A stretch of DNA of 64,000 nucleotides from Minisyncoccota bacterium. Its GTDB lineage: Bacteria; Patescibacteriota; Minisyncoccia; Phycocordibacterales; UBA918. Of this stretch, positions 1 to 64,000 are shown in pieces. Numbering within the stretch: position 1 is the stretch's first letter; the number at the start of each line of letters is the position of its first letter. The position numbers were made by a program, and so were the translations under genes. Under the pieces are notes generated by a model, which had not been told where the DNA came from, did no database searches, and was given only the letters and a program-made list of their open reading frames with translations. The DNA is taken from NCBI GenBank assembly GCA_041688155.1, contig JBDNIW010000003.1, forward strand, positions 95,397 through 159,396, written 5' to 3'.

Positions 1-700
1 CAGGGTCCTCTGATTCGATCATGGCTTTGATCTCGGCTGTCAGCGACGCGTCAGCGGTGATCTCGGTTAATGCTGTGACGTATTCCTCATCGGTGATTTT
101 GTCTTTGCGGTCATTGAGGCGAGTTATCGCCGTGACAGTACCAGCGTCAGTCACACCAAGCGCGGCGTAGGCGTGGTTCATAGTCGCTCGGTTATTGATG
201 AGGATTTCGAACATGTCTTCGGTGGCCCCAAAATCAAGAAAAATCTGGTGGGCAAGTTGGATGATTTCGACGTCGCTGGTGCAGTCGCTGGCGCCAAACA
301 TATCGACGTTCAGTTGCCAGTGTTCACGCAAACGTCCACGCTGCGCGCGTTCGTAGCGAAACAGGTTGGGGATAGAGTACCAACGCGCTGGCCACGCTAG
401 TTCTTTTGCTTTGCCAGCAATCATTCGCGCCACGGTCGGCGTCATCTCAGGCCTTAGGGTCACCTCGCGGTCACCCCGGTCGATAAAGGTATACGTCTGG
501 TCGTTGACCATTTCGGCATTTTCAGCGCCTTTGGCTTTGTACAGCGCTGCTGGTTCTAGCACCGAAGCATCGTACCGCTCATAGCCAAACCGCTCCGCGG
601 TCTCGCTCCAGGTATCAAATATATATTGCTGCACCGCCATAGAGGCCGGGTAAAAGTCGCGGACGCCTTTGTATGATTGGGTAGATAGTGGTTCTGACAT
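1..700 (-). CDS. hisS: histidyl-tRNA synthetase, N-terminal portion; gene runs off window start
   Basis: Minus-strand translation from ATG at 698-700 reads MSEPLSTQSYKGVRDFYP...VTLRPEMTPTVARM, class II HisRS N-terminal motifs. Absent from ORF track because it is truncated by the window edge. Confidence 0.85.
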   Translation of the reverse strand, partial: MSEPLSTQSYKGVRDFYPASMAVQQYIFDTWSETAERFGYERYDASVLEPAALYKAKGAENAEMVNDQTYTFIDRGDREVTLRPEMTPTVARMIAGKAKELAWPARWYSIPNLFRYERAQRGRLREHWQLNVDMFGASDCTSDVEIIQLAHQIFLDFGATEDMFEILINNRATMNHAYAALGVTDAGTVTAITRLNDRKDKITDEEYVTALTEITADASLTAEIKAMIESEDP

Positions 701-760
701 AGAGGTGATTGTACGGGAATAGTGCCGGCGCAGCAAGAAAACCCCCGAGCGGATTTTGTA

Positions 761-1330
761 TTAACCATTGAGCTCGTCCGGCATGGCGTGCAGCTTTTCC
801 ATTCGCCTGTCCATGGCTTTTTGAATGGTAGCTTGCAGCCCGCGCGGGTCGGGGAGGCCAGTGGAATTGAAGTTGCTCTCGTGGGCGCCTGCGGTCTGGG
901 CTTTGAGCGTACCGAAATTAAGCAAGGTGGGGATGATGCCGGTGATTTTGAATTCGATATCTTGCATTCGCTCGAGGCGAAACACACTCACGTTGCGACT
1001 AAAAAAATGCACCTGGTCGACCAGTATAATCCGGCGGTCAGTCACCACCCATAGATCGAGGTAGTAGTGCGTCCAAATAGTGAATCCTCCCAGTAGCGAC
1101 AATAGTAGCCAAGCCGCCACTCCAAACCCAATCACGTTAGCGTATTCCAAGATGTTGAAATTAAGGGTAGAAAAGAAACCCTGGAACACCGCGAACCCAA
1201 TCAGCGCTATAAACGGCAGCAATACTAGAATAAATACTCCAAACAACTCAGCCATGATGACAAACCAGTGCTTACGGACCATGATGAGCACCTCTTCGTC
1301 TGGATCAAGTTGGATTTTTTCGAACAACAT
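761..1330 (-). CDS. membrane protein with bacterial PH (bPH_2/YdbT-like) domain
   Basis: 189 aa; two predicted TM helices followed by a YYLDLWVVTDRRII-type bPH motif. Confidence 0.6.
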   Translation of the reverse strand: MLFEKIQLDPDEEVLIMVRKHWFVIMAELFGVFILVLLPFIALIGFAVFQGFFSTLNFNILEYANVIGFGVAAWLLLSLLGGFTIWTHYYLDLWVVTDRRIILVDQVHFFSRNVSVFRLERMQDIEFKITGIIPTLLNFGTLKAQTAGAHESNFNSTGLPDPRGLQATIQKAMDRRMEKLHAMPDELNG

Positions 1331-1333
1331 ATA

Positions 1334-1576
1334 TTAGAAAGTAAGCGTCAGACCTGCCATGACGAGAAACAGTGGGAGTGTCGTCGCGGCGTAAGTGACA
1401 AACGTGATCCAAGTCACGGCAGTGTTGACGCCGTATTGTTGCCAGTGATAATAAAAAATCGCCGAGTAGATGACATAGATCCCGGTTGCGAGCAGGAACA
1501 GCAGTAGCATCACGTCAGGCAGTGACATAAATTCACCCAGTGTCTCGGTGAGGTTGATGGTCGGCTCGGTCGGCAT
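1334..1576 (-). CDS. small hydrophobic membrane protein, hypothetical
   Basis: 80-aa ORF, mostly hydrophobic, packed tightly between prmC and the PH-domain gene. Confidence 0.45.
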   Translation of the reverse strand: MPTEPTINLTETLGEFMSLPDVMLLLFLLATGIYVIYSAIFYYHWQQYGVNTAVTWITFVTYAATTLPLFLVMAGLTLTF

Positions 1577-1580
1577 GAGA

Positions 1581-2390
1581 TTATTGTACCACTAGAATGG
1601 AATAACGAAGGACGCCGTACTGGTCAGCGTGGCTCGTGCAATTGAATCCGCTATCAGCGGCTAGTTTATTGATGTGGTTGACTTGCTCTGGTTCGTGCTC
1701 AATCCACAGCTGGCCCGTTGGAGTGAGGTGGTCCTTGGCGGTTGCGATTATCTGCCCAATTATTTCCAGGCCGTCCACACCACCATAGAGCGCCAGGTGC
1801 GGTTCGTGTGATTTGACCGACTCGGTTGCGCGGTCAACCTCCGGGTCGATGTATGGTGGGTTGCTGAGGATAAAATCGTATCTGGCGTCGGTTGGGATGC
1901 CGGCAAACAAATTGGAATGATAGATATGGTAGCGCGATTGTTCGATGTGATTTTCGAGACAATTCTTGTTGATAGTGGGAATGAGTCGTACGCTGAGTTC
2001 GACAAAATCCACTTGGACTGCAGGCAAAGCCTTGGCCACAGCGACCCCGATGCAGCCACTGCCAGCACAAAGGTCGAGGATGCTGGTGGTAGGGTGAGGG
2101 TCAGTCAGCTGCACAGCAGCTGACTGACCCTCACCAGCAGACAAAGCCGGTTGGACTGCTTGGTGTTCCTTGATTGCCACAACCGCTTGTTCCACCCAAT
2201 ACTCAGTCTCCACCCGCGGCACCAACGGCTGAGCGTCTAGCCAAATAGTACAATCCAAAAACGGCACCTGCCCAATCAGGTACCCCAGCGGCGTCCCCAG
2301 CGCCAAAGCCTTGCAGTCAGCATAAAACTCCGCAGTTTTCACACTGCCGTATTTCTCCGCAAGCAACCACTGTTCTTCTTGACTTTTCAT
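1581..2390 (-). CDS. prmC: release factor glutamine methyltransferase PrmC/HemK
   Basis: 269 aa; class I SAM methyltransferase with NPPY motif (FILSNPPYI) and LDLCAGSGCIG. Confidence 0.85.
   Translation of the reverse strand: MKSQEEQWLLAEKYGSVKTAEFYADCKALALGTPLGYLIGQVPFLDCTIWLDAQPLVPRVETEYWVEQAVVAIKEHQAVQPALSAGEGQSAAVQLTDPHPTTSILDLCAGSGCIGVAVAKALPAVQVDFVELSVRLIPTINKNCLENHIEQSRYHIYHSNLFAGIPTDARYDFILSNPPYIDPEVDRATESVKSHEPHLALYGGVDGLEIIGQIIATAKDHLTPTGQLWIEHEPEQVNHINKLAADSGFNCTSHADQYGVLRYSILVVQ
2366..2390. repeat. 24-nt direct repeat copy 1 (prmC start, CCACTGTTCTTCTTGACTTTTCAT)
   Basis: Identical 24-mer recurs at 3290-3313, bracketing a low-GC segment that carries a RelE/ParD cassette. Confidence 0.8.
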
Positions 2391-2404
2391 AGAATTACTG
2401 CAAT

Positions 2405-2707
2405 ATGAGCGAGAATAGAAGTTCTGTCAAGCTTGAAGGGAAAGGTTGTGAAAAACATTACTATGAACGAAATTCACTCCGCATTAGCTGGGCAGAACAT
2501 CGTACATTCAAAGAGGCTGCTCAATCTCTTTCAGTTTCACCTCCGTGTTTTACTCGATGTATAAAAGATGCGGACCAAAAACTAGGATTGAACCTATTTA
2601 TAATGTCGCCTCTGCCAGTAAGTCTGAATCCAGATTACGAGCATGTTTTCCAATTGTTTAAAGAAATTGATCAAGCGTACGTTAAACTTAATCAACTGTC
2701 GAAATAA
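2405..2707 (+). CDS. hypothetical protein (low-GC cassette ORF)
   Basis: 100-aa ORF in an AT-rich segment, followed by a GC-clamp terminator; no recognisable motif. Confidence 0.35.
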   Translation: MSENRSSVKLEGKGCEKHYYERNSLRISWAEHRTFKEAAQSLSVSPPCFTRCIKDADQKLGLNLFIMSPLPVSLNPDYEHVFQLFKEIDQAYVKLNQLSK

Positions 2708-2713
2708 TTACAT

Positions 2714-2743
2714 TCGCGCGGCATCCATCGCGCGGCTTTTTTT
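2714..2743 (+). terminator. intrinsic terminator (CGCGCG stem + T7)
   Basis: tCGCGCGgcatccatCGCGCGgcttttttt; self-complementary GC stem then T-run. Confidence 0.55.
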
Positions 2744-2760
2744 GTTTGGCTCACTTGTCC

Positions 2761-3027
2761 CTACAAATACACATCATGATCGCCAACCGCAATCAGCCGG
2801 ACTGTCTGATCATCAACATACGCAAATATAACTCGGTGCGAGTAGGTGACGGAAAAACTATTTAAACCCTTGAGACTACCTTTGAGTTTGTGGACACGTA
2901 AACGTTCGTGGTTGGCTGGGTCGCGGAACAGCTCGATTTTCTCCAGCGCCTCAATGATCACCACCACCGGCAACTTCTTGAGCTCCCGCACAAAAGACGG
3001 TTTGTATTTAAAGCTGAGCTTAGTCAA
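2761..3027 (-). CDS. type II toxin, RelE/ParE family
   Basis: 88 aa; family-like C-terminus YSHRVIFAYVDDQTVRLIAVGDHD; overlaps the upstream antitoxin gene by 8 nt. Confidence 0.7.
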   Translation of the reverse strand: MTKLSFKYKPSFVRELKKLPVVVIIEALEKIELFRDPANHERLRVHKLKGSLKGLNSFSVTYSHRVIFAYVDDQTVRLIAVGDHDVYL

Positions 3028-3226
3028 TTTGCTTCATTAACTCTCGCAAATCACCAGTCAGATCAGGTTCCTGCATCGCGCGCAAGATGTCTGCGACAGC
3101 CTTGTCTTCACGGTACTTTTTCAGTGCTTGGCGCATAATGTCAGCCTTGGAAAGCCCACTTTCAGCCGCATGTTCAACGACAAATTTTTCAAGTTCAGGG
3201 GTGAGGGGAACAGAGAGGGTAGACAT
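3020..3226 (-). CDS. type II antitoxin, ParD/RHH (CopG-like) family
   Basis: 68 aa; ribbon-helix-helix-like N-terminus; gene order and overlap typical of a TA operon. Confidence 0.65.
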   Translation of the reverse strand: MSTLSVPLTPELEKFVVEHAAESGLSKADIMRQALKKYREDKAVADILRAMQEPDLTGDLRELMKQID

Positions 3227-3289
3227 ACAAATACCTATGATAATTTAATATGTCTTTATCATATCATAGTGGTAGGAGGTGGCAAGAAG

Positions 3290-3313
3290 CCACTGTTCTT
3301 CTTGACTTTTCAT
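3290..3313. repeat. 24-nt direct repeat copy 2 (duplicated prmC start plus 21-codon remnant ORF)
   Basis: Minus-strand ATGAAAAGTCAAGAAGAACAGTGG (MKSQEEQW) is identical to the prmC start, then diverges and stops after 21 codons. Confidence 0.8.
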
Positions 3314-3482
3314 CATCAAGTTGTATTTGGTTCGCAGCATTATTGTTTGGCGTTGTTGGTATAAAAGGTGCTTTCTTGATTGAACGTATTGTAACCCTGT
3401 TGCAGGGTGACATAATTGTTGTTGGAAATATGGGGCAGTGGGGACCCTCCAGTCGTATCACAGAAACGTACAGATAGTTTAG

Positions 3483-3519
3483 TCGCGCGGTTGATCTTTT
3501 TCAATCGCGCGGCTTTTTT
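3483..3519 (+). terminator. second GC-clamp terminator-like hairpin (same CGCGCG stem)
   Basis: tCGCGCGgttgatctttttcaatCGCGCGgctttttt; same stem as 2714-2743 with a different loop. Confidence 0.45.
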
Positions 3520-3636
3520 AAATGAAAAAACGAGCGTAGCGACTATTTTGAATTTATGTCCCAATTCTGGCTTTTGACCCAGACAGAATTGCTGGACCTT
3601 TTTTCTTACTTACTATCGGGTGTATACTGCAAACCT

Positions 3637-4392
3637 ATGTCTACACCGATGCTGGAGATCAAAAACCTCACCAAGGTTTATGGAAAGGGGAAAGATGCCA
3701 AGACCGCAGTCCGTGACCTGTCGCTGACGGTCAAGCGGGGGGCGTTTTATGGGCTGCTTGGGCCTAACGGGGCGGGGAAGTCGACGGTGATCCATTGCAT
3801 CACGGGGATTGCGCAGCCAACCAACGGAACCATTACCGTTGATGGCATCGATGTAGTAAAGGACTATCGGCAAGCGCGGACCAAAGTTGGCCTGTCACCG
3901 CAAGAGTTCAACGTCGATATATTTGCGACGCCGGCCCAACTGATGGATTATATGGGTGGCTATTACAAAATCCCTGCGGCAGTGCGAGCCGAGCGGATCG
4001 AACGGTTGATCGAACGGTTTGATTTGCAGGAGCACCGCGATGTGAAATTCCAGAAATTATCCGGTGGACTCAAACGCCGGGCGATGCTCGGGCGGGCGCT
4101 GATTCACACCCCAGACCTATTGATCCTCGACGAGCCAACCGCTGGGGTAGATGTCGAGCAGCGCAAAGACCTGTGGGCGTACCTCAAAGAGATGAACGAA
4201 CGTGGCAAAACCATCATCCTCACCTCGCACTACCTCGAAGAAATCGAATATCTCTGCAAAGAAATTGCGATTATCAACCACGGGAAAATTGTCGCGCAAG
4301 GGACTAAAGCTGAGTTTATGAAAGGAGGCAAGTCGGTGGAGGAGGCGTATCTAGAGATTACGAGAGCCGATAATGACCAAGCTGCTACGTAA
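3637..4392 (+). CDS. ABC transporter ATP-binding protein (ABC-2 exporter type)
   Basis: Walker A GLLGPNGAGKST, signature LSGGLKRR, Walker B LILDEPTAGVD; start chosen at internal ATG 3637 (MSTPMLEIKNL). Confidence 0.85.
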   Translation: MSTPMLEIKNLTKVYGKGKDAKTAVRDLSLTVKRGAFYGLLGPNGAGKSTVIHCITGIAQPTNGTITVDGIDVVKDYRQARTKVGLSPQEFNVDIFATPAQLMDYMGGYYKIPAAVRAERIERLIERFDLQEHRDVKFQKLSGGLKRRAMLGRALIHTPDLLILDEPTAGVDVEQRKDLWAYLKEMNERGKTIILTSHYLEEIEYLCKEIAIINHGKIVAQGTKAEFMKGGKSVEEAYLEITRADNDQAAT

Positions 4393-4505
4393 TTTTTAGG
4401 GGCGCTCGAGGCCGCTAGGCCATGATGTACCCCTAAAAATCACGCACCAGCTTACTCACTATCTGTTACCATGTGTTGCAAGATCAGCACCCTAACTATT
4501 TTTAT

Positions 4506-5267
4506 ATGAACACAATTGGACTCTACACAATGTTTCGCCGCGAGGTACAGCGGACTATGCGGGTGGCGATACAGACGCTAATCGCGCCGGTGGTAGCCGC
4601 GGCGCTGTACATATTTATTTTTGGGTCAGTCATCGGAACCAAGATTGATGACTTTGCTGGCGTGCCGTACATCTCGTTCGTGTTCCCGGGGATTTTGATG
4701 CTGTCGATAATTAACGCCTCGTTTGCGAGTGCGTCTTCCAGTCTCTATTTTATGCGCTTTACCCGCGGGATTGAAGAAATCCTCATCTCACCGTTTTCGT
4801 ACTTGGAAATGCTGCTGGGGTTTGTGGGTGGCGCTATCGTGCGGGCGCTGATGGTGGCAGGGTTGGTTCTGGGGGTTGGGTTGGCGTTTGGGGCGGTGCA
4901 GTTGCAGCACCCGCTGGCATTTGTGGGGTATGTGTCGATGATTGCGGCGATTTTTGCCATGCTGGGGATTATTGTGGCGCTGTGGGCCGAAGGGTTCGAG
5001 CAGTTGCAGTCGCTCAATACGTTTGTGATTACACCGCTCACGTACCTCGGGGGGATTTTCTACAGCATCACCATGCTGCCGTCGCTGGCGGCTAGTATCA
5101 CTATGTACAATCCATTTTTCTATTTTGCCGATGGTATCCGCAGCAGCATGATTGGGTATAGCGAAGCTAATTCGGCCGTGGGGCTAGCGGTCACGCTGGG
5201 GTTAGTGCTGGCACTTGGGTTACTTGTCATCCGTCTTTTCCAAACAGGGTGGAAAATTCGGTCGTAA
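4506..5267 (+). CDS. ABC-2 family transporter permease
   Basis: About six TM segments, partner of the upstream ATPase; start chosen at MNTIGLYTMFRREV. Confidence 0.75.
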   Translation: MNTIGLYTMFRREVQRTMRVAIQTLIAPVVAAALYIFIFGSVIGTKIDDFAGVPYISFVFPGILMLSIINASFASASSSLYFMRFTRGIEEILISPFSYLEMLLGFVGGAIVRALMVAGLVLGVGLAFGAVQLQHPLAFVGYVSMIAAIFAMLGIIVALWAEGFEQLQSLNTFVITPLTYLGGIFYSITMLPSLAASITMYNPFFYFADGIRSSMIGYSEANSAVGLAVTLGLVLALGLLVIRLFQTGWKIRS

Positions 5268-5290
5268 TAAATTACACCACCTCATCCACA

Positions 5291-5330
5291 CAGCCCGCTG
5301 AGTTTTGCTCGGCGGGCTGTTATTATTCAG
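5291..5330 (+). terminator. intrinsic terminator after the permease gene
   Basis: cagcccgctgag-tttg-ctcggcgggctg then ttattatt. Confidence 0.5.
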
Positions 5331-5332
5331 GT

Positions 5333-6334
5333 ATGAAAAACAATACTAAATTATACGAAACTGCCGCGGCGCTGTTGGCTAGCGGTAAGGGGATTTTAGC
5401 AGCGGACGAAAGTGACGGGACGGCTGGCAAGCGGCTAGAGCGAGTGCACCTTGAGAATACGCCCGAGAACCGGCAGGATTTCCGCGAGATATTATTTACC
5501 GCCGACGGCATTGAGCAGTACATCTCAGGGGTGATCATGTACGACTCGTCAATCCGCAACACTACCGACGACGGCACACCGTTCCCGGACGTGCTCGTAG
5601 CCAAGGGTATCATCCCGGGGATCAAAGTCGACACTGGCGTCAACGACCACCAAGGGTTCAAAGGGGAAGTTATCACCCAGGGTCTCGATGATCTCGCCGA
5701 CCGACTGGCTGAGTATTACTCGATGGGGGCGCGGTTTGCCAAATGGCGGATGGTAGTCGACATTGACGGCGACGACACTCCGACCTACGAGACGGTCAAA
5801 ATGAACTGTATCCAGATGACCCGCTACGCGCAGCTGTGTCAGGCTGCCGGCATCGTCCCGATTGTCGAGCCGGAAGTCATCCACGCTGGTGACCACTCGC
5901 TCCAGAAAGCGGAAATCGAAACCACTCGCACCCTGCAGATCCTTTTCCAGACCCTACAAGAATACCGCGTGGACCTCGCCGGACTGATCCTCAAATCATC
6001 AATGGTCCTCGCTGGAGACAAATACGCCGAGCAAACGTCAGCCCAAGAAGTGGCGCAAGCCACTCTGCGCACCTTCCACATGAGCGTGCCACATGAGACA
6101 GCCGGGATTGTGTTCCTATCAGGTGGACAGTCACCCGAACGGTCAGCAGAAAACCTTGATGCAATAGCAAAAATGGGACAGCAACCATGGCCAGTCACGT
6201 TTTCATTCTCTCGCGCGCTTGAGCAACCGGTACTCGATGCCTGGGGCGGTAAACCAGAGAACGTCGATGCGGCCAAAGCCTCCATGCTCGAAGTGGTCAA
6301 GCGAAACAGCGCCGCCAGCCTCGGACAGCTCTAA
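5333..6334 (+). CDS. fba: fructose-bisphosphate aldolase, class I
   Basis: GILAADESDGTAGKRL...ILKSSMV, class I (Schiff-base) FBA motifs; start at internal ATG 5333 (MKNNTKLYETAAALL). Confidence 0.85.
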   Translation: MKNNTKLYETAAALLASGKGILAADESDGTAGKRLERVHLENTPENRQDFREILFTADGIEQYISGVIMYDSSIRNTTDDGTPFPDVLVAKGIIPGIKVDTGVNDHQGFKGEVITQGLDDLADRLAEYYSMGARFAKWRMVVDIDGDDTPTYETVKMNCIQMTRYAQLCQAAGIVPIVEPEVIHAGDHSLQKAEIETTRTLQILFQTLQEYRVDLAGLILKSSMVLAGDKYAEQTSAQEVAQATLRTFHMSVPHETAGIVFLSGGQSPERSAENLDAIAKMGQQPWPVTFSFSRALEQPVLDAWGGKPENVDAAKASMLEVVKRNSAASLGQL

Positions 6335-6339
6335 ACAGG

Positions 6340-6378
6340 CCTAATCCCGCAGATTACCCGGCAATCTGCGGGATTAGG
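6340..6378. repeat. hairpin with 16-bp stem CCTAATCCCGCAGATT/AATCTGCGGGATTAGG (copy 1)
   Basis: Stem identical to the hairpin at 33405-33443; the 7-nt loops differ. Lies 6 nt after the fba stop. Confidence 0.8.
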
Positions 6379-6438
6379 TACTCTAGGTATACCGTAAAAT
6401 CGCTCTAACCCTAGGGTCGGACACGTACAGGAGAGATA

Positions 6439-6472
6439 AACCAAAACCGCACCCTAGGGTGCGGTTTTGGTT
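6439..6472. terminator. 34-nt perfect palindrome, probable terminator for rpmG and/or fba
   Basis: aaccaaaaccgcaccc-tag-ggtgcggttttggtt. Confidence 0.5.
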
Positions 6473-6482
6473 GGTCTGGTCT

Positions 6483-6662
6483 TTATTTCTTCTGAACGTA
6501 CAGACAGTGCTTTTGGGCTACTGGGTTGAATTTGGTTTCTTGGTGCTTTTTGCTTGGGTCTTTTTTGTTTTTGTTGTTAAACCGCGTGTAGTACACGTGA
6601 CCCTTACCGATGCCGGTCGCATCGCCTTTTGAAACCATCTTGATGAGTAAATCTTGTGACAT
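6483..6662 (-). CDS. rpmG: 50S ribosomal protein L33
   Basis: 59 aa, MSQDLLIKMVSKGDATGIGKGHVYYTRFNNKNKKDPSKKHQETKFNPVAQKHCLYVQKK, L33 pattern Y.T.KNK...KxE.KKxxPvaxKHxlY. Missed by the track (under 60 aa), which lists a spurious out-of-frame ORF here instead. Confidence 0.8.
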   Translation of the reverse strand: MSQDLLIKMVSKGDATGIGKGHVYYTRFNNKNKKDPSKKHQETKFNPVAQKHCLYVQKK

Positions 6663-6821
6663 AGTGGGCTAATACTAGCAAACCGCTGAAAAATGTCAAT
6701 CAGACTACTTGCGTCTAAAGGCAATCAACAGTATTTGATGGCTTTACAAAGGTTGGCTTTTGCATCGTGCTAGTATGAAGGCATTGTCGGACTTTCAGGT
6801 AGATTGCTGATCCGATAACTT

Positions 6822-8054
6822 TTGATAATGAAAGTTCTTACCTTCAGTTGGGAGTATCCTCCAGCCAAAAACGGCGGCCTTGGAGTCGCCTGCTTTGGTT
6901 TAACGCGCGAACTACTACACGACGGTGTGGAGGTGACCTTGGTGTTACCGAAAACCCAAGTCATTAAGGGTGACGTGCGGGTGTTGTTTGCGGATACTGA
7001 ACGCCTGGTGCGGATGAGTGAATATGAGCAGTCGTTCCCTGGACCCTATCACCACGCTACAACGATGGTTGACTCAGTTATCGGGTACGATGCTACCGGC
7101 AAACCAATTCTCCGGTCACGAACGATTCTCGAAGAAGCCCATCGCTTTGCCCACCAAGCAGCCGTCATTGCTCGTATGGAGCAGTTTGACGTGATACACG
7201 CTCACGACTGGACTTCGTATCTGGCTGGAGTTGCAGCCAAGATTGCTAGTGGTAAGCCATTGGTATTGCACGTACATGCCACATCATTTGATCAGGCGGC
7301 TGGTGACAACGTCGATCCGAGCATGCATCAAATTGAGCTCGAAGGGTTCGCCATGGCCGACCGGGTAGTGGCGGTAAGTAATTTCACCCGCAACATGCTG
7401 ATCAACAAACACGGCGTGCAGCCCGACAAAATCGAGGTGGTACACAACGGCTGCGATGCGGAAGAGGTAATCGTGCTTGAGCCAACCCTCCAAGCGCTAC
7501 GCGACCAAGGCAAGAAAATCGTTCTCTATCACGGCCGCATTAGTATCCAAAAAGGGGTTGATTATTTTGTGCATGCCGCCAGACGGGTGGTCGATGTCGA
7601 CCCGAACGTGGTGTTTGTTATCTCAGGCTGGGGCGACATGATAAAACAGGTTATCCACCAAGTGGGTGAGATGGGACTATCAGAACATGTCCGGTTCGCC
7701 GGGGCCACTTGGGAGCAGGAGCGTGACCGGCTGTATCAGAGTGTTGATTTGTTTGTGATGCCGTCGGTGTCGGAGCCATTTGGGTTGGTGCCGCTCGAAG
7801 CGCTGCAGCACGGGACCCCTTCAATCATTACCAAACAGTCCGGCGTGGCCGAAGTCCTCACCCACGCCCTCAAAGTTGATTTTTGGGATGTGGACCAGAT
7901 GGCCAACCAAATCTTGTCCGCGTTGCGCTACCCAGTTATGGGCGAGCAGATTGTCAAAGAAGGTAGGTTGCAGCTGTTGGGTCTGTCGTGGCAAAAAGCC
8001 GCCGCCAAGATGGCTGCTCTCTATCGTAATCTGCTACAATACGCAACATCATAA
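6822..8054 (+). CDS. GT4-type glycosyltransferase, glycogen/starch-synthase-like
   Basis: 410 aa; N-terminal KVLTFSWEYPPAKNGGLGVA and C-terminal EPFGLVPLEALQHGTP retaining-GT motif. Confidence 0.75.
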   Translation: MIMKVLTFSWEYPPAKNGGLGVACFGLTRELLHDGVEVTLVLPKTQVIKGDVRVLFADTERLVRMSEYEQSFPGPYHHATTMVDSVIGYDATGKPILRSRTILEEAHRFAHQAAVIARMEQFDVIHAHDWTSYLAGVAAKIASGKPLVLHVHATSFDQAAGDNVDPSMHQIELEGFAMADRVVAVSNFTRNMLINKHGVQPDKIEVVHNGCDAEEVIVLEPTLQALRDQGKKIVLYHGRISIQKGVDYFVHAARRVVDVDPNVVFVISGWGDMIKQVIHQVGEMGLSEHVRFAGATWEQERDRLYQSVDLFVMPSVSEPFGLVPLEALQHGTPSIITKQSGVAEVLTHALKVDFWDVDQMANQILSALRYPVMGEQIVKEGRLQLLGLSWQKAAAKMAALYRNLLQYATS

Positions 8055-8056
8055 CT

Positions 8057-9511
8057 ATGCTTACTGTTTGCCCTTATTTCCATGTCCACCAACCGTACCG
8101 GATCAAAAAATACCGGGTGTTTGATATCGGGACTGACACTGAGTATTTTAACGATGACTCAGAAACTGATTTGAATAACCGACGGATTGTCGAAAAAGTC
8201 GCCAATAAGTCATACCGGCCAACCAACAAAATCCTCAAGGAGCTACTCGACCAGCACCCAGAATTCCGGTTCAACCTGTCGTTCTCGGGTACTGCGCTCG
8301 ATCAGTTCGAAGCCTACGCCCCTGACGTATTAGAGTCATTTCAAGAACTGGTCGCAACCGGTCGGGTTGAGATCCTCGCTGACACGTATCATCACTCACT
8401 GGCATTCTTCTACTCGGTGCCAGAATTCAAACGCCAAGTGCAGAAGCACGAACGACGGATCAAACAATTGTTCGGGGTCAAGCCGCGCGTGTTCCGGAAC
8501 ACTGAGCTGTCGTACCGCAACGACCTGGCTAAATGGTGTGAGGATAACGGCTACCTCGGGATCATGGCCGAAGGTTGGGAAAAGTACCTTGGGTGGCGGA
8601 GTCCCAATTTTCTCTACCATCCACCAGGCTGCTCCAAAATTAAAATTCTTCTCAAGAACTACAAGCTGTCGGACGACATTGCGTTTCGGTTTGGGAACAA
8701 ACAGTGGTCGAGTTGGCCGCTGTCGGCCGACACCTACGCCGGCTGGATTCACTCCAACCACGGGGATGGCGAGACAGTGAACTTGTTTATGGACTACGAG
8801 AGTTTTGGTGAACACCAGTGGGCTGATACTGGGATTTTTGATTTTCTGCGAGCGCTCCCAGAGACGCTTCTGCGTCACCCTGACACCAGTTTCAAAACCG
8901 CGACCGAGACCGTGCAAGCATACGACGCCAAGGGTGAGTACGATGTGCCAGACGTACTGACTTGGGCTGACACCGACCGCGACTTGACCGCTTGGAACGG
9001 CAACGACATCCAGCGCGATGCGCTCGCGGCGACGTACCGAATGGAAGAGAATGTGATGAAGACGGGGAAGCGTGACTTGATCGAGAAGTGGCGCAAACTA
9101 CAGACGTCAGACCACTTCTATTACATGTGTACCAAGTGGTCTAACGACGGAGACGTGCACGCGTATTTCTCTCCGTACGAATCCCCGTACGATGCATACA
9201 TCGCGTTTATGAATGCGTTGTCTGATCTCAAGTTGCGAGTTGATCATGTGGTGAACGAGCAGGTTGCTAAGCAAGCCGCCGAGAGTGAGGTTGTCAGTCA
9301 GGCCAGCGGCAGTCCCGATTTTGTCCCACTTGCACCGCCGAGCGTGAACCCTCCCAGCAATAGCCGTGACGACGCTGAGTCTGGCCGCGTCTCGCACGAT
9401 AACCAAACCATCAAGCCAGAAGAAAAACAGCGACTACATCCTCTACAAAACATCTGGAACCGGTTCAAGTCAATCTTCCCAGTTGTCCCTCGCAGTAACC
9501 AGTCCACGTGA
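8057..9511 (+). CDS. glycoside hydrolase family 57 (alpha-glucan processing)
   Basis: N-terminal CPYFHVHQPYR GH57 signature; ends with TGA. Confidence 0.75.
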   Translation: MLTVCPYFHVHQPYRIKKYRVFDIGTDTEYFNDDSETDLNNRRIVEKVANKSYRPTNKILKELLDQHPEFRFNLSFSGTALDQFEAYAPDVLESFQELVATGRVEILADTYHHSLAFFYSVPEFKRQVQKHERRIKQLFGVKPRVFRNTELSYRNDLAKWCEDNGYLGIMAEGWEKYLGWRSPNFLYHPPGCSKIKILLKNYKLSDDIAFRFGNKQWSSWPLSADTYAGWIHSNHGDGETVNLFMDYESFGEHQWADTGIFDFLRALPETLLRHPDTSFKTATETVQAYDAKGEYDVPDVLTWADTDRDLTAWNGNDIQRDALAATYRMEENVMKTGKRDLIEKWRKLQTSDHFYYMCTKWSNDGDVHAYFSPYESPYDAYIAFMNALSDLKLRVDHVVNEQVAKQAAESEVVSQASGSPDFVPLAPPSVNPPSNSRDDAESGRVSHDNQTIKPEEKQRLHPLQNIWNRFKSIFPVVPRSNQST

Positions 9512-9551
9512 TAGACTATAGTCATTACTACTCAATTGTTCTTACGTTCTT

Positions 9552-9995
9552 ATGCCTACCAAAAAACCCGTCACCAAAAAAAGTGTCAAGACAATCGCTA
9601 AAAAAGCGACTGTGAAAAAAAAGCCAGTGGCTAAAAAAACCACCGTTAAGAAAAAAGTAACCGCTAAGAAAACCACCACCAAGAAAGCCAACAAAACTCC
9701 CAAGGCGACTGCGATGAAAAAACCGGTCAAAGACTTGGTATTTGCGTCTGACCAAGAATCATTCTGGGTCCAGAACGGTGAGGTTCTCAACAGTCTGATG
9801 GCTCTCAACGACGCGTTTGCTAACATGGACAAAGACATTTACCAGTTCCATGCCCATGGCGACCGCAACGACTTTTCTATTTGGGTGGACACGGTGCTGA
9901 GCGACGCTGCATGTGCAGCTGATTTGAAGAAAGCCAAAACGCAAAAAAGTGCCCGGACAATCGTGGTGAAACATCTTAAACTGTATTCAATCTAG
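9552..9995 (+). CDS. lysine-rich histone H1-like / HU-tail protein with unknown C-terminal domain
   Basis: N-terminal ~55 aa of KK(A/T)(T/V) repeats, then a ~90-aa globular domain; A7-A8 homopolymer runs in the coding sequence. Confidence 0.55.
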   Translation: MPTKKPVTKKSVKTIAKKATVKKKPVAKKTTVKKKVTAKKTTTKKANKTPKATAMKKPVKDLVFASDQESFWVQNGEVLNSLMALNDAFANMDKDIYQFHAHGDRNDFSIWVDTVLSDAACAADLKKAKTQKSARTIVVKHLKLYSI

Positions 9996-9998
9996 CAT

Positions 9999-11981
9999 AT
10001 GGCTCGGTCGGTCACGGTCGGAAATGGCAATGTGCTCGTTGGATTAGATAACCGCGGGCAGGTTCGTGACTTGTACTATCCGTTTGTTGGAGAAGCAAAC
10101 CACGTCAGTGGCGCGAGCGGGAATTATGTCCATCGCGTTGGGGTGTTTGTTGATGGCAAGATGTCGTGGCTTGACGACCCAGCCTGGCGGGTGACCATTG
10201 GTGGTGAGGAGCATACCTGCGTCGGGTCTATGTTCGCGGAGAATCGCGAGCTGGGGATTACGCTCGCTAGTCGAGACACGGTGCACAATGAGCATGATGT
10301 GTTTTTGCGACACTTTACTATCACCAACAGTGGCGACCGCACGCGCGAAGTGAAACTGTTTCTCGCTCAACAATTTAGAATCTATGAATCCAGACGCGGT
10401 GACACCGGGTACTTTGACCCGCGTGTAGGGGCGATAGTGCACTACAAAGGCGAGACGACGCTCCTGGTCAACGCCTACGCTAACGGTAAGCAATTTAAAG
10501 AATACAACATCGGTCTGTTTGGAATCGAAGGTAAAGAGGGGACGTGGCTCGATGCTGAAGATGGTCGACTTGAAAGTAATCCAATTGAGCACGGGTCGGT
10601 TGATTCCGTTTTGGCGCTGACCTTTAATCTGGAGGCTGGTGAATCTAATCAGGCCCACTACTGGATTGTCTGTGCCAAATCTGTGTCGGAGGCTCACACT
10701 CTCGATGAACTCGTTTTGGATGAGACCCCTGACGCGTTGATTACTTCAACTGATGCATACTGGACAGCGTGGTTAGGTAAAGACAATCGTGACATGACCG
10801 CCCTGCCGGCTTCATTGCGGACGCTCTACAAGCGTTCTTTGATGATTATGCGGGTGCACACGGATAACCGTGGCGGCACCATTGCCAGTAGCGACACTGA
10901 CATGTTGCACCATGGGCGCGATACCTACAGCTACGTCTGGCCGCGCGATGGCGCAATGATCAGTTTGGCTTTTGATAGGGCTGGGTACCGTGATGTGACG
11001 CGGAGATTTTTTGAATTCATGGCTCGATGTCAGGAACCAGGTGGGTACCTGATGCACAAGTACCGCACTGATGGCGTGCTCGGCAGTAGTTGGCACCCCT
11101 GGATTATTAATGGAGAAGCACAGCTACCCATCCAAGAAGACGAGACCGCTTCGATTCTGTTTGCATTGTGGAAACACTACGAGCAATACAAAGACATTGA
11201 GTTCATCGAGAGTCTGTATAACAGCTTTATCGAACCAGCAGCAGAATTCATGTGTGAGTACATCGAGTCGACAACTGGGCTCCCGCAGGCGTCATTTGAT
11301 CTCTGGGAGGAGAAGTACGGTACTTCAACTTATACTGCTGCCAGTACCTACGCTGGCCTGATGGCGGCGGCTAAATTCGCCCAGTTGCTCGGCAAAGCTG
11401 GTCCCGCCCGTACGTTCGAAGCGGTCGCCGGCCGGATCAAAACTGCGATTGGTGATGTATTATTTGATAAAAAAACCGGCACGTTTGTAAAACATGTGCT
11501 GCACGTTGACGATGAACTCCAGTACGATCGAGTAATCGACACGAGTAGTCTGTATGGATTACAACTGTTTGAAGTATTTGATCTCGATGATGAACGGATG
11601 GTCAGTATGGTCAAAGCCGTAGAAGCAAAACTTCAGGTCCACGGCGCAGCCAAAGGGTTCATCCGCTACGAAGGTGACACCTATTACACCCAGCAATCAG
11701 CCGGCAGCCCCAACCCGTGGGTCATCTGTACGCTCTGGATTGCCCGGTACTACATAGAAATTGCCAAAACCAAGGAGGACCTCGCATACCCGTTAGAAAT
11801 CCTAGAGTGGACCTGCAGTCACGCCAGCACCAGCGGAACCCTGTCAGAACAAATGCAGCCAGATACTAGAGAGCACCTCAGCGCCTCACCCCTAGTCTGG
11901 AGCCACGCCGAGTTCGTCTTAGCAGCACTAGCCTATGTAGAAAAGGCGGAGGAGTTGGAAGGGGAGACACTATCAAAGTAA
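9999..11981 (+). CDS. GH15-type glucoamylase/glucodextranase-like hydrolase
   Basis: 660 aa; GH15 (alpha/alpha)6-barrel motif WPRDGAMISLAF; archaeal-type N-terminal beta domain. Confidence 0.7.
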   Translation: MARSVTVGNGNVLVGLDNRGQVRDLYYPFVGEANHVSGASGNYVHRVGVFVDGKMSWLDDPAWRVTIGGEEHTCVGSMFAENRELGITLASRDTVHNEHDVFLRHFTITNSGDRTREVKLFLAQQFRIYESRRGDTGYFDPRVGAIVHYKGETTLLVNAYANGKQFKEYNIGLFGIEGKEGTWLDAEDGRLESNPIEHGSVDSVLALTFNLEAGESNQAHYWIVCAKSVSEAHTLDELVLDETPDALITSTDAYWTAWLGKDNRDMTALPASLRTLYKRSLMIMRVHTDNRGGTIASSDTDMLHHGRDTYSYVWPRDGAMISLAFDRAGYRDVTRRFFEFMARCQEPGGYLMHKYRTDGVLGSSWHPWIINGEAQLPIQEDETASILFALWKHYEQYKDIEFIESLYNSFIEPAAEFMCEYIESTTGLPQASFDLWEEKYGTSTYTAASTYAGLMAAAKFAQLLGKAGPARTFEAVAGRIKTAIGDVLFDKKTGTFVKHVLHVDDELQYDRVIDTSSLYGLQLFEVFDLDDERMVSMVKAVEAKLQVHGAAKGFIRYEGDTYYTQQSAGSPNPWVICTLWIARYYIEIAKTKEDLAYPLEILEWTCSHASTSGTLSEQMQPDTREHLSASPLVWSHAEFVLAALAYVEKAEELEGETLSK

Positions 11982-11987
11982 ACCGCG

Positions 11988-12857
11988 TCAAAACTCTTTC
12001 CTCCAGCGTTGGGTTTCGGTATTAAATTCTCCAATCTGGGTGCGGTGGATTGACCAGGCTAGACTAGAGGTTGGTGCGACTAGTTGCTTACCGATCAGTT
12101 TTGCTAACGTGCGCATATAAGTGCCGCTGCTGGCGGTGCAGGTGAAATGGGCGATGGTATATTCATCAGGAAGTGACAACTGGCCGACATCCGATGTCCA
12201 ACGGTTGTTTTTGATTTGGTCCCAGTCTTGGCGCACATCTATCCGGCGGAAGTCGTTGCCGAGGGTTTTACTAGCTTCGGTTACTTCTGGGATAGTGTCG
12301 ATTTTGGCTCGAGCTTCGGCGCAGACAGCTGTTCGAGTTTTGGTTTCGATATTGTCCAGTTGCAAGGAATAGATAGTTGAGGCTTTGGTTGGGATGGAGA
12401 TCTCATGGAGGCGGCCTTTGAGCGTCCACGTATGTAATGGTTTGCCTTGTACGGTTTTGGATGAAAAGTGGGGGTACGGGAGTTCGATGTCTCCAGTGAG
12501 ATTGGCACAAATGTTCCTAAGCTGAGTTTCAATAGCTGGCACGCCCTCAGGCGGCGGGTTGGTTTCATAGGATGACTCTACGTGCAGCCGCCCCAACACA
12601 TCATGCGTATCAGACCCAATCCCAAACAACACCGAAAACTGGTAGGTTTTGTCAAGTGCGAGATACTGCTCTTTGCGTTTGCACTCTTCGCCAATGAGCA
12701 CGAGTAACTTACCTGACGCCATTGGGTCGAGGCGACCGGCGTAGGTCAGCGGGAGGCTGGCATACTCGGACGGCTGCGTCTGGCGCCACACCTCCATAGA
12801 CTGCAGCGGCGTTTGTCCGACCGCTTTGTCCAGTACTACATAAGAGGGGAGTTCCAT
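11988..12857 (-). CDS. truB: tRNA pseudouridine synthase, TruB family
   Basis: AGRLDPMASGKLLVLIGEECK...DKTYQFSVLFGIGSDTHDVLG matches TruB catalytic-Asp and TDT motifs; start taken at internal MELPSYVVLDKA. Confidence 0.65.
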   Translation of the reverse strand: MELPSYVVLDKAVGQTPLQSMEVWRQTQPSEYASLPLTYAGRLDPMASGKLLVLIGEECKRKEQYLALDKTYQFSVLFGIGSDTHDVLGRLHVESSYETNPPPEGVPAIETQLRNICANLTGDIELPYPHFSSKTVQGKPLHTWTLKGRLHEISIPTKASTIYSLQLDNIETKTRTAVCAEARAKIDTIPEVTEASKTLGNDFRRIDVRQDWDQIKNNRWTSDVGQLSLPDEYTIAHFTCTASSGTYMRTLAKLIGKQLVAPTSSLAWSIHRTQIGEFNTETQRWRKEF

Positions 12858-12884
12858 AAATGTGAGCCTACCATAATTCCAAAG

Positions 12885-12905
12885 TGTCCAACACCGAGTG
12901 TCGGA
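12885..12905. promoter_or_regulatory. imperfect palindrome motif copy 1 (GTCCAACACCGAGTGTCGGAC)
   Basis: Similar motif at 12974-12994 (ATCCAACACTCGATGTTGGAT); both in the truB / V-ATPase divergent region. Confidence 0.45.
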
Positions 12906-12994
12906 CAAATCAAAATATAACTGACTGATGGTAACTGATCACGTATATATAATTAGTTATTTTTCGATTCCTTATCCAACACTCGATGTTGGAT

Positions 12995-13036
12995 AAAAAA
13001 TGTCTATGTATCATATATGATACATAGACATTTTTT
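12995..13036. promoter_or_regulatory. 42-bp perfect palindrome A6-N30-T6
   Basis: aaaaaatgtctatgtatcatatatgatacatagacatttttt; RC-identical over 42 bp. Confidence 0.8.
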
Positions 13037-13267
13037 AGGTTTTAACCTAGTGGATCACCTCCGAGGAACGAATTAATAATCAAAAGCAAGACAAACCCAC
13101 CAATCGCCAGCAAGATAAATTTCATTGGTTTAGTATAGCAGTGAGGTGGGTAACTTGGTGCCGGTAGAACGTGTGGCCAGGGGGTTACTTATTCAGGCTG
13201 CCAACTTGACTACTGGTCTCAGAAGAGTATTATGCTAACGCCTAAATTATTGAATTTTTCTCATTAT

Positions 13268-13570
13268 ATGACTGTTTTAGATCACGTGTTGCAAGCCGAA
13301 CAGGATGCTGCCACCAAGGTTGCGACGGCTACAGCTGCAGCCACCCAACAGATTGCCGATGCTAAAAACGTCTCAGCCGCTGCTATTGCTGCAGAAAAAA
13401 TGCGTCTGGCGGCACACGAAACAGTGACACTGGCTGAACACACGAACACAGTAGAACTCAACTCCAAAACAATCACTACCCAAGCTACCAAAGACGCCGC
13501 TGCAATCAGCGCAGCGTTTGCTGAAAAAAAGACCGAACTAGAACGAAAGATTAACGAGGCTCTTTCGTAA
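13268..13570 (+). CDS. atpH: V/A-type ATPase subunit H (G/H stalk)
   Basis: 100 aa, Ala/Gln-rich coiled coil; first gene of the operon. Confidence 0.6.
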   Translation: MTVLDHVLQAEQDAATKVATATAAATQQIADAKNVSAAAIAAEKMRLAAHETVTLAEHTNTVELNSKTITTQATKDAAAISAAFAEKKTELERKINEALS

Positions 13571-13578
13571 TACATTTT

Positions 13579-15552
13579 ATGGCTGTTGTTACAATGCAAA
13601 AAGTTCAGATTGTCGTCCACCGTACTGATACGGAGACCCTTCTGCAAACCTTGCAACGAGCGGGAGTAATGGAGTTTACTGAAATCGACGCCTCCAAAAT
13701 CACCCCGGCAACTGCTGAGTTCCCGCACGCCCAGCTCCTCCCGCGACTACAGCACGCGGTCGGGTTCCTGGCGCCCTACGAAGTAAAAAAAAGTCTCTGG
13801 CGAACTCTACGCGACGGCACCACCACTGACCTGACCGAAGTGGCGGTAAAGAAATACACCACTGATACTGACGCTGTGTCACTAATCGTGGTGGACCAAG
13901 AGACACTCCAAGTTGAGTTGGCCGAAAAAACCAATGCTGTTCGACTGCTCACCGAGCAAGTGGCCTTATTGCAGATCTGGAAAGTGGTTCCACTTAAATT
14001 GTCTCACCTCAAAACTGCTACCACCTACACAATCCTCGTCACCCGACCAAAAGACGCACCCAAAAACCCCAAACCGCTCGAGGCATTCCTAACTGGTTTC
14101 CTTACAACCAACGACATAACTGCACAGCTAACCACCGTTGAAAAGAACCCTAATCTGTGTGCTGTCACGGTGGCAGCCGATACCATCACAGCGACCGACC
14201 TACAAAAGCAGTTAGAAGCTAAACAACTGCAAATCATCACTGCACCGGAAGGGTTTGAATCTGCCGAAATTGAACTGGTTGCTACCGAAGAGAAATTGGC
14301 GGCGGGGAACGGAGAGTTGGGGGTTGTGCACGACCAGGCGGAGCATTTTGCCCACACCCATCTGCGGCAGCTGCGGATTGCAGCTGAGGTACTCTCGTGG
14401 CAGCGCGATCGGTTCGCGACTATTGCGGTGGCTGGAGCGACCGCTAGTAGTGTGGTATTTGAGGGGTGGATGAATGCATCCATGCAAACTGCCGTGGAAG
14501 CCGAATTTGCGAAGCAACACATCGCAGCGCTCGTCAGCGAACTTGATTTGACTGAGGGTGAGGAGCCGCCGGTTGATATTGTTAACAACTCTTTCATCCA
14601 GCCGTTTGAAGTCGTGACCCGATTGTATGGTATGCCTGGTCACCGTGACCTCGATCCAACGTTATTCTTGGCGGGATTCTTTTTCCTGTTTTTTGGTCTG
14701 TCACTGACCGACGTTGGATACGGGATTTTCTTGATGGCAGTCGCGACGATCATCCTGACGTTGTTCAAAGTCGCCCCCATCGTGCGGACGTTTGCCAAAC
14801 TGCTGCTCTTTATGGGGTTGGGGTCGGCGCTGGTCGGTTTACTATTTGGGGGGTACCTCGGTATCGCGGCTGAATCACTGCCGTCTTGGTTGCGTGCCAT
14901 CCAGGTGTTTGATCCGATTGGCAACCCCCTACCGGTGTTCTACCTAGCGCTTGGGTTGGGGGTATTCCAGGTGATGGTGGGGATGCTACTCAAGATCTAC
15001 AGTGATGCCCGCAACGGAGAACTGACGAACGGTATTTTGGACCAAGGTCCGTGGCTGTTTGTGTTTTGTGTCGCGATTGCGTATCTTGGTGTCTTCACTG
15101 GATACGTTGATTTTGCGACCCCAGAACAGTTAATCAATTTGATTTACGTTGGGTTGATTGCAGTTGTGCTTGCCAGTGGTCGCAAGGGTCAGACTATCCT
15201 CGAGAAAGTGCAGTCCGCTGCACTGAGTCTGTACGCCAGTATCGGATATTTTTCTGACATTCTGTCGTACTCACGTCTCTTGGCCCTTGGTCTTGCGACC
15301 ACTGCGCTGGCATTTGCCGTCAATCTCATTGCTGAGATTGTCAGTGGGACACCGTACGTTGGTCCGGTGCTCGCTATCGTAGTGTTGGTGATAGGTCACC
15401 TCTTTACCTTGGCCGTAAACACGTTGGGTGCCTTCATCCATAGTGCTCGGCTGCAGTTTGTAGAGTTTTTTGGCAAGTTTATTGCTGGAACCGGTCGGGA
15501 GTTTAAACCTCTGAAACGTACGGCGCTACACGTGGTGGTGTCAGATGAATAG
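13579..15552 (+). CDS. atpI: V/A-type ATPase subunit I (a, 116-kDa)
   Basis: 657 aa; soluble N-terminal half and a C-terminal half with ~7 TM segments. Confidence 0.8.
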   Translation: MAVVTMQKVQIVVHRTDTETLLQTLQRAGVMEFTEIDASKITPATAEFPHAQLLPRLQHAVGFLAPYEVKKSLWRTLRDGTTTDLTEVAVKKYTTDTDAVSLIVVDQETLQVELAEKTNAVRLLTEQVALLQIWKVVPLKLSHLKTATTYTILVTRPKDAPKNPKPLEAFLTGFLTTNDITAQLTTVEKNPNLCAVTVAADTITATDLQKQLEAKQLQIITAPEGFESAEIELVATEEKLAAGNGELGVVHDQAEHFAHTHLRQLRIAAEVLSWQRDRFATIAVAGATASSVVFEGWMNASMQTAVEAEFAKQHIAALVSELDLTEGEEPPVDIVNNSFIQPFEVVTRLYGMPGHRDLDPTLFLAGFFFLFFGLSLTDVGYGIFLMAVATIILTLFKVAPIVRTFAKLLLFMGLGSALVGLLFGGYLGIAAESLPSWLRAIQVFDPIGNPLPVFYLALGLGVFQVMVGMLLKIYSDARNGELTNGILDQGPWLFVFCVAIAYLGVFTGYVDFATPEQLINLIYVGLIAVVLASGRKGQTILEKVQSAALSLYASIGYFSDILSYSRLLALGLATTALAFAVNLIAEIVSGTPYVGPVLAIVVLVIGHLFTLAVNTLGAFIHSARLQFVEFFGKFIAGTGREFKPLKRTALHVVVSDE

Positions 15553-15578
15553 AGGTTTGAATAATTAATAAACAATAA

Positions 15579-16070
<492 letters not shown>

Positions 16071-16078
16071 GTATCAGT

Positions 16079-16642
16079 ATGACAAATTCGCTCACCACCA
16101 AAATCACCAATGATGCCGACGCGCAAATCGCTACCATTGTGGCAGCTGTCGCTGTGTCTGTGGCTGCCGTTGAGACCGAGACGAAACGTGTCATCACCGA
16201 CCTACAACGTGACGCCGAGGTACAGCTGACCAAGAAAAAAGCGCACCAAGAACTAGTTGCCACCGCCAAAGCCAATCAATCGGCCAAGATTGCCTTGGCT
16301 GCAGCCAAGCGCACCGCGATTGATGGATTGTTCGAACAGGTAGCGACAACGGTGCTCGCAGAATCTGGAGCCGAGTACGTCGCGCGGTACACCAAACGAG
16401 TACAAGCAGTGTTGCCAGCCGGAGTGGAAGTGTTCTCGGTGCAGTCGCCAGCGGATAAGGCTGACGAGACCAAAGACATCCTAACTGCGCTGGGCATACA
16501 AGCCGAAGTAATCCCGAGCCCAGCGGTGCGAGCGGGACTCATCGTCGTCGCCCGTGACGGCGTGTACGATGCTTCGTTTGATCGCACTTTGTCAGAGGTG
16601 CGACCAAACCTCGAAATGGAACTAATACAAACATCTTCATAA
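16079..16642 (+). CDS. atpE: V/A-type ATPase subunit E
   Basis: 187 aa; position and coiled-coil N-terminus typical of E. Confidence 0.65.
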   Translation: MTNSLTTKITNDADAQIATIVAAVAVSVAAVETETKRVITDLQRDAEVQLTKKKAHQELVATAKANQSAKIALAAAKRTAIDGLFEQVATTVLAESGAEYVARYTKRVQAVLPAGVEVFSVQSPADKADETKDILTALGIQAEVIPSPAVRAGLIVVARDGVYDASFDRTLSEVRPNLEMELIQTSS

Positions 16643-16644
16643 CC

Positions 16645-17625
16645 ATGCAAACGCAGTATATCTACAGTGCGAGCCGAGCGAACACACTCGCGCAATATCT
16701 ACTCACTAAAACCGACATTGATCGTTTGTTAGTAGCGGACGCTGGAGATGATTTGCAGTCTGCTCTGAAAGAAACCTACTTGGCGCCGTACGTGTTGCAG
16801 GACGCTGATATTGCAGTCGCAATCGAAGCCACCCTGATCGAAGCGAAAAAGCTCCTACACCGGATTGCCCCAGACGGTGATATGTTGCGAGTGTTGTGGT
16901 TGCAGTACGACGTCCACAACTTGCGCGTATTTGCCAAAGCCCAAGCCATCGGCAAAGGGTTCGCCGACGTGGCTCAGTTTGTGTCCGCGCGCGGGATTTA
17001 TGATCCGGCGTACTTGTACGCCATGGCCGATCGCAGTGAACTCAACCGGCTGCAAATGAGCTGGCAAGAGTCGTACACCGAGGCGGTGCGTCATGCAACT
17101 GTGGGCGACATTGACCAGGTTGATGGCGTGTTTGATCAGCTGTTCTTTGCGACAGCGACCAGGATAGCGGAGCGGTTCAAAGACCCGTTCATTAGGAAAT
17201 ATGTCCGCGCTATCGTCGACCTGTACAATCTCAAAGCCCGCCTGCGCGCTGCAACGTATGACCAAATCAAATTCAGTCCGGTGTTCATTACCGGCGGCAC
17301 GTTTGCCGAGCGTGAAATCGAGACCAAAGAACAAGTGCTGGTAGCGTTTGCTCAGCTTGGCGGTGAAGCTTTCTGGCGTATCGCCATCGAGCAGTTTGCG
17401 GCCACTGGGAACACCACCCACATCGATGCACGAGCGGACGAGTATCTGGTTGATATGTCAAAACAAGCTAGTTTCGACATGTTCAGTTCAGCCTCACTGG
17501 TGTTATTCTACTTGCAATCAAGACAGTCAGCTGCCAACGTCCGCACTATCGTTGTGGGCAAAAACAGTGGTATGAGTGAGGCTGCTATTCGATCTAATTT
17601 ACGCCTGGCCTATGTCAACAACTAA
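16645..17625 (+). CDS. atpC: V/A-type ATPase subunit C
   Basis: 326 aa; position in the operon. Confidence 0.65.
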   Translation: MQTQYIYSASRANTLAQYLLTKTDIDRLLVADAGDDLQSALKETYLAPYVLQDADIAVAIEATLIEAKKLLHRIAPDGDMLRVLWLQYDVHNLRVFAKAQAIGKGFADVAQFVSARGIYDPAYLYAMADRSELNRLQMSWQESYTEAVRHATVGDIDQVDGVFDQLFFATATRIAERFKDPFIRKYVRAIVDLYNLKARLRAATYDQIKFSPVFITGGTFAEREIETKEQVLVAFAQLGGEAFWRIAIEQFAATGNTTHIDARADEYLVDMSKQASFDMFSSASLVLFYLQSRQSAANVRTIVVGKNSGMSEAAIRSNLRLAYVNN

Positions 17626-17968
17626 CCCTAATCAGTACAAAATAGCTATTGTTGGTCCAACTGATATGGTGTCAGGGTTCCGGGCGTTGGGGGTAGAGGC
17701 GATTGATGCTCAGACCGGCGAAGCCGCGCTTGAAGAATTACGACGCATCAAAAAACTCACCCTGGATCCAGCCAGCGACGTCAAATACGCCGTTGTGTGT
17801 GTGATCGAGGATTTACTCACGAACATCGACCCCGCCGAATACGCTAAGGTAGTCAGTGGCCCCCTCCCGGCCGTCATTGTCTTACCGGGCCCAGAGGGAA
17901 GTAAAGGAGTAGCGATTGCCCGCCTCCGTCGATTAGCCGAACAGGCTGTCGGAAGCGCAATTATTTAA
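17612..17968 (+). CDS. atpF: V/A-type ATPase subunit F
   Basis: ~118 aa, KIAIVGPTDMVSGFRALGVE; start at internal ATG 17612, overlapping atpC by 14 nt. Confidence 0.7.
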   Translation: MSTTNPNQYKIAIVGPTDMVSGFRALGVEAIDAQTGEAALEELRRIKKLTLDPASDVKYAVVCVIEDLLTNIDPAEYAKVVSGPLPAVIVLPGPEGSKGVAIARLRRLAEQAVGSAII

Positions 17969-17994
17969 TCAGTCACAATTTTAATAACAGTACT

Positions 17995-19776
17995 ATGGAA
18001 ACAACAACAGACTTCACAAAAGCAGCCGGCGTCATCAAACGAGTGACCGGACCATTGGTGCGGGCAACGGGTATGAGTGAAGCTAAACTCTACGAGGTTG
18101 TTCGGGTGTCAGACGAAAAACTGATGGGTGAAATCATCGAGCTCCACGGCGATGAGGCGGCGATTCAGGTGTATGAGGAAACCGCTGGTATTGCACCAGG
18201 AGACCCGGTATACCGCACTGGTCGCGTGATGTCTGTTGCTCTAGCTCCAGGATTACTAGAATCTATTTACGACGGTGTCCAACGTCCGCTCAAAACCATC
18301 GAAGCAGTAGCGGGTAACCAATACATCAAACGAGGGATCGAAGCCGACCCGATAGATATGGCAAAAAAGTGGCCCTTCACGGCTGTAGCTAAAGTGGGAG
18401 ATGTCGTGTCAGGTGGAGACGTGCTGGGCGAGGTGCAAGAAACGTCCGTCATCGTGCACAAAGTGATGGTGCCGCCAGCGATGTCAGGTACAATCGAAGC
18501 CATCAATAGTGGCGATTTCACCGTGACTGATGAAGTAGCTACCCTACAGACTGAAAATGGTTCACAATCAGTCGCCATGCTGCAGTACTGGCCGATTCGA
18601 GTAGCGCGGCCCAAAACCGCCAAGATATTTCCAACTGAACCACTGCGAACCGGTGGCCGTTCAATTGATACATTTTTCCCCATCGCCAAGGGTGGAGCCG
18701 GGTCAATCCCGGGTCCATTTGGAGCGGGCAAAACAGTGACTCAACAGGGTATCGCCAAGTACTGTGACGCCGAGATTATCGTCTACATCGGTTGTGGTGA
18801 GCGCGGCAACGAGATGACCGAAGTACTATCAGAATTCCCGCACCTAGTTGACCCGAACACTGGCGAGAACTTGATGAAACGAACCATTCTGATTGCTAAC
18901 ACCTCAAACATGCCGGTAGCAGCGCGTGAGGCCAGTGTCTACACCGGAATCACCATCGCCGAGTATTATCGTGATATGGGCTACAACGTGGCGCTAATGG
19001 CCGACTCAACCTCACGGTGGGCTGAAGCCATGCGTGAGATTTCTGGTCGCCTAGAAGAGATGCCGGGTGAAGAAGGGTACCCAGCGTATTTGTCATCACG
19101 AACCGCTGAATTCTACGAGCGCGCTGGTATTGTTACTGCCCTGGGGAGTGAGGGACGAATCGGCTCACTGACGGTGATTGGAGCGGTGTCGCCTCCAGGT
19201 GGAGACTTGTCCGAACCAGTGTCACAAGCGACGCTACGCGTTACCAAAACGTTCTGGTCACTCGACTCAGGACTGGCGTACAAAAAACACTTCCCATCCA
19301 TCAACTGGCTAACGTCGTACTCGCTCTACGCCCCAAACTTCAAAGACTTCTGGGCGCGTGAAGTGGCACCTGATTTCTCTGACTACCGAGACGCTGCCCT
19401 CAAACTACTCGGAGAAGAATCAAAACTAATCGAAATCGTTCGACTAGTTGGGATGGAGTCACTCTCAGCTAACGATCGCTTGATCCTCGAAGTAGCGCGG
19501 ATGATGCGAGAAGATTACCTGTTCCAGGACGCCTTCTCACCAGACGATGCGTACACACCACTGAAACGTCAGTACGGTATGTTGAAATCAATCATGACGT
19601 TCTATGATGCTGGACTACCAGTAGTGACTCTGCCTGACTTTGAATTCAAAAAATTCACCAGCCTGAAATGTATCGCGCAAGTAGCGACCCTCAAAGAGCA
19701 GCTCGATTGGGAGATCAAAGACTTCGAAGCCTACCAAACCATCATCAAGGACGAAATTAATAGCCTGGTAAACTAA
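17995..19776 (+). CDS. atpA: V/A-type ATPase catalytic subunit A
   Basis: 593 aa; P-loop GPFGAGKTV and A-subunit non-homologous insert. Confidence 0.9.
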
Positions 19777-19781
19777 TTTGT

Positions 19782-21188
19782 ATGAGTAATAAAGAATACA
19801 CAAACATCGTAGATATCGCCGGACCACTACTCGTCATTGACGGAGTGGAGGGGGCACAATACGAAGAACTCGTCGAAGTAAACGTACCAGGAGAAAAAGC
19901 TCCCCGGTATGGCAAGGTGCTCGATACCAGTAAAGGTACAGCCGTGGTACAGATGTTTGCTTCAACCGCTGGCATGACCGCAGCGGGTACCCGCGCCCGG
20001 TTCAAAGGCGAAACTCTCAAACTCGGTGTCAGTGAAGACATGCTGGGGCGAGTGTTCAACGGCTCAGGTGAGACCATCGACGGTGGTCCAGCCCTCGTGC
20101 CAGAGAAACGACTGCCAATTTCCGGTGACCCAATCAACCCCTACTCACGAGAATTCCCCAATGACTTTATCCAAACGGGTATTGGTTCAATCGACGTGAT
20201 GAACACGTTGGTGCGCGGACAAAAACTCCCGATTTTCTCTGGTGCTGGACTACCGCACGCTCGGCTCGCAGCCCAGATTGCTCGCCAAGCGTCGGTAAAA
20301 GACGGCGGGGAATTCGCCATCGTGTTCGCGACCCTCGGAGTGTCATTCGAGGAAGCAGAATACTTCCGTCGTGAATTTGAAGAAGCGGGAGCGCTCGGCC
20401 GATCAGTCCTATTTATGAACACTGCGGCTGACCCAGTGGTGGAGCGTATCTCTATCCCACGCATGGCGCTGACAACCGCTGAGTACCTGGCGTTTGAAAA
20501 AGGCAAGCACGTGTTAGTGATTATGACCGACCTCACTAACTACTGTGAAGCTTTGCGCGAAGTGTCGGCTGCCCGCAAAGAAGTCCCGGGACGACGCGGC
20601 TACCCAGGGTACCTCTACACCGACCTCTCCACCCTCTACGAGCGAGCGGGAGCCATCAAAGGTAAGAAGGGGACAATCACGCAGATTCCCATCCTTACTA
20701 TGCCAGATGATGACAAGACCCACCCCGTACCTGATCTCACCGGCTACATCACCGAAGGACAGTTTGTGATTTCGCGCGACCTTTCAAACCGGGGCATCTT
20801 TCCGCCGGTAGATGTACAAGGCTCACTTTCACGTCTCTGGTCAGCTGGAGTAGGCGAAGGCAAAACCCGTGGTGACCACAAAAACCTTAAAGACCAACTG
20901 TTTGCGTCGTATGCCACCGGCCGCGAAGTGCGCGACTTGGCAGTTGTGCTCGGTGAAGCCTCACTCGATGACACCGACCGCGCCCACCTACGCTTCGCCG
21001 AAGCGTTTGAAACCAAATTCGTCGGTCAAGGTGAGTACGAAAACCGCTCAGTAGAAGAGTCACTCGATATCGGTTGGGAGTTGCTCCGCCTACTACCACG
21101 AACGTCACTCAAGCGAGTCAAGGCGGCTGAAATCGAGCAGTACCTAGGCGTCGAAAGCAAAGCAGACGATAACAAACCAACAAAGTAA
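19782..21188 (+). CDS. atpB: V/A-type ATPase subunit B
   Basis: 468 aa regulatory B subunit. Confidence 0.9.
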
Positions 21189-21199
21189 AAAACCCCCAC

Positions 21200-21237
21200 C
21201 CACCTAACTTAAGTCATCGATGACTTAAGTTAGGTGG
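21200..21237. repeat. 38-bp perfect palindrome between atpB and atpD
   Basis: ccacctaacttaagtcatc|gatgacttaagttaggtgg, preceded by aaaaaaccccc. Confidence 0.8.
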
Positions 21238-21315
21238 CTCGAGGCAAATTCCTGGAACACCCAAGTCAAACGCTCACCTGTACAATAGAAGTCAACCAGT
21301 TAATTTTATCTACCC

Positions 21316-21951
21316 ATGATTCTAAAAGTAAGCCCCACCCGAGTATCGCTGCTCACGCTCAAAAAAGAGCTGAAACTAGCGCAAAAGGGTCACAAACTAC
21401 TCAAAGACAAGCGAGATGGTCTCGTGAAGAAATTCATGGCGGTTATTTATGAAGCCAAGGCGTTGCGCGAGTCCGTCGAGGTGCGGCTAGGTTCGGCGTT
21501 TGACTCGTACACGCGTGCGAGTGCGATGACTGCGTCCGCGGCGCTGGACACGGCCTTTATGGCCCCTAACGCTAAAATTGACCTAGACGTCAAAATCCAG
21601 AGCGTCATGTCAGTCAAAATCCCCGAATTCACTGTTACCAAAACCGGTTCAGCGTTCTCCTACGGCATGCTCGAAACCACCGGCGACCTCGACAACGCCA
21701 TCGTCAAGTTCGACGAAGTGTTTGTCGACATCCTCCGGTTAGCTGAGCTAGAGAAAACCGCCGAGATGCTGGCTGAAGAAATCGAGAAAACTCGCCGGCG
21801 GGTGTCAGCGCTTGAGAACGTCCGCATCCCCAACCTCCAAGACACGATTAAATTCATCACCATGCAGCTCGATGAGCGCAACCGAGACGCGGTGGTCTCG
21901 ACCATGCGGGTGAAAGCCATGATTCTAGCTAAAGAGGCCGAAACAGCCTAA
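21316..21951 (+). CDS. atpD: V/A-type ATPase subunit D
   Basis: 211 aa coiled-coil central stalk; last gene of the operon. Confidence 0.8.
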   Translation: MILKVSPTRVSLLTLKKELKLAQKGHKLLKDKRDGLVKKFMAVIYEAKALRESVEVRLGSAFDSYTRASAMTASAALDTAFMAPNAKIDLDVKIQSVMSVKIPEFTVTKTGSAFSYGMLETTGDLDNAIVKFDEVFVDILRLAELEKTAEMLAEEIEKTRRRVSALENVRIPNLQDTIKFITMQLDERNRDAVVSTMRVKAMILAKEAETA

Positions 21952-21988
21952 ACTGGCGAATCTACGACTGTTTCGCGTAGTGTGATCG

Positions 21989-22010
21989 TCACCGTACACT
22001 TGTATGGCTC
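21989..22010. repeat. 22-nt hairpin motif TCACCGTACACTTGTATGGCTC (copy 1)
   Basis: Near-identical 22-mer at 43831-43852; both lie ~35 nt after an operon-final stop codon. Mini-hairpin CCGTAC-actt-GTAYGG. Confidence 0.75.
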
Positions 22011-22086
22011 CTCACACACCACCCTCCAACAGTCGCACCTTCATCCAGTTTATACTGTTTCGGGGCGAGAAATACCGATTATAGGA

Positions 22087-22170
22087 CAGCCCAAGTGAAG
22101 TTAGAGACAGAACGTCTTGCAGCTTGTAGCGCAACTGCAATATTGCTCTAACTTCACTTGGGCTGTTTTT
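22087..22170 (+). terminator. long-stem hairpin (20-bp perfect stem, 39-nt branched loop) + T5; terminator or small RNA
   Basis: cagcccaagtgaagttagag ... ctctaacttcacttgggctg ttttt; inner sub-hairpin ttgcag..ctgcaa. Confidence 0.5.
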
Positions 22171-22240
22171 GTATATCCTCCTCCAGATAATACAGCAGAG
22201 TAGCTTGCAATATATAGACATTGTAATACAATGTAAGCAT

Positions 22241-22516
22241 ATGAAAACATCCCCGTATACTATTCGCCTAGCTGACGACGTTCGCGCTGCGCTCGAACTT
22301 GAAGCCAAACGTGAGGATCGTTCTGCGGCTCAGTTAGCTACCCAGGCGATTAAAACTATGTTGGCTCAGAAAACTGTGTATCACGCGGCGATTGACACTG
22401 CACTGGAGGAAACTACCAAAGGAAGATTCATCTCTCAGGCAGCCATGCATGAGTGGATCGATAGTTGGGGTGCCGATAGTGAACAAGCAGCACCGACAAT
22501 AGACATCATCCGCTAG
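22241..22516 (+). CDS. type II antitoxin, ParD/RHH (CopG-like)
   Basis: 91 aa from internal ATG; ribbon-helix-helix-like N-terminus (YTIRLADDVRAALE), partner of the downstream ParE-like toxin. Confidence 0.65.
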   Translation: MKTSPYTIRLADDVRAALELEAKREDRSAAQLATQAIKTMLAQKTVYHAAIDTALEETTKGRFISQAAMHEWIDSWGADSEQAAPTIDIIR

Positions 22517-22518
22517 TC

Positions 22519-22800
22519 ATGCAGTTGGTTTATCTACCAAGTACTGAGTCGGACTTACGGTGGTTGCGACAGTACTATGAACAAGTGTTCGTAGCAGGGT
22601 TACAGGCTGCCCGGCAGCATATCTACGCCACCGAGGCGGCGTTACTTGCTAACCCATACTTGGGCCGTCAGGGGAGCGATAACACTAACGTGCGATCGTT
22701 GCCGATCAGTCGGACGCCCTTTGTATTTGTCTACCGAGTAAACAATAATGAAATACAAATTCTGCGCGTCTGGGACACGCGACGTGATAGTGGAGACTGA
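22519..22800 (+). CDS. type II toxin, ParE/RelE family
   Basis: 93 aa; family-like C-terminus FVFVYRVNNNEIQILRVWDTRRD; 2-nt gap from the antitoxin. Confidence 0.7.
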   Translation: MQLVYLPSTESDLRWLRQYYEQVFVAGLQAARQHIYATEAALLANPYLGRQGSDNTNVRSLPISRTPFVFVYRVNNNEIQILRVWDTRRDSGD

Positions 22801-22815
22801 CCCCTGAACAACCAA

Positions 22816-22846
22816 AGCGCTGCCAATCGGCAGCGCTGGTCGGTAC
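22816..22846. terminator. bidirectional terminator hairpin between convergent genes
   Basis: aaagcgctgcc-aatc-ggcagcgct. Confidence 0.45.
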
Positions 22847-22861
22847 TCTTTGGTGTGGTGA

Positions 22862-23611
22862 TTAGTTTGCCAGCTGTACATCAGCTTCGGTTGATACTTC
22901 GGCTTCGACTGGGTTGGTAGTGGCTGGTTCAGTTTCATCTGTCGGGGCAGCTACTACTGGCTCTTCGGGTACTTCCGTCTCGGCTGGTTCTTCTGCAGTG
23001 CTGGTCGCCTCTGGTGTGGTTTCTTCTACCGGTACTTCTGCTGCCTGGTCTGCTGCTACCTGAGCTTCAGTTTGTTCGACTACAGTGTCGATCTGGGTAT
23101 CAAGCTCGATGTTAGCCTCGTAGTCCTGGACTGAGTCAGCAACGGTGGCTTCTAGGTCCTGTATGGTGTCGGCTACTACTAGGTTGAGGTGTTTGCTGCG
23201 GTTATATGACCCGCCGCGACGTGCTAGTTCAGCTTGCACGTTGGTCTCGTTCGCGCTTGATTCGACGTTGTTGAGCGTACCTTGGTGCGCTATCAGGATG
23301 TTTTTGAGAAGTTCGAGACCAGCTACCAGCTGTGCCCGCTGCGCCGCTGTCAGTTGTAGTTGTTCCGATGCGGTGGCGGCTTGGTTGATCGAGTTGAGTC
23401 GAGTGACGATGCGCACCTTGGCCTTTGTGGCCGCTTCAGTTGTTAGTGATCCAGCCAATACTTGTGCGTCAAGTGCAACTAGTTCCGCTGCTAGCTCGGT
23501 GATTTCGGTGTCGACTGTCGCCACGTAGTCAAACTCGTTTGATGCTGTCAGCACAAACCAGCCAGCAATCAACGCGGCCAAGACCAGGAGGGCGATAATT
23601 ATTTTATTCAT
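22862..23611 (-). CDS. membrane-anchored/secreted acidic low-complexity protein, hypothetical
   Basis: 249 aa; N-terminal TM/signal anchor, coiled-coil middle, E/T/P/A-rich acidic tail. Confidence 0.5.
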   Translation of the reverse strand: MNKIIIALLVLAALIAGWFVLTASNEFDYVATVDTEITELAAELVALDAQVLAGSLTTEAATKAKVRIVTRLNSINQAATASEQLQLTAAQRAQLVAGLELLKNILIAHQGTLNNVESSANETNVQAELARRGGSYNRSKHLNLVVADTIQDLEATVADSVQDYEANIELDTQIDTVVEQTEAQVAADQAAEVPVEETTPEATSTAEEPAETEVPEEPVVAAPTDETEPATTNPVEAEVSTEADVQLAN

Positions 23612-23746
23612 AATTATATATATGGGTTAACGGTGGGTGATTAAGTAAACCTCTGTTTCTACTATACCCTGGGTGAACTAGTGTCTGTCTGATTGGAGTG
23701 ACTATGTCTGCTGTCTATGACGCTGAGTGTAACCCAATCTTACGGA

Positions 23747-24622
23747 CTAACTGGAGAAATTTTTGGTAGATTTCAGTTGTTCTGATTGAGCGTTAAACTG
23801 AGCGACCGCTAGTCGCTCTGTTTTGACCAGCTGCTCAATCTGGTGCTGGTTCATCATCAGGGCGGCGGTGGCAAACGCGTCTGCGTCCGCGGTAGTAGCA
23901 GCCTTGATAAACGTCGCGTCAGCGGTGAGGTTGTCAGAGACGATGTGGGTGTGGGTGCCGGTGCTGTTCTCCCACACTCGTCGATGGGGGCTGGAGGCGG
24001 CAAACCCATTATTATAAAGCGTGGTGTTGGCAATCATGACGCCGGGTTTGGTTGGGTGTTCGAGGTGGATGGTAATTGGTTGATTATTTTTGTGGGTGGC
24101 ATACATGTCGCCACCGCCGTTAATCAAAAACTGCTCGATGCGGTGCGTATGCTGTAGTTGCCTAGCGAGCAGGTCGACGAGGTAGCCTTTGCCAAATCCC
24201 CCGAGGTCAAGGTTAGCGTCACCTGTCAACCTGATCTGATCAGGACTGATCTGTAAATCAATCACAGGGTTACCTGGTCCGACTGCCGGTCCACTGGCGG
24301 TAAAGGTGTAATCTGCGTCGTAGCCTTTGGATTCCAGTATATGCCCAGTCAAAAGGTTGAAGTGGGTATCTGAGCGCAGGTACAGCCGCTTGCCGTACTC
24401 AAGTAGCTGGACGAATTCTGGCGTGGGGTTGACTACCGTTCGGTCACGGTTAAGGGTCGACACCAGCGAATCTGGCTGGAAGCGGGAGTAGTTCTGCTCG
24501 TAGATCGACACGTACGAGGTAATAAAGTCTTTGACCTCGTCACTTCGCTGCGCTACTAGCTCGCCGAATATCTCTATCCACCACTGCGTCCCGAGTGCTT
24601 GGAAAGAATACTTCATCCGCAA
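23747..24622 (-). CDS. apbE: FAD:protein FMN transferase ApbE
   Basis: 291 aa; DLGGFGKGYLVD and INGGGD ApbE motifs; no obvious signal peptide. Confidence 0.8.
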   Translation of the reverse strand: MRMKYSFQALGTQWWIEIFGELVAQRSDEVKDFITSYVSIYEQNYSRFQPDSLVSTLNRDRTVVNPTPEFVQLLEYGKRLYLRSDTHFNLLTGHILESKGYDADYTFTASGPAVGPGNPVIDLQISPDQIRLTGDANLDLGGFGKGYLVDLLARQLQHTHRIEQFLINGGGDMYATHKNNQPITIHLEHPTKPGVMIANTTLYNNGFAASSPHRRVWENSTGTHTHIVSDNLTADATFIKAATTADADAFATAALMMNQHQIEQLVKTERLAVAQFNAQSEQLKSTKNFSS

Positions 24623-25207
24623 TTAGAGTTGGGCGCGAATCTCCGCGACCCCTTGGTTGAACGCGACTGATGTCAGTGACGCGCCACCCACCCGTGATAG
24701 TTCGACGTTGTTGATGTTTTGTCCGATAACTGCGGCTCCATACGCTCCATCAAACCCAGAGTGGGCCGGTGTGACAGCTGGTCCACCGTCATAGGTAATA
24801 TTTGCGTCAATGATAGTTGTGCCGTCTAGTTCCAGAGTAATCACCATGTCGTGCTTGGTCCGGCGGGGGGTGAAATATGACGCTTTAGCGACGAACTGTT
24901 GAGTGGTTGCGGCCGCCGCATCTGCAGTGGCTGCTGGCGCGCTATCAATCTCAGCTGCGGGTCCAGCCGCGGCTGCTCCACCGTTAATCTCAGCTGTGGG
25001 TTCAGTTGCCGCTGCTTCGTCAACCGGGTTCATGGTTGGAGGTGGTTCGGTTGGTGGGGTGAATCCTTCGGGGAAGTTATTGGCTTGCTCGACCGGCTCT
25101 CCAGGAATTTCTTCGACCATTGAAACGGGAACCTCGGCTGGTTGTCGGAACAGCAAGAGTGCGCCCGCAGCGACAATAATAATAACAAAAGCGATGATAT
25201 ACGGCAT
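24623..25207 (-). CDS. membrane-anchored FMN-binding-domain protein (NqrC/RnfG-like), likely ApbE substrate
   Basis: 194 aa; N-terminal TM, Pro/Ala/Glu linker, C-terminal FMN_bind-like domain with GGASLTS (compare NqrC SGATLTS); stop abuts the apbE start. Confidence 0.65.
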   Translation of the reverse strand: MPYIIAFVIIIVAAGALLLFRQPAEVPVSMVEEIPGEPVEQANNFPEGFTPPTEPPPTMNPVDEAAATEPTAEINGGAAAAGPAAEIDSAPAATADAAAATTQQFVAKASYFTPRRTKHDMVITLELDGTTIIDANITYDGGPAVTPAHSGFDGAYGAAVIGQNINNVELSRVGGASLTSVAFNQGVAEIRAQL

Positions 25208-25232
25208 ACAGAAAGATTTAAATTTAAAGTAG

Positions 25233-25248
25233 TTTATACTAGTATAAA
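25233..25248. promoter_or_regulatory. 16-bp perfect palindrome TTTATACTAGTATAAA abutting the start codon at 25251
   Basis: Lies in the 43-bp region between the divergent flavin-module genes. Confidence 0.5.
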
Positions 25249-25250
25249 GT

Positions 25251-26840
25251 ATGACGCGTTACATTTCCAGGTTTATTTCTAGCGTACTAGCAATTCCTAA
25301 CCGGCTGACCGACAAAATCGGGATGTATCGGTTGGTGTCTTTGTCATTGTGGGCGCTGGTGGTTTGCTCATTACTAGCTAGTGCATTTGGCCTACTGGTA
25401 TACAGCATCGGGGCTCAGTTGACGGCAGTGGTGCTTGCGGTTGCCACGGCACTCATCCTCAACGTCGTCTGTGCCAAACTCTGGCGCGTACACGCCAACC
25501 ACGAGTCATCGGTGATCACGGCACTCATCCTGTTTTTCATGATGGTGCCCTACGAAGGCATTGTGACCAACTGGGCATTGCTGTCGGCAGTCGCACTAGG
25601 GACTGTCTCGAAATACGTCATTACCTACCGCCAGCAGCACATATTCAACGCCGCGGCGCTGGGTGCCGTGCTACTGGTGGTCGGGATTGGTGGGTATAAC
25701 CTCTTGACCGGACACAGCTACAACACCGATATATTCCAGTGGTGGGTCGCGAACCCGATTTTGTTCTGGCCGGTAGTACTACTCGGGGTCCTAATTGTGG
25801 CTAAAGTGCGCCGCAGTGCGATGATTGGTGCGTTTATCGGTGTCGGCTTGCTAGTGTTCTTGATTGAGTCGGTCCGGTTTGGTCTGCCGTTGGTCGATTC
25901 TACTTTGGTCTATTTCATATCGTTCCCGACGCTATTTTTGGCATTTTTTATGCTGACCGAGCCGTTTACTATGCCGCCCAAACGAAGCCATCAGGTGTGG
26001 TACGGCGCATTGGTTGGGGCGCTTGCGAGCATGGCCATCTTGGCGCCAGTGTTTGCGATGACACCAGAACTAGCGTTAGTTCTAGGGAACGCGTTTAGCT
26101 ACGTGTTCCGCGTCAAGCGTAAACTATTCCTTAAACTCCAATCTAAACGCTTGATTGCGACCGACACTTGGGAGTTTACCTTTAGCAAACCAGCGGGGTT
26201 CAACTTTGAAGCTGGGCAATACGTCGAGTGGATGCTCCCACACGGGCAAACCGATATGCGTGGCACCCGCCGGTATTTCACCATCGCTTCAAGCCCAACC
26301 GAGTCGGTCGTCCGACTAGCACTCAAAGTGATGCCAGCGGGTCAGAAAGGCAGCACCTACAAATCCCGCTTACTGGATATGGATCACGGGGAAGTGGTGA
26401 TTGTCAGTCAACTAGCGGGGGATTTTGTCCTCCCTAAACACACCGACACCTCCCTTGGGTTCATCGCTGGCGGTATCGGTATAACGCCGTTTTCTAGCCA
26501 CCTCTCGTGGATGCAGGCGAGTGGTAAGCAGTACGACACGCACCTATACTACTGCGCCAACACCGTAGGCGAACTGGCGTACCACGATGAGTTTACCTCT
26601 ATGGGTACCACCATGCCGCTACTAACCATCCCTGTTATCTTCAAAGAAGAAGTGAATCCACCAAACGAACGAGGCTTTGTAACGAGCGAGATGCTAGCCA
26701 GACGAACGCCAGACTTTGCCGAGCGAACCTGGTACATCTCCGGCCCTCCAGGCATGGTCAACGCCTACGAAACGTTACTACAAGAATCAGGCGTCCCCCG
26801 CAAACAAATCAAAACCGATTTCTTCCCCGGTCTTGCGTAA
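25251..26840 (+). CDS. fusion protein: NqrB/RnfD-like polytopic membrane domain + FNR-like FAD/NAD(P)-binding reductase domain
   Basis: 529 aa; residues ~1-300 have ~8 TM and FFMLTEPFTMPP...QVWYGALVGA (compare NqrB FFMATDPVS...KWAYGILIGV); the C-terminus has RYFTIASSP (RxYS FAD motif) and GGIGITP (NAD motif). Confidence 0.7.
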   Translation: MTRYISRFISSVLAIPNRLTDKIGMYRLVSLSLWALVVCSLLASAFGLLVYSIGAQLTAVVLAVATALILNVVCAKLWRVHANHESSVITALILFFMMVPYEGIVTNWALLSAVALGTVSKYVITYRQQHIFNAAALGAVLLVVGIGGYNLLTGHSYNTDIFQWWVANPILFWPVVLLGVLIVAKVRRSAMIGAFIGVGLLVFLIESVRFGLPLVDSTLVYFISFPTLFLAFFMLTEPFTMPPKRSHQVWYGALVGALASMAILAPVFAMTPELALVLGNAFSYVFRVKRKLFLKLQSKRLIATDTWEFTFSKPAGFNFEAGQYVEWMLPHGQTDMRGTRRYFTIASSPTESVVRLALKVMPAGQKGSTYKSRLLDMDHGEVVIVSQLAGDFVLPKHTDTSLGFIAGGIGITPFSSHLSWMQASGKQYDTHLYYCANTVGELAYHDEFTSMGTTMPLLTIPVIFKEEVNPPNERGFVTSEMLARRTPDFAERTWYISGPPGMVNAYETLLQESGVPRKQIKTDFFPGLA

Positions 26841-26842
26841 CT

Positions 26843-26859
26843 TTGTACAAAATGTACAA
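26843..26859. promoter_or_regulatory. 17-bp palindrome TTGTACAAAATGTACAA upstream of phd/yefM-like gene, probable autoregulatory operator
   Basis: Perfect inverted 7-mers 10 nt upstream of the start codon. Confidence 0.4.
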
Positions 26860-26868
26860 TATAGAGAT

Positions 26869-27120
26869 ATGAAAACTCTTACTACAACAGTTGCTCGTAA
26901 AAACCTAGCTGAACTGATTGATACTATTAAATCAACCAATGAAATATTTGCTATTGGCAGGCGCAACAAACCCGAGGTGATTGTGATGAAATTTCCTGAA
27001 ACCTATAACCCAGCGTTCGATGAAATAACAAACCTCAATGCCATGTCTGGTAGTTTTGATTTCTTGGCAGACGAGCCTGATTTATATACGCTTGCTGATG
27101 CCAAAGAAGTCTATGTCTAA
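26869..27120 (+). CDS. type II antitoxin, Phd/YefM family
   Basis: 83 aa, MKTLTTTVARKNLAELIDTIKSTNEIFAIGRRNKPEVIVM. Confidence 0.7.
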   Translation: MKTLTTTVARKNLAELIDTIKSTNEIFAIGRRNKPEVIVMKFPETYNPAFDEITNLNAMSGSFDFLADEPDLYTLADAKEVYV

Positions 27121-27430
27121 GCTGTACGACATCATCCTTATACCGTTTCCATTGACTGATCTGGCTAGTCAAAAAATTCGACCTGCTTTACAGTTGTCGA
27201 GTATAACTGACAAAGATGTATTGCTGTGTGCTATTTCAACCAAGACTCACTCCAAGTTTGATATAAAAATTATGCCGACGTCAGAGAACGGTTTGAAGCA
27301 AATATCTTATGTCCGTACCAACAAAGTAGCTACTATAGACAGGAAGCTAGTGCTGGCTAAGTTAGGTGTACTTGAATCTGTTGCAGTAAAAAGTGTTAAA
27401 ACAAAACTGGCAAAGCTATTTGGTTTGTAA
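27113..27430 (+). CDS. type II toxin, MazF/PemK-like
   Basis: 105 aa, MSKLYDIILIPFPLTDLASQKIRPAL..., overlapping ATGTCTAA start/stop with the antitoxin. Confidence 0.6.
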   Translation: MSKLYDIILIPFPLTDLASQKIRPALQLSSITDKDVLLCAISTKTHSKFDIKIMPTSENGLKQISYVRTNKVATIDRKLVLAKLGVLESVAVKSVKTKLAKLFGL

Positions 27431-27435
27431 CTAGT

Positions 27436-28119
27436 TTACTGACTCCAAAGGATTTCTTTTTCGTCGTGATTTTTTAAATACTCATTAGCCTGTGAGAAAT
27501 GTTTGCACCCGAAAAATCCTCGGTGGGAGGACAGGGGAGATGGGTGTGGGGCGGTGAGGATGAGGTGTTTCTGCTCGTCGATTAGGCTACTCTTGGCCGC
27601 GGCGAATTTACCCCAGAGGATAAATACAACGTGGTCTTGTTCAACCGAGACTGTCTTAATGATTTGGTCGGTAAACTGCTCCCAGCCGCGACCTTGGTGG
27701 GCGCCTGCGTTGCCGGCCTCTACCGTCAGGGTAGCGTTGAGGAGCAGTACGCCTTGCTTGGCCCAGTGGGTGAGGTTGCCGCTAGTCGGGATTGGTTGGT
27801 CGAGGTCGTCCGCCAGCTCTTTGTAGATGTTTTGCAGTGAGGGCGGCACGTTGACCTTATTTGGTACCGAGAACGATAACCCCATGGCTTGTTTGGGTCC
27901 GTGGTAGGGGTCTTGGCCGAGGATGACCACTTTGACCGCGCTTGGTGGGCAGAGTTTAAGGGCGTTGAATACTAGCGGTGCTGAGGGATAGATTGGTGGC
28001 TCGTTGATCAAGTATGATGCGTTGATGTCTAGCGTGAGCGCATCCCAGTATGGCTTTGTAGTTTCGTCCGCCAAATAAGTTTTCCACGGGGTTGGCAAAT
28101 CGGGAATCATTACCGTCAT
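27436..28119 (-). CDS. ung: uracil-DNA glycosylase (family 1)
   Basis: GQDPYHGPKQAMGLSFSV and HPSPLS motifs. Confidence 0.9.
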   Translation of the reverse strand: MTVMIPDLPTPWKTYLADETTKPYWDALTLDINASYLINEPPIYPSAPLVFNALKLCPPSAVKVVILGQDPYHGPKQAMGLSFSVPNKVNVPPSLQNIYKELADDLDQPIPTSGNLTHWAKQGVLLLNATLTVEAGNAGAHQGRGWEQFTDQIIKTVSVEQDHVVFILWGKFAAAKSSLIDEQKHLILTAPHPSPLSSHRGFFGCKHFSQANEYLKNHDEKEILWSQ

Positions 28120-28140
28120 TATAGCGGTACACTTACATAT

Positions 28141-28362
28141 ATGCGAGAAGCTCGAATCCGAAGCATTGTCAAAGCCCTCACCTGGCGCGCGATCGCCACC
28201 AGTACCACCATGGCACTAGCCTACCTCGTGACCGGTGATCTCAAAGTAGCCGGTGCCATCGGCGCCGCCGACGTCGTGATCAAACTATTTTTCTACTACG
28301 TCCACGAACGAGCTTGGGGCCACGTCGGCTGGGGCAGGAACGTGCATTTTGGGAGGGAGTAA
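28141..28362 (+). CDS. DUF2061-like small membrane protein
   Basis: 73 aa, KALTWRAIATSTTMALAYLVTGD...YYVHERAW. Confidence 0.5.
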   Translation: MREARIRSIVKALTWRAIATSTTMALAYLVTGDLKVAGAIGAADVVIKLFFYYVHERAWGHVGWGRNVHFGRE

Positions 28363-28369
28363 ACATGTA

Positions 28370-28426
28370 TTCATTGACTTCATTGACTTCATTGGTTATT
28401 TGTGCTATATTTACTGACAGTAAATA
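28370..28426. promoter_or_regulatory. 3 x 9-bp tandem repeat (TTCATTGAC) plus 19-bp palindrome TATTTACTGACAGTAAATA upstream of the 28454 gene
   Basis: Directly readable; GGAGG RBS follows. Confidence 0.5.
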
Positions 28427-28453
28427 ACTCGCACATAATGCCTGGAGGCTAAA

Positions 28454-28912
28454 ATGTTTACCAAACCTGACCTGAACAACTTTCGTGCAGAAGTCACGAG
28501 CAATGTCACGGGGGAAAGTGTCAAAGCAGCTATCGCCAAAGATGCTGGGTTGATCAACCTGACATACCATCGGCAAGATGGTTCGTACCGCTTTTCTCTC
28601 GACCATTCGATAATGAAACAAGGTGCTGACTTTGTTCTGATGGTGACGAGTTACGTCGCCATGGAGACTGGTCCGTATGCCCCTGAGAATAATTCGTTAA
28701 GCAAGTGGGTCGTAAGCAAGAAAGGTGGTGAGGGTTCGTTCTTCTATAAGCGTCAGCTGATCCGCTGGTATATCGACGAATTCTCCCCAGGTCAGCTTTC
28801 GCTGTATGTGAAAATCGACCGGAGAAAATCGTGGATGCAACGCATAGGTTACGTTTTTACCTCCAAAAAACGACGGAAAATACATTCTGATTGGCGCAAG
28901 AATTTTGCGTAA
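28454..28912 (+). CDS. hypothetical protein
   Basis: 152-aa ORF with strong GGAGG RBS; no recognised motif. Confidence 0.5.
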   Translation: MFTKPDLNNFRAEVTSNVTGESVKAAIAKDAGLINLTYHRQDGSYRFSLDHSIMKQGADFVLMVTSYVAMETGPYAPENNSLSKWVVSKKGGEGSFFYKRQLIRWYIDEFSPGQLSLYVKIDRRKSWMQRIGYVFTSKKRRKIHSDWRKNFA

Positions 28913-37908: not shown

Positions 37909-38431
37909 GATTGGTTTTATACTCTTCAGGTTCGTTGCCTTTCTGCCAAGTTTTGATCGCGCGGTCGGGGAAGAGGATGCCGTCGAGGTGGTCGTATTCG
38001 TGCTGCATAATCTGGGCGAGGAGGCCACCAGCGCCGCGGCTGTATCGCTGACCACTGTCATCAGTAGCCTCGATGGTGACGTTTTTGTGACGAGCGACGA
38101 TGCCGTACGTGTCAGGGAGCGATAGGCAACCTTCACCCATTTCTTGCATTTTTTTGGACATTTTGGTGAAGCGGGGGTTGATGGCGATGATGGTCGGGAG
38201 GGCGCCCTCGCGGTCTTTGGATTGGTCTTCGATGATGAACACCCGTTTGCTGATGCCGATTTGGGGCGCGGCAATAGCCACCGCGGCATAGCCGTCGACA
38301 TCGTAGGTTTTGATCGCTTGCCTCAGGTCGCGGACGATTTTGGCGACCGTACCATCAGCAAATTCCTCAGCCGAGCATTCCTCCGCCATGGTATGCAAGG
38401 CAGGGTGGTTTTCTGGGACTAGTTTAGCCAT
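37898..38431 (-). CDS. def: peptide deformylase
   Basis: GCLSLP and QHEYDHLDG motifs; start at MAKLVPEN; overlaps fmt by 11 nt. Confidence 0.85.
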   Translation of the reverse strand: MAKLVPENHPALHTMAEECSAEEFADGTVAKIVRDLRQAIKTYDVDGYAAVAIAAPQIGISKRVFIIEDQSKDREGALPTIIAINPRFTKMSKKMQEMGEGCLSLPDTYGIVARHKNVTIEATDDSGQRYSRGAGGLLAQIMQHEYDHLDGILFPDRAIKTWQKGNEPEEYKTNHDK

Positions 38432-38570
38432 AGGTAATGTGTAAAATATACGGTAAAAGGCAGTCATCGTCCAGTAAATACAGGGGTCGAACCCCTGTAT
38501 TTCACCATAAAAGAAAAGGGCCGCGGGTGACGCTGTTTATTTACTGTGGTCAAAGTTAAAATTATACACC

Positions 38571-40466
38571 CTATACAATCCGCTCGGGGTTCACTTCGAT
38601 TTTTACGTATGGTGGTAATGTCCGTAGGCGGTCTAGGGTGGTGATGTACGATGGTTTGTCTTCAGGGTTCAGTCTGATCAGGCCGTGGCGCATGACTTTG
38701 GTCCCGTTGGAGTGGGGGTGGTTGTAGCACTGGATTTGCTCTGCGCGCAAGGCGTTAGTGATGAGTTCCTCGGTCGCGTTGCTGGAATGAATCGTGCCGG
38801 CCCAGGTGAGGAGGATAAATGTGCACACAGGTGGGTACTGCACCATCTGGCGCAAGGCAATCTCGTCGTCATAAAACCGCTCAATCGCCCCACGGGTGGC
38901 GTACTGCAGGAGGTTGTCCGTCTCGGTGCGGGTTTGGACCAAGACTTCTTGGCTGCTGTGCTCGCGCAGGGTCAGTAGCAGGCGAAACAGCGACTCGTCG
39001 GCGCGCCACGTCGGGATACTGCGGGCGGCGTCGAGCGACACTACTGCACTGACCGCGAGGCCTTGTTGCAGGTACGGCAGGACGACCTGGGTGCCGATCA
39101 GCACGCCAGATTGTTTCTTAAAAAACTCGTTGGTTAGTTTGTGGACGTCTTTAGCGGTTTTGGCGATGGACTGGTCGATGACGGTGACGTCGCTGTCGGG
39201 GTATTCGGCTTTCCATTCGTCTGCCACCTGCTGGATCCCAATCCCGCGCTCACGCAGGCGCCAGGAGCCACACTTGGGGCAGGTGTCAGCGGCTTTGACT
39301 TTGCGCCCAGAGGTGCCAGACACAAACCAGCGTTGCTCTTGTTGGTTATCGTCATAGGTCCGCAGCAGGGAATACGTCGTGCCAGAGTCCGGGCAGCGGA
39401 AGATGTGACTGCAGTCGATACAGGCGACGCAGGGCGCGAGTCCGCGCCGAGCCGCAAAGAGAAACACCCGCCCACGAGCTTCGAGCGCTCGTTCGACTGA
39501 TCGTTTGAGTTCTTTGGAAAACAGCACAAACGGCACGTCTGGTTTGGCTTTGTCTTGTTGGTAGATAATCGACAACGGCGCTGGGAATGCCATTCGTTTG
39601 GCGGGCTCATCGTAGGTGGTGTAGCTATCTTCACGGCGTTTATACTCGTCTTCGGTTGCTGGGACAGTGTCACCAAGGATTATCTGGCGGCCGCAGGCCT
39701 TCCCGAACGCTTTGAGTGCTTCGCGATGGTCAAGGTACGGTCGGGTGCGGGCCACATAGTGTGCACTGCCAGAGTGTTCAACAATAATTGTACTGCAGTC
39801 GGACCGCTCGATGTAGGCGTAGGCTGGGGTGGTAATGATTAGTATAGCGGTTGAGGTGTCTTCAATCGCAGTGTACGCCTTATCGCGGGCTGACTTGGTC
39901 ATCATGGGTGAGAGGGTGATAACGCGATTTTTGATGCCGTTGGACATGTGTTTGGCGCAGTTAGCGACGTAGGCGGCAGTGGGGACTACCAGTAATACGG
40001 AATGTTTCTTGGCAAACTGGCTGCGCACGAGCGTCTGGTACGTCAGGTGTCGTTCGTCGGTCCTGGCGGTTAGGAGTTGCGGTACAGTGTCCTCGTTCAT
40101 TTCGCTCGCGCCACTGTCCGGGTACGGGCGGTTGCCATTGCGCACATCAGGCGGTAGGAGTTGGTAGATTATTGATCCCGTGGTGGCTGGGTATTGGTGA
40201 GTGAGGGCTTCGGCCGCAGCTCGAAAAGACGCCGGGAGGGCCCGAGCACCTGGTTGCTGGGGGAGTTTACGTAGGGAAAACGTCGCGGCTTTGAGCGCTG
40301 TTTTGCTCGCATGGGCTGGCCGTACCGCTGTTACGATAGCCGATTGCGTCTTGCCTCTGATTGGTACTTGCACAAAACTCCCAATCGGGTACGGCAAACT
40401 CGAGAAATACGACAACGACTCCAGCATAGTCCCGCGGATGAGTGGAGTGACGATAATGACGTGCAT
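38571..40466 (-). CDS. priA: primosomal protein N-prime (replication restart helicase PriA)
   Basis: 631 aa; superfamily-2 helicase motifs and Cys4 zinc fingers (CVACIDCSH...CPKCGS). Confidence 0.8.
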   Translation of the reverse strand: MHVIIVTPLIRGTMLESLSYFSSLPYPIGSFVQVPIRGKTQSAIVTAVRPAHASKTALKAATFSLRKLPQQPGARALPASFRAAAEALTHQYPATTGSIIYQLLPPDVRNGNRPYPDSGASEMNEDTVPQLLTARTDERHLTYQTLVRSQFAKKHSVLLVVPTAAYVANCAKHMSNGIKNRVITLSPMMTKSARDKAYTAIEDTSTAILIITTPAYAYIERSDCSTIIVEHSGSAHYVARTRPYLDHREALKAFGKACGRQIILGDTVPATEDEYKRREDSYTTYDEPAKRMAFPAPLSIIYQQDKAKPDVPFVLFSKELKRSVERALEARGRVFLFAARRGLAPCVACIDCSHIFRCPDSGTTYSLLRTYDDNQQEQRWFVSGTSGRKVKAADTCPKCGSWRLRERGIGIQQVADEWKAEYPDSDVTVIDQSIAKTAKDVHKLTNEFFKKQSGVLIGTQVVLPYLQQGLAVSAVVSLDAARSIPTWRADESLFRLLLTLREHSSQEVLVQTRTETDNLLQYATRGAIERFYDDEIALRQMVQYPPVCTFILLTWAGTIHSSNATEELITNALRAEQIQCYNHPHSNGTKVMRHGLIRLNPEDKPSYITTLDRLRTLPPYVKIEVNPERIV

Positions 40467-40671
40467 GTTGGGTAGTATAGCAAACTAGAGAAATCTGGCT
40501 TTGTTGGGTGGTTCTGGTTGATTCTGAGTGGTTCGTTGAGCTGCGAAGGTGGGATAAGGAATAACGTGACGGTTTTTTCGGTGGCACACTATTGCAACAC
40601 TCAACTCCGCCGCACTCCTGCAAAACCATTTCCATACATCATTCGACGACCTGCAATAACTTTGGTATAGT

Positions 40672-40905
40672 TTGGTTATGAAAACTCAGACATTAACAGT
40701 CGAATATGACCGCGAGGCCGATGGGCGATGGATAGCAGAAATCCCTAGCGTTCCGGGAGCGATGGCGTATGGTGCCACCAAAGCACAAGCCAGACGACAG
40801 GCGTCGGCAATCGCTTTGCGCACCTTGGCTGACCAAGTTGAGTCTGGTCGCTCACCACGAGTGCTGGCCCACTTTTTTTCTCATGGGACAGTGGCGCACG
40901 GTTAA
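40672..40905 (+). CDS. hicB: type II antitoxin HicB-like (UPF0150 N-domain)
   Basis: 77 aa, LTVEYDREADGRWIAEIPSVPGAMAYGATKAQARRQA. Confidence 0.6.
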   Translation: MVMKTQTLTVEYDREADGRWIAEIPSVPGAMAYGATKAQARRQASAIALRTLADQVESGRSPRVLAHFFSHGTVAHG

Positions 40906-41095
40906 AGCTCGTGCGCTGTTACGTTTACTTGAGGGTATCGGCTGACAGGTTGTACGTCAGCGGGGTTCACACCGTATTTTGACTAGACCGGGCTACCCTA
41001 ATTACACGTTTGCTTTTCATGACAAAGACGAAATTGGTCCTAAAATGTTGTCTCGTGTAGCTAAACACACCGGCTTGCGGCCAGAGGATTTATAG
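40883..41095 (+). pseudogene. hicA: hicA toxin with in-frame TGA at the conserved Trp codon (40943-40945)
   Basis: One frame reads MGQWRTVKARALLRLLEGIG-TGA-QVVRQRGSHRILTRPGYPNYTFAFHDKDEIGPKMLSRVAKHTGLRPEDL; this aligns to HicA LLEkdGWxlvRqkGSH...IL+qaGL with the stop exactly at the W position. Confidence 0.65.
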
Positions 41096-42604
41096 TTAAA
41101 ACTCCTCCAGATAGTCAACTTTTGCTCCCAGGGTGGTTAGGCGCTCAACCAGCTTTTCGTAGCCGCGGTTGATGCTGTAGATGTTGCGCAGGATTGAGGT
41201 GCCGTTGGCGGCGAGCATCCCAATCAGGAGAATGGTGGCAGGGCGCAGCGCCGGTGGGCAGACCAGCTCGGTGGCGGTGAGTTTGGTTGGGCCGGTGATG
41301 TAGATGCGGTGCGGGTCGGCCAATACCGTTTCGCCACCCAGGCGGTCAAGCTCGGTAAAATAGATGGCGCGTTTCTCGTACATCCAGTCGTGGATGAGGG
41401 TTTGGCCGGCCGCCTGGGTGGCGATGACGGCAAAAAACGGCAGGTTATCGGCGTTGATACCAGGGTAGGGCCGGGAGTGGATTTTCTCTAGTGAGGCGGT
41501 GAGTTTGGACGGCATGATGGTGAGGTCGACTAACTTGGTCCGGCCGTTGTGACTGAGGTAGGGTTTGGTTTGTTTGTACTTGAGCCCCATTTTTTGGAGG
41601 ACCAGTAGCTCTAGTTCGAGGAACTCGATGGGGCAGCGTTCGATGGTGATTTTAGAATGAGTAGTTATCGCCGCTGCGATAAAAAACATACTGTCGGTTG
41701 GGTCTTCTGAGAGGGTGTATTCGATTGGTTGGTTGATTTCCTTGATGCCGTGCACGGTGAGGGTGGTGGTGCCGATACCGTCAATCCGTACACCGACGGC
41801 CTCTAGGAACGTGCATAACTCTTGCACCATGTAGTTGGCGCTGCAGTATTTGATAGTGGTCGCCCCGGGTGAAAGGGCGGCGGCGAGGAGGGCATTCTCG
41901 GTTACCGTGTCGCCAGACTCGTAGAGGATGATTTCGGCTGGTTTGCGCGCGGCGTAGGTGATTTTGTAAGCATCTTGCGTCACGTTGATGTCGACACCAA
42001 AATGCTCAAGCGCGTAAAAATGCGGCCGGACGGTCCGGGAGCCGAGTTTGCAACCACCTGACTGGGGCAAGGCAAATTTGTTGAGGTGGTGGATCAGCGG
42101 GCCGATAAACATCACGATGCTGCGGGTGCGCTTGGCCGCGGTTTCATTGATGGCTTTGAGGTCAAACTTTTTGGGTGGGGTGAGGCTGATGGTGCTGCCA
42201 GTCCACTCGATTTTGACCCCGATACTCTCAAGCACTTCGGTCAGGCGGTAGACTTCCTCGATGCGGGGCATCTTGTGGATGGTAGTTTTACCCTTGTTCA
42301 GGAGCGCTGCGCACAGTAGTCCTACGGCGCCGTTTTTACTGGTGTTGGTGACGACCGTGCCAGATAGCTTGTGGCCGCCCTCAATCTGCAGGTTCATGGT
42401 GCCAGGGGAGAGGGTGACGAGGTTTTTGCCCAGCGCCTTACTAATTCTAGCTAGCATTTCGGCTGAGACATTTTGCCGCCCAGACTCCATCCGCGCGACC
42501 GCGCTTTGTGTGCTTTTAATTTTTCCAGCCAAATCAGACTGGGTCAGGCCGGATGATTCACGCAAGTCAGCAATTCGTCCTCCGATGTTCGTTTCAGATT
42601 TCAT
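41096..42604 (-). CDS. murA: XRE-family HTH domain fused to UDP-N-acetylglucosamine 1-carboxyvinyltransferase (MurA)
   Basis: 502 aa; residues 8-60 are a Cro/C1-type HTH (LTQSDLAGKIKSTQSAVARMESG); from MNLQIEGGHKLSGTV onward a full-length MurA including the active Cys (GGCKLGSRTVRPH). Confidence 0.75.
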   Translation of the reverse strand: MKSETNIGGRIADLRESSGLTQSDLAGKIKSTQSAVARMESGRQNVSAEMLARISKALGKNLVTLSPGTMNLQIEGGHKLSGTVVTNTSKNGAVGLLCAALLNKGKTTIHKMPRIEEVYRLTEVLESIGVKIEWTGSTISLTPPKKFDLKAINETAAKRTRSIVMFIGPLIHHLNKFALPQSGGCKLGSRTVRPHFYALEHFGVDINVTQDAYKITYAARKPAEIILYESGDTVTENALLAAALSPGATTIKYCSANYMVQELCTFLEAVGVRIDGIGTTTLTVHGIKEINQPIEYTLSEDPTDSMFFIAAAITTHSKITIERCPIEFLELELLVLQKMGLKYKQTKPYLSHNGRTKLVDLTIMPSKLTASLEKIHSRPYPGINADNLPFFAVIATQAAGQTLIHDWMYEKRAIYFTELDRLGGETVLADPHRIYITGPTKLTATELVCPPALRPATILLIGMLAANGTSILRNIYSINRGYEKLVERLTTLGAKVDYLEEF

Positions 42605-42770
42605 GTGGGTAGTATAGCAGATGCGCTATGTGGGTAGAGGGTTATAAACATTGACAAACATTATTATTTACGTTTAGTTTCTGGGACTGCTTAAAATTTC
42701 AAGCAACTGCCTGGCACCCGAGTGGCTTCTTTTTTTACGTAAACTTGCTACACTGACACCACTTACTTGT

Positions 42771-43790
42771 ATGTCTTTTTTCTCTAACCTTACGCCCAAA
42801 ATCGGCATTGATCTGGGTACCACCAACATTCTGGTATTTGTGCCGGGGCAAGGGATTGTGCTCAACGAACCATCGGTGGTGGCGGTATCAGACGATAATC
42901 GGGTGCTGGCGGTGGGGACTGAGGCTAAACTGATGATTGGCCGGACGCCCGAGAGTATCCGGGCGTATCGGCCCATGCGCGACGGCGTGATTGCGGACTA
43001 CCGCGTGACCGAAGCGATGCTGCGGTACTTTTTGCGCAAATCGATGAGTAAATTTAGTCTGTTCCGGCCGGACGTGATGGTGTCAGTACCAGCCGGGGTC
43101 ACCTCAACCGAGCGTCGCGCCGTGGTTGAAGCCACTATGAAAGCCGGAGCCCGTAACGCGTTTGTGGTCAAGGAACCAATTCTGGCCGCAATTGGGGCTG
43201 GTGTGCCGATTTATGAACCGCAGGGACATATGATCATCGATATCGGTGGTGGCACGATTGACTGTGCGGTGATTAGTCTGGGGGGGATTGTGTCATCCAA
43301 CTCAGTCAAGTGCGCTGGGAACAAAATCGACGCGGCGATTATCGACTACGTCAAAAAGTCGCGGAACCTCGCTATCGGTGAGAAAACCGCTGAGGAAATC
43401 AAAATCGGCGTCGGGTCCGCGTTACCGCTTGAGGAGGAATTGTCGATGGAGATCAACGGGCGCGATATGATTAGTGGCTTGCCGCGGAGGGTGACTATTA
43501 CGAGTAACGAGGTGGTCAAAGCCATCAGCAAGGAATTAAAAGAAATGATTGCTGCCATCAAAACCGTGTTTCAAGAAACTCCACCCGAGCTGTCGTCCGA
43601 CATCATCGACGGTGGCATCATCATGACAGGTGGCACCAGCCAGCTGCGTAATTTTCCTGAGTTGATCCGCAGGCGCACCGGGGTAAAAGCCGCCGTGGCC
43701 GACCAAGCGTTGTTCTGCGTCGCCAAGGGCACCGGGATTGCGCTGGAGCACCTGGACGTCTACAAACGAGCGGTGTTGGCCAAGAAGTAG
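42771..43790 (+). CDS. MreB-like actin homolog (paralog 1)
   Basis: IGIDLGTTNILVFVPGQGIVLNEPSVVAV. Confidence 0.8.
   Translation: MSFFSNLTPKIGIDLGTTNILVFVPGQGIVLNEPSVVAVSDDNRVLAVGTEAKLMIGRTPESIRAYRPMRDGVIADYRVTEAMLRYFLRKSMSKFSLFRPDVMVSVPAGVTSTERRAVVEATMKAGARNAFVVKEPILAAIGAGVPIYEPQGHMIIDIGGGTIDCAVISLGGIVSSNSVKCAGNKIDAAIIDYVKKSRNLAIGEKTAEEIKIGVGSALPLEEELSMEINGRDMISGLPRRVTITSNEVVKAISKELKEMIAAIKTVFQETPPELSSDIIDGGIIMTGGTSQLRNFPELIRRRTGVKAAVADQALFCVAKGTGIALEHLDVYKRAVLAKK
43770..43790. repeat. 21-nt direct repeat copy 1 (end of mreB-like gene incl. stop)
   Basis: GCGGTGTTGGCCAAGAAGTAG repeated at 43942-43962, just before a ParE-like TA cassette. Confidence 0.75.
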
Positions 43791-43830
43791 ATTTTGGTCA
43801 ACTACTTTGTTGTCCGGCATAAAATATTGT

Positions 43831-43852
43831 TCACCGTACACTTGTACGGCTC
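43831..43852. repeat. 22-nt hairpin motif TCACCGTACACTTGTACGGCTC (copy 2)
   Basis: See copy 1 at 21989-22010. Confidence 0.75.
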
Positions 43853-43968
43853 ACATGATTTTACTTGTCCGCCGCGTATTTGAGACAAAATCTACTGCTT
43901 TGCTATCAGGGTAGGATATGTAGAGACTTGAGTCTAAGCGGGCGGTGTTGGCCAAGAAGTAGTTGTTA

Positions 43969-44253
43969 TTACACACGCTCTTGCGCTGTATGGTGAATCG
44001 TAATAATTACTACGGTTGGTTGCGGATCGGTGTCATCTACTCGATAGATGATTTGAAATGGACCAATAAAAACTCGCCGATATTGGTCGCGGAATTGCGC
44101 ACCTCGGTTTGGTAGTAGACTCAGAGACTCACACTTGGATTCTATGGCCTCAATCATTTTGACTGCAGCTGTTGGAGAATCTCCAGCGATGTAGTCGCCA
44201 ATCATAGTTAATTGCGATAGAGCGGCGGACGATAGAATTACTCTAGCGCGCAT
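43969..44253 (-). CDS. type II toxin, ParE/RelE family
   Basis: 94 aa; family-like IYRVDDTDPQPTVVIITIHHTAQ. Confidence 0.6.
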   Translation of the reverse strand: MRARVILSSAALSQLTMIGDYIAGDSPTAAVKMIEAIESKCESLSLLPNRGAQFRDQYRRVFIGPFQIIYRVDDTDPQPTVVIITIHHTAQERV

Positions 44254-44443
44254 AGCGCTGTTTCAGGATTGCAAAGGCTTCAGTTGCGTCTATTGCAGAG
44301 TCGTGTAATAGCGACGCTTCACCAGCGGCGATTTTGCGTTCGATAATCATGGCCTCAATCTGAATTGCGAGTTCTTGCTGGTCTGTTTCGGGTAAGTCAG
44401 CAGCGGAGGTGATGATGGCTGTGAGTTGGTGTTTCATGTCCAA
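44243..44443 (-). CDS. antitoxin (addiction-module component, TIGR02574-like)
   Basis: 66 aa, LPETDQQELAIQIEAMIIERK; overlaps the toxin gene by 11 nt. Confidence 0.5.
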   Translation of the reverse strand: MDMKHQLTAIITSAADLPETDQQELAIQIEAMIIERKIAAGEASLLHDSAIDATEAFAILKQRYAR

Positions 44444-44543
44444 ATTTTAGCATATATGCGCAATGGTTTCAGCTATGTTTGCGGTCGACGACTGACACTT
44501 ACTACTTGGTTTTGTTGTCGGGTGATGTTGTATACTTGCAGTA

Positions 44544-47288
44544 ATGGAAGGAACACCAAAACAATTTGCCAGTCCCCAAGAAGAGGTGGAGTTTTTGCGG
44601 GCGCAGTTGGCAGCGCGGGAGCGGGTAGTGTTGGCGCGGACGCCAGAGCTCGATCCGGCTGAGCGTGAATCGATGGGTCGACAGGAGCTACAGTCGTACA
44701 CCAGTTTTACCCCCAAACTAATTCTGCATCCTGAATACGAATTATCAGGGCAGGCAATGCATGAAGCCGTGGCGACGGTCGAGACAGCTTCTGACCCAGT
44801 GGAGGAGATTTTGCAGATAGCAAAAGAAAAGGGAATCAAAAACGCCTTATCGGTGCTGGCGAGCACTGCAGATGCTTACACCATTGACGAAGTTCATCGG
44901 CGATTGATTGAGCTGATCACTACCGGCGTCAACATCGCAGATATGAAAGAAGGGGTTCCGCCCTGGCACGTGTTGCACATGACGTTGTTTGAGGTCACGT
45001 TGCCAGCTAGTGCTAGCGATGCGCCGCCAGTCCCGCTAGCGGAGCTGGTCGGCACCATGGAGCAATTGCTCGCTGGGCTGCGGACGATTGGATCGATCAA
45101 AAGTGGTAACCACTTTGTGTTTGAAATTGCAGTCGCAAACAACACCGAAGATATCATTTTTTACGTCGCGGTCCCCAATGAATTCACGTCGTTGTTCGAG
45201 AAGCAAACGTTGTCACTATTCCCGCACGCTGAGTTGACCGTCCAGCCGCAGGACTACAACGTGTACATGGCAGACGGCGTGACCCAAATTGCCGAGCTGT
45301 CACTCAAAAAACACCCCATCTACCCGCTCAAAACCGTCGCTGCGTTTGCGACTGATCCACTTGAAGTCGTTCTCAATGCCTTTTCCAAAATCGGCCGTGC
45401 CGAAGGCGCGGCCGTGCAGTTTGCTATCCGCCACCCTCAGGGCAAGTACCTCAAAACCTACCAAGACATCATCAAGCAAGTAGAAAAAGGTCTCAAACCA
45501 AACGAAGCTATCGCGCGTAGTACCACCGGTGGTGCCATTATGGCGGAGGTTGGTGGACTATTTGCTAGCAAAAAATCAGCCGAGGCGCTCGCCAAACCGC
45601 TTGAGGTCGACACGGTCGCCATCGAACTGTTCCGCCAGAAAACCGCCCGCGAGATTGTTGAAGTGACCATCAGAATTGTGGTGTCAGCGGCGGATGCTGC
45701 CCGCGTGCAGCAAGTTTTGTCCGAGCTGGAGTCGGCCTGGCACCAGTTTGATACGGTTGAAGCCAACCAGTTTGTGTTTACCCGCCTCAAGGGCAACAAC
45801 CTCAAGTTGGCTGAGAAAGCGTTCTCTTTTCGTCAGTTTGACCAGCGGAACATCATACCGCTGGCGCTGGACGAACTCGCCACACTGGCTCATTTCCCAG
45901 CTAGTGGCGTGCAGTCAGCCCATCAGTTCAAGCAGTCATACTCACAGACTGTGCCAGCGCCATCAAACATGCCAGACAGTGGGACGCTATTGGGGATCAA
46001 TCGTCACCGCAACGTTGAGAAAGACGTATTCATCAGCGCTGAAGACCGACTGCGGCATTTCTACATCATCGGGCAAACCGGAACCGGTAAGACGACCCTG
46101 ATGAAAAACATGATTGTGCAAGACATCCAGCGTGGGGACGGGGTATGTATGATTGACCCGCACGGGACGGACATCGAGGATGTACTCGGGGCTGTTCCAC
46201 CCGAGCGAGCAGATGATGTGATTTATTTTGATCCGTCGAACCTTGACCACGTGGTGGGGCTCAATATGCTCGAGTATGACTACAGCAAACCCGAGCAAAA
46301 AACCTTTGTCGTCAACGAGTTGTTTTCCATCTTCCAAAAGCTATACGGAGCTAACCCAGAATCCATGGGGCCGATGTTTGAGCAGTATTTCCGCAACGCC
46401 ACCATGCTGGTGATGGAAGACCCAGACAGTGGTAACACCCTGATGGACATAGGTCGGGTACTGTCCGATGCTGCCTACCGCCGGCAGAAACTAGCCAAAG
46501 CGACCAATCCTGTCGTCATTCAGTTTTGGAAAGAGATCGCGGGCAAAGCCGGTGGGGACGCTGCGCTTGAAAACATTGTGCCGTACATCGTCTCCAAATT
46601 CGACGTGTTCACCGCCAACGACTACATGCGACCAATTATCGGCCAGCAGCACAGCGCGTTTGATTTCAGGCAAGTCATGGATCAGAAAAAAATCCTCCTG
46701 GTGAACCTGTCCAAGGGTCGCCTGGGGGAGATTAATGCCAACCTGATTGGGATGATTATCGTGGGCAAACTCCTGATGGCGGCGCTGTCACGGGTTGATG
46801 ATCCTACCAAATCATTCCCACCGTTCTACCTGCACATGGATGAGTTCCAGAACATCTCCACCAACTCTATCTCGGCGATACTGTCCGAGGCGCGCAAGTA
46901 CAAACTCGGTCTGACGATGGCGCACCAGTTCATCGCGCAGCTGCAGCCTGATATCAAAGATGCAGTGTTTGGCAACGTTGGGTCGATGGCGGCGTTCCGG
47001 GTCGGTCCGGAAGACGCGCAGTACCTGGAGCAGCAATACGCGCCGACCATCACCGCAACTGATCTGATGAACGTCCCTAACCGTAACGCATTTCTGCGCG
47101 TGCTCGCCAACGGTACCCCGACGCCACCGTTTAGTATCGGCACACTGGCACCGGCTGAGCCCGATCTGGCCCGAGTCCAGCACATGATCGCCATGAGTGC
47201 GCAAAGATACGGTACACCCCGAGCGCAAATCGAAGCGGACATCGCCGCTCGTTATCATAAACCACCCCGACCAACCATCACGTTATAG
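44544..47288 (+). CDS. VirD4/TraD/TraG-like coupling-protein P-loop ATPase with ~430-aa N-terminal domain of unknown function and no TM anchor
   Basis: 914 aa; Walker A GQTGTGKTT, CMIDPHGTD, Walker B/DEF region FYLHMDEFQN, and RKYKLGLTMAHQFIAQL typical of T4CP/FtsK-like ATPases; the N-terminus is hydrophilic. Confidence 0.65.
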   Translation: MEGTPKQFASPQEEVEFLRAQLAARERVVLARTPELDPAERESMGRQELQSYTSFTPKLILHPEYELSGQAMHEAVATVETASDPVEEILQIAKEKGIKNALSVLASTADAYTIDEVHRRLIELITTGVNIADMKEGVPPWHVLHMTLFEVTLPASASDAPPVPLAELVGTMEQLLAGLRTIGSIKSGNHFVFEIAVANNTEDIIFYVAVPNEFTSLFEKQTLSLFPHAELTVQPQDYNVYMADGVTQIAELSLKKHPIYPLKTVAAFATDPLEVVLNAFSKIGRAEGAAVQFAIRHPQGKYLKTYQDIIKQVEKGLKPNEAIARSTTGGAIMAEVGGLFASKKSAEALAKPLEVDTVAIELFRQKTAREIVEVTIRIVVSAADAARVQQVLSELESAWHQFDTVEANQFVFTRLKGNNLKLAEKAFSFRQFDQRNIIPLALDELATLAHFPASGVQSAHQFKQSYSQTVPAPSNMPDSGTLLGINRHRNVEKDVFISAEDRLRHFYIIGQTGTGKTTLMKNMIVQDIQRGDGVCMIDPHGTDIEDVLGAVPPERADDVIYFDPSNLDHVVGLNMLEYDYSKPEQKTFVVNELFSIFQKLYGANPESMGPMFEQYFRNATMLVMEDPDSGNTLMDIGRVLSDAAYRRQKLAKATNPVVIQFWKEIAGKAGGDAALENIVPYIVSKFDVFTANDYMRPIIGQQHSAFDFRQVMDQKKILLVNLSKGRLGEINANLIGMIIVGKLLMAALSRVDDPTKSFPPFYLHMDEFQNISTNSISAILSEARKYKLGLTMAHQFIAQLQPDIKDAVFGNVGSMAAFRVGPEDAQYLEQQYAPTITATDLMNVPNRNAFLRVLANGTPTPPFSIGTLAPAEPDLARVQHMIAMSAQRYGTPRAQIEADIAARYHKPPRPTITL

Positions 47289-47306
47289 TGGTATACTTTT
47301 TGCAAT

Positions 47307-48911
47307 ATGTCTTTTGAAGGGAATCATGGCAAGTATAAATATCAAACCGAGGTTTCTGTTGCCCAGCCAGAATCCGACCAGACACGCGTCGAAAACCCTG
47401 AGCTAGACGAAAACCAGGACGATGTGGCACTCGATTCAATCGAGGCGGTCGATGCATTCCACGCTGAGGTAGAAACGTCTGTTACTGAGCGGCTGCAGGC
47501 CGCTGACACGGCTATCGCCGAGCACTCAGTCCTGTCGGGTCAGCTGCAAGAATTTACCGAGTATCTCGAGAGTGTCAGGGTAAAGCTACGGGGCGGGTTT
47601 GCCTTGTCGGAATTGGATCAGGCCCACGTTCAAGAGATATACGAACGACTCATGGACGAGGTAGACGGTTTGACCGAGACAATTGAGGAACCACCGTTTG
47701 ACCCGGAATCGTACATCCACGAGCAGTTTGCTGAGCACCCTTACTTGACAGCTAGCAAACGTCAAAGTGCGTACTCTTTACTACGCGAGTACAAACGAGC
47801 TTTGAAAGAAACCGGTGACCAGGAGGCGCAAGAGTTGGCTGCACAACTAGCGCTTGAAATACAAGAGTTGGTCGACGAATTAGTCGGCAATGATTTGCTG
47901 CCAGAAGAAGGGCAGGGGTCAGATTTAACTAAAAGAAAGGTGGGAACTAAGTTAACCCTAACATCATTAGATGAGGAGCTGCCAACTGTGGCAAAGGAAC
48001 ATACATCTGAGACGACTAATGATCAAGACTCACAATCTATAGCTGGGCACGACTACGTTGACCTGCCGCAGGCTCAAGCAGAATCAGTGCAGCCAGCTTT
48101 AGAACCAGAACCTATAGCTGAAGTAGTTGCTATGCAACCAGCAAAGCAAGCTGAGGTAACACCTAAAAAACTTGGTTTCTTTAAAAAACTAACCAGCCGG
48201 TTTACCCGTAACCGAGAAGCTGACAATCCAAATTATAAACGTCATCTGGCCGAAGTCGCCCACGCTGCCGAGGTCGCGCAAGACGTCGCCGACCTGCGAG
48301 CCATGGCTGCCAGACGGGCAGAGGCGCAGCGACCGTCCCCGCTTATGTTGACGCAAGACATGAGACTACCAAATGAATTATCGCCAGAAGAGCAGCTGCA
48401 GCAAGTAATGGCAGAAAATGGTCAAGACTCGGTAGAATGGGTTGCTAACAAAGAAAATTTCGCACCATTTGAGCCACACAAAACTGAAACTACACCCCAA
48501 TTTACTCCAGCTTCAGTGCAAGAAAAATCCTGGTTGTCTCGAGCTGAACAAATCGATTCCCGACAAGCGCAGCTACAGCTGCTCCGGGCTGTTGGGAATG
48601 TTGAGGCTATCCCTACCGGGTGGTTTGCTTCCAACCTGGACGCTGGCCAAAGTCCATACCAAGTGTTGGGTAATGACAGTTTTGAAGATTTAGCAACCTA
48701 CGCTCAGTCAAATGAAACCCGCACGGAGTGTCGCGCTTGGCTCAAAAGTAATGGTATCGACGAACACGCTTTTTTCAATTGGATGGATCTGTTGCCTGAG
48801 ATGCAAGCCCGTGGAGTGCAAACAGATGGTCAGTCGTTTAAGCAAGTGATTGATACTTTGCTAGAGTTGCGGGCAGCTGAGCAACGTAATACACAGCCAA
48901 CCGCAGAGTAG
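47307..48911 (+). CDS. acidic coiled-coil protein, hypothetical
   Basis: 534 aa, D/E-rich, no recognised domain; 18-nt gap from the ATPase gene. Confidence 0.5.
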   Translation: MSFEGNHGKYKYQTEVSVAQPESDQTRVENPELDENQDDVALDSIEAVDAFHAEVETSVTERLQAADTAIAEHSVLSGQLQEFTEYLESVRVKLRGGFALSELDQAHVQEIYERLMDEVDGLTETIEEPPFDPESYIHEQFAEHPYLTASKRQSAYSLLREYKRALKETGDQEAQELAAQLALEIQELVDELVGNDLLPEEGQGSDLTKRKVGTKLTLTSLDEELPTVAKEHTSETTNDQDSQSIAGHDYVDLPQAQAESVQPALEPEPIAEVVAMQPAKQAEVTPKKLGFFKKLTSRFTRNREADNPNYKRHLAEVAHAAEVAQDVADLRAMAARRAEAQRPSPLMLTQDMRLPNELSPEEQLQQVMAENGQDSVEWVANKENFAPFEPHKTETTPQFTPASVQEKSWLSRAEQIDSRQAQLQLLRAVGNVEAIPTGWFASNLDAGQSPYQVLGNDSFEDLATYAQSNETRTECRAWLKSNGIDEHAFFNWMDLLPEMQARGVQTDGQSFKQVIDTLLELRAAEQRNTQPTAE

Positions 48912-48940
48912 TCAGCGATAAAGGTGGTAGTATAATACAC

Positions 48941-50380
48941 ATGTCTAGTTCTTTGGGTAGGGCGTTCTCATTTGATACACCGCAAGCGGTGATGCATGTT
49001 TTGGCGTCAGTGCGCCACAGCGACGTGTCAGCGCATGATAAAAACAATCTGCGAGATTTGATTTTGTCGTACACTAACGCGGGTAAGGATCCGTCACTCA
49101 AAATCCAGATCGAGCAGCAGCTAGCGCGCCTGGCTATCCAGCCAGCTCCAGTGGCTGCCCCAGTAGACCCAGCCGTACCATTGGAGTTTGGGTCGTATCG
49201 CAGTGCGCCGATTTTTGTCGCGCCGGCCGCCACCCCAGTAATAGCAAAACCAGCAGCTGCTCAGCCGATGGTACCCTCAGCGTATGCTACCCCGGTGGTA
49301 GTGGAAACTCCCCCAACCCCAACCCCAACCTCTGTGCCGGTAGCGGAACTAGTCTTGGCAGCAGAAGCGGTCCAACCAGAGCCCGCATCAATACCAAAAA
49401 CACTTCCAGTAGTAGAGCAAATCCCGATGCCGGTAGTAGACGCAACTGATAGTGTTGCTGCATTAGCTCGGGTCAGAGAAATTAAAGCCCTCGTCAACGA
49501 GAAAATCGGTAACCCAGTGAATCTGGTAGACATCGACAACCAAGTTGGTCGCGAGTACATGTCAGCGCTTTTAGATGCAATGAAAAAACTGAGTTCTGGA
49601 GGCAGCGACGCCGCTACGATTGAACGACTCGAGTTAGCCTACGCTGCCGTTGAGCGCGTATTGGTCAATACTCCAAATAAAGAGGTTGTGCCTCCAACAC
49701 CAACACCAACACCAACTCCAACTCCAACACCAACACCAACACCAACACCAACTTCTCCAGAGGTTAAGCTAGTGGTCCCTGTACCGCCAATGCCGGTCGC
49801 TCCAACACCTCCGCCTCGAGTAGAACCAGAGCCAGTTGTGGCTCCTGCAATTCCAACTAATAAAGTACCTGAACAACCACAAACAGTCCCACCTCAACCA
49901 GCAGTATCAACTCGTACAGCAGCGATACCGATGAAAGATGATCGTTGGCAAGCTGCTTCAGCAGCAATCAAACCAGCTCCAATTCGACCACTGTCAGAAT
50001 CAGTGCCACCACTCAAATCCATTAACGACGTCCCGACCCAGGATTCTTTGACCAACAAAACCGCTGATCCACTTATGGCAGCTGAAGTGACTGACGGTCT
50101 CAACCAACTCCTTACTGACTGGGTTCTATTCAAAAAAAGTGGACTGTTCGGCACCGGTCCCAAAGGCATTGAGCACGCACTTTATAAAAACATTAAAGAC
50201 CTACAGATTCCACTGCTACTGGCTGGTCGATTTGAAGGTGCTACCCAAGAAATCAAACAAAGCATCACTGACTACATGAATGGTTGGCGTTACGAACAAG
50301 GCATCATTTACGAACAAGGTGAGATATTTGATCATTACTTACGACGGGTGATTCGGCACATCCTTGATTTGCAAAAATAA
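48941..50380 (+). CDS. Pro/Thr-rich protein with (PT)9 hexanucleotide repeat linker, hypothetical
   Basis: 479 aa; CCAACA tandem repeats at ~49693-49752 encode PTPTPTPTPTPTPTPTPT. Confidence 0.5.
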   Translation: MSSSLGRAFSFDTPQAVMHVLASVRHSDVSAHDKNNLRDLILSYTNAGKDPSLKIQIEQQLARLAIQPAPVAAPVDPAVPLEFGSYRSAPIFVAPAATPVIAKPAAAQPMVPSAYATPVVVETPPTPTPTSVPVAELVLAAEAVQPEPASIPKTLPVVEQIPMPVVDATDSVAALARVREIKALVNEKIGNPVNLVDIDNQVGREYMSALLDAMKKLSSGGSDAATIERLELAYAAVERVLVNTPNKEVVPPTPTPTPTPTPTPTPTPTPTSPEVKLVVPVPPMPVAPTPPPRVEPEPVVAPAIPTNKVPEQPQTVPPQPAVSTRTAAIPMKDDRWQAASAAIKPAPIRPLSESVPPLKSINDVPTQDSLTNKTADPLMAAEVTDGLNQLLTDWVLFKKSGLFGTGPKGIEHALYKNIKDLQIPLLLAGRFEGATQEIKQSITDYMNGWRYEQGIIYEQGEIFDHYLRRVIRHILDLQK

Positions 50381-50403
50381 GTGACTAGTCGCACAATACT
50401 AAT

Positions 50404-50997
50404 ATGAATCACCACGCCACGCTGTTTCGCAGTTCTCGTCCCCTTGATTTTGGTTATGAGACTAACAGCTCAGTCAGCTTGTTTTCGTTTGAACGACTGG
50501 GTATTGATAATGCGCGGCAGATAGCCGCTGATGCGCAACTCAGGCCAGCGTCAGGCGTGGAGCAGGTGTTTGTGCTGCGAACCTTGTTTGTCACGCACGA
50601 AGCGCAAAACGCACTCCTCAAATTGTTTGAAGAGCCGCCAGCTGGGTTGTCTTTTGTCTTAGTGCTACCCCCAGCTGTACGATTGCTTCCAACATTATTG
50701 TCGCGCATTGGGCTAGAGGTGGTCGAACAACCTGATGTGGTTATTAACCAACCGTGGGTAGACTTTCTCGCCGCCGCTCCAGCTGATCGACTCACTCAGA
50801 TTGATCTCTGGCAAAAAACCAAGGAATCAAACTGGTTGCAAGCAATCACCGCTGGTGTGCATACCATTAGCTATGCCGAGGTGCCTGTAGGGGCTCTACC
50901 GGCGATACAGTTGGTCGGTGAACAACTGGCTACCAGAGGCGCCAGCAATAAAATGCTCCTGGAACATCTGGCGTTGATACTGCCCCTACGAAACTAG
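50404..50997 (+). CDS. holB: DNA polymerase III delta-prime subunit, short form
   Basis: EAQNALLKLFEEPP and LLPTLLSR clamp-loader motifs; only 197 aa. Confidence 0.6.
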   Translation: MNHHATLFRSSRPLDFGYETNSSVSLFSFERLGIDNARQIAADAQLRPASGVEQVFVLRTLFVTHEAQNALLKLFEEPPAGLSFVLVLPPAVRLLPTLLSRIGLEVVEQPDVVINQPWVDFLAAAPADRLTQIDLWQKTKESNWLQAITAGVHTISYAEVPVGALPAIQLVGEQLATRGASNKMLLEHLALILPLRN

Positions 50998-51024
50998 CGA
51001 GCAAAATGCTACACTACACTCATT

Positions 51025-51570
51025 ATGGATTTCAATCACGTTACAACTAAACTCGCAGAGACCCTTGACTGGCTTAAAAAAGAATTCGCTGCGATCCGCA
51101 GTGGGCAATCCTCACCGGCGTTACTCGACGGGGTAAAAGTAGAGAGCTACGGTATGTATATGCCGATGAATCAGGTCGCAACGGTCGGTGTCGAAGACGC
51201 CCGGACGTTGCGGATTTCACCGTTTGACAGCTCCCAAACCCCCGCTATCGAGAAAGCCATCCAGGAAGCCAACCTTGGGGTTTCGCTGGCGAGCGACTCT
51301 GGTGGGGTACGGGTTATTTTCCCTGAACTCACCGCTGATAGGCGAGGACAGCTACAGAAACTAGCCAAAGCCAAACTAGAGGATGCTCGCATCGCCGTGC
51401 GAGCTGTCCGTGACGACGCTATGAAAGCCATCGAAAAAGCCGAAAAATCTGGAGAGATTAGTGAGGACGACAAGTACACCCAAAAAGAACGAGTGCAAAA
51501 AAGTGTTGAATCAACCAACCAGACTCTGGAGTCTCTGTTTGCTACCAAAGAAACCGAACTAGCTGCTTAG
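51025..51570 (+). CDS. frr: ribosome recycling factor
   Basis: 181 aa; RRF family length and sequence. Confidence 0.85.
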   Translation: MDFNHVTTKLAETLDWLKKEFAAIRSGQSSPALLDGVKVESYGMYMPMNQVATVGVEDARTLRISPFDSSQTPAIEKAIQEANLGVSLASDSGGVRVIFPELTADRRGQLQKLAKAKLEDARIAVRAVRDDAMKAIEKAEKSGEISEDDKYTQKERVQKSVESTNQTLESLFATKETELAA

Positions 51571-51574
51571 TGGT

Positions 51575-52795
51575 ATGTCAATTCTACTTTTTTTCGCAGT
51601 TCTGTTTGTGCTGATTCTCGTCCATGAATGGGGACACTTTATTGTCGCCAAGAAAACCGGCATGCGGATAGATGAATTTGGAATTGGGTTTCCGCCCAAA
51701 CTTTTCGGCATCAAACGCGGCGAGACAGAGTACACATTTAATGCCATCCCCATCGGAGGGTTTGTCAGAATTTTCGGTGAAAATGGCGAGGAGCCGTTTT
51801 CTCCGGTCGAGGGCGAAGCGCTCGATCGCCGATCTGAGGCAAATGCCGAAGCAGGCGAAGATGAGGCGCGAGTCTCTACTCACGCTGTTGTCAATGGTGA
51901 TCGAAGTCATAAAGCTTCTACTGTCCGAAAAGGTGACCCGCGTGCTTTTAACAATAGGCCAAAGTGGGCGCAAGCACTGGTGCTCATTGCTGGTGTCGTG
52001 ATGAACATTTTGTTTGCCTGGCTACTATTTGTCATTACGTTTATGGTGGGGGTTCCAACGGCAGTCGATGAGACAACTGCTGGCCCTGAAGCGCAACTGA
52101 TGGTCGCGGGAACACTCGCCGACAGTCCAGCTAGTATGATTCCAGCTGGTGCGGTGGTTACTAACCTCTCAGCGTCGCTCGTGACTAGTGATGAAATCGT
52201 TTCCAATCCGACCCCGAGCACGTTTGCTGATTTTGTAAGCTCTGCTGCACCAGGTGAAGTGGTGATTACTTACGAATTTGACGGTAATCAAAATGAGGCT
52301 CTCGTTACCCCAGTCCAGGGTCTGATTATAGATAACCCCGAACGCTACGCAGTTGGAATTTCTCTAGCACTGATTGAAGTCCAGCGACAATCGTTTGGTG
52401 ATGCTGTTGTCACTGGGACACTAGCAACTGGCAACGGACTGGTGGCTATCACACATGGTTTGTTTACTTTGATTGGTCAGGCCTTCACTGGCACTGCCGA
52501 CTTTACTCAAGTAGCGGGCCCGATTGGTATCGTCGGGATGGTGGGGGACGCCGCAGCGTTTGGTCTGGCAGCACTGCTGACATTCACCGCCATCATTTCA
52601 CTCAACTTGGCTGTGATCAACTTGCTACCATTTCCCGCTCTTGACGGCGGTCGACTGGTGTTTGTTGCTATTGAGTCCATCACCGGCAAGGACATTCCAC
52701 CCGAGTGGGCCGGCCGGATCAACCTGGTTGGCTTTGCGCTATTGTTACTCTTGATGGTGGCAGTGACCTACAACGATATTATAAACCTCCTCTAA
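51575..52795 (+). CDS. rseP: RIP zinc metalloprotease RseP (site-2 protease)
   Basis: HEWGHF zinc motif in the first TM region; PDZ-like middle; C-terminal LDGG motif. Confidence 0.8.
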   Translation: MSILLFFAVLFVLILVHEWGHFIVAKKTGMRIDEFGIGFPPKLFGIKRGETEYTFNAIPIGGFVRIFGENGEEPFSPVEGEALDRRSEANAEAGEDEARVSTHAVVNGDRSHKASTVRKGDPRAFNNRPKWAQALVLIAGVVMNILFAWLLFVITFMVGVPTAVDETTAGPEAQLMVAGTLADSPASMIPAGAVVTNLSASLVTSDEIVSNPTPSTFADFVSSAAPGEVVITYEFDGNQNEALVTPVQGLIIDNPERYAVGISLALIEVQRQSFGDAVVTGTLATGNGLVAITHGLFTLIGQAFTGTADFTQVAGPIGIVGMVGDAAAFGLAALLTFTAIISLNLAVINLLPFPALDGGRLVFVAIESITGKDIPPEWAGRINLVGFALLLLLMVAVTYNDIINLL

Positions 52796-52804
52796 TTAAT
52801 CTAT

Positions 52805-54058
52805 ATGCGACAATCTCAATTATTTACCAAAACTCAAAAAGAGGCCCCAGCTGACGAGGTTGCTAAAAACGCGCAGCTCTTGATTCAGGCTGGCTATATC
52901 TATAAAAACATGGCGGGAGCGTACTCATTTTTACCACTTGGGTTACAAGTGCTTGAAAACATCAACACCATCATCCGGCAAGAAATGAATGCCATCGGTG
53001 GGCAAGAGCTCCATATGCCGTCGCTGCAAGAGGACCGACTGTGGAAACTGAGTGATCGTTGGGATGCTGACAAAGTAGACGTCTGGTTTAAAACCGAGTT
53101 GCAGGCTGGTGGTACTGTTGGGTTGGCCTGGACCCACGAAGAGGTCATCACTGATTTGATGCGCCAATACGTCTCGTCGTACAAAGATCTACCGTTCTCT
53201 GCCTACCAAATCCAAACCAAATTCCGCAACGAAATGCGGGCTAAAAGTGGCATCATGCGTACCCGAGAATTTTTGATGAAAGATTCCTACTCATTTTCAG
53301 CCACTCAAGAACAACACGATGCGTTTTATGAATCCTGCGCAGAGGCGTACATGAAAATCTTTACCCGCCTTGGGATAGGTGCTCAGACGTACAAAACCTT
53401 TGCCTCTGGTGGGGCTTTCTCAAAATTCAGCCACGAATTCCAAACTCTGGCCGAAGCAGGGGAAGACGTGGTGTATGTGAGTGAGGAAAAGGGAATTGCT
53501 GTTAATCAAGAGGTACTAGCCGAAGTCGACCTGGCTGAGTTGGGTGTTACCAAAGAAGAGTTGATAAAGCGAAAAAGTATTGAAGTCGGAAATATTTTCT
53601 CCCTTGGCACTAAGTTCTCCGAAGCAATCGGACTACAGTTCAATGATGAAACTGGCACCAAACAACCAGTCATCATGGGGTCATACGGCATTGGTCCGGC
53701 CCGAGCGATGGGAACAATTGTTGATCTATTGTCTGACGACAAAGGTATTGTCTGGCCGGCATCGGTTGCGCCGTACCAAGTACACTTGGTCGGACTCAAC
53801 ACCGACGACTCATCTATCGTCGATTGGGCTGATGGTATCTATACCGCCCTGAAATCAGCCGGCATCTCTGTTCTCTACGACGACCGAGACGCCCGTCCGG
53901 GAGAAAAGTTTGCCGACAGTGACCTGCTCGGGATGCCATATCGCGTGGTCGCCAGCAAGAAAGGAAAAGAAGCCGGTATGTTTGAAGTAGTCACTCGCGC
54001 TACTGGAGAGGTGCGCAGTCTGACCGAAGAAGAATTATTTGCAGACTTCTCTGTCTAA
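52805..54058 (+). CDS. proS: prolyl-tRNA synthetase, short form without editing insertion
   Basis: N-terminus MRQSQLFTKTQKEAPADEVAKNAQLLIQAGYI parallels E. coli ProS; class II motifs; 417 aa. Confidence 0.8.
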   Translation: MRQSQLFTKTQKEAPADEVAKNAQLLIQAGYIYKNMAGAYSFLPLGLQVLENINTIIRQEMNAIGGQELHMPSLQEDRLWKLSDRWDADKVDVWFKTELQAGGTVGLAWTHEEVITDLMRQYVSSYKDLPFSAYQIQTKFRNEMRAKSGIMRTREFLMKDSYSFSATQEQHDAFYESCAEAYMKIFTRLGIGAQTYKTFASGGAFSKFSHEFQTLAEAGEDVVYVSEEKGIAVNQEVLAEVDLAELGVTKEELIKRKSIEVGNIFSLGTKFSEAIGLQFNDETGTKQPVIMGSYGIGPARAMGTIVDLLSDDKGIVWPASVAPYQVHLVGLNTDDSSIVDWADGIYTALKSAGISVLYDDRDARPGEKFADSDLLGMPYRVVASKKGKEAGMFEVVTRATGEVRSLTEEELFADFSV

Positions 54059-54530
54059 CCGATATCCCTATGTACCGCAGGTTTAGTGCCGGACAATCCT
54101 CCGCCAGCGACCGCCATTGATAGCCCAACACCAGCAAAATACTCCAATCGATTGGAGTATTTTTGTGTTCGTGCTGGTAGGTGGGGTGGTCCTATGGCAA
54201 TAGTTTGGCAAGCCTTTTGGTCGCACGCTCGACTCGCTCTGCCTGCTTACCGTACAAACCAAAAGCTCGTCGTAGTGGTTTGATTCTAATGGTCCAACAG
54301 TTCGTTGATATTGATCAACCAGAACACTGACACTCAGTACAGAACTCTAGTACTGCCACAACGGTCGTTGTTGGCGTGTGCACGCAGAGATGTACGAGTC
54401 GAGTGTTTGGGCTCCAAGACCGTTAGGCTATTGATTACTCAGTCCAACAGCCTCACCCAACAAGCACCCCCAACACTGACAAAAGTACCGCTTTTTTGCT
54501 CCAAACTGTGGCTCGTAGTACAATGGCTTT

Positions 54531-55604
54531 ATGAAAAAAATGTCGCACTATATCAATCGTCTGCTTGCTACTGTGTCTACTGATGTGGCGATTGATCTAG
54601 GGACGGCTAACACGTTGGTGTACGTCAAAGGGAAGGGGATAGTGCTCAACGAACCAACTATTGTAGCCATCAACAAGAAAACTGGGCAGCTCGTGGCGGT
54701 TGGTAATGAGGCCAAAATGATGCAGGGCCGCACGCCACAACACATCGAGGTGATCAGGCCGCTTGTTGATGGAGTAATTTCTGACTTTGAAGTGGCCGAA
54801 GAGATGTTGTCGTACCTCATAAACAAAATCCGCAGCGACATGCGGTCGTTGATTGCACCGCGGATGCTGATTGGGGTGCCGTCTGGAATCACCAACGTAG
54901 AAATGCGGGCTGCCCAAGACGCCGCCAAAAATGCTGGAGCCAGAGAAGTGTTTCTGATTGAAGAGCCAGTTGCAGCCGCCATTGGCGCTAAACTGCCCAT
55001 CCATAAAGCCATCGGCAGCATGATTATTGACATTGGCGGCGGTACCACTGACATCGCGGTGTTGTCACTCAATGGCCTAGTGGTGTCACGGAACCTGCGT
55101 GTGGCGGGTGACCACCTCAACACTGCGATTATGGTATATATGAGGGACCAGTTCAAAATTCAAGTGGGGGAGAAAACTGCTGAGGATGCCAAAGTTGCTC
55201 TGGCGTCAATTGCGCACTCAGACGGTGGTAAAGAAATGGTAGCTCGCGGACGAGATGTGGTGACGGGATTGCCGCGCGAGGTGGTCATTACTGACGCTGA
55301 CGTGCGTGACGCGGTGGCGTCCAAACTAGAAACTATCGTTGACGCCGTGCGCGGTGTGCTCGAAGAAACGCCACCGGAAGTGATGGCTGATATCATGCAG
55401 CGAGGTATCCACTTGGCCGGTGGTGGAGCCTTGATACCAGGGCTTGCGTCATTGCTTGAGCACGCACTCGAGGTACCAGTTATTGTCGTGCCAGACCCTC
55501 TGCGCGCCGTAATTCGCGGGGCTGGGATAGTGGTTGAGGATCTGGAGTTATATAAAGATTTGTTAATTGATCATGCTGATACGTTCGCGCCGCATCTCGG
55601 ATAA
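54531..55604 (+). CDS. mreB: rod shape-determining protein MreB
   Basis: VAIDLGTANTLVYVKGKGIVLNEPTIVAI; followed by mreC, mreD, mrdA. Confidence 0.9.
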   Translation: MKKMSHYINRLLATVSTDVAIDLGTANTLVYVKGKGIVLNEPTIVAINKKTGQLVAVGNEAKMMQGRTPQHIEVIRPLVDGVISDFEVAEEMLSYLINKIRSDMRSLIAPRMLIGVPSGITNVEMRAAQDAAKNAGAREVFLIEEPVAAAIGAKLPIHKAIGSMIIDIGGGTTDIAVLSLNGLVVSRNLRVAGDHLNTAIMVYMRDQFKIQVGEKTAEDAKVALASIAHSDGGKEMVARGRDVVTGLPREVVITDADVRDAVASKLETIVDAVRGVLEETPPEVMADIMQRGIHLAGGGALIPGLASLLEHALEVPVIVVPDPLRAVIRGAGIVVEDLELYKDLLIDHADTFAPHLG

Positions 55605-56520
55605 TAAAAAAATCAAACTTATCCTGGCGGTCGTGGTCGGGCTGTTGGTGTTGGTGCTTATCGTCCCGTTGGCCGTGCGATTGGTTGCTGGGGTGGTGCT
55701 GTATCCGGTGATTCAGGTAGAAAACTGGTTTGCAAAATCGAACCAGGTGTTACCAGCGCTCTGGCGAGACAAAATAGCTATGCAGACCGAGTTGTCGTCG
55801 CTTGAGCAACTGCTTGCCTTAGCTGGCAAGCAGGACCTTACTCAACAGCGATTGCTAGAAGAAAATAACCGCTTGCGGGCGCTACTAGGTGCACCCCAAA
55901 CGAAGCGGACATTGGCGGTAGTTATCGGCAAGCCAGGTGAGTTGCCTTATGACCTGATCCAAATTGACCAGGGTACGACAGCCGGCATAGAAGTCGGTGC
56001 GCCGGTGTATATTGGAACTGACGCCGTGATTGGTATCGTTTCGGCTGTGCAGCGCAACAGTTCATTTGTGACCCTGTTTACCACGCCTGACTTCTTGGCG
56101 ACGGTCTATCTCTCTGGAGCCAATGTGACGGCGACGCTGGAGGGTATTGGTGGCGGCGTGGCGCGAGTCAAGGTGCCCCAGGGGGTGCTGCTGCAGGTGA
56201 ACGACCTGGTGCATATTCCAAGTGTGCAGCCTGGCGTGTACGGTCGAATCGCCTGGGTTGAGAGCGAGCCGACCCAGCCAGAACAGTTCGGCTACATTAC
56301 TCCTGAGATTCCCATCAGTAGTCTGTTCCAGGTATCTGTCGCAACATCAGACAACGTATTCACTGATCGAGATCAAGTTGAAAACAATATCCTCGAAATC
56401 CAAAGGCAACTGCTTGTCATCGAGAATCTCAGTCTCGCAACAACGACCGCAACTACGACTCTGAGGGAGGCTGCAACCACCACTGATAGCACCAACGACA
56501 TAACTATCGATTCACCGTGA
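55567..56520 (+). CDS. mreC: rod shape-determining protein MreC
   Basis: N-terminal TM, coiled coil, beta-rich C-terminal domain; position after mreB. Confidence 0.7.
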   Translation: MIMLIRSRRISDNKKIKLILAVVVGLLVLVLIVPLAVRLVAGVVLYPVIQVENWFAKSNQVLPALWRDKIAMQTELSSLEQLLALAGKQDLTQQRLLEENNRLRALLGAPQTKRTLAVVIGKPGELPYDLIQIDQGTTAGIEVGAPVYIGTDAVIGIVSAVQRNSSFVTLFTTPDFLATVYLSGANVTATLEGIGGGVARVKVPQGVLLQVNDLVHIPSVQPGVYGRIAWVESEPTQPEQFGYITPEIPISSLFQVSVATSDNVFTDRDQVENNILEIQRQLLVIENLSLATTTATTTLREAATTTDSTNDITIDSP

Positions 56521-56768
56521 TCCCCCTACTACTGTTGGTACTATTCGTCATTGCTATCCTCAACAGCTGGGCGTTCTTGATTGTCGGTGTTGCGACAGTG
56601 TTTGCCTATCGCTTCAATGCCGTATGGTTGTTTGTGGTTGGGGTGCTATGCGATGCGTATTTTGGAGCATTTGCTGCGGTTCCAGTCTATAGCCTGACGC
56701 TCGGAGCGTTTGCCTTGTTGGTCGAGGTACTCAAGTTGCGCCTAGTTGGGGTACAATCAACGGTATGA
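56517..56768 (+). CDS. mreD: rod shape-determining protein MreD (small)
   Basis: 83-aa polytopic membrane protein between mreC and mrdA. Confidence 0.55.
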   Translation: MIPLLLLVLFVIAILNSWAFLIVGVATVFAYRFNAVWLFVVGVLCDAYFGAFAAVPVYSLTLGAFALLVEVLKLRLVGVQSTV

Positions 56769-58510
56769 GTAAGCTACAAAAGCGCTATAGTAGCGACGTA
56801 TCGGTCGAAGAGGTTCTCCTTGATGCGTCAAACATCTCAGCGTTTAACCGAGAGCGGATGGAGGGTAAGCGCGAGTTGCGGATTAATAACCGCAGTTTGC
56901 TACTCGTATGGTGGATGTTCTTAGTGATTGCGGTGGTGTTTTTGTACCAGGTCATCCAGCTGCAGGTAGTTGCAGGTGCGACCTATCGGGCTATAGCTGA
57001 AAACAACCAAATCGACCAGTCGGTCATCATCGCCGAGCGTGGGGTGGTGACTGATCGCCGAGGCGAGCCGATGGTCTGGAACGAGGTCGACGATACCGGT
57101 GAGTATGATTTCCCCATCCGGGCGTATACTGACCGAGCGGGTCTGGGGCAGGTGTTGGGGTACGTTAGTTACCCCAAGCGTGACAGTTCGGGGGTATTTT
57201 TCCGGACTGAATATTTGGGTCGCAGCGGGGTCGAGTCGGCCTTTGATGTCAGCCTCAAAGGTGCCAACGGTAGTGCTATCATCGAAGTCGACGCCTTTGC
57301 CACCATCGTCAGTGAATTCGCTGTCAAAGAACCAATCTCTGGTGGTCAGCTGCAGCTCTCCATCGACGCCGAGTTGTCGGAGATCATGTACAACATAATC
57401 GCGACCTCAACCGAGCAGGCTGGGTTCCGCAGTGGCGCTGGAGCAATTATGAACATCCACACTGGAGAACTGATCGCCCTAACCAGTTTTCCGTCCTATG
57501 ACCCAGAGGTCATGGCTGATGGCGATGATGTGGCTCTGATTGAGCAGTATAATAACGACGATCGCTTGCCGTTTTTAAATAAAGTCATTGGCGGTGCGTA
57601 CACTCCTGGGTCTATCGTCAAACCGTTTGTCGCTTACGCTGCACTCGAGGAGGGTATCGTTACCGAAAACACCCGGATGTTTAGCAATGGAACGCTGCGC
57701 ATCCCTAACATCTATAACCCCAGCAATCCATCATTTTTCAATGACTGGCGCGCCCATGGCGAAATGACGGTACAGGAAGCCATCGCGTATTCATCGAACG
57801 TGTATTTCTACATCATCGGTGGTGGTTTGCCCGCCAACGCTGCGCCCCAGGCTGGTCTTGACAGCGCACTGCCTGGACTAGGTATCACCAAAATGGCCGA
57901 GTACTATCGGTTGTTTGGGATGGGGCAAGCCACCGGAATCAATATCGCACAAGAACAAATCGGTGTCGTACCAGATCCGGCTTGGAAAACTGAAGTGTTT
58001 GATGACGATTGGCGGCTTGGTGATACCTACTTTACCTCCATCGGACAGTTTGGGTTTTTAACCACGCCAATCCAGATGCTGCGCTCATTTGCAGCCCTGG
58101 CTAACGGTGGCTACCTCGTGACGCCACACGTGATGTCCGGACAGCAGAGCGAAAAAATAGACCTCGACCTCAACCCCAACTCGCTGCGGATTATCCACGA
58201 AGGGATGCGCAAAACGGTCAACTTTCCTGGCGGCACCGCGCGCTCGTTTGAGCGTAACGACGTCGCCATCGCCGCCAAATCAGGTACCGCCGAAATTGGC
58301 ACCGGTAACGCCTACGTCAACAGTTGGGCCGCCGGTTTCTGGCCATACGAAGACCCTGAGTATGCATTTATTCTCATGATGGACCGTGCTCCGCGCAGTA
58401 ATGCGCTGGGCGCCACCCGAATCATGGGCGACGTCGTGGAGTGGATGTCAGTCAACCGACCAGAGTATCTGGGGATTGAGGTTGCACAAGACGTAGTGGG
58501 TGAGCAATAG
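56765..58510 (+). CDS. mrdA: penicillin-binding protein 2 (peptidoglycan D,D-transpeptidase MrdA)
   Basis: 581 aa; transpeptidase motifs SxxK, SSN (AYSSNVY), KSGTA. Confidence 0.85.
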   Translation: MSKLQKRYSSDVSVEEVLLDASNISAFNRERMEGKRELRINNRSLLLVWWMFLVIAVVFLYQVIQLQVVAGATYRAIAENNQIDQSVIIAERGVVTDRRGEPMVWNEVDDTGEYDFPIRAYTDRAGLGQVLGYVSYPKRDSSGVFFRTEYLGRSGVESAFDVSLKGANGSAIIEVDAFATIVSEFAVKEPISGGQLQLSIDAELSEIMYNIIATSTEQAGFRSGAGAIMNIHTGELIALTSFPSYDPEVMADGDDVALIEQYNNDDRLPFLNKVIGGAYTPGSIVKPFVAYAALEEGIVTENTRMFSNGTLRIPNIYNPSNPSFFNDWRAHGEMTVQEAIAYSSNVYFYIIGGGLPANAAPQAGLDSALPGLGITKMAEYYRLFGMGQATGINIAQEQIGVVPDPAWKTEVFDDDWRLGDTYFTSIGQFGFLTTPIQMLRSFAALANGGYLVTPHVMSGQQSEKIDLDLNPNSLRIIHEGMRKTVNFPGGTARSFERNDVAIAAKSGTAEIGTGNAYVNSWAAGFWPYEDPEYAFILMMDRAPRSNALGATRIMGDVVEWMSVNRPEYLGIEVAQDVVGEQ

Positions 58511-58605
58511 CGTGAACCCAGAAAGCTCACAGACTAGTGCAACGCCTAACTCCATTGCGTCAGTCAGTGAACTATTAACAACCATTGCATTTTTTTATCC
58601 ACAAG

Positions 58606-58633
58606 TTGCATGTTGCATGTTGGCGCGTATAAT
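58606..58633 (+). promoter_or_regulatory. sigma70-like promoter for greA (TTGCAT-16-TATAAT), with tandem TTGCATG
   Basis: Hexamers at 58606 and 58628; ATG at 58663. Confidence 0.5.
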
Positions 58634-58662
58634 AGTGACAATTCATTAACCCATCGTAGATT

Positions 58663-59133
58663 ATGACTGAAGTACAATCGTTCTTGACCCCAGAAAAATT
58701 TACCGAACTCAAAAAAGAACTGGAGCACCTCAAAACGTTGCGGCGAAAAGAAATCGCTGAAGCGCTCGAATACGCTCGCAGCCTTGGCGATCTGTCCGAA
58801 AACGCTGAGTACCAAGAAGCCCGTGATATGCAGTCAGCTATCGAGGAGCGCATCACCTACCTAGAGAAAACCATCAAAGAAGCTAAAATCGTCGATGAGA
58901 AAAAGAAGGGTGACGTGGTTGGTCTTGGTTCACAAGTTTCTATCCAAAAAGACAAAGAAAAAGATAAAAAGGAATACACCATCGTTGGGTCAGACGAAGC
59001 CAACATCCACGATCGAAAACTGTCATACCTGTCACCCCTGGGGGAAGCGCTGATGGGCAAGAGTAAGGGCGATGAGTTCGAATTTGAAACGCCAGTCGGA
59101 CTACAAAAGTACAAAGTCCTCAAAGTAGCGTAG
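58663..59133 (+). CDS. greA: transcription elongation factor GreA
   Basis: 156 aa; GreA coiled-coil N-domain and FKBP-like C-domain; terminator hairpin ~59148-59190. Confidence 0.85.
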   Translation: MTEVQSFLTPEKFTELKKELEHLKTLRRKEIAEALEYARSLGDLSENAEYQEARDMQSAIEERITYLEKTIKEAKIVDEKKKGDVVGLGSQVSIQKDKEKDKKEYTIVGSDEANIHDRKLSYLSPLGEALMGKSKGDEFEFETPVGLQKYKVLKVA

Positions 59134-59214
59134 GTAACATCACAAATCAGAAAAGCCTTGTCCAGTTAGTGACGGGGCTTTTCTTTTAGTCGTTCTCACG
59201 CTAGGATAGTACAC

Positions 59215-60702
59215 ATGTCACAACAAGCAGATCTTCGCGCCGAGCGCGAACAAAAAATCACTGAACTGCGCGCTACTGGTAGCAATCCTTATCCGGCCAC
59301 TACCAACCAAACGCACACCATCAAAAAATTTGTGACCTACTTTGGCGATTTGCAAACCAAGGCGGTTTTGGTGACTCTGGTGGGTCGCGTGGTCGCCAAA
59401 CGTGAACATGGAGCATTGGCATTTTTAGATATTTCTGACGGCACTGGCAAAGTTCAGTCATTCTGTTCACGTGACGAAATGGGCGAAGCGTTATTTGATT
59501 CGTTGCTACATTTCGTGAGTACTGGCGACTTTGTAGAGTTGACTGGAACAGCGTTTATCACTAAACGTGAAATGGAAGCTCTCAAAGTAACAGGCTGGAG
59601 AGTTATTGGTAAAGCCACTCAAAACATCCCCACCGAGCACTTTGGGATCAAAGACGAAGATGAACGATTGCGCAAGCGCTACCTTGATATTCTCACCAAC
59701 CAAGAAGCTCGCGAGCTGTTTGACCTCAAGGCCAATTTCTGGAAAGCATCACGGCGGTTCCTCGAAGACAAAGGCTTTGCCGAAGTACACACCCCAACCC
59801 TCGAGACCACGACCGGTGGCGCCGAAGCTAACCCGTTTGTCACTCACCACGACGACTTCGACCTCGATGTATTTCTGCGGATCTCGGTTGGGGAATTGTG
59901 GCAAAAGCGCCTCATGGCTGCCGGCCTACCACGTACATTTGAAGTCGGTCGCGTGTATCGCAATGAAGGCTCCAGCCCTGACCATCTGCAAGAATTCACC
60001 AACATCGAATTCTACGCCTCGTACTTGAACTTTGACGACGGCTTGGCACTGCTTGAAGAACACATCATATACGTACTTGACGAAGCCTTTGCTGGCAAGC
60101 GACTATTTACCATCAAAGGCTTCGAGGTCGATTTCTCCAATCAGTTCGAGCGGATCGACTACGTCGACACTATCCTGGCAGCCACCGGGGTCAACGTTGT
60201 GACAGCCACCGATGAAGCAATCGAAGCTAAAGTCACCGAGCTTGGGATCGAGCACGAAGGCGACAACCGTGAGCGTCTGACGGACACTCTTTGGAAGTAT
60301 TGCCGCAAGCAGATCAGCGGCCCGGTCTGGCTTACCGGCCACCCTAAATTAGTCTCACCCCTGGCTAAGGAATCAGAGCAGGCCGACGGCACAGTACTGC
60401 GCGCGCAGCTCATCATGGCCGGAGCCGAGTTCAACAACTGTTTTGCCGAACTGAACGACCCCCAAGAACAGCGAGAGCGGTTTGAGGTCCAAGCCAAACT
60501 ACTCGCTGCTGGCGACAACGAAGCCATGATGCCCGACTGGGAATTCGTCGAAATGCTCGAATTTGGGATGCCACCGACATTTGGTGCCGCTACACTCGGA
60601 GAACGTTTCTTTGCTTATCTAGTAGACAAACCTATCCGAGAGACGCAATATTTTCCCCTTATGCGCCCAAAGACCAATGCTTCTGCTGAAGCTAATCATT
60701 AA
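59215..60702 (+). CDS. lysS: lysyl-tRNA synthetase, class II
   Basis: 495 aa; OB anticodon-binding domain plus class II catalytic motifs (FRNEG-like YRNEGSS). Confidence 0.9.
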   Translation: MSQQADLRAEREQKITELRATGSNPYPATTNQTHTIKKFVTYFGDLQTKAVLVTLVGRVVAKREHGALAFLDISDGTGKVQSFCSRDEMGEALFDSLLHFVSTGDFVELTGTAFITKREMEALKVTGWRVIGKATQNIPTEHFGIKDEDERLRKRYLDILTNQEARELFDLKANFWKASRRFLEDKGFAEVHTPTLETTTGGAEANPFVTHHDDFDLDVFLRISVGELWQKRLMAAGLPRTFEVGRVYRNEGSSPDHLQEFTNIEFYASYLNFDDGLALLEEHIIYVLDEAFAGKRLFTIKGFEVDFSNQFERIDYVDTILAATGVNVVTATDEAIEAKVTELGIEHEGDNRERLTDTLWKYCRKQISGPVWLTGHPKLVSPLAKESEQADGTVLRAQLIMAGAEFNNCFAELNDPQEQRERFEVQAKLLAAGDNEAMMPDWEFVEMLEFGMPPTFGAATLGERFFAYLVDKPIRETQYFPLMRPKTNASAEANH

Positions 60703-60989
60703 GAAGATGATAGCGGAATTCAAGATATCACCTTGAAGCTTGAGAGTCATGGAGATGAAAATATAAAACTAGAGCTAGTATTCAGCACAGATGGTGTTCG
60801 CGAAATAATCAAGGCACTTCAAGCTGCTCTTGATACAGAGAAAGCAAAATAAGTGTTTGAAAGCCCTGCTAACCAGTGGGGCTTTTTTAATTAGTGAGAA
60901 ATAGGGTGAAGATCTTTTTAGGAGCGTCGTCGAATCGTAAATTCCCTGAAGGCATCTCCCAAACGCCCGTCCCCGCTCGGTTGTGGCAG

Positions 60990-61064
60990 AGGGTGGGGAC
61001 AAGGTGGTTGTGGGTGGGTTGAGGTGGTATATAATGTACGAGTGGTGGGAGATAGTGGTATACT
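60990..61064 (+). promoter_or_regulatory. mraZ promoter region with helically phased GTGG/TGGG repeats (MraZ-box-like) and TATAAT / TATACT -10 elements
   Basis: GTGG/TGGG at ~60994, 61004, 61011-15, 61024, 61043-47, 61056 (about 10-bp period); TATAAT at 61030-61035. Confidence 0.55.
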
Positions 61065-61088
61065 AGATTTATTAGAAATTTAGAATGC

Positions 61089-61154
61089 TGAGTGAGTTTC
61101 CGCAGTCCATACCACTGTTCTCCACTAATGGTATGGACTGCGGAGGCTCACTCA
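61089..61154 (+). promoter_or_regulatory. 26-bp-stem hairpin (2 G-U) in the mraZ leader, ending 10 nt before the start codon
   Basis: tgagtgagtttccgcagtccatacca-ctgttctccactaa-tggtatggactgcggaggctcactca. Confidence 0.7.
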
Positions 61155-61163
61155 AATCAAGAT

Positions 61164-61598
61164 ATGTTAATCGGTGAATACAAACATACGTTGGACCCAA
61201 AGCGACGGCTGTCGCTTCCGTCAAAATGGCGGAAAGAGCTTGGGAAAAATCTTGTAATTACTCGTGGTCTTGATAATTGTCTCTTTGTATATCCTCTGAA
61301 GGAGTGGAAGCACATAACCGATAAGGTTGGACAGCTTCCACTTGGTCAGGCGGATACACGGAGTTTTAACCGCTTTTTTCTGTCAGGGGCAGTAGAAGTG
61401 GAGGTTGATTCAGTTGGACGTATTCTCGTGCCAGACTTCTTGAAAGATTTTGGGACGCTAGACACTAAAGTGGTGTTGGCGGGTATCCACAGTCGTATCG
61501 AGATTTGGGATGAGACACGCTGGGAGTCGTATAAGAAGGGAATCGAGTCACAGGCAGATGCCTTGGCAGAGAAACTCGGGAGTATAGGCGTCCTCTAA
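61164..61598 (+). CDS. mraZ: transcriptional regulator MraZ
   Basis: Start at internal ATG (MLIGEYKHTLDPKRRLSLP); two MraZ/SpoVT-AbrB-type halves. Confidence 0.85.
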   Translation: MLIGEYKHTLDPKRRLSLPSKWRKELGKNLVITRGLDNCLFVYPLKEWKHITDKVGQLPLGQADTRSFNRFFLSGAVEVEVDSVGRILVPDFLKDFGTLDTKVVLAGIHSRIEIWDETRWESYKKGIESQADALAEKLGSIGVL

Positions 61599-61621
61599 AT
61601 CAGTCGTAACTTTACAGATGT

Positions 61622-62515
61622 ATGAACCACGAAACAGTCTTGCTTAGCGAGGCAGTCGAAGCACTAGCAATCAGGCCGGACAGTACCATCGTCGATACGA
61701 CGTTTGGCGCAGGTGGCCACGCGACCCAGATAGTGTCGCAGTTAGATGCAACTGGTCAATACATTGGGATTGATACCGACCAAACAGCGCTACGTCATAA
61801 TTTGAATGAACTGGAAAACGTCACTCTGGTTCACGGTAATTTCCGTGACCTACACACATTGATGGGTTCTTTAGAAATTGAAAAAGTAGACGGTATCCTC
61901 GCTGATCTCGGGTGGCGGATGGAGCAGTTCTCTGGTAATGGGCGAGGGTTCTCGTTTCGTCACGACGAACCGCTCCTGATGACCCTCGGAGAGCCGAGTG
62001 ACTATCCGTTTACTGCTCGCGATATCGTCAACGAGTGGGACGAACATGTCCTAGCTGACATCATCTATGGCTACGGGGAAGAACGGTTCGCCCGACGCAT
62101 TGCCAAGCGAATCGTTGAGACCCGGGATGAGTCACCCATCGAGACGAGTAAGCAGCTATCAGACCTGATTGTCGGGGCGTATCCAGCGGTGGCTCGACAC
62201 GGACGCACACACGTTGCAACCAAAACCTTCCAAGCGTTGCGAATAGCTGTCAACGAAGAGTTGACTGCCGTTGAACAGCTGGTCGAACAGGGGATTGAAT
62301 TATTGGCACCAAACGGTCGACTAGTAATCATAACTTTTCACAGTATCGAAGATCGCGTAGTCAAACACGCTTTCAAAGCAGCCCAAGCGGCAGAACGCGG
62401 GAACGTTCTGACCAAAAAACCAATCACCCCCAGCAGCGAGGAGCTGGAACACAATCCAAGGGCGCGGAGTGCAAAACTCCGAATATTTGAAAAATCTAAT
62501 ATCTCCACAAAATGA
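61622..62515 (+). CDS. rsmH: 16S rRNA (cytosine1402-N4)-methyltransferase RsmH
   Basis: 297 aa; SAM-binding motifs; dcw cluster position. Confidence 0.85.
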   Translation: MNHETVLLSEAVEALAIRPDSTIVDTTFGAGGHATQIVSQLDATGQYIGIDTDQTALRHNLNELENVTLVHGNFRDLHTLMGSLEIEKVDGILADLGWRMEQFSGNGRGFSFRHDEPLLMTLGEPSDYPFTARDIVNEWDEHVLADIIYGYGEERFARRIAKRIVETRDESPIETSKQLSDLIVGAYPAVARHGRTHVATKTFQALRIAVNEELTAVEQLVEQGIELLAPNGRLVIITFHSIEDRVVKHAFKAAQAAERGNVLTKKPITPSSEELEHNPRARSAKLRIFEKSNISTK

Positions 62516-62817
62516 GTACCAGTCGCGAAATAATTTCATACTCACCATACACCCTTGGATTACTTGGTGTAATCGGGGCGACCTTAGTTGGTTACCTGTA
62601 TTTCCTTAATCTATCGGTGGTTCACGTGGTGATCCGTCAGGAAGCTGTACAGGACGTACAAAATACTAAAAACCAGATTGCTTTACTCGAAACCGAGTTT
62701 ATCTCGGCTCAACACACCATTGCTGCAAAAATGGCAACTGTGTCAGGATTTAACGAAGACCAAGCTAAGATTTTTGTGACCCGTAACGCCTCACCAAACC
62801 TCGTTCTGGGCCAATAG
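62512..62817 (+). CDS. ftsL: cell division protein FtsL-like
   Basis: 101 aa, single TM then coiled coil; position between rsmH and ftsI. Confidence 0.55.
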   Translation: MSTSREIISYSPYTLGLLGVIGATLVGYLYFLNLSVVHVVIRQEAVQDVQNTKNQIALLETEFISAQHTIAAKMATVSGFNEDQAKIFVTRNASPNLVLGQ

Positions 62818-62821
62818 ACCT

Positions 62822-64000
62822 ATGCGTCGAGAGCAACGAACATTTAGAATCAGAGCCGTGGCCGGAGTCATCTGTCTGGTCGCCCTTTCGCTGATTGTTC
62901 GGAGCTACGTAGTGCAGATTGCCCACGGCGAGCAGTACGCTGCTCAGGCAGCATCCCAATACATTCGCACCACCAGCGAGCTATATAATCGTGGCTCAAT
63001 TTTTTTTTCTACTCGTGACGGAGCTGATTTATCGGCGGCTGCTATAAAATCAGGTTATGTGCTTGCTCTTGATCCATCAAGAATTACTGAAGCAACCCTC
63101 GTGTGTGACGAGATTGTCAAAGTAATTGCAGTTGATCCTGAACTCTGCCTATTTCGGGCGACTTTACCCAACCGAACGTACGTCGAGTTTTCCAACGACA
63201 TTGATGAGGTTGCTGCGACAATGCTAGCAGAAAAACGACTCCTGGGAGTCTCTCTGCACCCTAACCAGTGGCGGTTTTATCCGGGTGGGTTGGTCGCTGC
63301 GCGTTCAATCGGGTTTGTCGGTTTTGCCGGTGATGGGACAGATTTGCGTGGTAAATATGGGTTAGAGCGTCAGTATGATGATGTGTTGTACCGAGAAGAT
63401 CAAGTGCGTTCGGTCAATTTTTTTGCTGAGTTGTTTAGTGACCTTGGTGGGTACGCAATTAACACCAAACAGCATAAGTCGGGCGACATTGTTACCACCC
63501 TCGAACCATCAGTCTCACGCATGCTTGACACTGTGTTGCAGGAAGCCAATGACTTATATGACAGTAAGCTAACCGGGGCTATTATTATGGACCCTAAAAC
63601 CGGTGAGATTATCGCTATGAACGCTGTACCAGGGTTTGACCTCAATGACCGCGGTGGAGCTACTATTGAGCAGTTTCGTAATCCATTGGTTGAGAACGTC
63701 TACGAGTTTGGTTCGACAATTAAAGCCCTGACGATGGCAGCTGGACTAGATAGTGGCGCAATTGTCCCTAGTACCACGTACTATGATAGTGGTGAGCTGT
63801 TGCTCAATACTTTTATCATTCGCAATTTCGACGGACGAGCACGAGGTACTGTTCCAATGCAAGAGATTCTTAACCAGTCACTCAATACCGGCGTGGCTTG
63901 GGTTGTGACTCAGATGGGCAAAGACAGCTTCCGTGAGTATTTTTTGAACTTTAAACTTGGCAGCGAAACCGGGATTGATTTGCCAAACGAATCTCACGGT
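62822..64000 (+). CDS. ftsI: penicillin-binding protein (FtsI/PBP3-like), 5-prime part; continues past window end
   Basis: ATG at 62822; N-terminal TM, PBP dimerisation domain, STIK (SxxK) motif near 63715; no stop before 64000. Confidence 0.8.
   Translation, partial: MRREQRTFRIRAVAGVICLVALSLIVRSYVVQIAHGEQYAAQAASQYIRTTSELYNRGSIFFSTRDGADLSAAAIKSGYVLALDPSRITEATLVCDEIVKVIAVDPELCLFRATLPNRTYVEFSNDIDEVAATMLAEKRLLGVSLHPNQWRFYPGGLVAARSIGFVGFAGDGTDLRGKYGLERQYDDVLYREDQVRSVNFFAELFSDLGGYAINTKQHKSGDIVTTLEPSVSRMLDTVLQEANDLYDSKLTGAIIMDPKTGEIIAMNAVPGFDLNDRGGATIEQFRNPLVENVYEFGSTIKALTMAAGLDSGAIVPSTTYYDSGELLLNTFIIRNFDGRARGTVPMQEILNQSLNTGVAWVVTQMGKDSFREYFLNFKLGSETGIDLPNESHG

Follow-up and report, generated by a model that had tools for sequence, protein, structure and literature searches.

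Between prmC, the gene for the release-factor glutamine methyltransferase, and the divergently oriented gene for an ABC transporter ATPase, this Minisyncoccota genome carries a toxin–antitoxin (TA) operon with the first codons of prmC on either side of it. An earlier note on the 64-kb stretch of DNA analysed here (the window) had read the interval between the two copies as a small TA cassette of about 900 bp, placed there by site-specific or duplicative insertion. The arrangement raises the question of whether a cassette was inserted or whether the second prmC start has another origin. We favour, as the probable account, a displaced prmC start, a long-resident TA operon and a frame duplicated through recombination between variants of the locus, with no mobile cassette. 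The features are as follows, in window coordinates.

1581-2390, minus strand: prmC, release-factor glutamine methyltransferase, intact, 269 aa (Pfam MTS, 1.4e-17).
2359-2390, minus strand: copy A, the first 32 nt of functional prmC; the exact 24-mer is 2367-2390.
2402-2430, minus strand: predicted present-day prmC promoter, TTGACA-17-CATATT, 10 of 12 matches in a consensus scan.
2405-2707, plus strand: HTH100, a 100-aa LysR-type protein with the HTH only, occupant of slot X2 (Pfam HTH_1, 1.3e-6, 28.7 bits, above the cut-off).
2714-2735 plus a T-run to 2746, plus strand: B2, a CGCGCGG-stem terminator hairpin that ends X2.
2761-3027, minus strand: RelE/HigB/YoeB-like toxin, 88 aa, TTG start, assigned by homologue profile (single models below cut-off).
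3020-3226, minus strand: ribbon-helix-helix (RHH) antitoxin, 68 aa (Pfam RHH_1, 23.1 bits against a cut-off of 20.5).
3236-3285, minus strand: predicted TA promoter, with -35 TTGCCA at 3285-3280, a 16-nt spacer and a TG-extended -10 TATGAT at 3263-3258; scan 10 of 12.
3263-3236: putative RHH operator, an 8-bp inverted repeat, TATGATAA-N12-TTATCATA, read from the sequence and overlapping the TA promoter.
3282-3313, minus strand: A', the vestigial prmC start (first 32 nt), which opens a short ORF.
3314-3480, plus strand: U1, the content of slot X1, with a doubtful 75-codon ORF (3250-3477) running back over the vestige.
3481-3514 plus a T-run to 3520, plus strand: B1, a strong terminator hairpin upstream of the ABC promoter.
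3637-4392, plus strand: ABC transporter ATPase (Pfam ABC_tran, 1.1e-31), the core gene across the gap from prmC.

The order is ABC-B1-X1-A'-TA-B2-X2-A-prmC, in which both frame elements, A and B, are duplicated. The assignment of prmC is also supported by NCBIfam hemK_fam (160.5 bits, above the cut-off) and RF_mod_PrmC (2.3e-51). With 11 nt between the predicted -10 box and the ATG, prmC would have a very short leader or none if this promoter functions as its sequence suggests. The ABC gene probably starts at 3637, and the ORF from 3556 is probably an artefactual extension, since tblastn matches in relatives begin at MSTPMLEIKNL. The segment 3521-3598 is missing in L084, L087 and L091 (related loci are given by number).

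The duplication of the prmC start is real. The 64 kb contain exactly two copies of the 24-mer CCACTGTTCTTCTTGACTTTTCAT, one at 2367-2390 (the earlier note had placed its start one base off, at 2366) and one at 3290-3313, and 0 of 100 shuffles contained a match, even at three mismatches. The repeat stretches to 32 nt (2359-2390 against 3282-3313, 30 of 32 identical); the two differences are synonymous and fall in one codon, that for Leu9 (TTG vs CTT). The second copy does open a remnant ORF, as had been described, but one of 22 codons, not 21, which reads MKSQEEQWLLATSYHYDMIKTY* (3313-3245, minus strand). Window positions 1-7000, with both 24-mers, are 100% identical in contigs of JGI 3300027832 and JGI 3300007519, and positions 1-6468 are identical in Logan SRR9199117; with three independent assemblies in agreement and the same layout in diverged strains, an assembly artefact in the second copy, a possibility raised earlier, is excluded. 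Global alignment of 2340-2765 with 3263-3545 gave no homology past the 32-mer and a half-terminator. Short additional repeat matches (D11, D12) were out of frame.

The origin of A' can be approached through the wider family. The same 24 nt form the real prmC start in L001, L084-L086 and L152-L156; across these lineages the first 8 prmC codons show zero synonymous variation, later codons vary synonymously, and the 24 bases identical between A and A' are precisely the family-invariant part of the gene. The Leu9 codon is CTT in A', TTG in the resident A and CTG in L001. In L087 and L088, A' is closer to the family consensus than is the resident prmC start, and in L088 the family-typical prmC promoter GCATAGTAGA still lies upstream of it. 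Because of this promoter, and because the window differences are only synonymous and of the type that separates alleles, A' looks like a displaced prmC start of ancestral type rather than a target-site copy made here. A' comprises the start codon and 10 and two-thirds further prmC codons; its junction with the TA sequence falls after ...CTTGC, a position that is unchanged in L087 and L088. The vestige is pristine in the window, L087 and L088, and degenerate in L089 (5 of 1000 shuffles reach its score) and L091 (0 of 1000, with native promoter homology present); in L092 none was detectable upstream of the RHH gene. The prmC start itself diverges in L091 and L092, where prmC sits inside an operon.

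The RHH-RelE operon spans 2761-3226. The TTG start of the toxin gene (3027) overlaps the RHH stop codon (3020-3022), and L087-L092 have the same gene order and the same overlap. Single-sequence matches of the toxin are full-length yet below cut-off (RelE_StbE, 24.4 vs 27.9 bits; HigB-like, 23.3 vs 27), with further sub-cut-off matches to ParE (19.1 vs 23 bits) and YafQ (18.7 vs 30). A profile built from 32 homologues matched HigB, YoeB, RelE and HP0894 chains at E values of 1e-4 to 2e-2 (about 1e-4 for the HigB, YoeB and RelE structures) and no structure outside the RelE/ParE superfamily. On these matches the toxin can probably be placed in that superfamily, but only there, not as RelE, HigB, YoeB or ParE specifically. 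For the antitoxin only the generic RHH domain passes; a RelB-like model gave 19 bits against a cut-off of 50. The "RelE/ParD pair" of the earlier note accordingly survives as a probable RelE-superfamily toxin with an RHH antitoxin, but the ParD label does not, with 16.5 bits against the 46.2 required by NCBIfam ParD (TIGR02606). The exact RelE protein has no database record, gene callers having chosen another start, and a search of viral contigs gave no relative of the toxin. Distant RelE homologues (at most 56% identity) lie in unrelated contexts and are uninformative on the prmC locus. No account of a TA linked to prmC in Patescibacteria came up in a search of the literature.

The predicted TA promoter is built in part from the vestige, since its -35 box consists of the last A' codons (CTT GC|CA). 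This hexamer (TTGCCA or TTGCAA) is kept in every lineage with a recognisable vestige, thus not in L092, and the ATGATAAA motif of the promoter region is kept in all six lineages. Promoter and operator function, like toxin activity, are predictions from sequence. Compared with L091, RelE has a pN of 0.16 and a pS of 0.9; for the RHH and RelE genes of L091 and L092 against the window copy, pS is 0.6-0.9 (saturated) and pN 0.14-0.16. Both TA genes appear to be under purifying selection.

The same distant loci bear on the age of the operon. L091 and L092 share with the window 69% identity in RelE, about 80% in RHH and 61-64% in PrmC, and in both RHH-RelE lies 2 nt upstream of prmC; in L091 a prmC promoter and start, both degenerate, are still found upstream of RHH. 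Because the operon holds the same place at such PrmC identity, with saturated synonymous sites and a decayed vestige in L091, it is an old resident of the prmC/ABC gap, held there under selection and not a recent arrival; a recent insertion does not agree with these data. Among close strains, in which flanking genes are 93-97% identical at the nucleotide level, the segment with TA, vestige and half-terminator (2727-3313) is common to the window, L087 and L088 at 97.6%. The TA in L089 is 98-99% identical, yet its A' is degenerate. Recent horizontal spread of the TA, seemingly more conserved than its flanks, was considered and rejected: the low prmC identity is a local patch, and at 93-97% in the other flanks these are simply close strains. 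The patch, in L088, has 30-70% identity (window 2210-1860) between flanks of 88-100%, few strains having been compared.

As the earlier note had suggested, the duplication goes with the TA: the window, L087 and L088 carry both operon and second prmC start, and the TA-free L084 (PrmC 95%) has a single start and no remnant. L084 is no clean empty site, with a YunG gene in the gap and 78 bp of ABC upstream sequence missing. The arrangement without duplication, for which relatives were to be searched, is absent among the close strains but does occur in old lineages, where the second copy is decayed (L089, L091) or undetectable (L092).

The remainder of the interval has a different history. HTH100 has a GC content of 0.383 and a GC3 of 0.297, and has no nucleotide relative in any of the related loci compared; it is best read as a separate, strain-specific, recently acquired AT-rich occupant of the second variable slot. 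The RelE gene, with a GC3 of 0.584, is native-like (18 large ORFs, 0.584 +/- 0.077). The interval 2391-3289 is indeed AT-rich, as had been noted (its GC of 0.435 ranks in the bottom 2% of segments of this size, and the window averages 0.508), but this is confined to the HTH ORF and the promoter region. U1 is common to L087 only (98% identity). Neither it nor its 75-codon ORF (GC3 0.355) has a Pfam or NCBIfam match or an Rfam family, and the region is probably non-coding. That U1 might be a relic of the relatives' X gene was also considered; no match to any X gene was seen.

Slot contents are U1 and HTH100 in the window, U1 and a 114-aa ORF in L087, a 112-aa ORF and YunG in L088, and 113-aa and 150-aa ORFs in L089 and L090; L084 has YunG alone, with no TA and no A'. 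The slot adjoining prmC thus holds HTH100 (window), the 114-aa ORF (L087), YunG (L088) or the 150-aa ORF (L090), and X1 and X2 are unrelated to each other in every strain. A single cassette of about 900 bp is contradicted by this distribution, in which TA and vestige are shared with L087 and L088 but the prmC-adjacent gene differs from strain to strain. The 112/114-aa unit, with its native promoter, lies beside the real prmC in L087 and beside the vestige in L088, a placement that requires crossovers at A.

The terminators behave like the prmC start. B1 has a stem of 14 pairs (-24.2 kcal/mol, z -6.5). The module CGCGCGGCTTTTT is common to both terminators and occurs in the window only at 2729 and 3506. 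Hairpins of the form GCCGCGCG...CGCGCGG lie beside the ABC gene in L084-L088, L091, L152, L154 and L156, together with unrelated X genes, and L153 has a variant stem in its ABC-adjacent hairpin. The 3' half of B2 belongs to the conserved TA module, with homology starting at 2727 in L088 and 2715 in L087; homology between the window and L088 breaks at 3506 and 2727, which is the same position in both TCGCGCGGCTTTTT half-hairpins. Since the B hairpin beside ABC is conserved across the family with different X genes, B2, like A', is a duplicated frame element. The two related CGCGCG-stem terminators listed earlier are thus both present, but not as parts of a cassette.

On a larger scale, the synteny FBA-ABCperm-ABC<>prmC-mem80-bPH is found in about 35 species, including mem80 and bPH downstream of prmC. 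The ABC-prmC distance ranges overall from 0 to 2480 bp, being below 125 bp in 17 species and 385-2480 bp, with unrelated cargo, in 18. The occupants of the gap come from at least eight unrelated gene families, so that in 35 species the same core genes flank variable accessory content, and by this comparison the gap appears to be a gene-turnover hotspot across this Patescibacteria family. As the earlier note had remarked, no integrase is visible. The Pfam tables, which run from 4.4 kb left of the window up to about 50 kb, assign none of the called genes to a Phage_integrase, resolvase or transposase family; the large ORFs in the final 14 kb of the window likewise gave none, and across the approximately 45 loci examined no linked recombinase gene was seen.

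On what the sequences show (how the locus is built, which relatives carry it, how old the TA is and where the breakpoints fall), a probable history can be framed. The oldest visible layout would be that of L091 (native prmC promoter, decayed stub, RHH, RelE, 2-nt spacer, prmC), and L092 shares the RHH-RelE-2 nt-prmC core, but no stub can be recognised in it; in both, prmC would amount to a third gene of the TA operon. The operon may have become wedged between prmC and its promoter, with the last codons of the stub supplying the TA -35 hexamer. In the strain group of the window, a second copy of the frame (B, X2, a new promoter and A) would have come to part RelE from prmC, after unequal, illegitimate or short-homology (Campbell-type) recombination between two locus variants. 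Co-occurring strains would trade alleles of X1, X2 and part of prmC, with A and B as the points of breakage, and the near-perfect A' seen here could stem from recent exchange with the genuine prmC start of another allele. Neither a transposase nor a cassette-borne integrase would be required.

Several points weigh against this recombination model. The junction between vestige and TA does not shift by a base between lineages, and A and B turn up repeatedly as breakpoints; both would be expected as well if a site-specific recombinase worked in trans. A homology of 24-32 nt is short for RecA exchange without the help of a long anchor on the opposite side, help that we assume. The pristine A' of three strains, set beside the degenerate one of L089, would need an extra refreshing event. 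L084 could be a deletion derivative or the ancestral single slot, and L091 may be either ancestral in layout or derived through loss of X2. How the TA first came to lie behind codon 11 of prmC is left unexplained by the model.

The first of these points leads to the rival that survives best, although we hold it to be unlikely: an integron-like exchange specific to this locus, in which A and B would be sites of a recombinase encoded elsewhere and small genes, the TA among them, would be shuffled. That A and B are repeatedly module breakpoints agrees with it, but none of the approximately 45 loci has a linked recombinase, and the degenerate A' copies point to no selection for keeping A' as a site. 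Unrelated X genes all finish in the same hairpin stem; B, however, is conserved as a terminator before the ABC promoter, and by inspection its CGCGCGG stems and T-runs hold no attC core. The nucleotide invariance of the first 24 nt of prmC, against synonymous variation in later codons, could likewise be explained by the 5' end of a near-leaderless mRNA, and in L091 and L092 the start does diverge. Two other TA loci of the window adjoin duplicated neighbour-gene ends or hairpins (43764/43936; 32599/33336), but the hairpins of the three TA loci have no sequence in common. It may be speculated, at low probability, that the prmC start and the CGCGCGG hairpin are true sites of a cassette-capture system without linked integrase in these reduced genomes; because of the two other loci, such a process might also seed TA modules generally.

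A still lower probability attaches to a small non-autonomous element of about 920 bp (HTH, terminator and RelE/RHH), recently inserted at the prmC start by an integrase encoded elsewhere; it would have brought a prmC start of its own, which makes the 24-mers attL and attR. Direct repeats derived from the end of the target gene are present at both ends (32 nt, 30 of 32, perfect over 24 bp), and L084 lacks both TA and second copy; yet L084, with its YunG gene and missing 78 bp, offers no precise empty site, and TA and HTH100 are distributed differently, so that the interval is not inherited as a unit. Divergence of the arms beside an identical core would suit such an element, as would the low GC between the repeats, were the latter not limited to HTH100 and the promoter region, with RelE native-like. 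The divergence of the TA at the same place in L091 and L092, the decayed L091 vestige and the lack of an integrase in or near the window also speak against it.

A purely internal origin, by tandem duplication of B-X-A within one chromosome, insertion of the TA between the copies and later divergence, seems to us just as improbable. A and B each occur twice, in one repeated order (B1...A'...B2...A), but X1 and X2 are unrelated in every strain, the simplest TA layout (L091 and L092) lacks a second frame, and A' differs from A by synonymous changes of allelic type, being nearer the family consensus than the resident start in L087 and L088. Transposition with a long target-site duplication, or a collapsed or chimeric assembly, is barely credible: direct repeats do flank the insert, but no inverted repeats flank 2391-3289 and no transposase was found, typical transposase-made target duplications are far shorter than 32 nt, and three independent assemblies and diverged strains show the same layout.

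Integron gene cassettes in chromosomal arrays often carry TA modules. The prmC locus resembles them in that small units of one gene, a TA among them, are stacked side by side and each finish in a hairpin; unlike them, it has no intI or attI, its hairpin, inspected for attC core motifs, has none and is a terminator before the ABC promoter, and its units face away from prmC and have their own promoters. SXT, in prfC, is an integrative element that enters the 5' end of a gene and supplies a replacement start. Here, too, the direct repeat consists of the first codons of a gene related to translation termination, which is intact with a new upstream region and promoter, but the locus has no integrase, element-sized cargo or unit inheritance, and the repeat is decayed in older lineages.

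[quoted passage not shown] The prmC/ABC locus fits this picture in the constancy of its flanking core genes over about 35 species, and the fast turnover of small accessory genes, including a TA, with no integrase or transposase; the divergent prmC patch, among the few strains compared, may be a sign of recombination in a flanking core gene. It differs in being tiny (1-3 genes per slot), in the duplication of its frame of gene start and terminator into two slots split by the TA, and in its host, a reduced-genome Patescibacterium known from metagenomes alone. The locus is instructive, but as genome mosaicism it is fairly ordinary; it reveals neither a new kind of system nor a newly inserted mobile cassette. 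It offers a base-level example of how a tiny intergenic hotspot may evolve in uncultured, ultra-small, genome-reduced Patescibacteria, in which a TA operon would have borrowed its -35 box from a stranded gene start and later divided two slots; co-occurring strains swap the small genes of these slots with no mobile-element machinery visible. For annotation, short "remnant" ORFs and duplicated terminators beside a TA may have arisen by duplication of a frame and do not have to be read as att sites, and prmC-ABC could serve as a compact, many-allele marker locus in Patescibacteria population genomics.

The operon itself resembles RelBE, HigBA and YefM-YoeB in having the antitoxin first, with an RHH domain, in the overlap of the 88-aa toxin's start with the antitoxin stop, in a predicted promoter overlapped by an inverted repeat and in profile matches to HigB, YoeB and RelE structures. 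Unlike those systems, its toxin reaches none of the curated family cut-offs, its antitoxin is a generic RHH protein, not a ParD or RelB equivalog, and in some relatives the operon runs straight into the housekeeping gene prmC. An even more speculative idea is a functional tie, in that prmC of L091 and L092 might be co-transcribed with RelE, which would bring a release-factor-activating enzyme under TA autoregulation.

Elsewhere in the window, the 3' end of mreB is duplicated (43764/43936) beside another TA locus; this duplication is common to all strains, with no presence/absence polymorphism, and is uninformative on mechanism. Beside a further TA locus, a 32-nt hairpin is duplicated at 32599 and 33336.

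The start of prmC occurs twice in the window. The 24-mer CCACTGTTCTTCTTGACTTTTCAT is present in exactly two copies in the 64 kb, at 2367–2390 and 3290–3313, and none of 100 shuffled sequences yielded any match with three mismatches permitted, confirming the 24-bp duplication described in the earlier note. The repeat extends to 32 nt (2359–2390 versus 3282–3313, 30/32 identical), with both mismatches in codon 9 (TTG versus CTT, Leu in both). Read on the minus strand, the copy at 2359–2390 (A) begins an intact prmC (1581–2390; 269 aa), and the one at 3282–3313 (A′) opens a 22-codon ORF, MKSQEEQWLLATSYHYDMIKTY*. The possibility of an assembly artefact, also raised there, was not borne out: positions 1–7000, including both 24-mers, are 100% identical in contigs of two JGI metagenomes, and positions 1–6468 are identical in one Logan assembly, independent assemblies that speak for a genuine arrangement.

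The exact 24-mer is also the real prmC start in the related lineages L001, L084–L086, and L152–L156. Among these and the window, the first eight codons (2367–2390) are nucleotide-invariant at protein identities of 63–95%, with synonymous variation in the codons that follow. Every prmC promoter type has its −10 box 11–13 nt before the ATG, which suggests that the prmC mRNA is near-leaderless and its first bases constrained. Such a constraint would explain why A and A′ agree perfectly for exactly 24 nt and then show allele-type synonymous differences. The prmC start has diverged in two more distant loci, L091 and L092, in which prmC is part of an operon. A′ itself appears to be the prmC start of another allele rather than freshly copied from the resident one; in strains L087 and L088, the resident prmC even agrees less well with the family consensus than the vestige does.

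Features between and around the two copies of the prmC start.
2405–2707, plus strand: LysR-type HTH-only ORF of 100 aa (HTH100), Pfam HTH_1 above cut-off
2714–2746, plus strand: hairpin terminator (B2)
2761–3027, minus strand: RelE-like toxin, 88 aa
3020–3226, minus strand: ribbon-helix-helix (RHH) antitoxin, 68 aa, RHH_1 above cut-off
3481–3520, plus strand: stronger hairpin terminator (B1), −24.2 kcal/mol, z −6.5

Both terminators contain the motif CGCGCGGCTTTTT, which has no other occurrence in the window. The hairpin adjoining the ABC transporter ATPase gene (aaagAAAGCCGCGCG-loop-CGCGCGG) is kept beside quite different small genes in L084–L088, L091, L152, L154, and L156, and with a variant stem in L153; it is the conserved terminator that precedes the ABC promoter. 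Like A′, B2 duplicates a frame element. The window, L088, and L089 share a 78-bp segment ahead of the ATPase gene (3521–3598) that is missing from L084, L087, and L091 and creates a spurious 5′ extension of the ABC ORF (start 3556).

Closely related strain contigs were reached via PrmC homologues. Their flanking genes are 93–97% identical to the window at the nucleotide level, and the lower identity of prmC is due only to a local divergent patch.

Layouts in prmC orientation (U1, content of the first variable small-gene slot in the window).
Window: ABC-B1-U1-A′-RHH-RelE-B2-HTH100-A-prmC
L087: ABC-B1-U1-A′-RHH-RelE-B2-114aa-A-prmC
L088: ABC-B1-112aa-(native prmC promoter)-A′-RHH-RelE-B2-YunG-A-prmC
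L089/L090: ABC-B1-113aa-(native promoter)-degenerate A′-RHH-RelE-B2-150aa-A-prmC
L084–L086: ABC-B-YunG-A-prmC, without the toxin–antitoxin (TA) operon and without A′

The stretch 2727–3313, which spans half of B2, RelE, RHH, the TA promoter, and A′, is shared with L087 and L088 at 97.6% identity, and prmC-derived sequence gives way to TA sequence at the same base in all three (...CTTGC|CACCTCC). Homology between the window and L088 breaks at 3506 and 2727, the same position within both TCGCGCGGCTTTTT half-hairpins. The 112/114-aa unit, together with the family-typical prmC promoter GCATAGTAGA, adjoins the real prmC in L087 and the vestige in L088, which indicates that units moved between slots with a crossover in A. 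Within prmC, positions 1860–2210 retain 30–70% nucleotide identity to L088, with gene ends and downstream genes at 88–100%, a pattern suggestive of recombination with a divergent allele within this core gene. A perfect 20-3-20 palindrome in the prmC coding region (2093–2135; GGTGAGGGTCAGTCAGCTGC agc GCAGCTGACTGACCCTCACC), found where PrmC has 269 aa (window, L084) and missing where it has 257 or 260 aa (L087, L088), looks like an in-frame insertion in the inter-domain linker.

The TA operon itself is old at the prmC locus and under purifying selection. In L091 and L092 (RelE 69%, RHH ~80%, and PrmC 61–64% identical to the window), there is no second slot, and 2 nt separate the RelE stop from the prmC ATG (L091, 1964–2437; L092, 2698–3171). 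This spacing makes prmC effectively the third gene of the RHH–RelE operon, apparently co-transcribed with it. Relative to the window copy, the TA genes have pS values of 0.60 and 0.90 (saturated) and pN of 0.14–0.16, and the GC3 of RelE (0.584) equals that of large housekeeping ORFs. HTH100 is AT-rich (GC3 0.297) and a recent, strain-specific occupant of the second slot.

Upstream of RHH, L091 retains significant similarity to real prmC promoters and starts (0/1000 shuffles reached the score), including TTGACG, a −10-like box, AAAAGTCAAG, GTGGC, and TTGCAA. The trace in L089 is weaker (5/1000 shuffles), and the same shuffle-tested similarity search detected no prmC-start vestige upstream of RHH in L092. 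Every lineage with a recognisable vestige keeps TTGCCA or TTGCAA, a hexamer formed by prmC codons 10–11 and the junction. A 16-nt spacer separates this hexamer from a downstream TG-extended TATGAT (10/12, the region's best promoter match), a −10 box that overlaps an 8-bp inverted repeat. The stranded prmC codons may owe their retention to a role as the −35 box of the predicted TA promoter.

More generally, the gap between the divergent ABC and prmC genes behaves as a hotspot of gene turnover, judging from gene content across relatives. About 35 species keep the order FBA, ABC permease, ABC ATPase <> prmC, 80-aa membrane protein, bPH protein. The window comes from an uncultured Patescibacterium with relatives recorded as Kaiserbacteria, Paceibacteria, or Saccharibacteria; PrmC of the closest species representative is 71% identical. 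The ABC and prmC starts lie <125 bp apart in 17 loci and 385–2480 bp apart in 18, the longer gaps being filled by unrelated small genes. Recurrent neighbours of prmC are YunG-family and LysR-HTH proteins, a 112–114-aa family, a 126–136-aa family, and several 150–155-aa ORFs. Other uncultured lineages are likewise reported to have variable hotspots with type II TA operons (PMC13385816).

Based on these comparisons, the second 24-mer is probably the displaced original prmC start, stranded upstream of a long-resident RHH–RelE operon, and the window layout is a duplicated frame (terminator, small gene, prmC start, twice) with the TA as divider. TA-free and TA-bearing alleles co-occur in samples, such as L086 and L090 in JGI 3300012031, and the simplest route would be recombination between locus variants of co-occurring strains. 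One side of each exchange would be anchored by long homology in prmC, the TA, or ABC, and the other by the short A or B sequences; A′ may have been refreshed in this way in the window, L087, and L088. The TA would originally have been placed after prmC codon 11.

Alternatively, A and B could be sites of a dedicated cassette system, with integrase-independent or trans-acting capture that might extend to the genome's TA loci in general. The focusing of breakpoints at A and B fits such a system, but it is an unlikely one: no recombinase was found, the site sequence is not common to other loci, and degenerate A′ copies occur. As the earlier note remarked, no integrase is visible, and neither integrase nor transposase was detected among the called genes between 4.4 kb left of the window and ~50 kb, among the large ORFs of its last 14 kb, or in ~45 related loci. 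That note's proposal of an inserted TA cassette, taken as a single, recently integrated 920-bp element, is partly supported through its duplication but otherwise improbable, since the TA and HTH100 have separate histories and compositions and the TA is old at the locus. A purely internal tandem duplication is just as doubtful, given that the contents of the two slots are unrelated and A′ carries allele-type differences. Transposition, like assembly artefact, is excluded. The feature is one more example of familiar phenomena (a hotspot flanked by core genes, a chromosomal TA, a vestigial gene end) with unusually clear anatomy.

The label RelE/ParD proved approximate. The toxin aligns over its full length with RelE/StbE, HigB-like, ParE, and YafQ models, below every curated cut-off, and a profile of 32 toxin homologues matched only HigB, YoeB, RelE, and HP0894-type structures (best E 1e-4); placement in the RelE/ParE superfamily, short of RelE proper, seems reasonable. 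The antitoxin is a generic RHH protein that scored below the cut-offs of the ParD and RelB models. No relative of the toxin was found in viral contigs.

Five type II TA pairs lie within these 64 kb, otherwise a housekeeping region of a reduced genome.

Type II TA pairs in the window.
2761–3226: RHH/RelE-like
22205–22800: RelB3/ParE
26869–27430: Phd/PemK
32690–33223 (approximate), plus strand: unclassified antitoxin and YafQ
43969–44437, minus strand: unclassified antitoxin and ParE

The 3′-terminal 27 nt of mreB, including the stop codon, recur 172 nt downstream (43764–43790 and 43936–43962, 25/27), directly beside the stop of the ParE toxin gene; here too, a duplicated gene end adjoins a TA. 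The 145 nt between the copies are partly self-complementary, and the layout is common to 7/7 strain contigs examined. The YafQ-type pair is bracketed by two copies of a 32-nt palindromic hairpin (GCTTCGCCTAGGC...GCCTAGGCGAAGC; 32599–32630 and 33336–33367, 81% identical), with a third, partial copy at 32573–32604. Nearby, a 300-nt direct repeat of 76% identity (33502–33801 and 34111–34410) corresponds to two adjacent fasciclin-domain genes, tandem paralogues. Some strains with MreB identical to the window (L160–L162) carry a 108-aa HicA-toxin gene between the EPSP-synthase-like and 631-aa genes, where the window (~40.5–41.1 kb) has only a 75-aa ORF, making this another strain-variable toxin site. 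At ~13.5–22 kb lies the full operon of a V/A-type ATPase (subunits I, c, AC39, F, A, B, D).

Follow-up and report, generated by a model that had tools for sequence, protein, structure and literature searches.

A putative terminator hairpin behind a conserved small gene and a decaying REPIN-like doublet upstream of truB in a Minisyncoccota bacterium

The DNA analyzed here, referred to below as the window, is a 64-kb stretch from a Minisyncoccota bacterium, and the segment of interest lies between truB and a V-ATPase operon. An earlier note on this DNA had placed a palindrome and a duplicated motif between these two loci; both neighbors were confirmed by Pfam, but a minus-strand ORF of 27 codons, missed in that note, was found to intervene. 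The features of the region, in coordinates of the window, are given below, with the promoters of truB and of the small ORF assigned from consensus.

11988-12857, minus strand: truB, encoding tRNA pseudouridine-55 synthase, 289 aa (PF01509 TruB_N, E = 4.6e-20; identical to the gene call in the metagenome record L032)
12865-12873, minus strand: putative extended -10 element of truB, TGgTAGGCT
12885-12996, no strand assigned: REPIN-like doublet, an imperfect long inverted repeat of about 110 nt with two inverted copies, inner repeats and an AT-rich center
12886-12906, no strand assigned: REP-like hairpin copy 1, GTCCAACACCGAGTGTCGGAC, 1 mismatch to GTCCAACAC-CGA-GTGTTGGAC
12974-12994, no strand assigned: REP-like hairpin copy 2, ATCCAACACTCGATGTTGGAT, 3 mismatches to this consensus, abutting the palindrome
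12994-13037, minus strand: perfect palindrome of 44 bp, TAAAAAATGTCTATGTATCATA|TATGATACATAGACATTTTTTA, putative bidirectional intrinsic terminator of the small ORF
13042-13125, minus strand: small ORF of 27 codons, stop codon at 13042-13044, conserved and with a coding substitution pattern
13132-13140, minus strand: putative extended -10 element of the small ORF, TGcTATACT
13206-13233, plus strand: putative promoter of the V-ATPase operon, TTGACT-16-TATTAT (10/12 match)
13232 onward, plus strand: V-ATPase genes I, K, C, A, B and D, assigned by Pfam

Comparison sequences were recovered by means of exact-protein look-ups. The record L032 is the same sequence as the window (100% identical over 20 kb), and a sister lineage, represented by L033-L038 and L044, is 92-97% identical to it. 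The more distant relatives that keep the truB/V-ATPase arrangement are L042, L045, L047, L049, L050 and L051; their TruB proteins include those of L042 and L051, which are 93% and 70% identical to that of the window, respectively.

The small ORF is translated as MKFILLAIGGFVLLLIINSFLGGDPLG, a small hydrophobic protein, and has no gene call in L032, the one matching JGI metagenome record inspected. In all the recovered comparison lineages, we found it immediately ahead of truB and with the same orientation; it is likewise upstream of truB and co-oriented in many Paceibacteria, and diverged versions are present in 9 of 31 GTDB species loci. Among nine orthologues, the variable sites at codon positions 1, 2 and 3 numbered 12, 1 and 25, respectively, and the codon differences were mostly synonymous. 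Judged from this substitution pattern, the small ORF is a genuine protein-coding gene. No family was assigned to the peptide in searches against Pfam and NCBIfam, and this conserved 27-residue membrane peptide beside truB would represent a further unannotated gene family. A reading of the small ORF and the downstream hairpin as a leader peptide with an attenuator was rejected, as the peptide sequence is conserved, also in lineages that have no hairpin.

Recognition of the small gene corrects the map of the truB/V-ATPase spacer. The true divergent promoter region is 13126-13231, and the palindrome, which the earlier note had located between divergent promoters, lies outside it, 4 nt past the stop codon of a minus-strand gene. 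The V-ATPase operon is probably driven from the conserved sequence TTGAC(T/G)-16-TA(T/C)TAT at 13206-13233; the TTGAC block and TAyTAT form conserved islands within a stretch that has otherwise diverged. For the small ORF, the window, L042, L044 and L045 have TATACT or TATAAT 6 nt upstream of the ATG. For truB, a TG-n-TA-n3-(T/C) block is kept at a constant distance to the ATG in the window, L045, L049, L042, L050 and L051, and L047 has a looser CG-n variant one base nearer to the ATG. The putative -10 block stops 7 nt short of the truB ATG, which implies a leaderless truB mRNA, and truB appears to have its own promoter directly before the leaderless ATG.

The palindrome itself is real, and its perfect symmetry extends over 44 bp (12994-13037) rather than the 42 bp given in the earlier note. 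That such a length is very unlikely by chance was borne out by 200 shuffles of the window, in which the longest perfect palindrome was 15.7 bp on average and 22 bp at most. The layout is A6, a 15-bp stem and T6, with a 4-nt loop; the A6 and U6 tracts can pair too, and the AT-rich stem contains only 4 G-C pairs. As RNA, the minus strand folds with a predicted energy of -25.8 kcal/mol (z = -8.45 versus 200 shuffles) and the plus strand with -26.3 kcal/mol (z = -7.3), and on either strand U6 directly follows the stem on the 3' side.

A simple terminator scan made no call at the palindrome, and we attribute this miss to the pairing of the A/T tracts into the stem, which leaves no free T-run. Seven or eight other hairpins in the window occupy gaps at gene 3' ends, with perfect stems that include the A/T runs or precede a T run; examples are found at 6439-6472 (between convergent genes), 29063-29087, 33497-33530, 36214-36241, 38476-38502 and 54136-54163. 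In the light of these similar hairpins, terminators in this genome appear to be built, as a rule, as perfect palindromes that take in the A/T tracts. A search of Rfam at the gathering threshold over the whole window, and in E-value mode over 12800-13300, returned generic hairpin matches only, far below threshold.

These features resemble bidirectional Rho-independent terminators, in which a stable hairpin between A- and T-tracts follows a stop codon at a distance of a few nucleotides. The earlier note had described the palindrome as an A6-stem-U6 bidirectional terminator and had then raised its location between divergent promoters as an objection; with the small minus-strand gene on the map, this objection falls away, and the prediction finds support in the fold and U6 on both strands, in the terminator-like position and in covariation among relatives (see below). 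We consider that the palindrome is most likely a factor-independent terminator of the small gene. It departs from common Rho-independent terminators in several respects: with 15 bp plus 6 A-U pairs and just 4 G-C, its stem is longer and richer in A+T than is usual; its symmetry is perfect through the 4-nt center; close relatives dispense with it; and its apex is conserved.

To relate sequence and pairing, we compared the hairpins of the relatives. In the sister L033 the hairpin reads AAAAAATGCCCATGTATCATATGCGATACATGGGCA-TTTTT; as compared with the window, two stem pairs have gone from T-A to C-G through changes on both arms, and the center has changed from ATAT to ATGC with loss of symmetry. 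At the same place, L049 has a hairpin with different arms (AGGCTAGGTA / TACCTAGCCT), as has L050 (AAAATAAAATAGCTT / AAGTTATTTTATTTT), and L045 has an imperfect hairpin, again with different arms. Every one of the five hairpins has TATGAT at its apex, and three of them (window, L045 and L050) share the 12-mer ATCATATATGAT without a difference; conservation of the apex amid diverged arms is not predicted by a pure terminator model. A U-tract follows the hairpin in L033 (T6), L050 (T4AT4) and L045 (T4CT4), whereas the hairpin of L049 has no U-tract on the truB-sense strand, and in L047 there is a hairpin of another kind, GC-rich, arranged in tandem and lacking a U-tract. In L042 and L051 the small ORF and truB are separated by only 27 nt, with no hairpin, so a terminator at this site is dispensable.

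In the alignment of the five lineages (window, L033, L049, L050 and L045), 90.6% of cells pair, as compared with 33-46% when the partners are slid. Changes on both sides were found in 8 of 18 pairs, and the observed values were reached in none of 500 shuffles; the sample of five sequences is modest, but the slid controls are clear. This points to selection on base pairing, not on half-site sequence, in the arms of the palindrome, a structure kept by compensatory change as in Rho-independent terminators.

The same comparison bears on the possibility that the palindrome, or its apex ATCATATATGAT, is the DNA site of a dimeric protein, such as an operator for truB or the V-ATPase genes or a recombination or replication site. 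The perfect dyad symmetry would suit such a site, as would the apex, with its TATGAT retained in five lineages despite divergence of the arms. However, the arms outside the apex have been replaced by sequences that still pair (8/18 pairs), which is the signature of a nucleic-acid helix and favors an RNA (or single-strand) helix over an operator; furthermore, the apex of L033 is changed and its symmetry gone, the element is missing in L042 and L051, the position is 4 nt after a stop codon and not in a promoter, and the apex 12-mer has no second occurrence in the 64 kb. We therefore regard a dimeric-protein site as very improbable. The operator for a dimeric regulator and the insulator, both proposed in the earlier note, find no support in arms that change and yet pair, nor in the absence of the whole segment from L042 and L051.

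A rather unlikely alternative, to which we nevertheless give more weight, is that the palindrome is a non-terminating intercistronic hairpin in a co-transcript of the small ORF and truB, where it shields the upstream small-ORF message against 3' exonucleases or is a processing site, so that the two products accrue at unequal levels. Adjacency and co-orientation of the two genes in all the relatives are consistent with this, as are the operon-like spacing in L042 and L051 (27 nt), L013, L015, L017 and L029 and the hairpins of L049 and L047, which lack a U-tract on the sense strand; covariation supports pairing and does not separate termination from stabilization. On the other hand, clear U-runs stand right after the stem in the window, L033, L050 and L045, and the -10-like block that precedes the truB ATG by 7 nt across lineages suggests independent transcription. 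The hairpin may work differently in some lineages, as a stabilizing or processing element within a co-transcript.

For the window, we prefer the terminator reading. From the position of the palindrome, its stability and the cross-lineage selection for pairing, we infer that the small-gene transcript would be ended at the palindrome, before truB, which would be served by its own putative promoter; being symmetric (A6...T6), the hairpin could also terminate plus-strand transcription that started in the spacer and ran toward the small gene and the V-ATPase promoter. The palindrome is, on this evidence, an ordinary terminator-type hairpin, albeit an unusually long and perfect one, with a predicted termination activity.

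Next to the palindrome lies the duplicated motif. The earlier note was right that there are two copies (12886-12906 and 12974-12994), but they match better as inverted repeats (17/19, TCCAACACCGAGTGTCGGA versus TCCAACATCGAGTGTTGGA) than as direct repeats (74%), and their loops are opposite, CGA in copy 1 (12895-12897) and TCG in copy 2 (12983-12985). With its TGT..ACA flanks, copy 1 spans 12885-12907. The pattern TCCAACAC-N3-7-GTYGGA has 2 matches in the 64 kb, both at the motif copies, where 0.00 were expected. Inner inverted repeats at 12908-12922 and 12955-12969 extend the pair, and the long inverted repeat also holds AATCAAAATATAACT / AGTTATTTTTCGATT; the whole folds with -45.3 kcal/mol on the minus strand (z = -8.1) and -35.5 kcal/mol on the plus strand. 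The looser pattern TCCAA-N-TTGGA was rejected as a repeat within the window, its 2 matches being within chance, so that the motif-like sequence at 54143-54156 carries no weight as evidence.

The spacer sequence with the doublet is present in the window lineage and in the sister L033, and L043, a short contig, has copy 1 only. The doublet is absent from L042, L045, L047, L049, L050 and L051, all of which keep truB. In the sister lineage, each motif copy has one added mismatch, uncompensated. No RAYT-like gene was detected by tblastn in the 64-kb window, and there was no further motif copy either there or in related GTDB loci totaling about 330 kb. The motif pair in the window looks like a decaying REPIN-like doublet, a relic that probably has no required function at this locus; on this reading it was inserted, in a single lineage, into the DNA that separates the terminator from the truB promoter, where it is now decaying. 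The palindrome and the doublet are two hairpin elements that stand side by side between the small gene and truB and are unrelated to each other.

To look for the motif elsewhere, a metagenome collection was scanned with CCAACAYCGAGTGTYRGA, and at least 118 loci were returned. This raw count is about the level of chance by a rough estimate, but the content of the matches is not. Among the matches listed, the perfectly palindromic variant accounted for 83 of 126, where 1 in 8 was expected, and 79 unique perfect cores were obtained; TGT..ACA flanks, which lie outside the search pattern, occurred in 48 of these 79, and the full unit is therefore TGTCCAACAC-CGA-GTGTTGGACA. A second dialect of the hairpin has TT..AA flanks, and variants keep the symmetry of the arms (TT..AA, GTG..CAC and GTCA..TGAC). 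Several short contigs have 2-10 copies of the hairpin, a clustering seen in none of the shuffles.

According to crude ORF calls, 29 of the 79 unique sites adjoin stop codons (9 of these between convergent genes), 16 lie before a single start, 29 are inside ORFs of at least 100 aa, and none is placed between divergent starts. Six ORF-internal sites checked by Pfam were in frame in housekeeping genes. The in-frame copies read V-Q-H-R/S-V-L-D (7 codons) and stand between or beside Pfam-matched domains; their hosts include genes for a HolB-like protein (L152/L157), a Mur ligase (L094/L101), UvrC (L146) and MnmA (L072). Particular dialects of the hairpin are specific to lineages and co-occur with particular clades of a transposase described below.

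The identical hairpin sequence was found in contigs of 33-59% G+C, with several matches at contig ends, which raises the question of whether the widespread 23-bp palindrome is a linker or adaptor artifact of the assemblies, to which the window copies would be similar by chance. We find this scarcely credible, since the hairpin occupies the same in-frame position in orthologous HolB-like (L152/L157) and Mur ligase (L094/L101) genes of different organisms, its dialects go together with particular transposase clades, the same gene family is flanked by it repeatedly, and the window copies are common to independently assembled samples, with point differences.

Among 119 ORFs neighboring hairpin sites, Y1_Tnp was the top Pfam family. 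Five ORFs of 220-244 aa scored 28-41 bits against PF01797 (cut-off 23), and their sole NCBIfam match was "REP-associated tyrosine transposase" (NF047646), at 27-46 bits versus a cut-off of 80; since these scores are below the cut-off, we call the proteins RAYT-like and do not file them as RAYT members. By tblastn, Y1 genes of about 220 aa (IS200-like, RAYT-like) were detected in 10 motif loci. In L082, L103, L134, L147 and L071, hairpin copies lie about 50 nt or less from both ends of the transposase gene, and the flanking hairpins have opposite loops in at least three of the five genes examined. The HUH motif NHFH and the catalytic tyrosine motif SAYIHRNP (S-x-Y-x3-N) are invariant. A profile match to ISDra2 TnpA was weak (E = 0.013), and a PDB search with a single RAYT-like sequence returned no match.

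Homologs of the RAYT-like protein form at least 1,676 clusters, and those named by organism belong to Nomurabacteria, Zambryskibacteria, Parcubacteria or Minisyncoccia; many of the homologs are 60-70% identical. In the contigs that bear the motif, the transposases are 34-55% identical and the hairpin sequence is near-identical. L170 and L172, which are different genomes, have the gene in a common neighborhood (glutaredoxin, the gene, then DivIC-LepA), which would fit vertical inheritance as described for RAYTs (PMC5581495); in the 20 kb around these two genes, hairpin copies are found beside the gene only.

By analogy with known REP/RAYT systems, the motif is the REP-like hairpin of a RAYT-like system with a predicted transposase activity. 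As in REP/RAYT and IS200/IS605 systems, the transposase would recognize the hairpins in the form of single-stranded DNA and move or copy them. The earlier suggestion of a recombination-associated site could accordingly be kept for the motif, whose hairpin family flanks Y1 (HUH) transposase genes, but not for the palindrome.

These placements also weigh on the view that the motif copies are transcription-factor operators controlling truB. There are 28 nt between the end of copy 1 and the truB ATG, this copy overlaps the putative -35 region, and in L119, L055, L058 and L158 the motif stands directly upstream of TTGACA-17-TATAAT-like promoters. Most of the 79 sites, however, lie by stops (29) or in ORFs (29) by the crude calls and none between divergent starts; the neighboring genes are diverse, with the Y1 transposase alone enriched, variants preserve the symmetry of the arms, and the copies undergo uncompensated decay in the sister lineage and are missing from other relatives that keep truB. 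We judge control of truB through these copies to be highly implausible. The earlier note had itself held that absence from the orthologous intergenic regions of close relatives would speak against its proposal, and since the motif is absent there, the regulatory reading fails.

Three further readings of the motif were considered and rejected. As a DNA-uptake sequence, two copies in 64 kb are far too sparse, and the symmetric variants indicate pairing. A parS-like or centromere function was suggested by the sites in coding regions and the clusters, but the clusters surround Y1 transposase genes. The arms fit RYYYAAC / GTTRRRY of integron attC sites, but the unit is just 21-23 bp and no integrase family is among the listed top neighbor families.

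Taken together, these data suggest that the palindrome is the terminator of the small gene and the duplicated motif a decaying REPIN-like doublet, a joint reading to which we assign a probability of roughly 70%. An apparent regulatory oddity would in this way come down to ordinary parts, a terminator behind a missed small gene and a dead pair of mobile hairpins.

REP, BIME and REPIN sequences with their RAYT (TnpA-REP) proteins have been described in Escherichia coli and Pseudomonas (PMC3116915, PMC3337134, PMC3479197, PMC5581495). The elements considered here are similar in being short hairpins, in forming inverted doublets that yield a long hairpin (REPIN in the sense of PMC3116915 and PMC3337134), in having copies that flank a Y1/HUH gene in conserved synteny (on other contigs, not in the window), and in having solo extragenic copies (29/79 by a stop codon, according to the crude ORF calls) and lineage dialects. 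In contrast to classical REPs, they lack the GTAG/CGTC tetranucleotide tag defined in PMC3733652, GTAG being found in 4 of 79 flanks and CGTC in 3 of 79, which we judge to be about chance. Other differences are the low copy number so far (in the window, about 330 kb of GTDB loci and 20 kb in L170/L172), a hairpin that stays near-identical across contigs in which the transposases are 34-55% identical, copies in frame in housekeeping genes and in the transposase gene, and a host phylum, Patescibacteria. The associated proteins also differ from RAYTs in falling under the NCBIfam cut-off (46 bits at best versus 80).

With IS200/IS605 elements (ISDra2 TnpA, PDB 2XM3), the system shares the Y1_Tnp domain, the HUH and tyrosine motifs and hairpins at both gene ends. 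Here, in contrast, the proteins are of about 220 aa versus about 140, the hairpins on the two sides do not differ in sequence, the chromosomal neighborhood of the gene is maintained across species, and hairpins occur far from transposase genes, as in the window.

Rickettsia palindromic elements (RPE) are palindromic repeats of about 100-150 bp that lie in frame in protein-coding genes without destroying them; to our knowledge, RPE are restricted to Rickettsia. The Parcubacterial hairpin likewise has copies in frame within protein-coding genes, but each unit measures 21 bp (7 codons) and is linked to a Y1 transposase.

On the basis of these comparisons, we put forward, at about even odds, an undescribed Parcubacteria-wide REP/RAYT-like system, composed of a Y1 family of about 220 aa in conserved synteny and a cognate 21-23-bp hairpin, near-unchanged and present in frame in the transposase. 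In genes such as those for HolB, Mur ligase and UvrC, this hairpin would also have spread into the linkers between domains, as a 7-codon insert, and this in genomes that are noted for extreme streamlining. In the open-access literature, the subset that was searched, we found nothing relevant to the hairpin sequence and nothing on REP or RAYT elements in these phyla, and a survey of HUH proteins (PMC6006769) does not mention them; a Parcubacterial REP/RAYT-like system appears to be undescribed in that literature. Such a system and the conserved small gene are noteworthy by-products of the analysis. If confirmed, a hairpin and Y1 transposase system would extend across Parcubacteria, a group with very small genomes in which few repeats have been reported; it would provide palindromic DNA in frame in essential genes, new RAYT-like enzymes with a well-defined DNA substrate and a marker for tracking lineages, and it may partly explain assembly breaks, several matches being at contig ends.

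The transposase gene itself has a hairpin copy at a fixed position inside it. We found that L134 carries a tandem duplicate of the RAYT-like gene, and that an extra insertion of 15 residues in this contig bears the motif.

At gene 3' ends, we found hairpins whose stem is preceded by an A-tract and followed by a T-tract, at the following positions of the window:

6439-6472, A-tract/stem/T-tract hairpin
29063-29087, A-tract/stem/T-tract hairpin
33497-33530, A-tract/stem/T-tract hairpin
36214-36241, A-tract/stem/T-tract hairpin
38476-38502, A-tract/stem/T-tract hairpin
54136-54163, A-tract/stem/T-tract hairpin

Several of these are perfect palindromes of 28-34 bp, and the design appears to be the usual one for terminators in this genome. 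In the sister lineage, the hairpin at 6439-6472 retained its GC core, with the outer pairs broken.

The palindrome hairpin at 12994-13037, read as a putative terminator, follows a small gene:

13042-13125, minus strand, 27-codon gene MKFILLAIGGFVLLLIINSFLGGDPLG, uncalled in the matching JGI metagenome record

The substitution pattern of this gene is clearly coding, and its product is a hydrophobic peptide for which Pfam and NCBIfam hold no family; in many Paceibacteria truB lies directly downstream of it. The 12-mer forming the top of the hairpin, ATCATATATGAT (13010-13021), was identical in three lineages, namely the window and the more distant relatives L045 and L050. At the apex, TATGAT was invariant in five lineages with diverged arms. 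This conservation of the 12-mer and of TATGAT is left unexplained by the terminator model.

Directly 3' of the small gene in L045 (2396-2420), we found a perfect 20-bp palindrome, ATTTCCAATCGATTGGAAAT, the core of which also occurs in the terminator-like palindrome at 54136-54163 of the window (core at 54143-54156). ATTTCCAATCGATTGGAAAT is similar to a shortened core of the REP-like mobile-hairpin motif (TCCAA-TCGA-TTGGA). Since the number of cores in the window is within that expected by chance, the kinship of these palindromes to the REP core is unproven.

Further hairpins of the window were as follows:

6340-6378 and 33405-33443, repeated hairpin CCTAATCCCGCAGATT...AATCTGCGGGATTAGG of a second family, two copies
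2093-2135, hairpin GGTGAGGGTCAGTCAGCTGC ACA GCAGCTGACTGACCCTCACC with 20 bp of perfect stem and 3 nt of loop, within the crude ORF 1581-2390 (minus strand)
21200-21237, 38-bp perfect palindrome CCACCTAACTTAAGTCATC|GATGACTTAAGTTAGGTGG, without a T-run

Both copies of the second family lie in gaps after gene ends, and the loop of the first carries a 7-nt duplication in the sister-lineage locus L033. The 127-nt spacer (21189-21315) that contains the 38-bp palindrome separates the genes for V-ATPase B and D. In the sister lineage (L033, L036), just 3 nt lie between these two genes; the spacer is therefore a lineage-specific indel inside the operon. Downstream of the operon, the gene calls of the JGI record (L032) include a RelB-like antitoxin and ParE toxin pair (22169-22800).

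In the metagenome loci, the REP-like 21-mer was found in frame (V-Q-H-R/S-V-L-D) within the housekeeping genes listed below, in most cases next to a domain matched by Pfam or in the stretch separating two of them:

L152:2715 and L157:969, HolB-like
L094:1004 and L101:1873, Mur ligase
L146:8837, UvrC
L072:2917, MnmA

In the HolB-like pair, and likewise in the Mur ligase pair, the two members share the position of the 21-mer, with opposite orientations of the loop.

In-frame copies of the hairpin sequence also occur within the RAYT-like transposase genes, where their position is fixed at about residues 58-66 (protein alignment columns 62-68). In the L134 protein, a further hairpin copy lies within an additional insertion of 15 residues close to the C-terminus (columns 201-216). 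Two different genomes have the gene in a common neighbourhood:

L170 10001-10666, RAYT-like gene
L172 10001-10663, RAYT-like gene

The shared order is IspD-GDH-TsaD-tRNA synthetase-PrsW-HSP20 ... glutaredoxin, the RAYT-like gene, then ... DivIC-LepA. Here the hairpin dialect is GTTCAACAC-N3-GTGTTGAAC, and its copies within 20 kb lie solely beside the RAYT-like gene.

Follow-up and report, generated by a model that had tools for sequence, protein, structure and literature searches.

A conserved three-gene flavin electron-transfer module with a leaderless ApbE in a Patescibacteria (CPR) genome

We analysed a 64,000-nucleotide stretch of DNA from a Patescibacteria (CPR) genome (the window) and found that positions 23747-26840 hold a conserved three-gene module for flavin electron transfer, which confirms the original prediction for this region. 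The genes encode an NqrC/RnfG-like small subunit, an ApbE, and a fusion of an NqrB/RnfD-like membrane domain to an FNR-type domain (Table 1). As judged from its sequence, the locus is a member of the NQR/RNF-like flavinylation-associated transmembrane electron-transfer system that was described by Méheust et al. 2021 in eLife (PMC8238504) and by Huang et al. 2024 (PMC10979944). So this type of system is already known, and the locus adds a new member of a kind that is still uncharacterised. Three aspects are new here. First, the ApbE lacks a leader across the clade. Second, neither the RnfG-like subunit nor its non-canonical motif reaches the level of Pfam detection. Third, the residues of NqrB's riboflavin pocket appear to be kept, and an ATP-synthase operon often lies close by.

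Table 1. Features of the three-gene module, in positions of the window.
Feature	Position	Strand	Basis
apbE (FAD:protein FMN transferase), leaderless	23747..24622	-	Pfam PF02424
NqrC/RnfG-like small subunit, 194 aa	24623..25207	-	family profile and fold
Predicted flavinylation motif S171-R-V-G-G-A-S177	24677..24697	-	conservation, hhalign to RsxG
Divergent AT-rich spacer, 43 bp	25208..25250		sequence read directly
Perfect 16-bp palindrome TTTATAC-TA-GTATAAA	25233-25248		sequence read directly
NqrB/RnfD-like membrane domain, aa 1-290, ~10 TM helices	25251..26120	+	alignment to RsxD, fold
FNR-type FAD/NAD(P)H-binding domain, aa 291-529, predicted cytoplasmic	26121..26840	+	motifs, fold

The locus falls within the definition given in the Methods of PMC8238504, including its flavinylation-associated cluster, with apbE and an RnfG-like gene adjacent. 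As in the published system, an RnfD/NqrB-like membrane domain (PF03116) is fused at its C-terminal end to an NAD-binding domain (PF00175), the NqrC/RnfG-like partner is membrane-anchored, and apbE is in the cluster. Both also occur in CPR, and both have lost the flavinylated threonine of NqrB/RnfD, which Huang et al. describe as unconserved within the NQR/RNF-like system (PMC10979944). The two published accounts already present the two-subunit layout and a model in which electrons pass from NAD(P)H to an extracytosolic flavin (PMC8238504, PMC10979944); the organism modelled in the second was Ktedonobacter racemifer. Our locus may differ from the published system in two respects: the ApbE of its clade is leaderless throughout, and its motif is S-x-V-G-G-A-S instead of D-x-x-[S/T]-G-A-[S/T].

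The fusion of an NqrB/RnfD-like to an FNR-like domain is supported by the alignment to RsxD, by the fold match, and by FNR motifs. The membrane domain had been described as truncated. This proved incorrect: it has the full-length RnfD fold, and only the internal, flavinylated periplasmic loop is deleted (the alignment has a gap opposite RsxD ~150-225, the region that contains GISQAT). The predicted absence of an SGAT flavinylation loop does hold, and there is no [ST]GA[ST] anywhere in the 529-aa fusion protein. (Searched alone against PDB with phmmer, the membrane domain gave only claudin hydrophobic noise.) Several residues resembling those of NqrB's riboflavin pocket are kept, namely T90, H130, N133, F233, and E237. 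By a two-step alignment, T162, N200, N203, and D346 of NqrB correspond to T90, H130, N133, and E237, and these positions are conserved. In the C-terminal domain, the fold matches the FNR superfamily, which combines an FAD-binding beta-barrel with a Rossmann domain for NAD(P) and carries R-x-Y-[ST], G-x-G-x-x-P, and [CS]-G-P motifs; the PF00970 match is below threshold (17 bits vs 21.1). Its motifs are R341-Y-F-T344, GGIGITP (407-413), SGPPGM (497-502), and the C-terminal aromatics F524/F525; across 35 homologs, there is little or no variation in R341-Y-F-T344, G407-G-I-G-I-T-P413, and S497-G-P-P. The membrane domain is found almost only as a fusion of about 500 amino acids (536 clusters at 50% identity, E<=1e-10).

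After a TM helix at its N-terminus (aa 2-19), the small subunit has an acidic, disordered linker with many A, P, and E residues (aa 20-100) and then a C-terminal domain with the FMN_bind fold (aa 101-194). The assignment to FMN_bind held at the level of the family profile and the fold, with the three-strand plus two-helix arrangement present, but not at the level of Pfam: when the protein alone was searched against Pfam and NCBIfam, PF04205 gave no match even at E<=10. None of 99 homologs has a precomputed Pfam domain, and across the family PF04205 matches weakly in 41 of 50 members (best E-value 3.7e-5). A search of PDB sequences with the family profile returned only a pilin-like TM-helix artefact. 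The linker is acidic and rich in E, P, T, and A across the family, varies in length from 26 to 94 aa, and resembles an extracytoplasmic stalk.

We then considered where FMN might be attached. The S-x-V-G-G-A-S motif is nearly invariant in the small-subunit family: in 50 homologs, G174, G175, and S177 are invariant, and conservation is 90% or higher at A176, L178, T179, and S180. (A distant member carries N-G-S-S at this position.) S177, at the N-terminus of the last helix, is the predicted acceptor of the FMN phosphoester. The canonical motif is D-x-x-[S/T]-G-A-[S/T], and changing its aspartate to alanine is reported to have only minor effects (PMC12052999). The motif in the small subunit differs from it at two positions, with a conserved serine for the aspartate and an invariant glycine for [S/T], and keeps the G-A-S core. 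When the family was aligned to the single RsxG sequence of E. coli with hhalign, GGAS fell on TGAT, in an alignment of only 18 columns with negligible probability. This is the sole such motif in the window. Three other [ST]GA[ST] or GGA[ST] tetrapeptides lack the aspartate context, and by our own estimate their number is as expected by chance. Another candidate for a second substrate of ApbE, the FMN_red protein at 31387-32127, is similar to FMN reductases that Huang et al. describe as flavinylated, but we rejected it: it has no motif and no leader.

The three genes are kept together in related genomes. The small gene accompanies the fusion gene in 37 of 40 loci, and apbE does so in 34 of 40; some of these arrangements are divergent and others co-directional, and the synteny extends to a member that is 36% identical (L042). 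This rules out a chance juxtaposition. The prediction had counted three genes here instead of the usual 6-7 subunits, and a scan of roughly 50 ORFs in the window did find no other Rnf or Nqr family.

We propose the following path. The cytoplasmic FNR-type domain, with FAD bound, would oxidise NAD(P)H. Electrons would pass into the fused RnfD/NqrB-like domain, probably via a non-covalent flavin in the pocket that resembles NqrB's riboflavin site, near the cytoplasmic face. They would leave at the outer face to the FMN that ApbE would have attached covalently to Ser177 of the tethered subunit, and this FMN would stand in for the covalent FMN of the RnfD/NqrB loop that is deleted here. The final acceptor would be extracytosolic. 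Overall, this would be the final stretch of Na+-NQR, from FMN-C to FMN-B to riboflavin, run in reverse, with an FNR in place of the quinone site or RnfC. We think it fairly probable that the three genes form such an NQR/RNF-like path from NAD(P)H to an outer FMN. All of the domain, fold, and synteny tests agree with it, as do the deleted loop, the conserved pocket residues, and a near-invariant motif placed on RsxG's flavinylation site (with the weak alignment noted above). The prediction of a minimal conduit from NAD(P)H to an extracytosolic flavin was thus right, and, being the same as the published model, not new. Two points count against this path: no Fe-S cluster or heme lies between FAD and the flavin site in the membrane, and the small subunit's motif is non-canonical.

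A third is the location of ApbE. The gene itself is clear: PF02424 matches residues 10-269 (profile positions 1-258 of 266; E=1.6e-31, 110 bits), and phmmer aligns residues 9-285 to residues 22-317 of 4xgw, a crystal construct of E. coli ApbE (E=1e-10). The true start is likely the ATG at 24614-24616 (MKYSFQALGT...). Reading the junction directly, this ATG sits 6 nt past the stop codon of the upstream small gene, to which apbE is translationally coupled. The first core strand begins after just 8 residues, and an in-frame stop sits immediately upstream, which leaves no space for a signal peptide. As a control, E. coli Ftp has a 40-residue leader before the same strand, with an h-region score of 2.96 and a lipobox (FVGC). 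An N-terminal lipoprotein signal peptide is typical of ApbE (Ftp), but not universal. The suspected lack of a signal peptide was borne out: we found no signal peptide, lipobox, or TM segment on ApbE in 34 of 34 loci, and the ApbE of L042 is leaderless too. Mis-annotated starts do not account for this, because in all 34 loci there are upstream stops, or else the extensions are non-hydrophobic and non-conserved. (The sole hydrophobic extension, in L004, is missing from its close relatives L005, L007, and L009.) This suggests that the ApbE is most likely cytoplasmic, whereas our model places its substrate outside.

It is rather doubtful, in our judgement, that flavinylation takes place inside the cell (with the FMN domain staying there or being exported afterwards) or, as a further option, that the two-subunit module is ion-coupled. 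The variant in which Ser177 is modified on the cytoplasmic side by an ApbE without a leader seems unlikely to us, and it comes in two versions. The small subunit could be oriented N-out/C-in, so that its FMN domain is always cytoplasmic and, for instance, shuttles electrons from the FNR domain to the cytoplasmic face of the RnfD-like domain; this would be a membrane redox module with a topology unlike the published model, and it is not obvious what the conserved transmembrane domain would then do. Or the motif, which is 17 residues from the C-terminus, could be flavinylated on the unfolded chain before translocation. A minimal cell would then be spared the export of FAD in making its extracellular flavin wire, but we know of no precedent for this. 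Besides the leaderless ApbE and the coupling of its gene to the small gene, it fits with flavinylation in the cytoplasm that cytosolic ApbEs are known and that a 7-residue tag at a protein's terminus suffices as a target (PMC12052999). The positive-inside rule gives N-in/C-out no support either: the small subunit has no Lys or Arg ahead of the TM helix and roughly one directly behind it, and across 48 family members there is 1 before and 47 after. However, the flank after the helix is net acidic (151 D/E vs 47 K/R), which favours the outside. Helix counting likewise places on the outer face both the conserved W164-W165 and the RnfD loop that is deleted here, and in the AlphaFold-multimer model published for a homologous complex, the RnfG-like domain is docked against the RnfD-like subunit from its extracytosolic side (PMC10979944).

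Returning to the proposed outward path, we wondered if it is coupled to ion movement, since a conserved NqrB-type gate and pocket residues are accompanied by a recurrent ATP-synthase neighbourhood. If the cation pathway of NqrB were retained, electron export could pump Na+ or H+, or a gradient made by the ATPase could drive the reverse reaction, and the module and the neighbouring ATP synthase would then be functionally linked. No simpler relative of the NQR/RNF pumps would be known, and CPR might use the module to energise their membrane. NqrB is considered to be the part of NQR that translocates Na+, with a gate at F338/F342 (PMC10643135); these map by the same two-step alignment to the conserved F229/F233, and E157 of NqrB corresponds, by extrapolation, to the invariant E85. 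On the other hand, NqrB's E274 has no counterpart in the aligned fusion protein, and the module lacks the NqrC/NqrD-E conformational switch that is thought to be needed for pumping in NQR and RNF (PMC10643135). In the window, the module's neighbours are toxin-antitoxin genes, UDG, DUF2061, MutM, and the ATPase operon. In roughly 20 of 40 loci, subunits of the ATPase A/B type are encoded no more than about 5 kb away. They come in two different arrangements, and are V-type in some loci and apparently of another type in others, but the DNA-repair genes UDG and MutM are equally conserved neighbours, and related genomes may share a gene order through inheritance and not selection. We consider ion coupling improbable.

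The neighbourhood also bears on the acceptor. No candidate for it lies in the window, which is a further point against the proposed path. A tethered FMN could reduce extracellular Fe(III), or another metal, for uptake, and an assimilatory metal reductase of this kind has been suggested before for several flavinylation-associated systems. Yet the annotated ORFs of the 64-kb window include neither VIT1 nor any other iron transporter, and none recurs among the conserved neighbours that we examined across loci, so we give this role little credence.

Compared with Na+-NQR (NqrA-F) or RNF (RnfABCDGE), the module has only two subunits. It has no Fe-S half-path of NqrD/E or RnfA/E and no NqrA or RnfB/C, its FNR module lacks a ferredoxin domain, the covalent-FMN loop of NqrB/RnfD is deleted, and electrons presumably flow one way, outward, instead of in a semicircle. 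Heme-based reductases that are fused to an FNR (NOX/FRE, and the MsrQ-like and PepSY-like::NAD_binding fusions of flavinylation clusters) also differ. The conduit here is an RnfD/urea-transporter-like fold, presumably with flavins, and not a bis-heme, six-helix ferric-reductase domain; our fusion protein has no paired heme-ligand histidines. Flavin-based extracellular electron transfer in Listeria (Ndh2, EetAB, PplA, FmnB) is similar in that the cell is monoderm, NADH is the ultimate donor, and a surface-tethered FMN_bind protein is flavinylated by an ApbE-type enzyme (as predicted here). But in Listeria, electrons are described as passing through the quinone pool, and FmnB as an exported lipoprotein whose FAD is supplied by an ECF transporter (PMC9973259), while the path here would be quinone-independent and its ApbE has no export signal.

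CPR bacteria (Patescibacteria) have neither respiratory chains nor quinones. A route that takes electrons from NAD(P)H to an external flavin with two proteins and no quinone could be among their few outlets for reducing equivalents, or it could serve iron reduction or redox interaction with a host's surface. (A paper on oxic adaptation in CPR makes no mention of Rnf, flavins, or ATPases.) The system is also much more common in genomes of the Paceibacteria type than in the original count of 127 clusters, as the membrane domain alone gives the 536 clusters mentioned above. Standard HMM and signal-peptide filters miss both the predicted flavinylated subunit and the ApbE of this module. As a filter for extracytosolic flavinylation, the 2021 survey used signal peptides or lipidation sites, either in ApbE or in the FMN-binding protein (PMC8238504). 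Because the RnfG-like subunit is too divergent for Pfam's FMN_bind threshold and its motif is S-x-V-G-G-A-S, the published pipeline would probably miss these clusters, and the clade is probably under-counted.

Finally, we made some minor observations. A tblastn search of ApbE against plasmids gave only distant relatives annotated as "FAD:protein FMN transferase." In the spacer between the divergent genes, a promoter scan did no better than shuffled controls. The palindrome there is probably two overlapping, back-to-back -10 boxes (TATACT), a simpler explanation than a regulator's operator, which we rejected. It is kept in L001, while other loci have two separate, opposed TATACT-like boxes.

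The module belongs to an already described class, the NQR/RNF-like systems, which as far as the searched literature shows is experimentally uncharacterised (no experimental study of such a system turned up in our search). Méheust et al. 2021 define these systems by exactly the module's architecture (PMC8238504). A second paper, Huang et al. 2024 (PMC10979944), reported that there are two subunits, built a model of the Ktedonobacter complex, and noted that the flavinylation threonine of NqrB/RnfD has not been conserved. Its authors proposed that the RnfD-like subunit's flavin site is sampled by the covalent FMN of its RnfG-like partner. So every feature that the original prediction took to be unusual is already in print. 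Its reading of the genes as a minimal NAD(P)H-to-extracytosolic-flavin conduit was correct, and agrees with the published model.

The three ORFs have exactly the predicted coordinates (see table), and the peptides quoted from them are all present in the translations. Only 6 nt separate the small-subunit gene from apbE, and a 43-bp spacer divides the small-subunit gene from the divergent fusion gene. Pfam confirmed ApbE, and also the NqrB/RnfD-family membrane domain of the fusion (NQR2_RnfD_RnfE, 30.0 bits, with a cut-off of 27.7). The FNR-like domain was recovered in part: NAD_binding_1 matched (E = 3.7e-11), but FAD_binding_6 was below Pfam's threshold. In NCBIfam, this C-terminal half groups with flavohemoprotein, MmoC, BenC, and NqrF-type reductases.

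The small subunit was expected to be an FMN_bind protein. It has no match of its own in Pfam or NCBIfam, and none of its 99 homologs has a precomputed Pfam domain, but 41 of 50 members gave weak FMN_bind matches when scanned singly (best E = 3.7e-5). In an alignment of 50 homologs, the protein starts with a hydrophobic helix, followed by an acidic linker that varies and is rich in Pro, Thr, and Ala, and then by a conserved domain of ~94 residues at the C-terminus that closes with L-S-R-V-G-G-A-S-L-T-S (G174, G175, and S177 are invariant). AlphaFold2 models residues 101-194 with confidence (pLDDT >90), as three strands and two helices; a Foldseek comparison to the PDB was uninformative. Because the fold, the Gly-Ala-Ser that opens the last helix, and the obligatory linkage to apbE combine, we find the FMN_bind-type assignment convincing. 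In its canonical form the ApbE motif reads D-x-x-[S/T]-G-A-[S/T], and substituting its Asp reportedly has only minor effects (PMC12052999). S-R-V-G-G-A-S keeps the core and changes two outer positions. No other protein in the window contains the motif.

We compared 40 related loci that carry the fusion gene, each from a Patescibacteria MAG (Paceibacteria, Kaiserbacteria, and other Parcubacteria, with some labelled Saccharibacteria). Synteny is conserved: 37 loci have the small gene alongside, and 34 have apbE. Of the six that lack apbE, four are truncated contigs; L002 and L031 alone have full flanks and still no apbE. The layout is divergent in most loci, with three co-directional cases (in the order fusion, small gene, apbE); a tandem pair of small-subunit paralogs occurs in four. 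L042, a more distant locus (36% identity), also has all three components. With the membrane domain alone as query, an exhaustive search gave 855 clusters at 50% identity, 536 of them at E≤1e-10, and nearly all of the best 150 are 480-530 aa, the size of the fusion. The module, whose domain identities, fold, motif conservation, and linkage are shown here, is real and strongly conserved.

To map residues of NqrB onto the fusion, we used a two-step alignment, with RsxD (an RnfD counterpart) as the bridge to the NqrB structure published for V. cholerae (PMC10643135). The riboflavin-pocket residues T162, N200, N203, and D346 correspond to T90, H130, N133, and E237, and the gate phenylalanines F338 and F342 to F229 and F233. 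H130, N133, E237, and F229 are invariant and T90 is at least 90% conserved; F233 is in neither group. This suggests that the RnfD-like domain retains a site for a non-covalently bound flavin close to the cytoplasmic face.

The published NQR/RNF-like mechanism is the best-supported reading. The FAD of the cytoplasmic FNR domain would take electrons from NAD(P)H and pass them to a membrane-embedded flavin within the RnfD-like domain; at the outer face, they would next reach the FMN covalently bound to Ser177 in the tethered subunit, and from there an acceptor beyond. For this module, we infer the cofactors, the direction of electron flow, the sidedness, and the acceptor. The module might also couple to ion transport or reduce iron, though the evidence for either is weak. 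Among the window's ~50 annotated ORFs, we found no iron transporter and no other candidate for the acceptor.

The main rival reading places flavinylation, and perhaps the FMN domain too, in the cytoplasm. First, the ApbE was predicted to lack an obvious signal peptide, and this holds in 34 of 34 loci, which favours cytoplasmic flavinylation. In each, the ORF begins at the first core strand (ALGTxWWIE); a median of 15.5 residues is possible upstream, and no locus has a credible hydrophobic segment or lipobox there. (E. coli ApbE, the control, does have a leader: 40 residues, including an h-region and FVGC.) Since cytosolic ApbEs are also known from the literature, this ApbE is most probably cytoplasmic. 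Second, the rival draws on the charges around the small subunit's TM helix: across the family there is 1 K/R before the helix in 48 sequences, against 47 K/R in the 15 residues after it. Those 15 residues also contain 151 D/E, and judged by these flanking charges the topology is ambiguous. Only two things here might surprise a specialist: that the ApbE is leaderless, and on which side flavinylation takes place.

In the survey of Méheust et al. 2021, Pfam matches to FMN_bind or ApbE had to come with a predicted signal peptide. The small subunit fails on Pfam and the ApbE fails on the signal peptide, so this clade was probably under-counted.

Features of the window and of related loci (L numbers)
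Feature	Position	Strand	Details
apbE	23747-24622	-	291 aa; Pfam ApbE PF02424, E=1.6e-31
Small subunit	24623-25207	-	194 aa; predicted FMN_bind-fold protein
Fusion	25251-26840	+	529 aa; PF03116 + PF00175
Tandem RnfG-like paralogs (two)	L004 357-1460; L005 3822-4940; L007 3825-4949; L009 237-1328		between apbE and fusion; one sub-clade
Complete V/A-type ATPase operon	13232-21951	+	~1.8 kb upstream of apbE; G/H-like, I (657 aa), K/c (159 aa), unassigned 187-aa ORF, C/AC39, F, A (593 aa), B (468 aa), D
Alpha/beta-family ATP-synthase genes, upstream			L001, L008, L010, L014-L016, L018, L022, L025, L031, L035
Alpha/beta-family ATP-synthase genes, ~4 kb downstream			L011, L021, L026, L027, L032-L034, L036
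Palindrome	25233-25248		TTTATAC-TA-GTATAAA
Toxin-antitoxin pair	22169-22800	+	RHH + ParE-like
Toxin-antitoxin pair	26905-27430	+	small antitoxin + MazF/PemK
249-aa protein	22862-23611	-	directly downstream of apbE
Uracil-DNA glycosylase, DUF2061 membrane protein (73 aa), MutM/Fpg	27436-29969		kept in L001, L005, L008, L010, L012, L015, L016, L018, L022, L025, L030, L031, L035, L040
FMN_red	31387-32127	+	246 aa
Fasciclin-domain proteins (two)	33552-34724		tandem
HTH_3 (XRE-type) + EPSP_synthase/MurA-family fusion	41096-42604	-	502 aa
Two MreB paralogs, MreC, PBP2-type transpeptidase	42771-43790; 54531-58510	+	
HerA/TraG-like ATPase	44544-47288		914 aa; T4SS coupling-type
Two large ORFs	47307-50380		no Pfam matches

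Roughly half of the related loci have ATPase A/B-type genes within ~5 kb of the module, in two arrangements. True V-type A/B/D subunits (E<1e-95) are found in L001, L010, L014, and L015. Elsewhere there are ORFs of ~460 aa from the alpha/beta family that are distant from V-type subunits (E~1e-20 to 1e-38) and are possibly F-type; if so, the ATPase type differs at the syntenic position.

The 43-bp spacer contains a perfect 16-bp palindrome, shared with L001; in other loci, two TATACT-like boxes lie apart and face opposite ways. The palindrome is probably a pair of overlapping back-to-back -10 elements, in which case the fusion mRNA would be nearly leaderless. Two type II toxin-antitoxin pairs flank the redox cluster. 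All 40 related loci lack both pairs, which therefore look like recent insertions to the left and right of a conserved block. In many loci, base-excision repair genes follow the fusion gene directly; their position beside a flavin redox module may simply be inherited gene order. The 249-aa protein encoded after apbE, in the same direction, starts with a TM helix; its body is coiled or of low complexity, and its tail is very acidic and rich in Pro, Glu, and Thr. It has no Pfam match, and its only homolog among the loci is in L001.

Elsewhere in the window, an NADPH-dependent FMN reductase with a C-terminal extension of ~80 residues looks superficially like the ApbE-flavinylated FMN reductases that Huang et al. 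2024 describe, yet lacks both an [ST]GA[ST]-type motif and a leader. An unusual fusion joins an N-terminal HTH_3 domain to an enolpyruvyl transferase domain. The mre genes and the PBP2-type transpeptidase are rod-shape machinery in a small-genome bacterium; near them are two tandem fasciclin-domain proteins and a HerA/TraG-like ATPase, the latter followed by two large ORFs.

What the first reader, a model, noticed from the sequence alone, without database searches (positions are those of the whole stretch)
40883..41095. hicA toxin interrupted by a TGA exactly at the conserved Trp codon while hicB is intact
The reading frame gives MGQWRTVKARALLRLLEGIG-TGA-QVVRQRGSHRIL...KMLSRVAKHTGL. This aligns to the HicA consensus with the stop at the G-W position. 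A TGG-to-TGA transition would inactivate the toxin but keep the antitoxin. Alternatives are UGA readthrough or Trp recoding. Other genes here end with TGA (GH57 at 9509-9511, for example), so a global UGA=Trp/Gly code is unlikely.
Basis: partly seen in the sequence, partly recalled or inferred. Interest (0 to 1): 0.5.

Follow-up and report, generated by a model that had tools for sequence, protein, structure and literature searches.

The report
Opal-stopped hicA toxin, intact hicB
One strain lineage of an uncultured Patescibacteria (CPR) bacterium carries a real G-to-A mutation that turns the invariant tryptophan codon of its HicA toxin gene into a TGA stop while the HicB antitoxin stays whole, which is an ordinary early step of toxin-antitoxin decay and not a sign of an altered genetic code.

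Summary
Window 40883-41095 (+) is a hicA frame with one in-frame TGA at 40943-40945. With Trp substituted it scores 59 bits on Pfam HicA_toxin. The stop sits at a Trp that is invariant in 46 homologues.

It is not an assembly error. Three independent assemblies from three sequencing runs carry the same TGA, and one of them is a strain 0.36% diverged from the window.

All 34 other loci that span codon 21 at the same priA-hicBA-murA position have TGG. These represent several alleles at 78-97% nucleotide identity. Outgroups show that the G->A change at 40945 is derived in the window lineage.

TGA is a normal stop in this window: Fpg and RsmH end at their family C-termini on TGA. Across 13 genes (about 3,700 codons) compared with the sister lineage, hicA codon 21 is the only difference involving a stop. 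No SECIS-like structure or Rfam hit was found.

hicB (40678-40905) is intact and its model has the HicB N-terminal fold.

Best reading: a lineage-specific opal nonsense allele that abolishes or strongly attenuates the toxin. The one open nuance is leaky UGA-C readthrough by tRNA-Trp, which would regenerate wild-type HicA at a low level. Interest is low.

The parts
40643..40671 (+). Promoter-like site (TCGACG, 17-nt spacer, TG-extended TATAGT) ending 6 nt before the hicB ATG. This spacing suggests a leaderless or near-leaderless hicBA transcript.
   Evidence: The consensus scan found it. The TTCGACGA ... TTTGGTATAGTTT block is invariant across lineages that are otherwise about 20% diverged. Function is inferred, not shown.
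40678..40905 (+). hicB antitoxin gene, 75 aa, intact. It consists of the HicB N-terminal (UPF0150-like) domain only and has no RHH or HTH DNA-binding domain.
   Evidence: The ORF is. Pfam UPF0150 gives a weak hit (19 bits, below the 27.3 cut-off). Homologues are named HicB family antitoxin by NCBI and JGI. The AF2 model has pLDDT 76.6 and a beta-beta-beta-alpha core. The top Foldseek hits are the HicB N-domain 6g1c, TTHA0281 2dsy and E. coli HicB 6hpb, at probability 0.99-1.00 and TM about 0.6. dN/dS is 0.01-0.13 across lineages. K39R and I66F are derived in the window lineage.
40890..40920 (+). Conserved hairpin (core GCGCACG/CGTGCGC) just after the hicA start, with the hicB stop codon TAA (40903-40905) in its loop. 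It is a candidate translational-coupling or regulatory element.
   Evidence: The scan is. The fold gives -16.3 kcal/mol, z=-1.9. The sequence is nearly invariant across lineages even at synonymous sites beyond the gene overlap. No covariation is available, so the role is inferred.
40883..40942 (+). hicA 5' part, codons 1-20 (MGQWRTVKARALLRLLEGIG). This is all that is made if termination occurs at the TGA.
   Evidence: The catalytic G-S-H motif (residues 28-30) lies downstream of the stop.
40943..40945 (+). In-frame opal codon TGA at the invariant Trp21 position. The derived G->A change is at 40945, and the next base is C (UGA-C context).
40946..41095 (+). hicA 3' part, codons 22-70 plus the TAG stop. 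It is still in frame and has no missense change relative to the TGG sister allele.
   Evidence: One search shows 5 synonymous and 0 missense differences against L001 over the full-length gene. Searches agree.

Best explanation
This is a chromosomal, vertically inherited hicB-hicA type II toxin-antitoxin module. It sits between priA and an HTH-fused murA in a genus-level group of uncultured Patescibacteria (CPR) bacteria.

In the window's strain lineage a single G->A transition at 40945 changed the invariant Trp21 codon of hicA (TGG) to the opal stop TGA. Ribosomes terminating there release a 20-residue peptide that lacks the G-S-H catalytic motif, so the RNase toxin is lost or reduced to trace amounts. 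The promoter-like site, the hicB antitoxin and the rest of the hicA frame are still untouched. The locus is therefore a young toxin pseudogene next to an intact, now largely orphan, antitoxin.

Shown: the sequence, the homology, the ancestral TGG state, the reproducibility of the allele, and the use of TGA as a stop elsewhere in the window. Inferred: loss of toxin activity, and the recency of the event.
For: - **HicA identity.** Pfam HicA_toxin at 59 bits with W substituted. The stop aligns with the W of solved HicA structures. W21, S29 and H30 are invariant in 46 homologues.
- **Ancestral state is TGG.** P0001 is 100% identical to the W-substituted protein and is carried on 16 contigs. All 34 non-window-lineage loci that span codon 21 at the same priA-hicBA-murA position carry TGG and an intact 70-codon hicA. 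Four outgroup alleles have G at 40945.
- **The allele is real.** L011 (SRR5468151) and L013 (SRR5468155) are 100% identical to the window. L012 (SRR13704942) differs at 15 of 4172 positions. All three carry TGA. No TGG version on the window haplotype is in the protein collection.
- **The module is selected elsewhere.** dN/dS is 0.03-0.14 for hicA and 0.01-0.13 for hicB, with synonymous sites near saturation.
- **Standard genetic code.** Fpg ends on TGA straight after its zinc finger (profile positions 1-29 of 30 at residues 263-291 of 291). RsmH is complete on TGA. The GH57 TGA is followed at once by a second stop. A crude gene map gives 41 TAA, 29 TAG and 12 TGA stops. Among 13 genes and about 3,700 codons compared with the sister lineage, hicA codon 21 is the only stop-involving difference.
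- **No recoding signal.** Rfam finds nothing. The downstream fold is no better than shuffles, z=0.12.
- **Decay of this HicA subfamily occurs elsewhere.** There is a frameshifted copy in L063 and a C-terminal remnant in L066, both in Pyrinomonadaceae MAGs.
- **The phenomenon is common.** Orphan antitoxins are abundant in bacterial populations (PMC7192599).
Against: - Apart from the stop, hicA has no missense change, indel or second lesion relative to the TGG allele (5 synonymous, 0 missense). Decay has therefore not visibly progressed, and continued selection cannot be excluded from the sequence.
- UGA followed by C is the weakest bacterial termination context known in E. coli (my own knowledge: Poole, Brown and Tate 1995).
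- Wild-type E. coli reads UGA through with Trp-tRNA-Trp at about 2-4% (PMC10570021). Some wild-type HicA may therefore still be made.
- prfB (RF2) and tRNA-Trp of this organism are outside the window and could not be inspected.
Confidence: 0.85

Rival explanations
1. Attenuated rather than dead toxin. The UGA-C codon is read through at a low percentage by near-cognate Trp-tRNA-Trp. Because Trp is the ancestral residue, this regenerates exactly wild-type HicA. The allele would then be a maintained, down-tuned hicBA module and not a pseudogene.
For: - The context is UGA followed by C.
- Trp-tRNA-Trp competes with RF2 at UGA and gives about 2-4% readthrough in wild-type E. coli (PMC10570021).
- tRNA-Trp(CCA) variants with a 4-bp anticodon stem, which boost UGA reading, occur in many bacterial phyla, and one Patescibacteriota family has fully reassigned UGA to Trp (PMC13092985).
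- The hicA frame downstream of the stop has only synonymous differences from the intact allele.
- The allele is shared by two strains 0.36% apart.
Against: - Only 2-3 synonymous changes map to the window branch, far too few to show selection after the stop arose.
- No readthrough-stimulating structure is present, and there is no Rfam hit.
- All other lineages keep TGG.
- No other gene in the window tolerates an in-frame TGA.
- HicB has acquired two amino-acid changes on this branch against a family background of dN/dS about 0.03. This hints at relaxed constraint on the antitoxin, not a maintained pair.
Confidence: 0.1
2. The organism, or this lineage, decodes UGA as an amino acid genome-wide (Trp as in table 4, or Gly as in table 25). 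On this view hicA is simply intact.
For: - UGA=Gly (Gracilibacteria/Absconditabacteria, class JAEDAM01) and UGA=Trp (family JAKLIH01) both exist within Patescibacteriota (PMC13092985).
- TGA is the rarest stop in the window.
Against: - Fpg, RsmH and GH57 terminate on TGA at the ends of their family profiles.
- Table 11 ORFs of at least 100 aa cover 88% of the window, and all large genes are full length.
- No other TGG/TGA exchange appears in about 3,700 codons compared with the sister lineage.
- No suppressor tRNA is in the window.
Confidence: 0.02
3. Sequencing or assembly error: the true base at 40945 is G.
For: A single-base G/A difference in a metagenome-derived sequence is the kind of change an error could produce.
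Against: Identical TGA in three assemblies from three different runs, one of them a distinguishable strain. Gene callers found no hicA on any shown contig carrying this hicB allele.
Confidence: 0.02
4. UGA encodes selenocysteine in HicA.
For: None beyond the presence of an in-frame UGA.
Against: The position is an invariant structural Trp, not a redox Cys. No SECIS-like hairpin lies downstream (z=0.12). There is no Rfam SECIS hit. Relatives have TGG, not TGC or TGT.
Confidence: 0.005

Closest known systems
HicAB type II toxin-antitoxin systems (E. coli K-12 HicAB, PDB 6hpb; Burkholderia pseudomallei HicAB, 6g26/4c26; Yersinia pestis HicA3B3, 4p78)
   Same: The HicA domain is present with the G-W and G-S-H motifs. 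The HicB model has the N-terminal toxin-binding fold. The two small genes are co-directional and overlapping.
   Different: - Gene order is hicB then hicA with a 23-nt overlap, whereas in E. coli hicA comes first (my own knowledge).
- HicB is 75 aa and lacks the C-terminal RHH/HTH DNA-binding domain of the solved HicBs, which are about 135-140 aa.
- hicA carries an opal stop at Trp21.
Single-domain UPF0150 / HicB-like proteins (Thermus thermophilus TTHA0281, PDB 2dsy; TTHA1013, PDB 1wv8)
   Same: Similar size (about 70-80 aa) and similar fold (TM about 0.6, rmsd 1.4-1.6 A, 25-26% identity). There is a weak Pfam UPF0150 hit.
   Different: Here the protein is demonstrably paired with a HicA gene at a conserved locus.
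Orphan antitoxins and degraded TA loci in bacterial populations (for example the Klebsiella pneumoniae survey, PMC7192599)
   Same: The antitoxin is retained while the cognate toxin is lost or inactivated. The same genomic context as the valid pair is kept.
   Different: This case is caught at the very first step: one nonsense substitution and nothing else. It lies in a module that is otherwise vertically inherited and under strong purifying selection across a CPR genus.
UGA-to-Trp reassignment or enhanced UGA reading in bacteria (Mycoplasmatales; Patescibacteriota family JAKLIH01; 4-bp anticodon-stem tRNA-Trp; PMC13092985)
   Same: A UGA sits at a conserved Trp position in a Patescibacteria genome.
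   Different: It is a single codon in a dispensable gene. TGA ends other genes in the same window, and no further TGG->TGA replacements were found.

Membership tests
HicA toxin (Pfam PF07927) | Sequence match to the HicA profile above the curated cut-off | tested here: met
   59.1 bits against a cut-off of 27 when the TGA is read as W. The fragment after the stop alone gives 20 bits, below the cut-off.
HicA toxin (Pfam PF07927) | Conserved catalytic His in the G-S-H motif and the G-W motif of the dsRBD-like fold | tested here: met
   GSH lies at residues 28-30 in frame. S29 and H30 are invariant in 46 homologues, and the motif aligns with B. pseudomallei HicA. The W codon itself is TGA.
HicA toxin (Pfam PF07927) | Uninterrupted reading frame encoding the whole domain | tested here: not met
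   In-frame TGA at codon 21. It is reproduced in L011-L013.
HicA toxin (Pfam PF07927) | mRNA-cleaving toxicity that is neutralised by HicB | not testable with these tools
   Needs expression assays.
HicB antitoxin | N-terminal HicB / UPF0150 (partial RNase H-like) fold | tested here: met
   AF2 model with pLDDT 76.6. The top Foldseek PDB hits are HicB N-domains and UPF0150 proteins at probability 0.99-1.00, though E-values are only 0.06-0.3. The Pfam UPF0150 hit is below its cut-off (19 against 27.3 bits). A profile search against PDB sequences found nothing.
HicB antitoxin | C-terminal RHH or HTH DNA-binding domain for autoregulation | tested here: not met
   The protein is 75 aa. After the long helix there is only a short helix and a disordered tail. 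Homologues are 70-90 aa.
Type II TA operon | Two small adjacent co-directional genes with a shared promoter, conserved as a pair | tested here: met
   There is a 23-nt overlap. The pair is conserved at the same locus in every lineage examined. A conserved promoter-like site lies upstream.
Alternative genetic code with UGA as sense (tables 4 / 25) | UGA not used as a terminator; in-frame UGAs at conserved Trp or Gly positions in many genes | tested here: not met
   Fpg, RsmH and GH57 end on TGA at their profile ends. The only gene-splitting TGA in the window is in hicA.
Alternative genetic code with UGA as sense (tables 4 / 25) | tRNA with a UCA anticodon (or a 4-bp anticodon-stem tRNA-Trp) and loss of RF2 | not testable with these tools
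   The window holds only tRNA-Asn. tRNA-Trp and prfB lie outside it.
Selenoprotein gene | SECIS hairpin shortly downstream of the UGA | tested here: not met
   The fold is no better than shuffles (z=0.12). There is no Rfam match.

The most novel reading that the evidence does not exclude
The opal allele is not a dead gene but a maintained, strongly down-tuned toxin. UGA-C would be read by Trp-tRNA-Trp at a few per cent, regenerating authentic HicA. This would be a natural example of UGA/Trp ambiguity being tolerated, or exploited, in a Patescibacteria lineage, a phylum in which UGA has been reassigned at least twice.
Probability: 0.07. Interest if true: 0.5.

Novelty: new member of a known kind. 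Interest (0 to 1): 0.15.

Why it matters
The practical value is for annotation. The locus should be called a hicA pseudogene (opal at Trp21) next to an intact single-domain hicB. It should not be taken as evidence for translation table 4 or 25 in this genome.

It also gives a clean, dated snapshot of the first step of toxin-antitoxin decay. The module is otherwise conserved and under strong purifying selection across a CPR genus. Sister strains that differ only by TGG versus TGA could be used to test what a chromosomal hicBA does in these episymbiotic bacteria.

If readthrough proved significant, the locus would be a small natural reporter for UGA leakiness in Patescibacteria.

Tried and rejected
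- **Exact-pattern scans for the window haplotype** (TGR allowed). They found nothing in metagenome contigs or genome contigs. A looser pattern recovered only the already known sister contig Ga0306872_100443. These collections therefore could not add allele counts. The exact-protein look-ups did.
- **The search for related loci in GTDB species representatives.** It returned only distant HicA genes (at most 67% identity over the full length) from Acidobacteriota and other phyla. No representative of this genus was found, so the organism could not be named more precisely than Patescibacteria (a 90%-cluster mate of MurA is labelled Candidatus Paceibacteria).
- **NCBIfam.** No hit for either protein.
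- **PDB sequence searches for HicB.** Single-sequence and profile searches gave only chance-level matches. The fold comparison was needed.
- **A possible second TGA-split gene at 54086-54583** (two same-frame ORFs). It was rejected because the translation is not protein-like and contains further stops.
- **Restart from the internal TTG at 40979** (38 aa). It was rejected as a functional product because it lacks the G-S-H motif.
- **A paper on HicA with a premature stop in Fusobacterium**. It concerns a cloning frameshift and is not relevant here.

Full report
**1. The observation**

Window 40883-41095 on the + strand reads ATG ... GGC TGA CAG ... TAG. It translates as MGQWRTVKARALLRLLEGIG*QVVRQRGSHRILTRPGYPNYTFAFHDKDEIGPKMLSRVAKHTGLRPEDL*. 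The in-frame stop is TGA at 40943-40945.

With Trp in place of the stop, the 70-residue protein matches Pfam HicA_toxin (PF07927) at 59.1 bits, E=4.8e-16, against a cut-off of 27. It aligns to the solved HicA of Burkholderia pseudomallei (4c26, 6g26) with the stop exactly on the W of the G-W motif. In an alignment of 46 homologues at 61-89% identity, W21 is invariant, as are S29 and H30 of the catalytic G-S-H motif.

Just upstream, 40678-40905 is an uninterrupted 75-codon ORF that overlaps the hicA start by 23 nt.

**2. Is the upstream gene hicB?**

Sequence evidence alone is weak. Pfam UPF0150 gives 19 bits, below its cut-off. NCBIfam gives nothing. PDB sequence and profile searches give only chance-level hits.

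Other evidence is stronger. Its many 70-90-residue homologues, mostly from Patescibacteria, are named HicB family antitoxin by NCBI and JGI. An AlphaFold model built on 35 of them (pLDDT 76.6, three strands plus a long helix) retrieves the following as top Foldseek PDB matches:
- the N-terminal domain of B. pseudomallei HicB (6g1c);
- Thermus TTHA0281 and TTHA1013;
- E. coli HicB (6hpb).

These matches have probability 0.99-1.00, TM about 0.6 and rmsd 1.1-1.6 A.

The protein is therefore a single-domain HicB. It has the toxin-binding fold but not the C-terminal RHH/HTH DNA-binding domain of the classical 135-140-residue HicBs. Gene order is hicB then hicA, the reverse of E. coli hicAB (my own knowledge).

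**3. Related sequences**

A protein search found P0001. This 108-residue ORF is the hicA frame with an artificial upstream extension. It is 100% identical to the W-substituted window protein and is present on 16 contigs. These contigs have the same gene order as the window: priA (631 aa), hicBA, HTH-fused murA (502 aa), mreB, parDE, and a T4SS-like ATPase. Their DNA is 94-97% identical to the window.

All ten contigs examined have TGG where the window has TGA. Within hicA the other five differences are all synonymous.

Look-ups with three further HicB alleles of the same 90% cluster brought 29 more loci at the same priA-hicBA-murA position, at 78-81% nucleotide identity. Every one that spans codon 21 has TGG. 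Every one that spans the whole gene has an intact 70-codon hicA.

With these as outgroups, the G->A change at 40945 is derived on the window branch. That branch also carries:
- in hicA, 2-3 synonymous changes and no missense change;
- in hicB, one synonymous change and two conservative replacements, K39R and I66F.

Across lineages both genes are under strong purifying selection. dN/dS is 0.03-0.14 for hicA and 0.01-0.13 for hicB, with synonymous sites close to saturation between the deeper lineages. The module is therefore an old, vertically inherited, selected part of this genus's chromosome. The opal codon is a unique recent event in one lineage.

**4. Is the TGA an error?**

The window's exact HicB allele is carried by 15 contigs from several sources. 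Three were retrieved:
- L011 (run SRR5468151) is 100% identical to the window over 6.2 kb.
- L013 (run SRR5468155) is 100% identical over 3.3 kb.
- L012 (run SRR13704942) differs at 15 of 4172 positions, none of them in hicBA.

All three have TGA. On none of the shown contigs did the gene caller find a hicA.

No protein corresponding to a TGG version on the window haplotype exists in the collection. P0001's 90% cluster has a single member, and the exact look-ups were negative.

The allele is therefore real and fixed in the sampled lineage. It is at least as old as the split of two strains 0.36% apart.

**5. Is UGA a sense codon here?**

The evidence says no.
- Fpg (29103-29978, minus strand) ends on TGA immediately after its C-terminal zinc finger. 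The zf-FPG profile positions 1-29 of 30 match residues 263-291 of 291.
- RsmH (61610-62515) covers its whole profile and ends on TGA.
- GH57 ends on TGA followed directly by a second stop.
- A crude gene map gives 41 TAA, 29 TAG and 12 TGA stops with 90% coverage. The only uncovered gap that corresponds to a recognisably broken gene is 40906-41095.
- A scan for same-frame ORF pairs separated by a TGA gave only off-frame noise inside real genes, apart from hicA. One candidate at 54086-54583 is not protein-like.
- Codon-by-codon comparison of 13 genes (about 3,700 codons) with the sister lineage found one stop-involving difference, hicA codon 21.
- The window contains only tRNA-Asn.
- The 76 nt from 8 nt upstream of the UGA onwards (40935-41010) fold no better than shuffles (z=0.12), and Rfam finds nothing. 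A SECIS or a known readthrough element is therefore unlikely.

**6. Mechanism**

Termination at codon 21 yields a 20-residue peptide without the catalytic His. An internal restart at TTG 40979 would give 38 residues that also lack the His. The straightforward consequence is loss of the RNase toxin.

hicB, its conserved promoter-like site (40643-40671) and the conserved hairpin around the hicB stop (40890-40920) remain.

This is the usual way a chromosomal TA pair starts to decay. Toxin loss is harmless while the antitoxin is present, whereas the reverse order would be lethal. Orphan antitoxins are abundant in bacterial populations (PMC7192599). Other decayed copies of this HicA subfamily are visible in Pyrinomonadaceae MAGs: a frameshifted copy in L063 and a C-terminal remnant in L066.

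The two HicB replacements on the window branch stand against a family background of dN/dS about 0.03. They are compatible with relaxed constraint on the antitoxin after toxin loss. The numbers are too small to say more, and the opposite order of events cannot be excluded.

**7. The open nuance**

TGG->TGA is the one nonsense change whose near-cognate suppression restores the wild-type residue. Trp-tRNA-Trp competes with RF2 at UGA and gives about 2-4% readthrough in wild-type E. coli (PMC10570021). UGA followed by C is the weakest termination context described in E. coli (my own knowledge: Poole et al. 1995).

Patescibacteriota include lineages with UGA=Gly and one with UGA=Trp. tRNA-Trp variants with 4-bp anticodon stems that boost UGA reading are widespread (PMC13092985).

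A trickle of authentic HicA is therefore plausible. A maintained attenuated allele cannot be excluded, because hicA shows no further lesions. However, only 2-3 synonymous changes map to the relevant branch, so the sequence gives no positive support. tRNA-Trp and prfB are outside the window. I put this rival at about 0.1.

**8. Verdict**

The feature is a genuine, lineage-specific opal nonsense allele of hicA beside an intact single-domain hicB, in a standard-code Patescibacteria genome. It is an ordinary kind of event in a previously undescribed member of a known system. Interest is low.

Noticed in passing
L001-L010 (for example L001:2787-3113), equivalent to window 40769-41095: In the TGG sister lineage, public gene calls report a 108-aa ORF. 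It is hicA extended 38 codons upstream through the hicB region in another frame. No hicB is called there at all, so the antitoxin is missed and the toxin is mis-started.
   Followed up: yes
window 40890-40920 (+): A hairpin with core GCGCACG/CGTGCGC lies 7 nt after the hicA ATG and has the hicB stop codon in its loop. The sequence is almost invariant across lineages whose synonymous sites are otherwise saturated, including positions beyond the gene overlap. It is a possible translational-coupling element.
   Followed up: partly
window 40643-40671 (+): An extended -10 promoter-like site (TGGTATAGT) ends only 6 nt before the hicB ATG and is invariant across lineages. This suggests a leaderless hicBA mRNA. 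hicA has no visible Shine-Dalgarno sequence.
   Followed up: partly
window 43969-44443 (-): A second type II TA pair lies 3 kb away. It is a ParE toxin (94 aa, Pfam 56 bits) with an overlapping 66-aa upstream partner. It is intact here and in the sister lineage, so toxin loss is specific to hicA.
   Followed up: partly
window 47307-48911 (+) and 35743-36207 (+); also 49.4-51.0 kb: These genes have no Pfam match and evolve very fast between the two lineages: 81 nonsynonymous against 55 synonymous codon differences, and 15 against 18. Neighbouring genes show about 10:100. Nucleotide identity also drops from about 94% to about 85% after 49.4 kb. The larger gene sits next to a T4SS-like ATPase (44544-47288), so these may be diversifying surface or host-interaction proteins.
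   Followed up: no
window 37894-37920 and 38522-38568, against L002:5864-6773 and 7375-7801: Two genes of the sister lineage are absent from the window lineage. They are a 253-aa acyltransferase-like gene and a 106-aa gene of unknown function between def and priA. The lineages therefore differ in gene content as well as in point mutations.
   Followed up: no
window 41096-42604 (-): MurA (EPSP_synthase fold) carries an N-terminal Xre-type HTH domain, for 502 aa in total. This is conserved in all lineages, but some gene calls start at 464 aa and drop the HTH.
   Followed up: no
L063:900-1120 and L066:2950-3090 (Pyrinomonadaceae MAGs): Decayed copies of the same HicA subfamily. One is frameshifted with GSH changed to SSH. 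The other retains only the C-terminal 30 or so codons.
   Followed up: partly
samples ERZ27315550, JGI 3300012031, JGI 3300028361: Contigs of two different hicBA lineages of this genus, about 20% apart in DNA, occur in the same metagenome samples. Several related populations therefore coexist.
   Followed up: no
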